The position numbers and the translations under genes were made by a program. Of a stretch of DNA of 32,000 bases, positions 1-32,000 are shown in pieces. Under the pieces are notes generated by a model. That model was not told the origin of the DNA, ran no database searches, and saw only the letters and a list, made by a program, of their open reading frames with translations. This stretch comes from Candidatus Electrothrix yaqonensis (GTDB taxonomy: Bacteria > Desulfobacterota > Desulfobulbia > Desulfobulbales > Desulfobulbaceae), in assembly GCA_047651235.1 (NCBI GenBank), contig CP178758.1, positions 1,350,001-1,382,000 of the forward strand, in the 5' to 3' direction. Position 1 is the first letter of the stretch. Every line of letters begins with the position of its first letter.

Positions 1-1131
1 GTGCGGCGGGAAAACGAATGGCTCAGTCGGGGCCCTAAGGCAAGAGCCACCAAGGCCAAATACCGCAAAGATGCCGCCTATCAGCTCCAGGATGAACTGG
101 CTGCGGTGAAAAGCCGCAACCGGGTCGGGGCCAAGGTGGATATTGCCTTTGACAGTACAGACCGGAAGACCAAAAAATTGCTCGTTGCCGACGGCATCAG
201 CAAAGGTTTTGACGGCCGCACCCTGTTTGCCGATCTTGATCTGACCCTGTCGCCCGGCACCCGGCTCGGTCTGCTGGGCCGGAACGGCTGCGGCAAGTCC
301 ACCCTTATGCAGATTCTGGCTGCAGCAGGGGCTGATGATGATCGCAAGGGCCTGCTGCCGGATAGCGGTACGGTCACGGTGGCGGAGAACCTGCGCATAG
401 TCAGCTTTGATCAACGCCGGGAACAGCTGGATCAGGAGCAGACCCTGCGCCGCGCCCTGGCCCCGGACGGCGACTCGATTATCTATCAGGAGCGGTCCAT
501 CCATGTGGCCTCCTGGGCCAGACGCTTTTTGTTCCGCCCGGATCAGCTGGAAACCCTGGTAGCCCGGCTGTCCGGCGGCGAACAGGCCAGGATACTGATT
601 GCCTCGCTCATGCGCCAGCCTGCTGATATTCTCCTTCTGGACGAGCCAACCAATGATCTGGACATCCCCTCCCTATATGTGCTTGAGGAAAGCCTGAACG
701 AATTTGCCGGTGCCCTGGTCCTGGTCACTCATGACCGGTTCATGCTCGACCGGATCTGCGATCAGGTGCTGGGCTTTGACGGCAAAGGCAGGGCTGCCCT
801 GTTTGCTGATTACGAACAGTGGTTCAAAGCCCTCAAGCCGGAAGAGGAGCACAAGACGGTCAGAAAGAAAGCCCCGGCCAAGCCTGCGCATAAGAAACCC
901 GCCAAAAAGCTCTCCTACCTGGATCAGCGCGAGTATGATCAGATGGAGGAGAAAATTATGGAGGCGGAGGGCCGTCAGGAGGAGCTGGAGGCTGAAATCC
1001 AGACCCCGGAAACCGCTGCTGACCCGGCCAGGCTGGCTGAATGCTGGGAGGAGCTGGAAGGAGTGCAGGAGGAGATTGCTCGCCTCTACAGCCGCTGGGA
1101 TGAACTGGAGCAGCGCAAAAATGGAGAATAA
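1..1131 (+). CDS. ABC-F family ATPase, C-terminal part (Uup-like); gene continues upstream of the window
   Basis: Frame is open from base 1. A second ABC cassette is visible: Walker A GRNGCGKST, signature LSGGEQARILIA, Walker B ILLLDEPTNDLD, H-loop LVTHDR. A Lys-rich linker and acidic coiled-coil tail are typical of ABC-F proteins. TAA stop at 1129-1131. Confidence 0.85.
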   Translation: MRRENEWLSRGPKARATKAKYRKDAAYQLQDELAAVKSRNRVGAKVDIAFDSTDRKTKKLLVADGISKGFDGRTLFADLDLTLSPGTRLGLLGRNGCGKSTLMQILAAAGADDDRKGLLPDSGTVTVAENLRIVSFDQRREQLDQEQTLRRALAPDGDSIIYQERSIHVASWARRFLFRPDQLETLVARLSGGEQARILIASLMRQPADILLLDEPTNDLDIPSLYVLEESLNEFAGALVLVTHDRFMLDRICDQVLGFDGKGRAALFADYEQWFKALKPEEEHKTVRKKAPAKPAHKKPAKKLSYLDQREYDQMEEKIMEAEGRQEELEAEIQTPETAADPARLAECWEELEGVQEEIARLYSRWDELEQRKNGE

Positions 1132-1309
1132 GCAGCCCGTCTGTCCTGCCTGCGGCGGTACCGGTCAGCTCAATCAGTTCAAAGGTGAAAGCCGCTTTCT
1201 GCTCACAGTAGAGGAATGCCCGTTCTGCTGCGGTTTCGGGTATGTGCAGGAAGAGGAGCAGGAAAAGGACCCGGCGGAGAAAACCGGAAAATCGGGCCGC
1301 AGGGGTTGA
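1121..1309 (+). CDS. Small (62 aa) DnaJ-CR-type zinc-finger protein
   Basis: ATG at 1121 overlaps the ABC-F stop by 11 nt, with GGAG about 11 nt upstream. Two CxxCxGxG motifs (CPACGGTG, CPFCCGFG) and an acidic tail; TGA at 1307-1309. It is the only plausible part of the 704..1309 track ORF. Confidence 0.45.
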   Translation: MENKQPVCPACGGTGQLNQFKGESRFLLTVEECPFCCGFGYVQEEEQEKDPAEKTGKSGRRG

Positions 1310-1409
1310 CAGCCATCCAGATAGGCAGGATCACCAAAAAGGTAGCCGTCTGGGAAGATTCTTTCTGCTTCTATGTGCCTTCAAAGCGGTAACCTGTTGA
1401 TACTATTAG

Positions 1410-1598
1410 GAATATAGCCCTGAACAAATTGTTTCAATCAGAAAACGATTTAAGCTGAGCTAGGCAGCACTGGCCAGCATTTTCAACATCAGCCCGTCTA
1501 TTGTCAGTAAATGGGAGCTGGGTGACAAAAAGCCTGCCGGAGCTTCAAAAAAACTGCTTGATATTATAGGAAGAAAAGGGCTTGAAGCCTTTATTTGA
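1410..1598 (+). pseudogene. Remnant of an XRE/MqsA-type HTH antitoxin or transcriptional regulator
   Basis: Translation reads EYSPEQIVSIRKRFKLS*AALASIFNISPSIVSKWELGDKKPAGASKKLLDIIGRKGLEAFI, the classic C-terminal HTH pattern (SPEQI..IR...LSQ..A...gvS..TVskWE.G...P.G.a..LL.ii). In-frame TAG at 1461-1463 where Q is usual. Further stops lie upstream (TAG 1407-1409, TGA 1398-1400) and there is no start codon. Confidence 0.45.
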
Positions 1599-1794
1599 AT
1601 TTTTTCGGTGGTGTAATTTACTCTTGATCGGCACCCTAATTTTGTTGTTTGCTATTACGGCGGAAGAAATCAGCCAGATTTTTATTGCGAATCGTACTTT
1701 TGATTTGATTGATCTTTCTTGTAGTTATCTTGGGATTATTGTGGGGGATGTTGTGGTGAGGGTGTTGAAAGGAAAGCGGAATGTAGCCTTGTAA
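1582..1794 (+). CDS. Possible VanZ-like C-terminal fragment (70 aa, TTG start)
   Basis: A hydrophobic helix is followed by AEEISQIFIANRTFDLIDLSCSYLGIIVG, resembling the VanZ DE..Q.F.pgR.....D...N..G motif. It is too short for a full VanZ protein and sits in an AT-rich junk region. Confidence 0.2.
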   Translation: MKPLFEFFRWCNLLLIGTLILLFAITAEEISQIFIANRTFDLIDLSCSYLGIIVGDVVVRVLKGKRNVAL

Positions 1795-1891
1795 CAGGTA
1801 GTTCCCGAAGAACCAGCCGGTGGTTGCGGGTTAGTAGACAGCACAGAATCCAGAATAGGAATCAAAAGTTTATCACAATAAAGGTGAAACC

Positions 1892-2107
1892 ATGCAGCGA
1901 ACACAAGTATCTTCAAGCAACCTTCGATCAGTCGGATACGATCCAGAAACATCAACTCTTGAAATTGAATTTATGCATGGTGGGGTGTACTCATACTCGG
2001 ATGTTCCAGAGGCTGAGTACAATGGTTTGATGTCTGCTTCTTCGCACGGGTCGTATTTCAATGCTAATATCAGGAAAGGAGGTTATCCGTACAGGAAGAT
2101 TCGCTGA
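1892..2107 (+). CDS. KTSC domain-containing protein (71 aa)
   Basis: SSNLRSVGYDPETSTLEIEFMHGGVYSYSDVPEAEYNGLMSASSHGSYFNANIR matches the KTSC-domain consensus as I remember it. Good SD (AAGGTGA) 5 nt upstream of the ATG. TGA stop. Confidence 0.8.
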   Translation: MQRTQVSSSNLRSVGYDPETSTLEIEFMHGGVYSYSDVPEAEYNGLMSASSHGSYFNANIRKGGYPYRKIR

Positions 2108-2145
2108 GAGCTTTGCCATCTGATTGAAATACAGCAAAAAGGTAG

Positions 2146-4989
2146 TTGTTAGTGATAGAGAATATGCTGACCGACGAATACAAAGGAATGCGTTGGCTGA
2201 AGTGTGATTTGCACATGCATACAGCAGGAGATTCCAATCATTGGCATGGGGATTCAATAATTCTTGGACAAGAGGCTGATACTGCAAGAAAATTCGTAGC
2301 AGCCTGTTGTAAAACAGGACTTAATGTTGTCGCGATAACAGACCATAATTTTTTAAGCAAAGACTTTCTTCCGCATCTGCAAACGGCTTTTTCTGAACTT
2401 GAACGCCAAAAAAATCACAAGATCAGTCTGTTCCCAGGATTCGAGTTTGAAGCAGCAGGAGTTGGACGCGGCGTTCATGTACTCTCCTTGTTTAAACCGG
2501 ACTCTGATTTCTCACAGATTCAATCCATATTGACAGAATGCGGTATATCTTACCCAGGGTTGGACCAGAACGGAATCCTGTGTAAATCTGATCTCAACCT
2601 GAAAGAAATCTTACAAATTGTACAGGAGAAGCACAACGGGATTGTTATTCTTCCACACTCTCTGAGTGATGACGGTATATTTGACAATACATCGACAAGA
2701 GAATGGCTCCAGCAGGATCAGTTTACCAACCCTCATCTTTTAGCCGTTGAAGTCCCCAAACCTGTCTGCCAAATGAGCAAGGCATTCCAGAAACTGTTTC
2801 GTTCAGGTGATGACTGCCTCCAAGGTTGGAAAAGAATTCGACCTATTGCCACCTTGATGTCATCAGATAATAAAAAATTAACTGATCAAGGCGAAGACAA
2901 AAAACCGACTCCTAACAGCATTGGATTCCGATATTCTTGGATCAAGATGTCTGACCCTTCCATTGAGTCCCTCCGACAGGCTTTCCTCGACCACGAGTCA
3001 CGCATTTCTCTCCCGAAAGACGTTTCGACTGATATTCACCCAGCTGAACGGGAACGACACGCAGTTATCGAGTCTGTCTCTGTAAAAAATACAGCCTTCT
3101 TAGCTGACCAGGAAATCTACTTTTCTCCCAACATGAATTGTGTGATCGGAGGACGGGGGAGCGGCAAGTCAACGTTGCTTGAGTACCTTCGGATCATACT
3201 GAAAAAAGATCAAAATAAAAAAGTTGACGATAATACAAAAGAACGTATTGGGCGAATACAAAGTACTTTGAACGGGATCTCAGAACTAAAAGTCTGCTGG
3301 AAAAGTGCTGACGGACTCAAGGATTGTATCGTCTGGCGGCAGGGTGACGGCTCTATTGTTCAGGGTGAGGAACAGCCTGATCCAGGTACCTTTTTTCGTA
3401 ACCTCCCCGTTCACTTTTACAGTCAACAGCAACTTAGCCGCCTGACGGAGCCAAAAAAAGATGACGGCAGCGAACGTCTGCTGGAACTACTGGACGGATT
3501 TGCCAAAAACGAACTGAAAGAATTGTCCGAGCAGGAACGAATAGTTAAGCGTCAGATTCAGGAGAATTTCGCTAAACTCCGTCAAGCGAAAGCCCTTGAA
3601 GAAGACTATAAGCGTCTTCAGCAGGAAGAAAATGATCTGACCCGCCAATGGAAGGCACGCCAAGAAATTCAGGAGGATGCTCAAAGGCATCAGCAGCTTA
3701 AAGAAGAATATCATTACCTTGAGGGACTACTGGGTGTTCCGGGAAAACAATTTTCTGATGTTGCCATGCTGGCAGAAAGCATTGCCGATTCCCACCTGTC
3801 TTTTCCGACAGGCGACTTGCCTCATGCGGTATGGTTTCATCAGTTTGATAGTAAAGTGAAAAATGCTAAGGATAAAGTGGCAGAAACAATACGTGAGACC
3901 GTTGAACAGTTCAACCGAGATATCCAGGTATTCAAAGGAGATGACTCGAATTGGCCTGCTATCCAGAAAGAGCTGGAACAAGCAGATGAGCAATTCAGAA
4001 AAGCCTGTGACGATAAAGGTCTTACTCCCGATGATGTTGGTCGCCTTCAGGAAATCAATCAGTCGCGGGAGAAAAAGCAGCGAGATATCGAAAAGCTGAA
4101 GGGAGAAATCCAAGAGATCAAGACAGCATCTGACAACCCGGAAGAAGCAATGCAAAAACTTCATCAGTTATGGAAGGAACAGACAGTTAAACGGGAGAAG
4201 GCAGCAAGCCGAGCAAATAAGTTAGCTGTACTGAATGACAGCGATCGGCCATTTATAGAAGTAACGGTTCAATGTCAGCAAGATAAAAAAAGTTTCCAAG
4301 AACACTGGCAGCATTTTAGAGACGCCACTTCTGTTAAAGGCAATACACGTCTTGGAAAAAACTGGGAAGACTGCGGAAACGGCCTATTCAGCCTTTTCGT
4401 GAGCAAACAGGATGCCGAGTCGCCGTGGCAGTTACTGCATAATCTTCTCCCTGTGGAGCGGGAAGCAATTGAACTTGATTGTGGCAGAATCTCCCATGAG
4501 GAATTGTTTAATCACATTAAAGCGCATCCTGAAGAATGGGAACAACTTCGTTGTTCCAGAGTGCAGGACAGTGTGGACGTGAAGTTGTATCGGGCTGACG
4601 GTTCTCCTGCTGGAAGCATTGCCGAGGGATCGCTTTCCGATGGACAGAGAAATACAGCAGCACTCGCACTGCTGCTCGCTCAGGAAGGTGGTCCTCTTGT
4701 CATTGACCAGCCTGAAGACGAGCTGGACTCTAATTTTGTCTTCAACGAACTGATCCCGATGCTCCGCAAGGTCAAATCAAAACGTCAGATCATCATGGCA
4801 ACACATAATGCCAACCTGCCGGTCAACGGAGATGCGGAATTAGTATATGCTCTTGAAGCGCTTGGAAGCAAAGGAGAAGTGCGCACTCATGGCGGTCTTG
4901 ATCAACATGCTGTTACCCAAGCCGTTCTCGATATTATGGAGGGAACAGAAGAAGCCTTCCGGCGGAGGCGGGAGAAATATCACTTCTGA
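2146..4989 (+). CDS. PHP-domain phosphoesterase fused to a Rad50/SMC-type ABC ATPase (Ppl-like / PHP-AAA fusion)
   Basis: N-terminal PHP motifs: CDLHMHT, AITDHN, FPGFEFE, GVHVLSLF, ILPHS. Walker A GGRGSGKST at about nt 3148-3174. A heptad-rich K/E/Q coiled-coil region of about 300 aa follows. C-terminal ABC signature LSDGQRNTAALALLL, Walker B LVIDQPEDELD and H-loop IMATHNANL. No CxxC hook. Start is ambiguous (TTG 2146, GTG 2152 or ATG 2164). Confidence 0.85.
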   Translation: MLVIENMLTDEYKGMRWLKCDLHMHTAGDSNHWHGDSIILGQEADTARKFVAACCKTGLNVVAITDHNFLSKDFLPHLQTAFSELERQKNHKISLFPGFEFEAAGVGRGVHVLSLFKPDSDFSQIQSILTECGISYPGLDQNGILCKSDLNLKEILQIVQEKHNGIVILPHSLSDDGIFDNTSTREWLQQDQFTNPHLLAVEVPKPVCQMSKAFQKLFRSGDDCLQGWKRIRPIATLMSSDNKKLTDQGEDKKPTPNSIGFRYSWIKMSDPSIESLRQAFLDHESRISLPKDVSTDIHPAERERHAVIESVSVKNTAFLADQEIYFSPNMNCVIGGRGSGKSTLLEYLRIILKKDQNKKVDDNTKERIGRIQSTLNGISELKVCWKSADGLKDCIVWRQGDGSIVQGEEQPDPGTFFRNLPVHFYSQQQLSRLTEPKKDDGSERLLELLDGFAKNELKELSEQERIVKRQIQENFAKLRQAKALEEDYKRLQQEENDLTRQWKARQEIQEDAQRHQQLKEEYHYLEGLLGVPGKQFSDVAMLAESIADSHLSFPTGDLPHAVWFHQFDSKVKNAKDKVAETIRETVEQFNRDIQVFKGDDSNWPAIQKELEQADEQFRKACDDKGLTPDDVGRLQEINQSREKKQRDIEKLKGEIQEIKTASDNPEEAMQKLHQLWKEQTVKREKAASRANKLAVLNDSDRPFIEVTVQCQQDKKSFQEHWQHFRDATSVKGNTRLGKNWEDCGNGLFSLFVSKQDAESPWQLLHNLLPVEREAIELDCGRISHEELFNHIKAHPEEWEQLRCSRVQDSVDVKLYRADGSPAGSIAEGSLSDGQRNTAALALLLAQEGGPLVIDQPEDELDSNFVFNELIPMLRKVKSKRQIIMATHNANLPVNGDAELVYALEALGSKGEVRTHGGLDQHAVTQAVLDIMEGTEEAFRRRREKYHF

Positions 4990-5003
4990 CAAGACCACCT
5001 TCT

Positions 5004-6254
5004 ATGAATAAACCCCTCCGCATCCTCCACACCTCCGACTGGCACATAGGTCGCACCCTCTACGGACGCCCCAGCTACGACGAGTTCACCAAATTTTTTC
5101 ATTGGCTCTACGACACCATTGTCGAGCAGCAGGTGGACATCCTGCTGGTGGCAGGCGACGTCTTCCACACCACCACCCCCAGCAACCGGGCCCAGCAGCT
5201 CTACTACAACTTCCTCTGCCGGGTCGCAGCCTCGTCCTGCCGTCATCTGGTGGTGACTGCTGGCAATCACGACTCGCCCACCTTTCTCAGCGCCCCGCGA
5301 GAACTCCTGCGCGCCCTTAATATCCACGTCCTGGCCACCCTGCCCTCCTCGCCTGCCGAGGAGGTCCTTGTCCTCAAAGACCAGGCCGGACAAGCCGAGG
5401 CCATCATCTGCGCGGTGCCCTTTCTCCGCGACCGGGATATCCGCACAGCAGTCGCCGGACAGGACCAGGATGACCGGGAACAGGATCTGATCCAGGGCAT
5501 CAAACAGCATTATAGCGAGGTCTGCGCCGCAGCTGAGGAGCAGCGCAATACATTGCCCCGTCCTGTCCCCCTCATCGGCATGGGCCATCTCTTCACCGCT
5601 AACGGCAGCAAAGTGGAAGGCGACGGGGTACGTAATCTCTATGTGGGCTCCCTGGCCTCTGTGAGTGCGGACGCTTTCCCGGATAGCCTGGATTACCTGG
5701 CCCTAGGCCATCTCCATGCCCCGCAAAAGGTAGGGGGCAACGAAACCCGCCGCTACAGCGGAGCCCCTCTGGTAATGGGTTTTGGCGAGGCTGAAAAAAA
5801 GAAGAGCGTCTGTCTGCTTGATTTCCCGGCATCCGACCCGACCGCCCCAGCTGTGGAGCTTCTGCCAGTGCCGATATGTCAGCGAATTAAACAGATCAAG
5901 GGCGACTGGGAGCATATCCAGACCGAGCTCACCACCTTGAAGCTGGAAGGCCGGGCCATCTGGCTGGAGATTATTTACCAAGGCGAAGAGCTGATTGCTG
6001 ATCTGCGTCAGCGTCTTGATGCTGCTGTTGCCGGAACAGAACTGAAGATCCTCCGCGTCCGCAACCGCCGCATTATCGAGCAGGCCCTGCATCCGGTTCA
6101 GGCCGAGGAAACCTTGGCTGATCTGGGGCATGAACAGGTCTTTAACCGCTGCCTGGATGCCCATGAAATCCCGGCAGAACAGCGTCCTTCCCTGCTGGCC
6201 GCGTATCGGGAAATCACCCTTGGCCTGGAACAGGATGATCCGATGGCTACGTAG
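5004..6254 (+). CDS. sbcD: Exonuclease SbcCD, nuclease subunit D (Mre11-like)
   Basis: Calcineurin-like/Mre11 motifs are present (LHTSDWHIGR, AGDVFH, AGNHDS, GHLH). 416 aa, immediately upstream of sbcC. TAG stop at 6252-6254. Confidence 0.9.
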   Translation: MNKPLRILHTSDWHIGRTLYGRPSYDEFTKFFHWLYDTIVEQQVDILLVAGDVFHTTTPSNRAQQLYYNFLCRVAASSCRHLVVTAGNHDSPTFLSAPRELLRALNIHVLATLPSSPAEEVLVLKDQAGQAEAIICAVPFLRDRDIRTAVAGQDQDDREQDLIQGIKQHYSEVCAAAEEQRNTLPRPVPLIGMGHLFTANGSKVEGDGVRNLYVGSLASVSADAFPDSLDYLALGHLHAPQKVGGNETRRYSGAPLVMGFGEAEKKKSVCLLDFPASDPTAPAVELLPVPICQRIKQIKGDWEHIQTELTTLKLEGRAIWLEIIYQGEELIADLRQRLDAAVAGTELKILRVRNRRIIEQALHPVQAEETLADLGHEQVFNRCLDAHEIPAEQRPSLLAAYREITLGLEQDDPMAT

Positions 6255-6278
6255 GGGCGGTTCGCGAACCGCCCCTAC
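6251..6278. repeat. Perfect 28-bp palindrome GTAGGGGCGGTTCG|CGAACCGCCCCTAC
   Basis: Read directly from the sequence: its reverse complement is identical to itself. It covers the sbcD stop codon and lies 36 nt upstream of the sbcC ATG. Confidence 0.95.
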
Positions 6279-6313
6279 AACCCTGCACCCAAAAAATAAC
6301 CCCGCCCGCAAAC

Positions 6314-9300
6314 ATGCGTATCCTCCGACTTCGTCTCCACAATCTCAATTCCCTGAGCGGCAAATGGGAGCTTGATTTTACTGATCCCTCTTTTGTCAGC
6401 AACGGCATCTTTGCCATCACCGGCCCCACCGGCTCGGGCAAGACCACTATTCTGGATGCGGTCTGTCTGGCCCTGTACGGGTCTACTCCCCGTCTAGGAA
6501 AAGTAACCGGCAGCAACAATGAAATTATGTCCCGCCGATGCGGTGAATGTTCCGCCGAGGTGGAGTTTGCCACGGTCAGGGGCCGATACCGCTGTTTCTG
6601 GTTTCAGCACAGGAGCCGAAAAAAAACCGACGGCAACCTGCAGCCGCCCAAACGGGAATTTTCCGAGGTGAAAACCGGAAAAATTCTGGCCTCGAAGAGC
6701 GATGAGGTGGCCCGGCTGGTGGAGGAATACACGGGCATGGATTTTGACCGCTTCACCCGATCCATGCTTCTTGCTCAGGGAGGTTTTGCAGCTTTTCTCC
6801 AAGCCGGACAGGATGATCGGGCACCGATCCTGGAACAGATCACGGGCAGCGGTGTTTACAGCGAAATCTCCAAGCGGGTGCATGTACGTTTCACAGCGGA
6901 AAAAGCAGCGCAGACCACGTTGGAGGAAAAGGTTGCAGCCATGCAGCTGCTTTCCTTGAGCCGGGAAAAGGAGCTGCAGCAGGACGTGGCTCGCTTGCAG
7001 ACTGCACAAGCCGAGTCGGAACGGACAATCAGGAACAATGAAGCTCTGCTTGTTCAGCTGGAGAAGATTGCCGAACTGCAACAGGATATTACGGTCATCA
7101 GCAAAGAACAGAGCAGTCTCTTGCAGGAAGAAAAAAATTTTGCCGAGGATGCCGAACGGCTGGCCTTGGCTGAACAGGCCCGTGTGCTGGAAGGAGAGTA
7201 TACAGAACTCCGCTTACTGCGCGACAGCCAGCAGAAAAATATAGCTGCCTTGGCAGCAGCACGGTTGAGCCTGCCCAAAAAAGAAACAGCGGTTAAGGAG
7301 GCGGAACAGCATCTCAACAGCAGCAAGGATGCCTTGGAAGAAAGCAGAGCTGCTCAGGAAAAAGGAACTGCCATTATCCGGGAGGTCCGGGAACTGGATC
7401 TCCGCATCAATGATACAACTGCTACCCTGGACCGGGACAGGAAAAAACAGACTGCACTGAAGGAGCAACAGCAGCAGGATCAGGAGCAATATACGCAGCT
7501 GGAACAACAGAAAAACAAGGCCGCTGCCCGCCTGCAAAAGATAAACCGCTATCTGAGCGAACACCGCATTGATGAACAGCTGAACACGGAACTTGCAGCC
7601 CTCTGCCTGCGTCTTGAACAGTTCGGCAGCTCGGCAGATACGCTGAAAAATCTCCACCTCAAGCGGGACAAAGCTGACAAGGAAAGGGGCAAGACTGAGC
7701 AGACTTGGCAAAAACAACAACAGGCATATCTGACCGCTGAAAAATTACTGAACGATATCGGGCAGCAGCGTGTCGCGATCCAAGATGAACAGACCGCCCT
7801 GCTGAATGGCCGCAGCATTGCGGAAATACGACGGGATTTGCGACTGTTGACGGATCAATGTGCTCTACTCAGGCAGCTACTGGAAAATGCCCGGAAGCAG
7901 GAAAAATTTGTACAGGATCTCAGAGGTTTTTTAAGCCAACAAGAAGAGCTTACTGCGGAACGCGACAAACAGGCTGATGAGTTTGCTCTTCTCCAGGAGG
8001 AGCAGAAGAGAACAAAGGAACAGGCAGAGGCCCTGCGCATCCAAGTTGCTCTTTGTGCCCGTATCCGCGACCTTGAAGAAGAACGCGCCCGTTTGCAGGC
8101 CGAGCATCCCTGCCCGCTCTGCGGCTCGCTTGAGCATCCCTATGCAGAGGAAGAAAATATCCCGATGTTGGATGCAGCGGAAGAAAAATTACAGGCAGCT
8201 CTGGCGGCAAAGGACGCGGCAGATAAAAAAATTTCTGATGCCCGGGTCAGACGTGCTCAACTTGAAGCAAAAGAACAGGAGATGAGCAGGCAACTTCGCG
8301 AAAAGGAAGATGCTGTGCAGGAGCTTGGAGAGCAGCAACATACATTATATAGAGAGCTTGCAGGCCAGACACCGGTTGAGCGAAATCCTGTCGCTATACA
8401 ACAGCACCTTGCAGCATTTCAAGATCGACTCGCGGAAACGCAGAAACAACTTGATGCCGCAGAGCAGGCAGAGCAGAAACTTGACAAGTTCAGTCATGCG
8501 CTGGATAAGCAAAAGGATGCTGTTTTTCAGGCGGACAGAAAACAGGAGGCTGCACGAAATGCTCGGGAAAAGGCCGAGCAGGAGCTGCAAAGATTGGAGC
8601 AGGAATCCAAGGAGGCGGAAGAGATGCTTGCCGCGAAACAGTGCATTGCCTTGGAAAAATTAGCGGTCTACAGTATTACCGGGCTGTCTGTCAATAATCC
8701 GGAAAAAATTATCACTGAGCTCACTGCACGGCGGGATCAATGGCTGGATAAAAAGAAAAAAAAGGAAGCTGCAGTACAGAAGATTGCCTCATTGGACACA
8801 GCAGGCCGAGAACTGCAGGTTGCTATGGACACAAGGCAGAGCCAGATGGAGGAAATGGAGGCCGCTCTTACCGACAAACGCAGAGAACAACAGAACTTGG
8901 TTGAACAACGTGTTCAGCTTTTTGCGGAAAAAGATCCGGATCTCATCGAAAAACAGCTTGCCCAGGCAGTCAAGCAGGCTGAGACAGATCTGCAGAAAAG
9001 CCGAAAAAAATACAATCAGTTGCTTACAGATCGTGCTTTGGCTAGGGCTGATCTCCGCACTCAAGAAGATGATGTCACAAAGGTCAGAAAAGAACGTGAA
9101 CAGGTTGAAGCACTTTTTATCCAGCGACTTCAGGAAAAAAGTTTTACCGATGAAAAAGCTTGGTGTGCAGCCCGTCTCGCTGAAGAACAACGCATTGCTC
9201 TGAAGAAGCAGGCTGATGCTCTGCGGGATCGGAAAATCCGGCTTGACACACATCTACACAGCAAGGAAACAGAGCTTGCCGCTGCACAAGAAGCCCTGTC

Positions 9301-9994
9301 CGCAGATGATATCCAACAGGAAAAGCTTCAGCAGGAACAGGATGCCCTGACCAATGAACAGAACCATATTCTTCAAGAGATCGGTTCTCTCCAGCATCAG
9401 CTTCAACAGAACAAAGAGCAACGGAATCAACAGCAGGAACTCCTGCATAGCTTGGAAGCGCAGAAAAGAGAATGCCTGCGCTGGAAAGAGCTGCACGACC
9501 TGATCGGATCGGCAGACGGCAAGAAATATCGTAACTTTGCCCAGGGACTCACCTTTGAGCTCATGGTTGCCCGTGCCAATGAGCAGCTGGCCCGGATGAC
9601 CGATCGCTACCTGCTGGTCCGGGATCAGGCCCAGCCCCTGGAACTCAACGTGATCGACTCCTGGCAGGCCGGAGAGATCCGCTCCACCAAGAACCTGTCC
9701 GGCGGCGAGAGCTTTGTGGTCAGTCTGGCCTTGGCCCTGGGGCTTTCCGAAATGGTGGGCGGCAATGTGCGGGTGGACTCCCTCTTTCTTGACGAGGGCT
9801 TTGGTGCCTTGGACGATGATGCCCTGGAAACCGCCTTGGAAACCCTGGCCGGGCTGCAGCGGGAGGGCAAACTGATCGGCGTGATTTCCCATGTCGCGGC
9901 CCTCAAGGAACGGATTGCCTGTCAGCTGGAGGTTATTCCGGGGACAGGCGGGCAGAGTGTTGTGCAGGGAGCCGGGGTGAGGAGGGTGGAATGA
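6314..9994 (+). CDS. sbcC: Exonuclease SbcCD, ATPase subunit C (Rad50-like)
   Basis: Walker A GPTGSGKTT. Very long Q/E/K coiled coil with a central CPLC zinc hook (about nt 8111-8122). C-terminal LSGGESFVVSLALAL signature, Walker B LFLDEGFGALD and ISHV. 1226 aa. Confidence 0.9.
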   Translation: MRILRLRLHNLNSLSGKWELDFTDPSFVSNGIFAITGPTGSGKTTILDAVCLALYGSTPRLGKVTGSNNEIMSRRCGECSAEVEFATVRGRYRCFWFQHRSRKKTDGNLQPPKREFSEVKTGKILASKSDEVARLVEEYTGMDFDRFTRSMLLAQGGFAAFLQAGQDDRAPILEQITGSGVYSEISKRVHVRFTAEKAAQTTLEEKVAAMQLLSLSREKELQQDVARLQTAQAESERTIRNNEALLVQLEKIAELQQDITVISKEQSSLLQEEKNFAEDAERLALAEQARVLEGEYTELRLLRDSQQKNIAALAAARLSLPKKETAVKEAEQHLNSSKDALEESRAAQEKGTAIIREVRELDLRINDTTATLDRDRKKQTALKEQQQQDQEQYTQLEQQKNKAAARLQKINRYLSEHRIDEQLNTELAALCLRLEQFGSSADTLKNLHLKRDKADKERGKTEQTWQKQQQAYLTAEKLLNDIGQQRVAIQDEQTALLNGRSIAEIRRDLRLLTDQCALLRQLLENARKQEKFVQDLRGFLSQQEELTAERDKQADEFALLQEEQKRTKEQAEALRIQVALCARIRDLEEERARLQAEHPCPLCGSLEHPYAEEENIPMLDAAEEKLQAALAAKDAADKKISDARVRRAQLEAKEQEMSRQLREKEDAVQELGEQQHTLYRELAGQTPVERNPVAIQQHLAAFQDRLAETQKQLDAAEQAEQKLDKFSHALDKQKDAVFQADRKQEAARNAREKAEQELQRLEQESKEAEEMLAAKQCIALEKLAVYSITGLSVNNPEKIITELTARRDQWLDKKKKKEAAVQKIASLDTAGRELQVAMDTRQSQMEEMEAALTDKRREQQNLVEQRVQLFAEKDPDLIEKQLAQAVKQAETDLQKSRKKYNQLLTDRALARADLRTQEDDVTKVRKEREQVEALFIQRLQEKSFTDEKAWCAARLAEEQRIALKKQADALRDRKIRLDTHLHSKETELAAAQEALSADDIQQEKLQQEQDALTNEQNHILQEIGSLQHQLQQNKEQRNQQQELLHSLEAQKRECLRWKELHDLIGSADGKKYRNFAQGLTFELMVARANEQLARMTDRYLLVRDQAQPLELNVIDSWQAGEIRSTKNLSGGESFVVSLALALGLSEMVGGNVRVDSLFLDEGFGALDDDALETALETLAGLQREGKLIGVISHVAALKERIACQLEVIPGTGGQSVVQGAGVRRVE

Positions 9995-10272
9995 GTTCGG
10001 CTTATGGCACAGAGTAACGGAATAAATATTTTTCCTAACAAAACAAGGAGACTGGTTTACGTTTTCGACCCAATATGGTTCGAATAGTCCTGTTTAAAAT
10101 AAACATTTAATTTAGTTCTATTTTTTTCAAAAAAAAACACTTCGCAGCTGAGGTTACGCAGCCGAAACGCAAAATCGGCAGATTCTACGTTCTGGGTGTC
10201 TCGTAACTTACTGATTTTTTATTTACGTGCGTAACATCAGTGGGTAGGTACGAGGGATGTGAAATATGGGCT

Positions 10273-10920
10273 TTATCCGATGGAGACTGAGTTGAAACCG
10301 GGCAGTTTGACCGCTTTATAATTATATACCTTTATCTGATAATACAAAGACTTGTAAATGGATTTTCTGATCAGATCCGCCGGGGAAAGTTCGCTTATGT
10401 TCTCGCTCACAGGAAGGATTCCTGCATGCTTAAATGCTGCACCAACCAATTCCGAGCAAAATAATTCTGAGGCATCCTCTTTGTTTCTGGTTATGGAACA
10501 AAATTTGTCCAGCAGATCAAATCCGGCCTTCTTTATATCCTCATAATCATATCCCTTGCCGACCTGCTCCAGAATGAAATCATACAGTTTCGGTTCATCT
10601 ATTTTACTTCTGACGTTATCAGACAGCCGTGCAATCCAGATATCTCCTTTGTAAAAGGGAATGGAATTTGAAAAATTATTGATTATTACCCCTTCTCTTT
10701 CTGGGTACATATCTCCCTATGATGCTTCCACAAAATTAATTCTGTCATCTTTTCTGATAATCAGAGCAATATGTGAAGCAGGAAAGCGGGTAACAAGACG
10801 AATTAATTTTGAAAGCCTGTATTGGCCTCCAAAAATCACTACATCTCCGGTCTGCAGTTCGTTCCGTATATTCTGGTAATTGATGGCAAGCGGAAATTTT
10901 TTTTCCTGATCCCGTATCAT
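10273..10920 (-). pseudogene. Permuted papain-like amidase (YiiX/YaeF, peptidase C92 family) with one in-frame TAG
   Basis: Track ORFs 10717..10920 and 10273..10710 are in the same frame, separated only by TAG (plus-strand cta at 10717-10719). The joined product carries LQTGDVVIF...SHIALI...FVEAS*GD...GKGYDY...FCSELV, matching the E. coli YiiX pattern (QTGDIIF, SHTGML, FEA, YDF, YCSELV). Confidence 0.65.
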
Positions 10921-11062
10921 GTTTTCTCCTCTGAATTCATATAATAAGTGTTTATTCTCTCGTGATTTTCACAGGTGCCTGATACAAAAACATCTTTGAG
11001 CAAAGGAGAACTCAGGTGTATTCTGAAGAAAATAGGTACCAAGATATTTCCGGAGGTTACAA

Positions 11063-11345
11063 ATGAGCTGCAACCACCTGAGTTCCGCTAAAAGATACTA
11101 TATCGAAATTGAGCTGAAAAAGAAAGTTTCGAATAAGCAGGCAGATCGTTTCGCCCGTGAACGGCATACTGACGAAGTAAAAGGCGGATAGAATAATCAA
11201 CAAAATAAGATATATAGTTTCGGTATATCTTCAAGGCGACTTGAATCCTGAACAGATTGCCAGCCGTCTGCGTGAAGAAGACGTGGTGTCCCTTCATCAT
11301 GAAACCATATATCAGGATATTCTGACCGACAAAGATCACTTGAAT
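11063..11345 (+). mobile_element. IS30-family transposase N-terminal remnant (frameshifted and truncated)
   Basis: MSCNHLSSAKRYYIEIELKKKVSNKQADRFARERHT (11063-11191, ends at TAG) resembles the IS30 N-terminal HTH (HLs..eR..Ie..lk.g.s...IA..lgR..sTI). A second frame gives LQGDLNPEQIASRLREEDVVSLHHETIYQDILTD, the IS30 'SPEQIagRL...vSHETIYryIy' block. There is no DDE domain and I found no inverted repeats. Confidence 0.5.
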
Positions 11346-11533
11346 GTCAGTCTGCTCTGATTTTTCCCCGCTTTATATCTTTATCCCTGTTGGCAAAAAC
11401 TCTATCATGTGATATTCTTGTTCTTGATAGCGTTCAGATTTTTTTCTGAACGGAACCGAATAGTATTTTCCAGCTGTCTGTGTTGCAGTAATGTTTTTTC
11501 TTTTCAAAATGTTACTGCCCGGGTTTTTCGGAG

Positions 11534-13666
11534 TTGATGATGCGTATCCAGCGATTGTTATTCAGTGTCCTGTTTGTCTTTCTGTTGTCCGGTTCATTCG
11601 TGTACGGTAAGGCGATGCCAGTGGAGTTTGATCTCGACCGGAATCGTCTTATCGCAGCTATGCTCAGAAGTCAGCTTTCTGTACAGCATTTTGCTCATCA
11701 TCCTTTTGACGAGGAAATGTCGAAAAAGGCGTATGATCTCTATCTGCGGCAGCTGGATCCGAAAAGACAGTTTCTTCTGGCAGAAGATATCCGGTATCTT
11801 GATCAGTTTGCCGACAAGATTGATGATGAAATCCAAAGTGGTCAGATCGTGCTGCCGGATGCCGGAATGAAGCTGCTCAACAAACGGGCTGACGAGGTGG
11901 CCGGGGTTGTGAAGAACATTATGGATACCGGTTTTTCTCCTCAGCGGAAAGATTATCTGGAGACAGATCCGGACAAACTGACTGCTCCTGCGGATTTTAC
12001 GGAACTGCAGGACCGCTGGCGGCGTTCTCTGAAACTGGAGGTGCTTGACAGCTATCTGGATGAGGTGGAAAAAGAAAATAAGAAACGGGAAGAGGCAAAG
12101 AAACCGCAGCTGGAGGTTGAAGGCGGGAAAATAGATGAAAAATTGTGGGCCTCTGCGATGAAAGAGGTCGGGAAAAAAACAGAGAATTACCTGAACAGGC
12201 TGCAGCGGGTTACCCGGCAGGAACATTATAATCGCTATTTTGATGCGGTTGCCCGGGCCTTTGATCCCCACACTACGTATATGCCCCCGACTTCAAAGGA
12301 AGATTTTGATATTCATATGACCGGCAAACTTGAAGGAATCGGTGCGCTGCTGCGGGAGGATGACGGGCATATCAAGGTGGTGCGGATTATTCCGGGCAGT
12401 GCGGCAGAGGCCCAGGGCCAGCTGCGGGCTGAAGATATCATCATGGCGGTTTCCGAGAAGGACGGTGAACCGGTTGATATCTCCTCTATGAGTATTCGTG
12501 AAGCAGTTTCGTATATCCGCGGCGAGAAAGGAACAGAGGTCCGCCTGACAGTGATCCGACCCGACGGCAGACGATTGGTTATTCCTATTATTCGTGCTGT
12601 GGTCCAGCTTGAGGAAACCTATGTCAAATCAACTGTTATCAAGGACGAACACGGGGATAAAATAGGGTACATGAAAATACCCAGTTTTTATCGCGATTTT
12701 TCTGCTGGCAAGGACGGACGCAAGGCGCGCAATGTCACTAATGACACCCGCAACGAACTGAACAGGTTGAAGAAAGAGGGAATTGATGGCCTTGTCCTTG
12801 ATCTGCGCAACAACGGAGGAGGATCTCTTTCCGATGCCATCAGCGTGTCCGGCCTGTTTCTGCCCGGCGGCCCTGTGGTCCAGGTGAAAAATTCCCAGGG
12901 CATGATCCGGGTGCTGGACGATGACTCCGGGGTTGTGTATGACGGCCCGATGATCGTGCTGATCAACCAGTTTGCTGCTTCTGCTTCCGAAATTTTTGCC
13001 GCTGCCATGCAGGATTACGGCAGAGCCGTGGTTGTCGGCGGTGCCCATACCCACGGTAAGGGAACCGTCCAGGCCCTGCTGGATATGAATCGGAATCTTC
13101 CCCTGCTGCATTTAAAAAAATATGATGACCTTGGGGCGTTGAAGGTTACGATCCAGAAATTCTACCGGGTCAGCGGCGGGTCCACCCAGTATAAAGGGGT
13201 TGTTCCGGATGTGGTGCTGCCCAGCATGCTTGACTATCTTGAGACCGGAGAACAGTATATGGACAACTCGCTGCCCTGGGACAAAGTCGAGGCTGTTTCT
13301 CATCCGGTCTGGCATGGTTCCCGCTTTGATCTCAATGCGGTACAGAAGCGGAGCCGCAAATATGTTGCCGCCAGCAAACGTTTCCGGAAAGTCCTGGAAG
13401 AGAGCCTCAAGGCAAAAAAACGCAAAGAAGAGACACAGGTTCCTGTTTTCCTGGCCGGTGTTCTTAAAGAACGGAAAGAACTTGAGCAGGCCCGGAAAGA
13501 GGCTAAAGAGGCCGGTGTCCTCACGGAGGATGATGAAGATCAGCCTGATACAGAGAAAAAGAAGACCCTGGCAGAAAAAATTGCTGATGACCTGTATGTA
13601 GATTTAGCCCTGTTTCTGATGGACAGTTCCAGCACCGCAGCCCAGGTCAGGGCGGCTCAATTCTAA
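11534..13666 (+). CDS. prc: Tail-specific (C-terminal processing) protease, S41 family
   Basis: Signal peptide (LLFSVLFVFLLSGSFVYG). PDZ-like GIGALLREDDGHIKVVRIIPGSAAEAQG. S41 core LVLDLRNNGGGSL, SASASEIFAAAMQDYGRAVVVG, HGKGTVQ. About 710 aa. The start could be ATG 11537 or 11540 rather than TTG 11534. Confidence 0.85.
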   Translation: MMMRIQRLLFSVLFVFLLSGSFVYGKAMPVEFDLDRNRLIAAMLRSQLSVQHFAHHPFDEEMSKKAYDLYLRQLDPKRQFLLAEDIRYLDQFADKIDDEIQSGQIVLPDAGMKLLNKRADEVAGVVKNIMDTGFSPQRKDYLETDPDKLTAPADFTELQDRWRRSLKLEVLDSYLDEVEKENKKREEAKKPQLEVEGGKIDEKLWASAMKEVGKKTENYLNRLQRVTRQEHYNRYFDAVARAFDPHTTYMPPTSKEDFDIHMTGKLEGIGALLREDDGHIKVVRIIPGSAAEAQGQLRAEDIIMAVSEKDGEPVDISSMSIREAVSYIRGEKGTEVRLTVIRPDGRRLVIPIIRAVVQLEETYVKSTVIKDEHGDKIGYMKIPSFYRDFSAGKDGRKARNVTNDTRNELNRLKKEGIDGLVLDLRNNGGGSLSDAISVSGLFLPGGPVVQVKNSQGMIRVLDDDSGVVYDGPMIVLINQFAASASEIFAAAMQDYGRAVVVGGAHTHGKGTVQALLDMNRNLPLLHLKKYDDLGALKVTIQKFYRVSGGSTQYKGVVPDVVLPSMLDYLETGEQYMDNSLPWDKVEAVSHPVWHGSRFDLNAVQKRSRKYVAASKRFRKVLEESLKAKKRKEETQVPVFLAGVLKERKELEQARKEAKEAGVLTEDDEDQPDTEKKKTLAEKIADDLYVDLALFLMDSSSTAAQVRAAQF

Positions 13667-13742
13667 AAAGCAAAGAAATAACGGCCAGTTAGGGCTATCG
13701 ATCTCCTCCCCCCCATAGTTCATCGCTCAAGCTCAGCTCTCT

Positions 13743-13779
13743 CCGTCGGCAGCGTAATCCGCAGATTCGCTGCCGACGG
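13743..13779 (+). terminator. Strong stem-loop downstream of prc (12-bp perfect stem, 13-nt loop)
   Basis: CCGTCGGCAGCG (13743-13754) pairs with CGCTGCCGACGG (13768-13779). It is followed by AAATTTT only, so the U-tract is weak. Confidence 0.35.
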
Positions 13780-14139
13780 AAATTTTCCCGACACGCACAG
13801 GGGTGCTTCTCCGCCTCTCCCTTCCAGACCCTGCAGAACCTCACGCCGATTCTTATCCCCCCCTGTTTGAGCTGTTTTGCCAGTATTGATTTTGTGCAGA
13901 CACAAAGTTGAATACGCCTGCTGTCTGAGTAGAATTTTTTTAACCTGCATGGCGATAAAAGTATCGTACTGACTGTCCTTTGTTTTTTATGCGGAAAAAT
14001 ACTCCGGGGTATGGGACGGCTGAAGGGTACGATAAATTTTTTCCTTGAAATCGATTTTCGATCATGCTAAAGCAAGTCACTCAAATAGAGTCCCATTTCC
14101 AATCCTCCGTGCTGCTGAACTGAAATATATCTGAAATAT

Positions 14140-14694
14140 ATGAATGTATCCGAAGCCCTGAAAGACAACGAAGACAAAATTCTCCCGCTTTGGATAGAAA
14201 GAACCTTGGACTCTTATATCTCATCTGATTTTTTCAAACAGTCTCAGGATCAGTTTGCCAATCCGGTGGGTGCCAATATCCGGGCCGGGTTGACCCGGCT
14301 GTTCAGCCTGATCGTCTCCGGAGCAGAACCTGAAAAACTTGCAGAGCCGCTGGATCAGATCATTCGTATCCGGGCTGTCCAGGAATTTACCCCGGCCCGG
14401 GCAGTTGCACCGATTCTTGAACTGAAAGGGGTGGTCAGGCAGGTCTTCTCCGCAGATACCCAATACAGAGGTCTGCTGCCCCGACTGACAGCCTTTGACT
14501 GCGATGTGGACCGGGTTGTTCTGAAGGCCTTTGATCTGTACATGGAATGCCGCGACCGGCTGCATAAGGCCAGAATTAGGGAGTTGAAAAGCGGCAGCTA
14601 CATTCTGACGGATGCAACCTGCGCTTCTGCACTGATCCGGGATAATCTGCGTGAAACAGCACCGAACGGGAACTGCGCTGCGGATAAAGCATAA
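14140..14694 (+). CDS. RsbRD N-terminal domain-type protein (184 aa)
   Basis: The N-terminal pattern (ILPLWIERTLDSY...DQFANPVG...L..LF..I...) matches what I recall of the RsbRD_N family, often found beside heterodisulfide-reductase-like genes in sulfate reducers. TAA stop. No obvious SD. Confidence 0.55.
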   Translation: MNVSEALKDNEDKILPLWIERTLDSYISSDFFKQSQDQFANPVGANIRAGLTRLFSLIVSGAEPEKLAEPLDQIIRIRAVQEFTPARAVAPILELKGVVRQVFSADTQYRGLLPRLTAFDCDVDRVVLKAFDLYMECRDRLHKARIRELKSGSYILTDATCASALIRDNLRETAPNGNCAADKA

Positions 14695-14751
14695 CTATAA
14701 ATGATGCTTTAAGATATTTTTCTTTTTTAACCTGAAGAGAAGGAGCGTTCA

Positions 14752-15807
14752 ATGAAATACCTTTTCCCCTTGGTTGCGGTCATCGCTTTGGCGTTGATTG
14801 CGTGGATAGGGTCTATGGTCCCCGGCCTGCAATTCCTGTTCGGTGTTGTTGTGCCCTATGCGGCCCTGATTTTATTTGTCGGCGGCTTCTGCTGGCGGGT
14901 TCTGTACTGGGCCAAATCGCCGGTGCCGTTCAGAATCCCCACCACCTGCGGCCAGGGGTACTCCATATCCCTACCCGGAGTGAAGCAGAACAAGCTGGAG
15001 GCCCCGGTAAACACAAAGGAAGTGCTTGGCCGGATGTTTTTGGAGATTGTCTTTTTCCGCTCCCTCTGGCGCAACACCAGAGCCAGCATCAAGCCCGGTC
15101 CGGTGTTGAACTACAAATCAAGCAAATGGCTCTGGCTCTTCGGCATTCTCTTTCATTACAGCATGTTGCTGATCCTGCTCCGGCACCTGCGTCTTTTTCT
15201 GGAGCCGGTACCATTCCTGATCAGCGGGCTGGATGCACTGGACGGCATAGCTCTTCAGCCCACCCCGGAACTTTCGCTCTATGTTACTGACGCACTGATC
15301 CTTCTCGGCCTGCTGGCCCTGTTGTTCCGGCGCTTTCTCCTCCGTCCGGTGCGCTATATTTCCTTGGCCAACGACTACTTCCCGCTCTTTCTCCTGATCG
15401 GTATTGCAGGCACCGGCATTCTGATGCGCTACTTCCTGCGCAGCGGTGTGGATATCATCGCCATCAAGCAGCTCGCGGTCGGCCTGACCACCTTTAAGCC
15501 GGTTGTCCCCGCTCACATCGGCTCGATTTTCTACATACATCTGTTTCTGGTTTCCTGTCTGCTGGCCTATTTCCCCTTTTCCAAACTGATGCATATGGGC
15601 GGGGTTTTTCTCAGCCCGACCAGAAATCTGGCCAATGACAGCAGGATGAGACGTCATATCAATCCCTGGAACCCGGAGATCAAACCGCATTCCTATGCGG
15701 CCTATGAGGATGAATTCCGCGAGGATATGGTGGAACAGGGAATCCCGGTTGAAAAGGAACTGCCTGAGAAGGCTGATGAGACGACGACTAACTTAGATAA
15801 GGATTGA
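14752..15807 (+). CDS. dsrM: DsrM-like integral-membrane heme-b subunit (NarI/HdrE-like)
   Basis: 351 aa with multiple hydrophobic helices and conserved His in the helices. Strong SD (GAAGGAG). It sits directly upstream of, and 3 nt from, the DsrK-like gene. Confidence 0.7.
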   Translation: MKYLFPLVAVIALALIAWIGSMVPGLQFLFGVVVPYAALILFVGGFCWRVLYWAKSPVPFRIPTTCGQGYSISLPGVKQNKLEAPVNTKEVLGRMFLEIVFFRSLWRNTRASIKPGPVLNYKSSKWLWLFGILFHYSMLLILLRHLRLFLEPVPFLISGLDALDGIALQPTPELSLYVTDALILLGLLALLFRRFLLRPVRYISLANDYFPLFLLIGIAGTGILMRYFLRSGVDIIAIKQLAVGLTTFKPVVPAHIGSIFYIHLFLVSCLLAYFPFSKLMHMGGVFLSPTRNLANDSRMRRHINPWNPEIKPHSYAAYEDEFREDMVEQGIPVEKELPEKADETTTNLDKD

Positions 15808-15810
15808 ACA

Positions 15811-17442
15811 ATGGCAGTCATAACAAAAGATGAGTTGTCAAAGAATGTGGCCGAAGAGCGTTCGATGATGACCGGTTCTGCTCCGGAAAAGGGGTGGATG
15901 GATACGCCGGTACAGTTCAAGCCGGGAAACTACGCTTATCCGACTAAAGCGGAAAAGCTCGAATACCTGGACAGTCAGCAGGGGGTCAGTTTTCCTAATG
16001 CCCGCGTCTGGAATCCTGAAGACGATAACTGGAAGCTGCCGGATAACTGGCGGGAAATCATCATTAAAGGGCTGGCGGATCGTCTTGACCGGTTCCGCTC
16101 GCTGAAGATTTTTATGGACTGCTGCGTGCGCTGTGGCGCCTGCGCAGACAAATGCCATTTTTTCCTCGGCACCGGCGATCCCAAAAATATGCCGGTCCTG
16201 CGGGCCGAGCTCCTCCGCTCGGTGTACCGCAAGGAATTCACCCTGGCCGGTAAGCTGCTCGGCAAAATGGCAGGCGGTCGCGACATGACCGCCGGGGTCC
16301 TGAAAGAGTGGTTTATGTACGCCTACCAGTGCACGGAGTGTCGCCGCTGTTCTGTTTTCTGCCCGTACGGTATTGACACTGCCGAGATTACCATGATGCT
16401 GCGCGAGCTGCTGCACATGGTCGGCTGCGGCATCAACTGGGCTATGGAGCCGGTTTCCAACTCCAACCGTACCGGCAACCACATGGGCCTGACTCCCCAG
16501 GCGTTTAAAGGCAATGTCGATTTTCTCTGCGAAGATGTTGAGAATCTGACCGGGGTCAAGGTGAATCCGACCTTTAACCGCAAGGGCGCCGAGGTTCTGT
16601 TCATCACCCCCTCTGCAGACGTGTTCGCCGAGCCGGGCCTGTTCACCTGCATGGGCTATCTGCTCCTGTTTGAGGCCATCGGGCTGGATTATACCTGGTC
16701 CACCTATGCCTCCGAAGGCGGCAATTTCGGTCTGTTCACCTCCAACGAGATGATGAAAAAACTCAACGCCAAGATGTACGCTGAAGCCGAGCGTCTGGGC
16801 GTGAAGTGGATTCTCGGCGGCGAGTGCGGCCATATGTGGCGGGTGATCCATCAGTACATGGATACCATGAACGGCCCGGCTGATTTTTTGGAAGTTCCCA
16901 AATCACCGGTCACCGGAACGGTCTTTGAAAATGCGGCTTCCACCAAAATGGTGCATATCAGCGAGTTCACCGCTGACCTGATCAAGCACGGCAAAATCAA
17001 ATTTGACAAGAGCCGTAACGCTCACGTCAAGGCCACCTTCCATGATTCCTGTAATCCTGCCCGGGCTATGGGAATGCTTGAGGAACCGCGCTACATCCTT
17101 GACCATGTGCTGGAAGAATGGCATGAAATGCCTGCAAACACCATCCGAGAAAAGACCTTCTGCTGCGGTTCCGGTACAGCTCTGAACACGGACGAAATCA
17201 TGGAGCTGCGGATGCGGTCCGGTCTGCCCCGTGCCAACGCGGTCAAGCATGTTTACGACAAACACGGCATCAACACCTTGGCCTGTGTCTGCGCCATTGA
17301 CCGGGCCACCCTGAGCACGCTGATGGACTACTGGGTGCCGGAAGTGACCGTTGCCGGTGTGAGCGAGCTGGTCGGCAATGCGCTGGTCATTGAAGGTGAA
17401 AACAGACAGGAACTTGACGAGGGTCTGCGGACTCTGGTATAA
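15811..17442 (+). CDS. dsrK: DsrK-like cytoplasmic Fe-S subunit (HdrD family, CCG domain)
   Basis: Two ferredoxin-type clusters (CVRCGACADKC, CTECRRCSVFC) and a C-terminal CCG-domain signature (FHDSCNP...FCCGSG). At 543 aa the size fits DsrK. Confidence 0.75.
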   Translation: MAVITKDELSKNVAEERSMMTGSAPEKGWMDTPVQFKPGNYAYPTKAEKLEYLDSQQGVSFPNARVWNPEDDNWKLPDNWREIIIKGLADRLDRFRSLKIFMDCCVRCGACADKCHFFLGTGDPKNMPVLRAELLRSVYRKEFTLAGKLLGKMAGGRDMTAGVLKEWFMYAYQCTECRRCSVFCPYGIDTAEITMMLRELLHMVGCGINWAMEPVSNSNRTGNHMGLTPQAFKGNVDFLCEDVENLTGVKVNPTFNRKGAEVLFITPSADVFAEPGLFTCMGYLLLFEAIGLDYTWSTYASEGGNFGLFTSNEMMKKLNAKMYAEAERLGVKWILGGECGHMWRVIHQYMDTMNGPADFLEVPKSPVTGTVFENAASTKMVHISEFTADLIKHGKIKFDKSRNAHVKATFHDSCNPARAMGMLEEPRYILDHVLEEWHEMPANTIREKTFCCGSGTALNTDEIMELRMRSGLPRANAVKHVYDKHGINTLACVCAIDRATLSTLMDYWVPEVTVAGVSELVGNALVIEGENRQELDEGLRTLV

Positions 17443-17469
17443 CTGCCCGACAGGAGCGGAGGATTAACT

Positions 17470-17853
17470 ATGTACGATAGCTTCAAAATCATACCGGGAC
17501 TGTTGATTTTTGTTCTGCTGATCACCTTTCCGATCTGGTATAATAATCTTATTGGCGATGTTGGTGCTGCACCGGCCAAGGATCCTAATCTGGCCCCTGA
17601 GATGCTCGAATATGCTAACTTTCCGAACAATCAAAAACATCCGCCTGCGGAGGAGATGCGCGCCACGCACATGGAGCTGCTCAAAGGCTTTCATGTCAAT
17701 GCCACTGCAAAGCTGGCTGAACAGAAAGACGGAAAAATGCCGACTATGGGCTGCATGGGGTGCCACGGCAGCAAGGAAAAATTCTGCGACAGCTGCCATG
17801 CCTACGCAGCGGTAACGACACCGGACTGCTGGACCTGTCATACCAAGCCATAA
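17470..17853 (+). CDS. dsrJ: DsrJ-like membrane-anchored triheme cytochrome c
   Basis: N-terminal anchor MYDSFKIIPGLLIFVLLITFPIWYN. An EEMRATHMELL block. Three CxxCH motifs clustered at the C-terminus (CMGCH, CDSCH, CWTCH). 127 aa. SD GGAGCGGAGG. Confidence 0.65.
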   Translation: MYDSFKIIPGLLIFVLLITFPIWYNNLIGDVGAAPAKDPNLAPEMLEYANFPNNQKHPPAEEMRATHMELLKGFHVNATAKLAEQKDGKMPTMGCMGCHGSKEKFCDSCHAYAAVTTPDCWTCHTKP

Positions 17854-17921
17854 TACGCAATACGCACGGTAACAACCGGTTCAGGGAAATTTCAGTTTTT
17901 CCTGAACCCGACTTGTGTTGC

Positions 17922-17957
17922 AGCCTCCTGATCAAAATGATCAGGAGGCTTTTTTTA
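17922..17957 (+). terminator. Rho-independent terminator after dsrJ
   Basis: Perfect 12-bp stem AGCCTCCTGATC (17922-17933) pairing with GATCAGGAGGCT (17939-17950), a 5-nt loop, then T7 (17951-17957). Confidence 0.85.
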
Positions 17958-18044
17958 TTTTATATTCTGTGGTACAGTAATGTTCCTTTTGCTTATCAGT
18001 AAAAGTGATGAAATCTATTTATTCTTCATAGGCAAAAGTATCCC

Positions 18045-18770
18045 ATGGACGGCAGCACGGCGCATCGCAGGCGCATCCTTGTTCTCTATTATTCGTTCAG
18101 CTCCCAGACTAAAAATCTTATCCAGACCATGCTGGAAGGCATGGCAGAGTATGAGGTGGAGACGGTCTGCGAACGCATCGTCCCGACCATTCCCCAGCAT
18201 TTTCCCCTCGGCACTGTTCCTAAAACCCTGAAGAAGATGATTGTGACCTTTTTCCGCCAGCGTATTCCTATTCAGCCGCTGCCGGAGCACTGCTTCGGCT
18301 CGTATGATCTTATTATTCTGGCCGGTCCGACGTGGTCGTATAATCCCAGCGGCCCGGTGCTTTCCCTGCTGGACCGGGACGGTGATCGGCTGTTCGCCCA
18401 GAAAAAAGTCATCCCCCTGATTTCCTGCCGTGGCTTCTGGCGCCTGCACTGGTGGGGACTGAAAGCATTACTCAAGAAAGCAGGGGCGATTGTGCCCAAT
18501 GGGATTATTTTTACTCATACGAACAAAGAACCGTGGCGGACCATCGGCGTATTTCTCAAGCTGGCCGGTGAGGTGCCGGAGCGGATGTCGTGGCTGCAGA
18601 ATCATTACCGAAAATACGGCCATACCCGGCAGCAGCTCGCCGAGGCCCGCAGATTCGGCGAGCAGATTGCCAGAGCGCTGACTCAGGATGACGCGTTGGA
18701 ACTGCTCGACTTCAGGACCGGGCTGGCGATTTATGAACATGGTTCATCTCGGACTCCGGGGGCTTCTTAA
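18045..18770 (+). CDS. Flavodoxin-like-fold protein (possibly DarA-like); function uncertain
   Basis: RRILVLYYSFSSQTKN...DLIILAGPTW is a flavodoxin-like beta-alpha-beta start. 241 aa with a clean ORF and TAA stop. The family assignment comes from memory of similar annotations only. Confidence 0.35.
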   Translation: MDGSTAHRRRILVLYYSFSSQTKNLIQTMLEGMAEYEVETVCERIVPTIPQHFPLGTVPKTLKKMIVTFFRQRIPIQPLPEHCFGSYDLIILAGPTWSYNPSGPVLSLLDRDGDRLFAQKKVIPLISCRGFWRLHWWGLKALLKKAGAIVPNGIIFTHTNKEPWRTIGVFLKLAGEVPERMSWLQNHYRKYGHTRQQLAEARRFGEQIARALTQDDALELLDFRTGLAIYEHGSSRTPGAS

Positions 18771-18982
18771 TCTCAAAAAGGCCCCGCCTTATTTTCCATC
18801 CTCTCCCGCCCGCCACCCCATGAAAACCTTTGTGCCCCTATCCTTGACAAAATAAGGCACGGTCAGGTACACTGGATTATTCATCTTCCCCGGTAGAACA
18901 TCATCACCGTCAATTTCCGCCTGCAGCATGGCTGCAAAAAAATCGTAGGGACAATTATAAGGCAACAAGGAGGCTGCACCCC

Positions 18983-20719
18983 ATGACGGATAATTCCGCA
19001 ATGTTTAAGTATGACGAGTACGGCAATACCCGAGAAATTTACGTGTATTCCAGCGGTTTCAACCTGCACTCCAATCCCTTTGTCAATAAAGGTACTGCCT
19101 TTACCAGGGATGAACGGCGGCGTCTGGGTCTGATCGCCATGTTGCCTCCGGCGGTACGCAATTTGGAGGAGCAGGTGGAGAACAGCCGGATCAAGGTCAA
19201 TGGCAAGGAATCGGATATAGAACGTTTTGTCTACATCCGTGCTCTGTTCGACCGCAATGTGACCTTGGCCCATGCCCTGGTCAGGAGTGATATCAGCCGC
19301 TACATGTCCATCATCTACACCCCGACCGTGGGCGATGCCTGCCGCCACTACTCTTCCATGTTCCGTTCTGCCAACGGCCTGCATTTTTATCCCGGCAATA
19401 TTGATCAGGCGGAAAATGTGCTCCGCCGTTTTCAGCAGCGGGATATCCGGGTAGCCGTGGTCACGGATAATCAGGGTATCCTCGGTCTAGGTGATCAGGG
19501 GGCGGGCGGAATCGCCATCTGCCTGGGCAAGCTGATGCTTTATACCCAGGGGGCGGGTATTGCGCCGTGGCACTGTCTGCCCATCTCCCTGGACGTAGGC
19601 ACAAACAACGAGGATCTACTCAATGACCCGGAATATCTGGGCTGGCGCCATAAACGGATCACCGGAGACCAGTACATCGACTTTATCCAGCGGTTCGCCC
19701 GTGCCTTCCGCAATGTCTTTCCCAATGCCCTGTGTCAGTGGGAGGATTTTTCCAAACAGAATGCCTTTGCCATCCGCGACACCTATCTGCATGATCTGAT
19801 TTCCTTTAACGATGATATTCAGGGTACAGGTGCGGTTGCTCTGGCTGCGATCTGCACGGCCATGAAAATAAAGCGGGAACGGCTGTCCGACCAAAAATTC
19901 CTGATCCACGGAGCAGGGGCCGGCGGCATCGGAATTGCTGAGCAGATTCTGGTTGCCCTGTGCGCTGAAGGGATGCCGGAACCCGCAGCCCGCAGCCGTA
20001 TTTTTACTCTGGATTCGAGAGGACTGATCACGGCTGATCGGGACCTGCTGCCCTACAAGCAGAAATTTGCTCACGATCCGGCCTCGCTTGACTGGCTCAA
20101 AGAGGAGAAGGACGCGCAACTGTCCGCAGTGGCGCAGGAGGCCGGAATCACTGTACTTATCGGCACATCAGGCCAACCGGGCTGCTTTGATCAGGAGGTG
20201 GTCGAGACCATGCTGGAACACACGGACCGGCCGGTGATTATGCCGCTCTCCAACCCGACAGACCATGCCGAAGCTATCCCGGCGGATCTTTATGCCTGGA
20301 CCGGAGGTCGGGCCCTGATCGGCACTGGGTCGCCTTTTCCGGATGTTCTGTACAACGGTCAGGCAGTTCCGGTAGCTCAGGCCAATAATGTTTTTGTCTT
20401 TCCCGGAGTCGGTCTCGGTGTTCTGGCCTCCGGCGCCCGTGGGGTTCGGCCGGAATTCTTCACTGCTGCGGCCGAGGCCGTGTCCTCCTGCGTGAGTCAG
20501 GACGATATGAGCAACGGCGTGCTGCTGCCGCCGGTCACCGAACTGGCCCATGTCAGCCTCAAGGTGGCTCAGGCTGTGGGCGAGGCCGCCATTACAGCGG
20601 AAGTCAGCCGCCCCTGCGCCTTTTCCGGCTTTCAGCACCATAATGATCCGGTCCGCCTGCACCAGCTCATCCGGAACTTCCGCTGGCAGCCGGATTATCT
20701 GCCTTTGGTTGCCATGTGA
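18983..20719 (+). CDS. maeA: NAD(P)-dependent malic enzyme
   Basis: 578 aa. Motifs seen: NKGTAFT..ER, IYTPTVG, VVTDNQGILGLGDQG, GAGAGGIGIA, PVIMPLSNPT, ANNVFVFPGVGLG. These are all characteristic of large malic enzymes. Confidence 0.9.
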   Translation: MTDNSAMFKYDEYGNTREIYVYSSGFNLHSNPFVNKGTAFTRDERRRLGLIAMLPPAVRNLEEQVENSRIKVNGKESDIERFVYIRALFDRNVTLAHALVRSDISRYMSIIYTPTVGDACRHYSSMFRSANGLHFYPGNIDQAENVLRRFQQRDIRVAVVTDNQGILGLGDQGAGGIAICLGKLMLYTQGAGIAPWHCLPISLDVGTNNEDLLNDPEYLGWRHKRITGDQYIDFIQRFARAFRNVFPNALCQWEDFSKQNAFAIRDTYLHDLISFNDDIQGTGAVALAAICTAMKIKRERLSDQKFLIHGAGAGGIGIAEQILVALCAEGMPEPAARSRIFTLDSRGLITADRDLLPYKQKFAHDPASLDWLKEEKDAQLSAVAQEAGITVLIGTSGQPGCFDQEVVETMLEHTDRPVIMPLSNPTDHAEAIPADLYAWTGGRALIGTGSPFPDVLYNGQAVPVAQANNVFVFPGVGLGVLASGARGVRPEFFTAAAEAVSSCVSQDDMSNGVLLPPVTELAHVSLKVAQAVGEAAITAEVSRPCAFSGFQHHNDPVRLHQLIRNFRWQPDYLPLVAM

Positions 20720-20759
20720 GTTCGGGAGTACAAAAACAGAAAAACGAGGAGAAAAGATC

Positions 20760-21152
20760 ATGACAAAGCAGAATTCACACAGCGTGGCAATGGGCTATAT
20801 CCTCTGGATTTTTGGTTTCATGGGAATGCACCGCTTTTATTACGGGAAACAGATTTCCGGAACTGTCTATTTTTTCACTCTGGGCCTGCTCGGTATCGGC
20901 TGGATCATTGATCTCTTTCTGATTCCGGGCATGGATCGCGAGGCGGATCTGCGTTTTGCGCCGGGGCCTCTTGACTACAATATCTGCTGGATTCTCCTGG
21001 TCTTTCTCGGTGCCTTCGGAGTTCACCGCATGTACATGGGCAAGTGGCTGACCAGTATCATCTATTTCCTCACCGGCGGGGTGTTCCTTCTGGGCATCCT
21101 GTATGACCTCTGGACGCTGAATGACCAGCTTTCCGAGATCAACGCTGCATAA
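20760..21152 (+). CDS. Tandem TM2-domain membrane protein (130 aa)
   Basis: ATG at 20760 follows GAGGAG. There are two copies of the TM2 pattern (W.FG..G.HRFY.GK....... and FLGAFGVHRMYMGKW). The track ORF's upstream extension (from 20550) overlaps the malic enzyme and is rejected. Confidence 0.8.
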   Translation: MTKQNSHSVAMGYILWIFGFMGMHRFYYGKQISGTVYFFTLGLLGIGWIIDLFLIPGMDREADLRFAPGPLDYNICWILLVFLGAFGVHRMYMGKWLTSIIYFLTGGVFLLGILYDLWTLNDQLSEINAA

Positions 21153-21204
21153 AAACGCGACATAATCTTCCCGCGCTGCAGCAGTCATCTGTCCGCATAA
21201 AAAT

Positions 21205-22359
21205 ATGACCACTACTCCGCTGCAGATCGGCTGCTGCATAACATCCCACGGTCTCGGCCATGCTGCCAGGGCCTGTGCCGTTATGGAGGCATTGGCGGCC
21301 CGGAGACCGGTGCAGTACAGGATCATCAGCACGGCCCCGGCCTGGTTCTTTGCCGAATCCCTGACCGCGCCCTATACCCTTCATCCTCTGCATACGGATA
21401 TCGGGCTGGTCCAGCATGATGCTCTGCGCGAGGATTTTGACCGGACCATCACCCGGCTGGATGCGCTGTATCCGCTGCGGGCTAAACTGCTTGACCGGCT
21501 GGCGGAACTGTTTGCTGATTGCAATCTGGTACTCTGCGATATTGCCCCTGCCGGTATTGCGGCAGCTGAACTGGCCCGGAAGAAATTCGGTGCAGGGGTA
21601 CGGTCGGTACTGATAGAGAATTTTACCTGGGACTGGATCTATGCGGGGTACAGCGAACAGCATCCGGGGTTTAAGCCCCATATCCGGTATCTGCAGCAGC
21701 TCTAGCAGCTCTACGCCAGGGCGGATTACCATATTCAGGCGGAACCCGTCTGTGCGCCGGGAAACCCTGAAAAAACTGATCTGCTGACTGCACCTATTGC
21801 CCGGCAGCGCCAGCAGGAACGGGCCGTTGTCCGGCAGCAGATCGGGCTGGCAGAGAAGGACAGGGCGGTGTTGGTGACTATGGGCGGCATTGCCGGTACC
21901 GAGCTGCCGCTGGCCAGAATGCAAAAGATACAGAAATTCTGTTTTGTTCTGCCAGGGCAGGCGAAGGGGGAAAGCAGGGTGCAGGACAATCTCTTTTTTC
22001 TGCCTTCAGACAGCGGGATATGGCACCCTGATCTAATTGCGGCCTGCGATGCGGTGGTGGGCAAGGTCGGTTATTCCACCTTGGCGGAAGTGTGGCAGGC
22101 CGGTGTGCCTTACGGCTCTATCTGCCGCTCCCTATTCCGGGAATCAGGGCCGCTGGCTGCATTTATCAAGCAGGAGCTGCCTTCCCTGCCGATCACTGAG
22201 AAGCAGTTTCGGGATGGTACGTGGCTGGAGCTGCTGGATCAGCTCTGCGCCTGTTCCCCGGCAGAGCAGAAACGGGAAAACGGCGCTTCGGCTGCAGCTG
22301 ACTTTCTGGCAGGGCTGCTAAAAAATGTAAAATGTACATTGAGAGAAGGGCAGCATTGA
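21205..22359 (+). pseudogene. GT-B fold glycosyltransferase-like gene interrupted by one in-frame TAG (21703-21705)
   Basis: Track ORFs 21205..21705 and 21868..22359 share a frame (663 nt apart), and the frame between them is open apart from the TAG. N-terminal half: ITSHGLGHAARACAVMEAL. C-terminal half: VLVTMGGIAG...AACDAVVGKVGYSTLAEVWQAGVPY. Together these form a typical GT-B donor-binding pattern. Confidence 0.6.
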
Positions 22360-22457
22360 TCACTGAAGCAAAAAAGCTGTAAGCTACAATAAGATAAAAA
22401 CTGTCCCCGCCGAGCGCATCCAATCCACAACGAAAACAAAAAATAAAAAAACAGACT

Positions 22458-23261
22458 ATGCTCCTTACCGTTGACGTCGGCAATTCACACACTGTAAGCG
22501 GTGTTTTTTACGATCAGACCCTGATCCGTCAATGGCGTCTGACCTCGGATCACGACAAAACAGCAGATGAACTGGCGGTCCGCTACCATTCCCTTTTTCA
22601 GATGGACGGGATCCAGAAAGAGGAGATCACCGCATTCATTGTCTGCTCTGTGGTACCGCCTCTGGAAACAAGCTGGCTGCGGTTTGCCGAGAAATACCTG
22701 ACCGGCTGCGCAACGCCGCATATGGCTGTTTCCCATCAGACCAAGACAGGAATTATCATCCGCACGGAAAGCCCGGCCGAGGTGGGCGCGGACAGGATTG
22801 TCAATGCGGTGGCAGCTTGGGACTATTATAAAACCGCTCTGCTGGTCATTGATTTCGGCACTGCCATCACCTTTGACTGCGTGAGCGGCAAGGGCGAATA
22901 CCTGGGCGGGACCATCCATCCGGGGGTCGGCATCTCTCTTGACGCCCTTGCAGGCAGAACCGCGAAACTGCCCCGCATTGACCTGAACAGACAGGCGGTT
23001 CCGCTTATCGGCAGGAATACGGCAGATGCCATCAGGTCCGGGATGCTGCACGGATTCGGCGGCATGATTGACCGGATGACCGGCCTGCTGACAAAGAAAA
23101 TACGGCAGGGGGATGAAGAGGTCAATGTGGTTGCCACCGGCGGTATGGCGGAAATGATTGCCCCGTACTGTTCGTTCATCGGGACCATTGACCCGCTGCT
23201 CACCCTGAACGGTCTGCGGCTTATTTATGAACAGAATTATGAACAGAACTGCGCAGGCTGA
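22458..23261 (+). CDS. coaX: Type III pantothenate kinase
   Basis: MLLTVDVGNSHTV..., IDFGTAITFD and VVATGG are the ASKHA-fold CoaX signatures. 267 aa. Confidence 0.9.
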   Translation: MLLTVDVGNSHTVSGVFYDQTLIRQWRLTSDHDKTADELAVRYHSLFQMDGIQKEEITAFIVCSVVPPLETSWLRFAEKYLTGCATPHMAVSHQTKTGIIIRTESPAEVGADRIVNAVAAWDYYKTALLVIDFGTAITFDCVSGKGEYLGGTIHPGVGISLDALAGRTAKLPRIDLNRQAVPLIGRNTADAIRSGMLHGFGGMIDRMTGLLTKKIRQGDEEVNVVATGGMAEMIAPYCSFIGTIDPLLTLNGLRLIYEQNYEQNCAG

Positions 23262-23278
23262 GTCAGAAGGGGATGCCT

Positions 23279-23878
23279 CTACCGCATCCGCAGCAGGCAT
23301 TCCCAAAACCTGATCGGCACTGACCGATTGGCAGAGGTGCGCAGAACAGATTCCAAGTGCAGAACCTCAAAGGCCGGTTCAACTGCAGCGCAGATTTCAG
23401 CTGCCGACATCCTCGGCGGCCCTATTTCATCGACGATCACCTGATCCCTGTTGCCTATCAGGCTCAGCCAGAAGCCGCCCGGTTTCAGACAGATTGCCGC
23501 CTGCCGAACAAAGCTGCGCTGTTCCTCCTCCCCGTTTACGGAATGAAAACAGCCACGGTCAAAGAGCAGGTCAAACTGCCCCATCGGGGAGCAGGTGAGG
23601 AAGTTATCCTGCAGCAGGCGGCACTGCACCTTCTGTTCAGCGCACCGCTGTTCAGCCAGGGCAACCGCTTTGCCGGAGATATCCAGAGCAGTCACCTCCA
23701 GCCCCTGCTGGGCCAGCCAGACCGCATTGGTGCCGGTGCCGCAGCCGACCTCCAGAACGCGCCCGACGCATTTCGGCCAGCGGGTAATCAGGTTGATCAG
23801 AGAAATATCCGGCATTCCGGTATCCCACGGTAGATTCTTGTCCTCGTAGCGCTTGTCCCAGTCTTTTTCTTCCCGCAT
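23279..23878 (-). CDS. Class I SAM-dependent methyltransferase (TPMT/TehB-like)
   Basis: W..RY......PWD near the N-terminus and motif I VLEVGCGTGTNAVWLAQQG, followed by LDIS. 199 aa. TAG stop. Confidence 0.8.
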   Translation of the reverse strand: MREEKDWDKRYEDKNLPWDTGMPDISLINLITRWPKCVGRVLEVGCGTGTNAVWLAQQGLEVTALDISGKAVALAEQRCAEQKVQCRLLQDNFLTCSPMGQFDLLFDRGCFHSVNGEEEQRSFVRQAAICLKPGGFWLSLIGNRDQVIVDEIGPPRMSAAEICAAVEPAFEVLHLESVLRTSANRSVPIRFWECLLRMR

Positions 23879-24341
23879 GGTTTGTTGTCTCCTCTTATTG
23901 TGAAGTACCGGATTTGAAATCTGACCTCCGTCCTTCAGTACAAATAACCCGTTAAACTGATTAAGATATCCGGCGAAATATTATTCCCCGTATCCTATGG
24001 GGCGGGGGGAGTTTTGTCAAGCAGTGATTGGAGGGAGTTTCCGGAATATTATCAGGGTGCCGACAAAGAAGACCTTCCCCAAAACAAGAAAATGCCCCAA
24101 TTTGTCTCCACCGGGAAACATGTATAACCGACGGATAAAGAAAGTCTATTCAATGCAGTAAAAGGTAGGTAGTGACCCTGAACTGACGATTATTTAAGAT
24201 TGACTGCTTCTTGTTACAGCAGAGCATCCGCAGTAGGATCAACAAAATCATTTACCGTCATTTCCGGCTGTGTTATAGAGAAGAGTATATTAAAGGTATC
24301 CCGCGCCATAAATCAAACAAGCTGAGGAAAAAATACTTGCC

Positions 24342-25229
24342 ATGTATTTTCAGGATATTATCGCTACGCTGAATGCGTACTGGGCATCTGCCGGCTGCGT
24401 GGTGATGCAGCCTTATGATATGGAAGTCGGCGCCGGGACTTTTCATCCGGCCACCCTGCTCAGAGCGCTGGGGCCGGAGCCGTGGAAAGCCGCCTATGTG
24501 CAGCCCTCCCGACGGCCGACCGACGGCCGGTACGGGGAAAATCCCAACCGCCTGCAGCATTATTACCAATACCAGGTCGTGATCAAGCCTTCACCGCAGA
24601 ATATCCAGGAGATGTATCTGGAAAGCCTGAAGCAATTCGGACTCAACCTGCTGGAGCACGATATCCGTTTTGTCGAAGATGACTGGGAATCACCTACCCT
24701 CGGGGCTTGGGGGCTGGGCTGGGAGGTCTGGCTGGACGGCATGGAAGTCACCCAGTTCACCTATTTCCAGCAGGCCGGTTCCATTGACCTCAGGCCGGTG
24801 ACTGTGGAGATTACCTACGGGCTGGAGCGGCTGGCCATGTATCTGCAGGAAAAAGAATCGGTTTATGATATTCAGTGGAACAGGGACGTGACCTACGGCC
24901 AGATTTTCCTGCAGGCCGAGCGCGAATTTTCCGCCTTCAATTTTGAGGAGGCCAATGTCGCTGACTTGGTCAATAATTTTGACAACTGCGAGCGGGATGC
25001 CCTCAAGCTGGTGGAGAAGGGACTGATCCTGCCTGCCTATGATTACTGCCTGAAATGCTCGCATACGTTTAACCTGCTGGATGCCCGCAAGGCCATCAGC
25101 GTTGCCGAGCGCACCCGCTATATCGGCCGTATCCGCAATATCGCCCGTCAGGTGTCCCGGCAGTACGTGGCTCAGCGGGAGGAAATGGGCTGGCCACTGC
25201 TGCAGGAACGTGAAGCCGAGACGGTATAG
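24342..25229 (+). CDS. glyQ: Glycine--tRNA ligase alpha subunit
   Basis: [38 protein letters not shown]..., [26 protein letters not shown] and [22 protein letters not shown] are near-universal GlyQ blocks. 295 aa. Confidence 0.95.
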
Positions 25230-25348
25230 CAGAGAGCGTTCTTTCCTCTGAGCCGTATCAGCTTTTGGTGTGTTTTACAGCACGATGGAACAATGAAAAA
25301 TATTCTGTACAGCCTGCTTCAACGTTCTGTTCTTCCTGAACGGTATTT

Positions 25349-26968
25349 TTGGTGATAATGACAATGGATACATTCAGAAATTTTGATGAACTGAAGGTGG
25401 TGCAGAAGCTGGAACAGCTAGCTCAAAATCCCCACAGCCTGACTAGCCCGGACGGTCTGTCGCCGGAACGCATTGCCGCCTGCCGCACTTCAGCCTGCAG
25501 CTTTGATTTTCTCTACAGCACCCAGCGGGTTGATGAGGAGGTGATGCAGGCTCTGCAGGAGCTTGCCGACGAAGCCTGTCTGGTTGAGCAGTTCAGGACC
25601 ATGAAGACCGGCGCGGTGATGAACAGGATTGTCGGCCATGAAAGTGAGGAACGGCAGGTGCTGCATACAGCTTGCCGGGATATCTTCACGGACAGCCCCT
25701 TTGCCCCTGAAGCCACAGCGCAGGCCAGGGAGCAGCTGGAACGCCTGAAAAAATTTCTTGCTGAGCTGGACAGCGGAGCTGTCTGCAATGCCCAAGGCGA
25801 ATTTTTCACCACTATGGTGCAGGTAGGCATCGGCGGCTCGGACCTCGGCCCCCGCGCCCTCTGCTTGGCTCTGGAACGCTATCGCCAGGCCGGACGTAAG
25901 GTCCGCTTTATCGCCAATGTTGACCCGGACGATGCCGCTGCCGTGCTGGCTGATCTGGATCTCTCGCGTACTTTGATCAATGTGGTGTCCAAGAGCGGCA
26001 CCACATTGGAGACCCTGACCAACGAAGAGTTGGTGCGGGCTGCCCTGCAGAAAGCCGGGCTTGATCCGGCCCGCCATATGATCGCGGTTACCGGGGCAGG
26101 CAGCCCGATGGATAACCCGGACAGGTATCTGGCTTCGTTCCACATGTATGACTACATCGGCGGGCGCTACTCGGCCACCTCTATGGTAGGGGGCGTGACC
26201 TTGGCCTTTCTCCTGGGCTATGATCAGTTTATTGAGCTGCTGCGCGGGGCAAACGACATGGATCGGACAGCAGAACAGGAAGATATCAGAAAGAATCTGC
26301 CCCTGCTCATGGCCCTGCTCGGCATCTGGAATCGTAATTTCCTGGGATACAGCACTGTTGCAGTCCTGCCGTACAGTCAAGCCCTGCTCCGCTTTCCGGC
26401 CCATCTCCAGCAATGCGATATGGAAAGCAACGGCAAGCAGGTGAGCCGGTCAGGCGACCCGGTGCGCTGGAAAACCGGCCCCATTGTCTGGGGTGAACCG
26501 GGAACCAACGGCCAGCACGCCTTTTACCAGCTCCTCCACCAGGGCAGCGAAATTGTCCCGGCGGAATTCATCGGCTTTCGCCAGTCGCAGTATGGACAGG
26601 ATATTCCGGTCAACGGCACCAGTTCTCAGCAGAAACTGGTAGCCAACATGCTGGCCCAGTCCCTGGCCCTGGCGCAGGGTCGGGATCATGAAAATCCCAA
26701 TAAATGTTTCAGCGGTAACAGGCCGAACTCCGTACTCATTGCCGACCGTCTGACCCCCTACACAATGGGCGCCTTGCTGGCACTGTATGAAAACAGGATC
26801 GCATTCCAAGGGTTCTGCTGGAATATCAATTCATTTGATCAGGAAGGGGTGCAGTTGGGCAAGGTGCTGGCAAACCGTCTTCTGGCTGCCCTGGCAGCTG
26901 GAGAAAAGGAGCAGGAAAACGATTCCGGGACACCTGAGCTGTCTTTGCTTAAGGCAGCCGGGATTTGA
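25349..26968 (+). CDS. pgi: Glucose-6-phosphate isomerase
   Basis: GIGGSDLGPR, VSKSGTTLET, GGRYS, ESNGK and GEPGTNGQHAFYQLLHQG are PGI signatures. The start may be ATG 25355 or 25361 rather than GTG 25349. Confidence 0.9.
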   Translation: MVIMTMDTFRNFDELKVVQKLEQLAQNPHSLTSPDGLSPERIAACRTSACSFDFLYSTQRVDEEVMQALQELADEACLVEQFRTMKTGAVMNRIVGHESEERQVLHTACRDIFTDSPFAPEATAQAREQLERLKKFLAELDSGAVCNAQGEFFTTMVQVGIGGSDLGPRALCLALERYRQAGRKVRFIANVDPDDAAAVLADLDLSRTLINVVSKSGTTLETLTNEELVRAALQKAGLDPARHMIAVTGAGSPMDNPDRYLASFHMYDYIGGRYSATSMVGGVTLAFLLGYDQFIELLRGANDMDRTAEQEDIRKNLPLLMALLGIWNRNFLGYSTVAVLPYSQALLRFPAHLQQCDMESNGKQVSRSGDPVRWKTGPIVWGEPGTNGQHAFYQLLHQGSEIVPAEFIGFRQSQYGQDIPVNGTSSQQKLVANMLAQSLALAQGRDHENPNKCFSGNRPNSVLIADRLTPYTMGALLALYENRIAFQGFCWNINSFDQEGVQLGKVLANRLLAALAAGEKEQENDSGTPELSLLKAAGI

Positions 26969-27044
26969 AGGGTGGAAAAATCGACGGGCCCCATTGCCAT
27001 GCAGGAGTTTCAGTTCCTCCAGCATGGACTCAGGCAGATTTTCA

Positions 27045-28820
27045 TTACCGTTCCGGTTTACTTGCTGCCTTCTTCCAAGCCAATTCTTCCAGCTGGGCCT
27101 TTATTTTGTCACGGAAATAATCGATCCGCTCGTTGTCCAAGGCGATGAGCAGCCAGTGTTCCGCCTGCTCATAGTCGCCTTTGCGCGTCAGCAGGCGACC
27201 GAAGCTTGAGGCAACCATTGCCACACCCCGGCGGTCTCCGCTTTTGCTTAGAAATTCATAACTTTTTCGATACAGACCCTCAGCTTCCGGCCAGCGTTTC
27301 CTGTCTCTGCTGAGCAGATTTCCGAAGCTGTGCCATACCTGCGCCTGATGATGTGGATTGTCCTGGCCCAGCTCCAGGCTTTTTCTGTAGGCAGTTTCTG
27401 CTTCCTGATGCCGCTGACGGTTGCGGCTCAACAGATTACCGAGACTGTGCCATACCTGCGCCTGACCGAAGGTATTGCCGTTTCGTTCTTCCAGCTCCAG
27501 GCTTTTTCTGTAGGCAGTTTCTGCTTCCTGATGCCGCTGACGGTTGCGGCTCAACAGATTACCGAGACTGTGCCATACCTGCGCCTGACCGAAGGTATTG
27601 CCGTTTCGTTCTTCCAGCTCCAGGCTTTTTCTGTAGGCAGTTTCTGCTTCCTGATGCCGCTGACGGTTGCGGCTCAACAGATTACCGAGACTGTGCCATA
27701 CCTGCGCCTGATGATGTGGATTGTCCTGGCCCAGCTCCAGGCTTTTTCTGTAGGCAGTTTCTGCTTCCTGATGCCGCTGACGGTTGCGGCTCAACAGATT
27801 ACCGAGACTGTGCCATACCTGCGCCTGATGATGTGGATTGTCCTGGCCCAGCTCCAGGCTTTTTCTGTAGGCAGTTTCTGCTTCCTGATGCCGCTGACGG
27901 TTGCGGCTCAACAGATTACCGAGACTGTGCCATACCTGCGCCTGACCGAAGGTATTGCCGTTTCGTTCTTCCAGCTCCAGGCTTTTTCTGTAGGCAGTTT
28001 CTGCTTCCTGATGCCGCTGACGGTTGCGGCTCAACAGATTACCGAGACTGTGCCATACCTGCGCCTGATGATGTGGATTGTCCTGGCCCAGCTCCAGGCT
28101 TTCCCGAAAAGCCGTTTCCGCGTCCTTATGCCGCCGGAATTGACGGCTCCAACTCAGCCCAATAATGTGCGCAGCCACTGCCGCATCATGGCGACTTTGT
28201 GGCGAGCCGCTGCGCTGCTTCCACACCGGGTCCAAGAAACGAAGCGCGACCTTATGCTGCTTATTTTTATGCGCATACATTCCCCGCATAAAATACGCGC
28301 TTTGGAGATGATCGGGCAGTGTTCCCGCCGGAATTTCTGCGGACAAGCTTTCGTCAATGTAAAGATCAACCACCCGCGAAGTTTCATCGTGGTGCAGGTC
28401 AAAAAACTGACGCAGTACAGCCACCCCGCCCGGCTGCTCCTGCTCCATAGTCAGCGAGAGGCGGGCAAGCTGGAGATCGAATTCGTCGTGCAGATTATCC
28501 TGAGAAGATTGCCTTTTGACCTCGCGCAGGGCATTCAGCACCCGACAACGGGTGCTTTCCGCTGAACCGTTGAGTTTGGAGAGGACATATTCCCGGACAT
28601 CATCATCAATGCCCCAGCTTGTCCGGCCCTTTTCATGCCAGATCGGAAATGAACGGATTTCCTCCAACAGCTCCGGGGTGTTGCCGTTGGCAAGCTCGGA
28701 CTGAACCAGAATGCCTGCGGCCAGTTCATCATCCAAATAGGAAGGCACGGCGAGGAAAGACAATGATTTTTCCGCATCCGGCGAAAGCACGTCAAGGATA
28801 TCCTGCACCGAGCTGGTCAT
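27045..28820 (-). CDS. Winged-helix-like N-terminal region + KLC-type (about 40-aa) TPR array protein, 591 aa
   Basis: The N-terminal ~220 aa (LSPDAEKSLSFLAVPSYLDDELAAGIL...WGIDDDVREYVLSKL) read like the WH/helical module that follows the NTPase in STAND proteins. At least 9 TPR-like units follow, six of them identical. The ATG overlaps the upstream stop (ATGA). Confidence 0.85.
   Translation of the reverse strand: MTSSVQDILDVLSPDAEKSLSFLAVPSYLDDELAAGILVQSELANGNTPELLEEIRSFPIWHEKGRTSWGIDDDVREYVLSKLNGSAESTRCRVLNALREVKRQSSQDNLHDEFDLQLARLSLTMEQEQPGGVAVLRQFFDLHHDETSRVVDLYIDESLSAEIPAGTLPDHLQSAYFMRGMYAHKNKQHKVALRFLDPVWKQRSGSPQSRHDAAVAAHIIGLSWSRQFRRHKDAETAFRESLELGQDNPHHQAQVWHSLGNLLSRNRQRHQEAETAYRKSLELEERNGNTFGQAQVWHSLGNLLSRNRQRHQEAETAYRKSLELGQDNPHHQAQVWHSLGNLLSRNRQRHQEAETAYRKSLELGQDNPHHQAQVWHSLGNLLSRNRQRHQEAETAYRKSLELEERNGNTFGQAQVWHSLGNLLSRNRQRHQEAETAYRKSLELEERNGNTFGQAQVWHSLGNLLSRNRQRHQEAETAYRKSLELGQDNPHHQAQVWHSFGNLLSRDRKRWPEAEGLYRKSYEFLSKSGDRRGVAMVASSFGRLLTRKGDYEQAEHWLLIALDNERIDYFRDKIKAQLEELAWKKAASKPER
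27330..28102. repeat. Nucleotide-perfect tandem array inside the TPR gene: 117-bp (A) and 123-bp (B) modules in order A-B-B-A-A-B plus a 53-nt partial copy
   Basis: The marker GTGCCATACCTGCGCCTG recurs at 27330, 27447, 27570, 27693, 27810, 27927 and 28050 (spacings 117, 123, 123, 117, 117, 123). The A module encodes ...LELGQDNPHH and the B module ...LELEERNGNTFG. The shared 96 nt are identical in every copy I compared. Confidence 0.95.
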
Positions 28821-29641
28821 GATGCCGCAACCGCCTGCCTTTTCAGCCGAGCGGCGTATTTGTGTTTGAAATCCTTGTAACTGATCTTGCCGTGCGGCGG
28901 TTCAGCCAAACCGGAGCAAAACGCCTCGTCACCGGTTTCCTGCACAATGTCATCAAAGCGCAGATACGGACTGATGGTCTCAACATGCTCGGTGTCAAAA
29001 TCCAGCAGCTCATCCAGCTCGCCCTGATTGACAATGCAGATTTTCACATGTCCTTTACGCGCAAGATTTCTGTACAGCCTACGGAGCCATTGTCTTGTAT
29101 CATCACTGAAGTCTTGAAAGCCTGCTTTGAGGAACTGAAAAGAAAGCAGTATCTGCTGCGTACCCAGGGATTGCTGAAAATCAAGCAGAAACAGATCAAA
29201 GAGCTTTTCAATGTTCTCCTCGCGCAGCTTGTTCAACGAAGGCAGCTCGTTGATGACAAGATTCACATTTTGATTTTGACTGATTTCTTCCGCGCTAAAT
29301 TCATCTCCGGCCTGCGCATGGTTTCCCACACCCTGCTGCATCGCTGCCGGAAAATAACCGGTCATCCCTCGGTTGAATTCCTGATAAAATAAGGGAAAGT
29401 TCTCGCTGCCGTCCAGCTCTTCGGCCAGTTCTTTTAAAAAGATGTCTTTGACAATTCGAGCATCGGAAGAATGCTGCATGGCGACAAAACGGAGAGGGGT
29501 AGCTTCTGTTTTCATCCAGATGCGGGCATCGCGTATTTCCTGCGTGTCCGGGATATGCAGGAGCAGAAACGGATCATCGCTGTTCTTCCAGTCGGCGAAG
29601 TGCGCCTTCACGTCCTTTCTGTCGTGCCACTTGACAATCAT
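28817..29641 (-). CDS. Hypothetical 274-aa protein; reads like a STAND/AAA_16-type NTPase core lacking Walker A and B
   Basis: Clean ORF with SD AGGAAA; both its start and its stop overlap neighbouring genes as ATGA. There is no GxxxxGK[ST] anywhere. DPFLLLHIPDTQEI sits where a P-loop strand would be. QQILLSFQFLKAGFQDFSDDTRQWLRRLYRNLARKGHVKICIVNQGE resembles the AAA_16 'vlvlDDlhwaD..s..lL..l.....pvlllgt.R' block with DD replaced by QF. Confidence 0.6.
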   Translation of the reverse strand: MIVKWHDRKDVKAHFADWKNSDDPFLLLHIPDTQEIRDARIWMKTEATPLRFVAMQHSSDARIVKDIFLKELAEELDGSENFPLFYQEFNRGMTGYFPAAMQQGVGNHAQAGDEFSAEEISQNQNVNLVINELPSLNKLREENIEKLFDLFLLDFQQSLGTQQILLSFQFLKAGFQDFSDDTRQWLRRLYRNLARKGHVKICIVNQGELDELLDFDTEHVETISPYLRFDDIVQETGDEAFCSGLAEPPHGKISYKDFKHKYAARLKRQAVAAS

Positions 29642-29994
29642 TTGATTTCCTGCCGGATGTTCTTGAACGACATTTTCTTTCCCGCTTTGGCATTCCTGCC
29701 GACAGACTGTTCACCTGCACCTCTCTGTTCAGGACGGATTTGAGTTATGCTTTCAACTTCCATCTCGTCCGGCGTTTCCGCACCATCTCCGATGCTTTGC
29801 AGGTCACCGGACGGCTCTTCCTGTTTTTTACCTTTCTTTGTAAATATTTTCAAGGCGATTGACAAAAGGACAACTGCAGCCAGACTTGCTGCGCTGATAA
29901 ACCACCCCTTCCGCCAGCCGTATTTATCAATCACGCCCATACAGGCTGCGGAAAAACTCAGAGCAGCTCCAATGAAAGTCAGCAGGTTTTCCAT
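29638..29994 (-). CDS. Small membrane protein (118 aa): two N-terminal TM helices + charged, probably disordered tail
   Basis: SD GAGGA lies 6 nt upstream of the ATG, which is 11 nt downstream of the hemA stop. Hydrophobic segments LLTFIGAALSFSAACMGVI and WFISAASLAAVVLLSIALKIF are followed by a K/E/D/G-rich tail. Confidence 0.6.
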   Translation of the reverse strand: MENLLTFIGAALSFSAACMGVIDKYGWRKGWFISAASLAAVVLLSIALKIFTKKGKKQEEPSGDLQSIGDGAETPDEMEVESITQIRPEQRGAGEQSVGRNAKAGKKMSFKNIRQEIK

Positions 29995-30005
29995 AATTAT
30001 CCTCG

Positions 30006-31301
30006 TCAGTTTTTTTTCTGCGTGCTGCGTTCATTGAGCTGAAATAACGTGCGGACGTGCATGATCCGCTCCTCCTGATCCACACAGCAGCGGTCCGACT
30101 TCAGATACTGCAGCGGGTGATGGAGCATTTTGCCGACAATGGATGAGGCCATCCGTTCAATGCATTTTCTGTCCTTGGCGCTGATGCCGTTGAGCCGGGG
30201 CAGAGTCTTGGCCAGCTCTGCCTGACAGATGGATTCCGCCGCAGCTCTGAGTTCGAGAATGGTCGGGGTGACTTCCATCGAGGCCAGCCAGCCGACAAAC
30301 TTCAGGGTTTCCTCCTCCACGATCCGGCGGGCCTTGACCGCCTCCTTGTCCCGCTGCTCCCTGTTCATCTCCACAACATTGTTCAGGTCGTCAATGTCGT
30401 AAAGATAGATATTTTCCAGGGTGTTGATTTTCGGGTCCAGATCGCGGGGCACCGCAATATCGATCAGAAAGAGCGGCCGGTTGCGGCGGCGGCGCATCAC
30501 CGGGACGATATCTTTTTTCCGCAGGATAAACCCTTCGGCCCCGGTGGAGCTGATCAGAATATCCACCTCAAGCAGCTGGTCAGTCAGCTCATCAAGTCCG
30601 ACGGACCTGCCCCGAAAGCGGGCTGCCAGCTTCATGGCGCGCTCTAGGGTGCGGTTGGCGACCACCACCTCCTGAATCCCCTGGCTTACCAGATGTTCGG
30701 CTGCAAGTTCAGCCATTTCTCCGGCTCCCACCAGCATGACCCGTTTTCCCTCCAGCTTGCCGAAGATCTTGCGCCCCAGTTCAACCGCAGCATAGGAGAT
30801 GGAGACTGCGTTGGCGCCGATTCGGGTTTCCGTGCGCACCCGTTTGGCCACGGAAAACGATTTATGGAGCAGTTTGTTGAGGATCAGGCCGGATGTTTTT
30901 TTGCGCGATGCATGACGGAACGCCTCTTTCAGCTGCCCGAGAATCTGCGCCTCGCCGACGATCATTGAATCCAGGCTGGAGGACACCATAAAGAGGTGAT
31001 GGACAGCCTCTTTGTTTTCATAGAGGTAGATACTGTTTTTCAGTTCCTCTTCGCTCACCCTGCCGTGAAAAAGCAGGGCAAGGACTTCACGCCGCATCTG
31101 TTCCGGTTCTTGGCAGGTGAACAGAATTTCCACCCGGTTGCAGGTGGAAAGCAGATAGTACTCCCCAAGTCCTCCTAACTGCCCGAGTCTGTCCAGGGGT
31201 TCCTCGTAGCCTCCGGTGAGCGCGAGTTTCTCCCGTACTTCCAGAGGGGTTTTTTTGTGATTCACACCGAGGAGAACAATGGAATCATGCCCCATAGTCA
31301 A
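30006..31301 (-). CDS. hemA: Glutamyl-tRNA reductase
   Basis: VLLGVNHKKTPLEVREK, LSTCNRVE, GEAQILGQLK and a VGAGEMAEL Rossmann motif. 431 aa. Confidence 0.95.
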   Translation of the reverse strand: MTMGHDSIVLLGVNHKKTPLEVREKLALTGGYEEPLDRLGQLGGLGEYYLLSTCNRVEILFTCQEPEQMRREVLALLFHGRVSEEELKNSIYLYENKEAVHHLFMVSSSLDSMIVGEAQILGQLKEAFRHASRKKTSGLILNKLLHKSFSVAKRVRTETRIGANAVSISYAAVELGRKIFGKLEGKRVMLVGAGEMAELAAEHLVSQGIQEVVVANRTLERAMKLAARFRGRSVGLDELTDQLLEVDILISSTGAEGFILRKKDIVPVMRRRRNRPLFLIDIAVPRDLDPKINTLENIYLYDIDDLNNVVEMNREQRDKEAVKARRIVEEETLKFVGWLASMEVTPTILELRAAAESICQAELAKTLPRLNGISAKDRKCIERMASSIVGKMLHHPLQYLKSDRCCVDQEERIMHVRTLFQLNERSTQKKN

Positions 31302-32000
31302 TGCCTCCTGCCAGCAGAAACCAGAGGGTGATCAGGACAGCGCAGAAGGCGACAACCGTTATCTGCGCAGCCCGGCGTCCCCGCCAGCCCACAGTGAAGC
31401 GCTGGTGCATCAGGCCAGCGTACAGCAGCCAGGTGAGCACAGCGCTGACGATTTTCGGACTCCATTGCCAGGGACGGCCGCCCCATATCTGCTGGGCCCA
31501 GATGTAGCCGGCAAACATCCCTAAGGTCATCAGGGGAAAACCTATGCTGATGCAGTGCTGGTTCAGTTTGTCCAGAGCATCCAGCGAGGGCAGCCGGGAA
31601 AAGAAAAAGCCGAACCGCTTTTGTTTCAGCTCCCGCTCCTGCAGGAGATACATGACACCGCCGATGGCAGCCAGGGTCAGAAATGCATCAGCAATAATGG
31701 AAATGGAGGCATGAACAGGGAGCAGCCATGACTGCATTTCCGGAGGCAGCGGGAAAATTTCTCGGGAGGCCAAGGACGCAATCAGCATCAGCAGAACGGT
31801 GATAACCGAGGTGAACGGCCCGGAATTTGTGACCGTATACCGCCAGCGGAAGGAAAGATGACACCAGGCAACAGACCAGGCAAAAAAGGAAACCGTTTCG
31901 TGGATGCTGGTGATGGGTGTGTGTTCCGCCTCAAGATAGCGGGCAAGAATATTGACAGTGTGCAGAACTGCGGCGCTCAGAAAGACCCTGCGGGCAACCT
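31285..32000 (-). CDS. Cytochrome c assembly (CcsA/HemX-like) membrane protein; N-terminus lies beyond the window
   Basis: My hand translation shows the frame stays open from 31788 to base 32000 (...RYLEAEHTPITSIHETVSFFAWSVAW...). It is polytopic and Trp-rich (WAQQIWGGRPWQWSPK), with the typical position just upstream of and overlapping hemA. Confidence 0.75.
   Translation of the reverse strand, partial: VARRVFLSAAVLHTVNILARYLEAEHTPITSIHETVSFFAWSVAWCHLSFRWRYTVTNSGPFTSVITVLLMLIASLASREIFPLPPEMQSWLLPVHASISIIADAFLTLAAIGGVMYLLQERELKQKRFGFFFSRLPSLDALDKLNQHCISIGFPLMTLGMFAGYIWAQQIWGGRPWQWSPKIVSAVLTWLLYAGLMHQRFTVGWRGRRAAQITVVAFCAVLITLWFLLAGGIDYGA

Follow-up and report, generated by a model that had tools for sequence, protein, structure and literature searches.

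We identified an intact gene of the TrlF family in the 32,000-nucleotide stretch of Candidatus Electrothrix yaqonensis DNA analysed here (hereafter the window). It encodes a PHP metal phosphoesterase module followed by an SMC/Rad50-class ABC ATPase. We consider the product to be probably a stand-alone, Ppl-like innate defence nuclease directed against phages or other invading DNA and carried as mobile cargo upstream of sbcDC. A cable bacterium (Electrothrix) is shown by this analysis to carry a nuclease-ATPase of the Ppl superfamily in a swappable slot adjoining sbcDC. The features of the locus are listed in Table 1, in which residue coordinates of motifs, as in the text, use the 941-residue numbering.

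Table 1. Features of the trlF-family gene and its surroundings (window positions).
Feature	Position	Strand	Remarks
Low-GC variable islet, from the ABC-F/zinc-finger genes to the sbcD start codon	1310..5003	.	defence/TA “cargo slot”
Decayed RelE/HTH (MqsA-like) remnant	1407..1598	+	N-terminal half missing; in-frame TAG 1461-1463
Small ORF, weakly VanZ C-terminus-like	1582..1794	+	70 aa; Pfam VanZ 23 bits, under cutoff
KTSC-domain gene, directly upstream of trlF	1892..2107	+	71 aa; Pfam KTSC 1.5e-26
trlF-family gene	2164..4989	+	941 aa + stop (probable start); maximal ORF from TTG 2146 (ORF list)
PHP metal phosphoesterase module, TrpH/YciV-like type	2188..3018	+	aa ~9-285; profile, Pfam in relatives, AF2
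PHP motif I, D-L-H-M-H-T	2206..2223	+	D15, H17, H19
Last PHP motif, M-S-S-D235-N-K237	2857..2874	+	canonical D-x-H; Lys replaces His
ABC head, N-terminal half	3064..3453	+	Pfam AAA_23/AAA_15/AAA_29; invariant columns; Rad50/SMC PDB matches
Walker A, GGRGSGKST	3148-3174	+	aa 329-337
Q-loop, FYSQQQL	3415-3435	+	aa 418-424
Long-helix (coiled-coil) insert without zinc hook	3454..4233	+	aa ~431-690, ~260 aa; AF2
Mixed alpha/beta subdomain, coiled coil to C-terminal head half	4234..4563	+	aa ~691-800, ~110 aa; AF2
ABC head, C-terminal half	4564..4986	+	Pfam AAA_21/SMC_N; invariant columns
Signature, LSDGQRNTAAL	4633-4665	+	aa 824-834
Walker B/D-loop, LVIDQPEDELD	4696-4728	+	aa 845-855
H-loop, ATHN	4798-4809	+	aa 879-882
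sbcD (Mre11-type calcineurin-like nuclease)	5004..6254	+	Pfam Metallophos + SbcD_C
sbcC (Rad50-type ATPase; outside the fusion)	6314..9994	+	Pfam AAA_23 + SbcC_Walker_B

The maximal open reading frame is intact and encodes 947 amino acids when counted from its TTG codon, exactly as the first-pass annotation had described it. The true start is probably the ATG at 2164, which would give a protein of 941 residues; this start agrees both with an NCBI protein of 941 residues and 100% identity (P0001, [quoted passage not shown]) and with the N-termini of the homologues (M..YKGMRW). The NCBIfam model NF045780 (TrlF_fam_ATP) aligns residues 13–946 to all of its 944 positions (1–944) with 548.1 bits, against a curated cutoff of 350 bits. 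Judged by its sequence, the window protein is a member of this already curated family and lies outside the orthologues of Ppl proper, as it scores 241.8 bits on the Ppl equivalog model NF042955, whose cutoff is 1000 bits. A genuine E. coli Ppl reaches 1326.7 bits on that model and also passes the TrlF model (475.5 bits); TrlF is therefore a broad family that contains Ppl.

The protein had been proposed to be Ppl-like, and short of orthology this likeness extends over its full length. The PADLOC model for Ppl (PDLC02208) matches residues 14–944 to model positions 4–891 of 894 (E = 2.1e-59), and an annotated E. coli Ppl aligns with it collinearly from end to end by BLASTP (E = 3e-44, 23% identity). 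In an architectural sense the window protein is thus a Ppl, with an N-terminal PHP module, a C-terminal ABC ATPase and a Ppl HMM match over most of its length. It shares with Ppl the domain order, the length, the ATPase motifs, most PHP ligands and the occurrence as a single gene on mobile DNA. The two differ in the last PHP motif, which is D-A-H in Ppl (GSDAHH in E. coli Ppl) and D-N-K in the window protein, and at position 23, where Ppl has S and the window protein D23. The TrlF family is large, with 1114 clusters at 50% identity (E ≤ 1e-30), and common both on conjugative plasmids and within BREX and R-M loci, yet studies have been confined to the narrow clade of E. coli Ppl. The “TrlF family” label in NCBI annotation should be taken to mean “Ppl-like defence candidate”.

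The split Rad50/SMC-like ABC head recognized in the first pass is borne out by Pfam (AAA_23, AAA_15 and AAA_21), by the PDB profile search and by Foldseek. All ATPase motifs are invariant in an alignment of 62 family sequences with identities down to 24%. The head matches in the PDB profile search were SMC3, SMC5, Rad50 and RecF, together with AriA (8v46), while Foldseek matched the AF2 model to MukB, Smc, JetC, RecF, Rad50 and RecN. This model was built from an MSA of 62 diverse representatives and has a mean pLDDT of 89.5; a model based on 38 close homologues (pLDDT 65.9) was discarded. The region previously described as about 300 residues of coiled coil is predicted to consist of a helical insert, with helices at residues 435–500, 503–523, 529–542, 555–593, 596–617, 622–655 and 659–687, plus the mixed subdomain, which is the least conserved stretch of the family alignment. 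The lack of a zinc hook, also proposed earlier, stands: no CxxC motif occurs anywhere in the window protein, and therefore there is no zinc hook. On these sequence and model comparisons, we assign the ATPase to the SMC/Rad50 class of ABC ATPases, with two head halves parted by a helical arm.

A profile of the N-terminal module matched PHP structures only, with values from 9e-7 to 4e-4 (among them 2anu at 9e-7, 9etk at 4.8e-6, 7ug9 at 4.4e-5, 3e0f and 3e38). Pfam PHP scores 18–21 bits on the single window sequence, under the cutoff of 26.4, and is matched by 8 of 23 TrlF-family members; PHP or PHP_C was found in diverse members. In the AF2 model, the PHP ligands lie at strand C-termini with pLDDT above 90. 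Besides motif I, they include D23, ITDH61N, PGFE94, H105 and H165. The final motif reads D235-N-K237 and not D-x-H; therefore eight of the nine canonical ligands are present, so that the PHP identity put forward in the first pass holds but the motif set is one His short of complete. Among the 62 diverse members, D15, H61, E94, H165 and D235 are conserved and H105 is nearly invariant; H17, H19, D23 and K237 occupy positions that vary within the family.

The closest solved relatives of this module are PHP enzymes of the TrpH/YciV (RNase AM) type (9etk, 7ug9 and 3e0f, and TM0559, 2anu), which have the same motif layout of D-x-H-x-H, DH, E, H, H and D. These are stand-alone enzymes of ~290 residues working in the 5'-3' direction on RNA or on pAp, whereas the window module is fused to an ATPase and has its final His replaced by Lys.

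SbcCD and Mre11-Rad50 likewise pair a metal-dependent nuclease with an SMC-class ABC ATPase that bears a helical arm, and Rad50 heads rank among the best matches to the window protein in both sequence and structure. In contrast to these complexes, its nuclease is of the PHP and not the calcineurin-like type, both activities reside on one polypeptide, and the arm is short (~260 residues in total) and without a CxxC zinc hook. The true sbcDC genes adjoin it, and the sbcC product carries a zinc hook, CPLC (...EHPCPLCGS...). The window protein is an analogue, not a member, of the SbcCD/Mre11-Rad50 group. Defence systems with AriA, GajA, PtuA or JetC also combine a nuclease effector with an ABC ATPase of the SMC/OLD type, and the weak PADLOC matches to AriA, GajA and PtuA heads cover no more than the P-loop and signature regions. 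Their effectors are Toprim, HNH or Cap4, whereas that of the window protein is a fused PHP module, and no partner genes accompany it.

The islet that surrounds the gene is low in GC (0.42–0.48, against 0.55–0.60 in the flanks). The GC content of trlF itself is 0.458, compared with 0.548 for sbcDC and ~0.59 for the upstream ABC-F gene. Homology at the DNA level with other Electrothrix genomes picks up again near the start of sbcD (window positions 5003–5019, depending on the genome), and sbcD orthologues are 80–86% identical in four Electrothrix genomes. Composition and the comparison with four other Electrothrix genomes both agree with the earlier placement of the gene in an AT-rich insertion. 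The RelE/HTH remnant at the upstream end is 90% identical in DNA to positions 5979–6175 of the E. laxa locus (L019), where the counterpart ORF is intact, carries RelE, HTH_3 and MqsA_antitoxin domains and has a Q codon, CAG, in place of the TAG in the window. The small VanZ-like ORF is a recurring landmark of the islet, with 82–90% DNA identity in L018, L019 and L020. The KTSC gene was considered as a conserved TrlF partner and ruled out, since none occurs near TrlF in L018 and it has no PADLOC match. A search of the islet flanks for direct or inverted repeats and for a tRNA integration site gave nothing convincing, and promoter and terminator scans returned counts near the shuffled expectation.

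We compared the same site in four other Electrothrix genomes. In E. laxa, E. gigas and an Electrothrix sp. MAG, no TrlF gene precedes sbcD. In E. laxa, the slot holds a different candidate, the ABC-ATPase PDC-S06 of PADLOC, flanked by TA genes and beside a duplicated 5' fragment of sbcD; in E. gigas, the orthologous site has no islet. Two metagenomic relatives also have TrlF at the site: the order trlF-sbcD-sbcC recurs in L024/L025 with an 18-nt gap, and in L018 trlF is followed by a small TA insert and then by sbcDC. In all three genomes with trlF at this position, its GC content is ~10 points below that of sbcDC. These observations show trlF to be cargo that moves horizontally and occupies an exchangeable defence slot immediately before sbcDC. 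Neither of the outcomes that would have spoken against the first-pass reading was found: the head is not that of a housekeeping RecF/RecN/SMC orthologue, and the gene, absent upstream of sbcD in three Electrothrix genomes, is patchily distributed and not a conserved core gene.

The distribution of homologues further documents mobility and a defence context. Apart from the YB6 protein, no homologue above 70% identity was found, and the next-best ones (64–70% identical) belong to unrelated taxa: Klebsiella, Bilophila, Syntrophotalea, Nitrosomonas and Oleidesulfovibrio. Some close homologues lie inside BREX systems between pglX and pglZ and adjoin a GmrSD gene; others are found in methyltransferase/UvrD/AbiE islands, and one is part of a type I R-M operon that also contains a TrlG-like gene. 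PHP-ATPase genes inside BREX are unmentioned in a paper on BREX diversity (PMC12839542) and in a preprint on embedded defence. Distant relatives occur on conjugative plasmids: of 1143 plasmid records with a relative, 820 are conjugative plasmids. A few P2-like phages and satellites carry one as well. Identity to the window protein is ~24–27% for the plasmid TrlFs of enterobacteria and Pseudomonas that were examined.

As summarized in two papers that cite Xu et al., Mol Cell 2026 (PMC12904381 and PMC13434339), Ppl is a 3'-5' exonuclease on ssDNA that is inhibited by NTP and activated by 3'-OH ends. The description of its mechanism as essentially uncharacterized is therefore outdated, and with a mechanism published in 2026 the novelty here is modest. 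For the window clade, we infer defence activity, substrate, polarity and nucleotide gating by homology to E. coli Ppl. Ppl itself was reportedly validated as an anti-phage protein by Gao et al. in 2020. Following the account of E. coli Ppl in PMC12904381, we propose that the two ATPase heads of the window protein would engage around nucleotide, that arm and head may recognize DNA ends or structures arising during infection, and that the PHP site would then degrade the DNA exonucleolytically. In healthy cells the enzyme would be held inactive by bound nucleotide, and infection, by depleting NTP, would free it. The nearest solved PHP relatives include the 5'-3' exoribonuclease 7ug9, so that the polarity and substrate of Ppl are not transferable. 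Likewise, the partner genes of many relatives are missing here, so that activity of the protein on its own is not guaranteed.

This last point bears on a different reading, in which TrlF is the orphan of a multi-gene system with TrlG, GmrSD or UvrD, and is inert or decaying after losing its partner and regulator. In most relatives examined, a partner gene (GmrSD, a UvrD helicase or a TrlG-like AlbA_2/HATPase_c_4 gene) follows TrlF at a distance of 9–25 nt, AlbA_2/HATPase_c_4 genes being recurrent, and the islet in the window contains decayed genes, namely the RelE/HTH remnant with its in-frame TAG and the sub-threshold VanZ-like ORF. However, all 941 codons of trlF are intact and the catalytic residues are kept, HxH included, apart from K237 in place of the last PHP His. 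Moreover, Ppl is a validated single-gene system, the TrlFs of L012 and L014 are solo, the L024/L025 gene has no partner before sbcD, and only small unannotated and TA-like ORFs stand between the two in L018. We regard the orphan reading as unlikely.

The position of the gene raises another alternative, namely that TrlF is an accessory of the adjacent SbcCD, co-transcribed with sbcDC, and serves in the processing of DNA ends or hairpins instead of defence. The sbcD start codon follows the trlF stop codon on the same strand after 14 nt, without a terminator-like site between them, and the gene order recurs in the relatives described above. In addition, identity between trlF-bearing relatives is 80–83% in the ATPase part and 78–81% in SbcD, which is consistent with co-inheritance. 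The placement of trlF immediately before sbcDC in three genomes makes a repair-related role conceivable. On the other hand, sbcDC is intact in the three Electrothrix genomes without TrlF, the E. laxa slot is taken by a different defence candidate, trlF retains its foreign GC content in all three genomes, and elsewhere the family occurs in BREX, R-M and plasmid settings with no sbcCD nearby. Taking both sides into account, we find an accessory role quite improbable and favour the reading of trlF as a mobile defence nuclease gene.

The TrlF family, named after TrlF of Photorhabdus laumondii (PMC7554251), shares with the window protein the architecture of a PHP module and a split ABC ATPase. In Photorhabdus, trlF is flanked by trlR, which encodes a small HTH protein, and by trlG, which encodes a “RecG-like” AlbA_2/HATPase_c_4 protein. 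Neither flanks the window gene, whose neighbours are instead the KTSC gene, the VanZ-like fragment and the broken RelE/HTH gene upstream and sbcD downstream. A growth-restriction module of this TRL type, which would halt replication when the cell is stressed, for instance by a rise in temperature, instead of responding to phages, is scarcely credible here: the family name and the sole genetic study of a gene named trlF do stem from the temperature-restricting trlR-trlF-trlG locus, but the phenotype mapped to trlG only, with all selected mutations in trlG and no trlF mutants recovered (PMC7554251), no trlG-like gene occurs in the window, where HTH is represented by a broken remnant alone, and auto-activation of a defence system could itself account for the TRL phenotype.

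The PHP site also varies in a manner that sets the window protein apart from most of its nearest relatives. QxQ replaces HxH in 98 of the 120 closest homologues, but the window protein retains HxH. Its gene is a mosaic in which the PHP module was exchanged. The idea that QxQ marks nuclease-dead sensors confined to BREX/GmrSD contexts was considered and rejected in this form: P0021, which has HMH, also lies in BREX beside GmrSD, and QxQ lies deep in the family, with the remaining ligands all conserved. More speculatively, and with little probability in our estimate, the switch from HxH to QxQ in most TrlFs may mark a second state of the PHP site, with another metal, another substrate or a sensor role, perhaps working with the embedded GmrSD in BREX; in cable bacteria, TrlF may in addition have been domesticated into the sbcDC operon, with a PHP-ABC end-sensing nuclease and SbcCD acting jointly on DNA ends and so coupling defence to repair. 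The practical value of these results lies in annotation and comparison, and they overturn no current view. Should the window clade be active, three natural variants, namely D-x-K for D-x-H, HxH versus QxQ, and an exchanged PHP module attached to a conserved ATPase, would be useful for dissecting communication between the PHP site and the ATPase.

An open reading frame of 947 codons from a TTG was found exactly where the first-pass annotation had placed it. The true start is more likely the ATG at 2164, which yields a protein of 941 aa. This is the length of P0001, an NCBI protein of identical sequence titled [quoted passage not shown], and the N-termini of homologues agree with it; residue numbers refer to this form. 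Every ATPase motif previously quoted was located, and these motifs are invariant in a family alignment of 62 sequences reaching down to 24% identity. The claimed lack of a zinc hook was borne out by the absence of CxxC from the whole protein, and the claimed coiled coil between the head halves by the predominance of long helices there in the AF2 model (mean pLDDT 89.5, pTM 0.78). The PHP motif set, described as complete-looking, is present except that its final canonical D-x-H reads D235-N-K237.

The Pfam models AAA_23, AAA_21 and AAA_15 exceed their cutoffs, as anticipated for the head, whereas the single-sequence PHP match reaches only 18 bits. To test this weak match, we built a profile from the first ~285 residues of 23 diverse members. 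Against known structures it matched the PHP family exclusively: TM0559 (2anu, 9e-7), 9etk (4.8e-6), the 5'-3' exoribonuclease 7ug9 (4.4e-5), 3e0f and 3e38. Pfam detected PHP in 8 of the 23 members and PHP_C in 4, with no competing family. As expected for a PHP barrel, the AF2 model positions the putative ligands at strand C-termini or immediately beyond them. Profile matches of the ATPase half comprise SMC3, SMC5, SMC6, Rad50, RecF, RecN and AriA, and the proposed Foldseek search matched it to MukB, Smc, Wadjet JetC, RecF, condensin, Rad50 and RecN. The PDB version searched held no Ppl or TrlF structure.

Sequence-profile evidence from NCBIfam is decisive in assigning the predicted protein to the TrlF family: NF045780 ("TrlF family AAA-like ATPase") matches end-to-end with 548 bits (cutoff 350). 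Both the narrow Ppl equivalog NF042955 (242 against 1000) and the Spaf_1101 model (198 against 475) fall short. The top PADLOC match is Ppl, over the full length (2.1e-59), and the annotated Ppl of an E. coli plasmid is collinear throughout at 23% identity (E=3e-44). Because this Ppl itself passes the TrlF model with 475.5 bits (cutoff 350), TrlF is the broad family and Ppl one of its subclades. The TrlF-family label that NCBI gives to numerous genes of plasmids and chromosomes thus effectively means "Ppl superfamily". The family is large, with 1114 clusters at 50% identity (E <= 1e-30). The first-pass reading was essentially right, but the window protein belongs to an already curated family whose prototype is no longer "essentially uncharacterised", its mechanism having been published according to papers citing Xu et al. 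(Mol Cell 2026).

Ppl is a validated single-gene defence countered by Bas63 gp130 (PMC11482910). As summarized in papers citing Xu et al., it is an ssDNA 3'-5' exonuclease, inhibited by NTPs bound at both the PHP and NTPase domains and activated by 3'-OH ends from phage homing endonucleases (PMC12904381, PMC13434339). We propose that the window protein would act as a stand-alone, Ppl-like, nucleotide-gated DNA-end exonuclease. The analysis demonstrates its architecture, its intact motifs, its place in the family, and the mobility and defence context, whereas the activity, substrate, polarity and gating are inferred. Its putative active site differs from that of Ppl in having K237 for His and D23 for Ser, and the solved PHP relatives nearest to its module include a 5'-3' RNase; the polarity and substrate of Ppl are therefore not transferable to it.

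The gene occupies a low-GC islet (0.42–0.48 against 0.55–0.60 in the flanks), following, in order, a RelE/HTH remnant, a VanZ-like ORF and a KTSC-domain gene. The last carries no defence annotation, and none adjoins TrlF in the metagenomic locus L018. Only 14 nt separate the trlF stop from the sbcD start, and sbcC follows. A role as an accessory of SbcCD, to which this proximity might point, is given lower weight. The neighbouring SbcC has a genuine CPLC zinc hook.

Scanning species-representative genomes with the window SbcD yielded four Electrothrix loci at 80–86% identity, none with TrlF 5' of sbcD (the E. marina contig, reaching only 1.4 kb upstream, is uninformative). In E. laxa, the RelE/HTH and VanZ-like landmarks (DNA 90% identical to the window) are followed by alternative cargo, a gene for a 777-aa AAA_13 protein that matches the PADLOC candidate PDC-S06. 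Between this gene and sbcD lie, in this order, a duplicated 5' fragment of sbcD and a TA-like pair. In E. gigas, genes unrelated to defence (glyS, ilvC and one with an Lcl_C domain) extend up to sbcD. TrlF variants stand directly 5' of sbcDC in metagenomes (P0108 in L018, P0004 in L024/L025), beside SbcD proteins 78–81% identical to that of the window, and trlF is ~10 GC points lower than sbcDC in all three TrlF-bearing loci. Since only some Electrothrix-like genomes have TrlF at the site upstream of sbcD, this site is a variable defence/TA slot. The suspected AT-rich insertion was thus upheld, and the gene is not a conserved core gene at this position.

In several genomes, a small inserted TA-like pair, made up of UPF0175 and a 157-aa DUF3368-like protein, is preceded by a 50–130-nt duplicate of the sbcD 5' end. 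This arrangement suggests that the start of sbcD has been an insertion site more than once.

Beyond the islet group, the nearest homologues (64–70% identity) come from unrelated taxa. P0040, P0092, P0016 and P0021 are each embedded in a type 1 BREX locus ordered BrxC-PglX-TrlF-GmrSD-PglZ-BrxL; most of these loci have a trlF start that overlaps the stop of pglX. PHP-ATPase genes inside BREX are unmentioned in the BREX-diversity paper (PMC12839542) and the embedded-defence preprint checked. An N6_N4 methyltransferase gene precedes both P0011 and P0111, and a UvrD-family helicase gene lies 3' of them, directly (L011) or behind an IS insertion (L015), with AlbA_2/HATPase_c_4 or AbiE genes close by. 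A Klebsiella plasmid TrlF sits within a type I R-M operon, accompanied by a TrlG-like AlbA_2/HATPase_c_4 gene; Ppl and one Pseudomonas TrlF are solo genes. Relatives are carried by 1143 plasmid records, including 820 conjugative plasmids, and by a few P2-like phages and elements of satellite size. Such a distribution is what a defence gene would be expected to show.

A cassette of TrlF and a 598-aa GmrSD (BrxU-like) protein recurs in the pglX-pglZ interval of type 1 BREX, in many gut and sediment bacteria. Four unrelated contexts have TrlG-type AlbA_2 (Schlafen-like) and/or HATPase_c_4 genes a few genes away from TrlF. Their recurrence may point to a partner, regulatory or effector, that the window lacks. 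That the window gene is the orphaned part of a two-gene system ranks below stand-alone action. TrlF takes its name from the Photorhabdus temperature-restricting locus trlR-trlF-trlG, where the selected mutations all fell in trlG and none in trlF (PMC7554251); TRL-type growth restriction likewise carries less weight.

Features of the window and of compared loci
Locus	Feature	Position	Remarks
Window	ABC-F gene, 3' part		5' flank of islet
Window	62-aa ORF, DnaJ-type CxxCxGxG zinc-finger motif	1121-1309	5' flank of islet; overlaps ABC-F gene end; Pfam 23 bits, sub-cutoff
Window	RelE/HTH (MqsA-like) remnant	1407-1598	N-terminal RelE-like half deleted; TAG at 1461-1463 where E. laxa Gln is CAG
Window	VanZ-like small ORF		within islet
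Window	KTSC-domain gene, 71 aa	1892-2107	directly 5' of trlF; Pfam 1.5e-26
Window	trlF	2146-4989 (+)	
Window	PHP motif I	2206-2223	HMH
Window	trlF parts about breakpoint	2164-2937; 2938-4986	
Window	second low-GC stretch	10000-11500	GC 0.385; between sbcC and tail-specific protease gene
Window	two adjacent ORFs	10273-10710; 10717-10920 (-)	within second low-GC stretch
L001-L009, L017	BREX trlF	6001-8823 each	
L012	E. coli Ppl	4992-7679	
L019 (E. laxa)	AAA_13 gene	6456-8789	PADLOC PDC-S06, 3e-256
L011; L013; L015; L017	TrlG-type genes	11032-12528; 7604-8767; 500-1486; 508-2217	
L018; L019 (E. laxa); L022 (E. marina)	sbcD 5' duplicates	9319-9371; 8820-8947; 247-361	

By sequence comparison, the window trlF is a mosaic gene. 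Residues 301-941 share 72–96% identity by segment with the 954-aa, sbcD-adjacent subgroup (L018, L024), whereas residues 1-250 share only 36–39% with that subgroup against 61–72% with a 940-aa group associated with BREX or methyltransferases. DNA identity with L018 starts at nt 2938, the PHP/linker boundary. Of the 120 closest homologues, 98 have QxQ as PHP motif I, as do about half of the diverse representatives (homologues P0002-P0120 and P0121-P0270); the window gene retains H-x-H. The remaining ligands (D15, H61, E94, H105, H165 and D235) are conserved despite QxQ, and intermediates (HMQ, QVH, QxG, QxN) were seen. Rather than decay, QxQ appears to represent an alternative state of the active site that has been selected.

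In the second low-GC stretch of the window, the 145-aa ORF had no Pfam or PADLOC match; the two adjacent minus-strand ORFs may be a single disrupted gene.

Follow-up and report, generated by a model that had tools for sequence, protein, structure and literature searches.

The window analysed here, a 32,000-nucleotide stretch of Candidatus Electrothrix yaqonensis DNA, carries three overlapping genes next to hemA. We think it somewhat probable that these genes constitute an accessory conflict cassette of the abortive-infection/programmed-cell-death type, in which a bipartite receptor is coupled to a membrane effector via a shared beta-arch motif. The motif, which is common to the tail of gene 1 and a loop of gene 2, gives the cassette a concrete putative mechanism. 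The cassette is best read as a putative new variant of amyloid-type receptor-to-effector signalling.

The three-gene locus

The cassette consists of three minus-strand ORFs of 118, 274 and 591 aa, in the order gene 1, gene 2, gene 3 (Table 1). The sequence-only reading had described them as chained by ATGA start/stop overlaps and as beginning 11 nt past the hemA stop codon, and its positions are all correct. The overlaps lie at 29641-29638 (4 nt shared by gene 1 and gene 2) and at 28820-28817, and the hemA stop (TGA) lies at 30006-30008. Matches to GlutR_N, Shikimate_DH and GlutR_dimer support the identity of hemA. The cassette is surrounded by the housekeeping genes hemA, pgi and glyQ, and ccsB lies upstream of hemA. 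No terminator-like site was found between hemA and gene 1, and the cassette apparently has no promoter of its own. The GC content of genes 1 and 2 is 0.49, below that of the flanks (0.56-0.57). More than 12 independent loci, with identities as low as about 20%, keep the three-gene order, and therefore these are real genes, not chance ORFs. It had also been noted that none of the genes belongs to a nameable family. This holds for genes 1 and 2, which have no match in Pfam, NCBIfam, PADLOC or PHROGs, and not for gene 3, which matches TPR models and nothing else. A check of the three window proteins against PADLOC (2023) returned no defence component, the sole match being a generic TPR model for gene 3.

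Table 1. Features of the cassette and its junction with hemA (positions in the window; aa, residues of the encoded protein)
Feature	Position	Strand	Description
hemA-gene 1 spacer	29995..30005	-	11 nt, CGAGGATAATT; GAGGA Shine-Dalgarno, then gene 1 ATG
Gene 1	29638..29994	-	118 aa; putative effector; two N-terminal hydrophobic helices, KKGKK stretch, tail with two motif copies
Gene 1 hydrophobic helix 1	29929..29985	-	aa 4-22, LLTFIGAALSFSAACMGVI
Gene 1 hydrophobic helix 2	29845..29907	-	aa 30-50
Gene 1 motif copy r1	29740..29799	-	aa 66-85, QSIGDGAETPDEMEVESITQ; net charge -6
Gene 1 motif copy r2	29650..29709	-	aa 96-115, QSVGRNAKAGKKMSFKNIRQ; net charge +6
Gene 2	28817..29641	-	274 aa; AAA+/STAND-like alpha/beta domain without Walker motifs; inactive NTPase-like module
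Gene 2 strand beta1 and degenerate P-loop position	29531..29569	-	aa 25-37, FLLLHIPDTQEIR
Gene 2 disordered insertion	29237..29374	-	aa 90-135; between strand beta2 and the helix preceding beta3
Gene 2 motif copy	29276..29335	-	aa 103-122, QGVGNHAQAGDEFSAEEISQ; net charge -4; r1-like charge pattern
Gene 3	27045..28820	-	591 aa; putative sensor/scaffold
Gene 3 winged-helix-like module	28605..28820	-	aa 1-72; four helices and beta-hairpin aa 61-71
Gene 3 helical TPR-like linker	28122..28604	-	aa 73-233
Gene 3 TPR array	27150..28121	-	eight units, 39-45 aa each

A putative receptor without nucleotide-binding motifs

Gene 2 is confidently predicted to encode a Cdc6/Orc-like, AAA+/STAND-type P-loop domain in which the nucleotide-binding motifs are missing, as had been proposed from the sequence. 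The AF2 model has a pLDDT of 89.8 and a pTM of 0.82. Its top Foldseek matches are Cdc6/Orc1 (1fnn_A at E 9e-4, 2qby_A), ORC, RFC and HslU; their probabilities reach 1.00, but the E values are only about 1e-3 and the TM scores 0.39-0.43. None of the top 50 matches is a STAND structure; Cdc6/Orc is the AAA+ group nearest to STAND. In an alignment of 45 family members, neither Walker A (GxxGxGK[ST]) nor Walker B (hhhhD[DE]) is conserved, nor is any acidic residue after beta3. The family consensus at the P-loop position is h-x-D-x-x-E-x-x-D instead of GxxGxGK[ST], and the invariant residues are M1, W5, D7, K12 and Y255. Gene 2 gave no match in Pfam, NCBIfam or PADLOC at E≤1, to NB-ARC, NACHT, AAA_16 or iSTAND as to any other model, and the family profile matched no PDB sequence at E≤10. 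The C-terminal end of the protein is a short helical region. The only low-confidence part of the model is the insertion that contains the motif (pLDDT 57-66), and AF2 predicts no beta structure in this loop in the monomer.

The N-terminus of gene 3 is predicted to be a helix-helix-helix-beta-hairpin, winged-helix-like module followed by TPRs, in agreement with the sequence-only reading, in a model built on five sequences, with four of the five AF2 models of low confidence. Its hairpin bears a conserved SFPIW...W-x-DDDVR segment. In Foldseek, this N-terminal region structurally resembles the peptide-binding TPR proteins Rap and MamA. The putative parts of an NBD-HD1-WHD(-HD2)-plus-sensor protein lie on two ORFs. 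That genes 2 and 3 are a STAND protein split in two is a reasonable inference; the N-terminus of gene 3 retrieved only TPR proteins and no STAND WHD or HD2. The array is a true tandem repeat at the DNA level (period 123, 6.6 copies, 91% match). Three 123-nt units are 100% identical to one another, and so are two 117-nt units. Between loci, the number of TPR units varies from about 2 to about 8, and their sequence varies widely as well. The rapid diversification ascribed to the repeats shows here only as copy-number variation and identical units.

A small membrane protein as the putative effector

Gene 1 had been called a small two-TM protein, and two hydrophobic segments are indeed present in its N-terminal module of about 50 aa. 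Bell/HeLo domains, with which this module can be compared, begin with a hydrophobic helix, have an acidic residue at position 2-3 and form helical bundles of about 90-140 aa. In gene 1, M-E precedes helix 1, and several orthologues also have E or D at position 2. This recalls Bell/HeLo N-termini as a resemblance only, and gene 1 has no match to HeLo, Helo_like or SesA in Pfam.

A 20-residue motif shared by the putative effector and receptor

The gene 1 tail carries two copies of a G/Q/N-rich motif of 20 residues, one acidic (r1) and one basic (r2), and a third copy lies in the loop of gene 2. The motif was overlooked in the sequence-only reading. BLASTP of gene 1 against gene 2 of the window gave 10 identities over 24 positions (gene 1 aa 92-115, gene 2 aa 99-122; E 0.006). 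When 1,174 ORFs were searched with an HMM made solely from this loop, gene 2 proteins and, for each of them, the ORF directly upstream were the only matches; both copies in the window's gene 1 were found, at E 1.3e-8. The motif consists of 12.3% G, 11.3% Q, 6.9% N, 8.5% I and 7.1% V, with 1.7% L and 0.5% P. It is carried by adjacent, collinear effector and receptor genes, with two pseudorepeats in the effector and a single copy in the receptor. This single copy lies inside the 274 aa of gene 2 and not at the N-terminus; to our knowledge, all amyloid signalling motifs described so far are terminal.

The charges of the copies are complementary. Motif windows were anchored by hand for the charge test, as for the co-variation test, and since several loci are closely related, the counts in these tests are not fully independent. 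In register, r1 and r2 form 30 opposite-charge pairs and 1 same-charge pair, compared with 5-14 opposite pairs in shifted registers. The gene 2 motif forms 18 opposite and 3 same-charge pairs with r2 in register, and 1 and 15, respectively, with r1; the charge test was then repeated on 11 loci. Where the effector has a single copy (L010, L017 and L019), this copy is basic, opposite an acidic receptor motif. Such strict charge alternation is equally compatible with a finite 1:1 heterodimeric beta-stack and with open-ended amyloid.

Partner motifs also co-vary. The sum of own-locus identities was 86, against 65.5±6.1 for shuffled pairs (permutation over 11 loci, P≈0.002); a pairing test on 8 loci was weaker (P=0.09). 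In L025, both partner motifs are without the flanking Q residues and have gained FGxVxI, and in L026 both are 19 residues long. Furthermore, L026 has a different effector. Upstream of its receptor genes, the membrane protein is replaced by a PRTase-CE protein that ends in one acidic and one basic motif copy and that matches, over its full length, PADLOC PRTase_III-A (E 1.8e-46) and Pfam PRTase-CE (E 1.9e-46).

Proposed mechanism and alternatives

In the amyloid-type reading that we prefer, gene 2 (inactive and AAA+/STAND-like) and gene 3 (winged-helix-like module plus TPR sensor) would together make an NLR-like, nucleotide-independent receptor. At rest, the gene 2 motif would form a flexible loop, with the tail of gene 1 unstructured. 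A ligand on the TPR array may trigger oligomerisation of the gene 2/gene 3 complex, which would cluster the acidic, r1-like loop motifs of gene 2. These would form in-register stacks with the basic r2 copy in gene 1, where r1 would likewise stack on r2, templating a HET-s-like charge-alternating beta-solenoid or an amyloid-type assembly. Such an assembly would gather the membrane helices of gene 1 and could thereby damage the membrane.

A bolder version, which we hold only tentatively and consider rather doubtful, is a new class of immune signalling that combines a motif in the loop of a dead, ring-forming AAA+/STAND domain, a portable adaptor and a cable-bacterium death switch. The motif loop would then sit where initiator-clade AAA+ proteins have a pore-facing insertion, and the assembling ring itself would seed a hetero-beta-solenoid of alternating charge together with the effector tail. 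As an adaptor, the motif would serve a minimal membrane effector of two helices as well as a PRTase toxin. The death switch would operate in a centimetre-long multicellular filament and might be relevant to 'ghost cells'.

Unlikely, in our estimate, but the strongest of the rival explanations is that the motif is a stable docking element. A finite, charge-paired beta-stack of two or three layers would tether the gene 2/gene 3 scaffold to gene 1 constitutively, without templating or polymerisation, and such a complex might nevertheless act as a defence sensor, or else as a membrane-associated scaffold with another role. The in-register fit of the acidic gene 2 motif to the basic r2 agrees with this, as it favours hetero-pairing and disfavours homo-stacks of receptor motifs. 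The basic single-copy effectors paired with acidic receptor motifs point the same way, and without NTPase activity the classical NLR switch is gone. However, duplication into r1 and r2 with complementary charges in one effector is the design of open-ended HET-s-type solenoids, and the prediction for the gene 2 loop is disorder, not a pre-formed structure. The motif is also found on the soluble PRTase toxin of L026, for which tethering to a membrane makes little sense and activation by clustering does.

It is less probable still that the motif is a linear peptide ligand of the gene 3 TPRs, so that the gene 1 tail and the gene 2 loop dock as pseudo-substrates or autoinhibitors without touching each other. 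TPR domains often bind short extended peptides, the similarity of the gene 3 N-terminal region to Rap and MamA fits with this, and the many near-identical units of the array could bind repeated motifs. A common groove, however, implies a common charge pattern, whereas r1 and r2 are opposite in charge. Moreover, the motif keeps a constant format while the TPRs vary in number and sequence between loci, and the partner motifs co-vary with each other.

Distribution and genomic context

The triad is found outside this genome, as the neighbourhood search showed by the co-occurrence of its genes at loci of other genomes, and recurs, with its genes always side by side, in about 54 sequence clusters among 1.84 billion representatives. 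The closest relatives of the cassette are in cable bacteria, and its location varies from genome to genome. Ca. Electrothrix gigas has it between rlmE and yebC, as does a related metagenomic contig. Ca. Electronema carries it at another site, with gene 2 split by IS66. Distant members adjoin catalase, ParE toxin-antitoxin pairs or transposases, and other neighbours include IS elements, toxin-antitoxin pairs, a group II intron RT and HerA/NurA. The sequence-only reading had asked whether the triad might universally follow hemA; the cassette was found at sites away from hemA. Because it recurs in differing neighbourhoods, and because IS66 lies inside gene 2 in Ca. Electronema, the cassette is accessory and mobile, and not haem-related. 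Its suggested likeness to conflict systems is supported by three hallmarks, namely variable location, IS insertion and the exchange of the effector for a retron-type PRTase. An extension of the hemA operon with a role in tetrapyrrole or cytochrome biogenesis, or in the cable-bacterium envelope, would fit the tight junction of 11 nt without a terminator, the position of ccsB and the cable-bacterial relatives, but it is scarcely credible given the synteny, the rarity of the clusters and the PRTase toxin in one member. A haem or housekeeping role is largely refuted by synteny.

Relation to known systems

The nearest counterpart of the proposed amyloid-type cassette is Bab (109 aa) with the TPR protein Agp, an experimentally demonstrated amyloid-signalling Abi system of E. 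coli that uses BASS11 and has no NLR NTPase (Ibarlosa et al., bioRxiv 10.1101/2024.11.07.622273). In both, the effector has about 110 aa, a hydrophobic helix at its N-terminus and a motif of about 20 residues at its C-terminus, the adjoining TPR sensor has a matching motif, the receptor is without an active NLR NTPase, and the locus is accessory. Here, in contrast, the receptor comprises two proteins with the motif in an internal loop, not at the N-terminus as in Bab/Agp, and a GreA/B-C or PIN domain is absent. The effector shows just two hydrophobic helices, with no Bell-type bundle detected, its motif is duplicated with opposite charges, and the motif appears to belong to a different sequence family.

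Bell/NLR pairs with BASS1-10 motifs have been described in multicellular bacteria (Dyrka et al. 2020, bioRxiv 10.1101/2020.01.06.895854), and in HET-s/NWD2 and BASS1/6 the effector has two pseudorepeats and the receptor has one. The cassette resembles these pairs and fungal HET-S/NWD2 (HRAM) in its collinear overlapping genes, its G/N/Q-rich motif (about 20-25 aa in this class), the two effector pseudorepeats and single receptor copy, the TPR sensor with near-identical repeats, the use of one motif on alternative effector domains and the filamentous multicellular hosts. Like BASS motifs, its motif is rich in G/Q/N/V/I and poor in L/P; it is more charged than is typical of them, and K (7.8%) is not depleted. 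The described systems differ in having bona fide NB-ARC/NACHT receptors with an N-terminal motif and effectors with a Bell/HeLo five-helix bundle, and Desulfobacterota are not among the phyla reported as hosts of Bell/NLR pairs. The published BASS screens required Bell C-termini and NB-ARC/NACHT N-termini. With its internal motif, and lacking both a Bell domain and a Pfam match to NB-ARC/NACHT, the cassette would have escaped such a screen.

Inactive STAND modules are known as iSTAND and iSTAND2 from MoxR-vWA ternary conflict systems (Kaur et al. 2020; 2021, PMC8195603). There, too, a STAND-like P-loop domain with eroded NTP motifs is the sensing/assembly part of a three-gene system in multicellular bacteria, and effectors are coupled through a shared adaptor element (the 'EAD principle'). 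The present cassette differs in that it has no MoxR or vWA partner, its adaptor is a 20-residue beta-motif and not a globular EAD or Death-like domain, and it has no Pfam match to any described family at E≤1. With type III-A retrons, the common element is the PRTase_III-A family effector of L026. Unlike these retrons, L026 has no reverse transcriptase or ncRNA, and its PRTase bears an r1/r2 pair and stands upstream of a gene 2/gene 3 module; the window cassette has a membrane effector in place of a PRTase.

Implications

If the amyloid-type reading is right, this kind of signalling would extend past Bell/NLR and Bab/Agp to a new phylum, Desulfobacterota, and to cable bacteria, with a motif family and a receptor design that are both new; in this design, an inactive NTPase carries the motif in an internal loop and the receptor is split over two genes. 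It would also reveal a blind spot, since screens that look for the motif at a protein terminus, beside annotated NB-ARC/NACHT and Bell domains, would systematically miss such systems. A design rule would follow as well: charge alternation, with an acidic receptor copy and r1 and a basic r2, would block self-nucleation and permit hetero-templating. Finally, the cassette would be a first candidate for a regulated cell-death module in cable bacteria, in which inactive 'ghost cells' of unexplained origin have been reported (PMC12163305) and the death of a single cell in a conductive filament has obvious consequences.

Organization and distribution of the cassette

The three minus-strand ORFs downstream of hemA lie exactly where the sequence-only reading had placed them (see table), with the ATGA start/stop overlap that it described at both junctions. 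The ATG of gene 1 is, as stated there, 11 nt past the TGA of hemA, and this spacer (CGAGGATAATT) contains a GAGGA ribosome-binding site. The identity of hemA was given by GlutR_N, Shikimate_DH and GlutR_dimer matches. A promoter/terminator scan of the window revealed no terminator-like site between hemA and gene 1, and its site counts were no higher than shuffle level. Rfam and tRNA scans of the window had no match; thus, no ncRNA or tRNA integration site is tied to the cassette. The GC content of genes 1 and 2 is 0.49, compared with 0.56-0.57 in hemA and pgi. It had also been claimed that none of the three belongs to a nameable family. Genes 1 and 2 matched nothing in Pfam, NCBIfam, PADLOC or PHROGs; the only models that gene 3 matches are those of TPRs.

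Coordinates of the cassette, its motif copies and other features of the window and of related loci (L numbers denote loci compared with the window cassette)
Feature	Location	Strand	Remarks
Gene 1	window 29638-29994	-	118 aa
Gene 2	window 28817-29641	-	274 aa
Gene 3	window 27045-28820	-	591 aa
Motif copy r1	gene 1 aa 66-85		QSIGDGAETPDEMEVESITQ
Motif copy r2	gene 1 aa 96-115		QSVGRNAKAGKKMSFKNIRQ
Gene 2 motif copy	gene 2 aa 103-122		QGVGNHAQAGDEFSAEEISQ
Antisense ORFs opposite TPR array	window 27330-28565	+	411 and 270 aa
IS66-family transposase inside gene 2	L012 6469-7977	-	DDE_Tnp_IS66, zf-IS66; Ca. Electronema halotolerans
Gene 3 orthologue with 1-2 TPR units only	L001 6931-8445		also L002, L003
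Second gene 1 N-terminus type	L021 23-259; L023 1733-2008; L025 1647-1880		replaces the window's two-helix hairpin
~200-210-aa protein directly upstream of triad	L001 5061-5693; L011 2606-3211		rlmE-yebC site
Gene end upstream of triad, FGE-sulfatase-like	L005 2-214		82%-identical relative; short contig
'Ppl' ORF	window 2146-4989	+	947 aa
sbcD/sbcC-like genes	window 5004-6254, 6314-9994
ORF in GC dip	window 10273-10710	-	145 aa
DsrM/DsrK- or Hme-like ORF pair	window 14752-17442	+

The family is rare. Among 5.8 billion protein clusters, a word-indexed search brought up no more than three gene 2 relatives. When 1.84 billion representatives were searched exhaustively with HMMER, 54 clusters emerged, of which 32 had E<1e-10; almost all of the 54 are 265-297 aa long. 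A scan of a genome collection with a shallow gene 2 alignment retrieved only two cable-bacterium genomes. With a profile of the gene 3 N-terminus, only 6 loci were found in a metagenome scan and 3 proteins in a homology search, which was swamped by TPR words. In every locus retrieved outside this genome, a small ORF precedes the homologue of gene 2, and the homologue of gene 3, which has a conserved N-terminal module followed by TPRs, abuts or overlaps that of gene 2. This layout is kept even in members just ~20% identical to the window protein, and the departures from it are contig ends and one effector swap (locus L026). The three ORFs are therefore real genes of a rare family, which always occur as a triad.

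The site of the cassette differs from genome to genome. Its nearest relatives belong to cable bacteria, one to Ca. Electrothrix gigas (87% identity) and one to Ca. Electronema halotolerans, which makes it very probable that the window, too, comes from a cable bacterium. The cassette of E. gigas, like that of a related metagenomic contig, lies between cca-rlmE and yebC. In Ca. Electronema halotolerans it occupies another site, where an IS66 transposase splits gene 2 at about residue 125, right after the shared motif described below; the insertion inactivates this copy of the cassette. Neighbours of single distant members include a DDE transposase, a ParE toxin-antitoxin pair, UPF0175/DUF3368 and HerA/NurA, and one distant member has a catalase gene on one side and the reverse transcriptase of a group II intron on the other. 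The sequence-only reading had noted that a triad universally downstream of hemA would imply a housekeeping role; synteny revealed that it is not universally there, and a link to haem biosynthesis was rejected on this ground. The cassette is accessory and mobile and is no appendage of hemA.

A ~200-210-aa protein is encoded directly upstream of the triad at the rlmE-yebC site, and its L001 copy matches the PADLOC model of a CRISPR-associated PD-DExK nuclease (E 3e-53). Because this protein is missing from the window and other loci, it probably just neighbours the triad and is no fourth component of it. On the short contig of an 82%-identical relative, a formylglycine-generating-enzyme-like (FGE-sulfatase-like) sequence, WCGDWY...RVLRGGSW, forms the end of the gene that precedes the triad. 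The FGE-sulfatase domain is one of the modules that are listed as sensing invaders in bacterial conflict systems (PMC8195603).

Gene 2 and gene 3 as a proposed two-gene receptor

Gene 2 had been called a Walker-less NTPase-like protein, and both halves of this description are supported: the model resembles AAA+ proteins in fold, and no P-loop or Walker B residues are conserved. The AlphaFold2 model, built on a 45-sequence alignment (pLDDT 89.8, pTM 0.82), has a beta-alpha-beta core, and its leading Foldseek matches in the PDB are all AAA+ proteins, namely Cdc6 (1fnn_A, E 9e-4), Cdc6/Orc1 (2qby_A), ORC subunits, RFC and HslU. E values are modest, as are TM scores (0.39-0.43), yet every match indicates one and the same fold. 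The family alignment opens with W-x-D-R-x-x-x-K...W-L followed by a beta-strand, which we take to mirror the 'FVGRExEL...hhhhhG' entry of AAA_16/STAND domains. At the expected position of the P-loop the family has h-x-D-x-x-E-x-x-D, and its alignment contains no conserved Walker B acid. The family profile had no match among PDB sequences, and its weak matches to the dsDNA mimic DUF440/HI1450 (E 0.005-0.014) fell far short of the family cut-offs and were dismissed as chance. Because sequence profiles match nothing, membership in STAND proper is not established for gene 2. Inactive STAND modules, iSTAND and iSTAND2, have a precedent in bacterial conflict systems (PMC8195603); those systems have MoxR and vWA partners, whereas the window cassette has neither.

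For gene 3, the predicted winged-helix and TPR layout was supported at the level of secondary structure by a model and Foldseek. Its N-terminal 260 residues could be aligned with four homologues only; the best model reached a pLDDT of 82.7 and the other four 62-72. In the model, four helices are accompanied by a beta-hairpin (residues 61-71), on which sits SFPIW...W-x-DDDVR, the segment that the family conserves most strongly. The helical pairs that follow the winged-helix-like part matched only TPR proteins (MamA, NASP, Rap), and Foldseek of the N-terminus found no STAND WHD/HD2. It is plausible that gene 2 and gene 3 represent a STAND protein split at the HD1/WHD boundary.

TPR matches span residues ~250-560 of gene 3, and the array is a DNA tandem repeat with a period of 123 and 6.6 copies, in which three 123-nt units are 100% identical to one another, as are two 117-nt units. 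The copy number of TPRs varies greatly among orthologues, which are 354-591 aa long. In the L001 orthologue, from the rlmE-yebC site of a metagenomic contig like those of cable bacteria, most of the array is replaced by a ~110-aa insert like the C-terminal domain of acyl/acetyl-CoA synthetases (AMP-binding_C). This is a real inserted fragment confined to that orthologue and not a property of the family; it looks like domain capture or a decayed sensor. The antisense ORFs opposite the array were rejected as genes, being repeat artefacts in which identical units propagate an open frame.

A 20-residue motif shared by the putative effector and receptor

The feature that explains the cassette, and that was absent from the sequence-only reading, is a 20-residue motif with the consensus Q-x-[VIM]-G-x-x-[AIV]-x-[AS]-x-x-x-h-x-[FVI]-x-x-[IN]-x-Q, rich in G/Q/N/V/I and poor in L/P. 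Two copies, r1 and r2, lie in the tail of gene 1, and a third lies in gene 2. There it falls within residues 90-135, the sole part of the model that is unstructured and of low confidence (pLDDT 57-66); this part is inserted after strand beta2 and ahead of the helix that leads to beta3. When window gene 1 was compared with gene 2 by BLASTP, precisely r2 and the loop motif were aligned (10/24 identities, E 0.006), and the HMM of the whole gene 2 family also detects the upstream ORFs. A 28-column HMM built from gene 2 loops alone was searched against 1,174 ORFs of at least 40 aa from the window and 28 loci. It matched only gene 2 proteins and the ORF directly upstream of each, and detected both copies in window gene 1 (E 1.3e-8).

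The copies differ in charge; r1 is acidic and r2 is basic. With motif windows that were hand-anchored and some loci closely related, r1 and r2 have 30 opposite-charge pairs and 1 like-charge pair at identical motif positions, against 5-14 opposite-charge pairs at any shifted register. The gene 2 copy shares the charge pattern of r1, having 18 opposite and 3 like pairs with r2, and 1 opposite and 15 like pairs with r1. This pattern was repeated on a set of 11 loci, and in the single-copy effectors (L010, L017, L019) a basic copy faces an acidic receptor copy. We count this charge complementarity, as read from sequence, as evidence of in-register contact between motif copies. The motif might instead be a ligand of the TPRs, but the opposite charges of r1 and r2 speak against a common binding groove.

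The copies within a locus also co-vary. Own-locus motif identity was 86, against 65.5±6.1 for shuffled pairings (P≈0.002; 11 loci, with the same hand-anchored windows and related loci); an earlier 8-locus test of exact partner matching had given P=0.09, and it took the addition of three further divergent loci to reach significance. In L025, both partners have lost the flanking glutamines and gained [TW]-F-G-x-V-[ND]-I. Both partners in L020 and L023 carry ...V-x-[LIV]-x-G-N-x-Q, and both in L026 are one residue shorter.

Variants of the putative effector

In L026, a 345-aa protein takes the place of the small membrane protein. It matches Pfam PRTase-CE and PADLOC PRTase_III-A, the type III-A retron effector, over its full length (E ~1e-46), and ends in an acidic and then a basic copy of the motif. 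This suggests that the motif is portable between effector domains. Gene 1 also occurs with another N-terminus, in which a conserved segment, W-[IV]-x-E-N-x-x-W-[LV]-F-x-G, is followed by one hydrophobic helix only and then by RKKR; thus, the membrane module of the effector varies while the tail motif is retained. Window gene 1 begins with M-E and a hydrophobic helix, like Bell/HeLo N-termini, and is far too short for a five-helix bundle. It may be either a constitutive two-pass membrane protein or a protein with a masked helix like Bell/HeLo.

A proposed signalling mechanism

The gene 2 loop lies where, we assume, initiator-clade AAA+ proteins carry a pore-facing insertion, so that a ring-like assembly would gather the loops. 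We propose that a ligand on the TPR array would cause the gene 2/gene 3 complex to oligomerise, which would cluster the acidic loop motifs. With the basic r2 of gene 1 these would form stacks, as would r1 with r2, and the resulting charge-alternating beta-solenoid would bundle the gene 1 helices and compromise the membrane. For L026, the outcome would be activation of the PRTase in place of membrane damage. Charge alternation would hold each component back from self-nucleation. The motifs could also form a finite hetero-stack, a docking device with no propagating amyloid.

The cassette has adjacent, overlapping collinear genes and a ~20-residue motif rich in G/Q/N/V/I and poor in L/P, of which the effector bears two pseudorepeats and the receptor one. 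This motif is found on more than one kind of effector domain, the TPR sensor has near-identical repeats, and the host is a filamentous multicellular bacterium. By analogy, such a set of properties is the signature of receptor-to-effector signalling of the amyloid type, which is known from HET-S/NWD2 in fungi and Bell/NLR pairs in bacteria (bioRxiv 10.1101/2020.01.06.895854). In E. coli Bab/Agp, which was experimentally shown to drive abortive infection, a TPR protein activates a 109-aa effector via a 20-residue motif without an NLR NTPase (bioRxiv 10.1101/2024.11.07.622273). The cassette resembles Bab/Agp in combining a TPR protein, a small effector and a ~20-residue motif with no active NLR NTPase. 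It is best described as a putative amyloid-type, motif-coupled, NLR-like cell-death or defence module. Of the sequence-only interpretation, the Walker-less fold, the winged-helix-like/TPR layout and the accessory triad are supported, while STAND membership was not obtained by profiles. Four features set the cassette apart: the inactive NTPase fold of its receptor, the division of that receptor between two genes, the internal position of the receptor motif and the minimal membrane effector. In the literature searched, no amyloid-type motif-coupled system was reported in this phylum or in cable bacteria.

Other features of the window

The 'Ppl' ORF, with AAA_23, AAA_21 and AAA_15 domains, matches the PADLOC 'Ppl' defence protein over its full length (residues 14-944, E 2e-59). 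It lies in a low-GC stretch (0.43-0.48) directly upstream of the sbcD/sbcC-like genes and is a predicted second defence gene of the window, unrelated to the cassette. GC drops sharply to 0.385 in window 10001-11000, around a 145-aa ORF with no Pfam match, which may be another acquired element. The DsrM/DsrK- or Hme-like pair, a Nitrate_red_gam-like membrane cytochrome b and a 4Fe-4S dicluster protein, is consistent with a sulfur-metabolising Desulfobulbaceae host.
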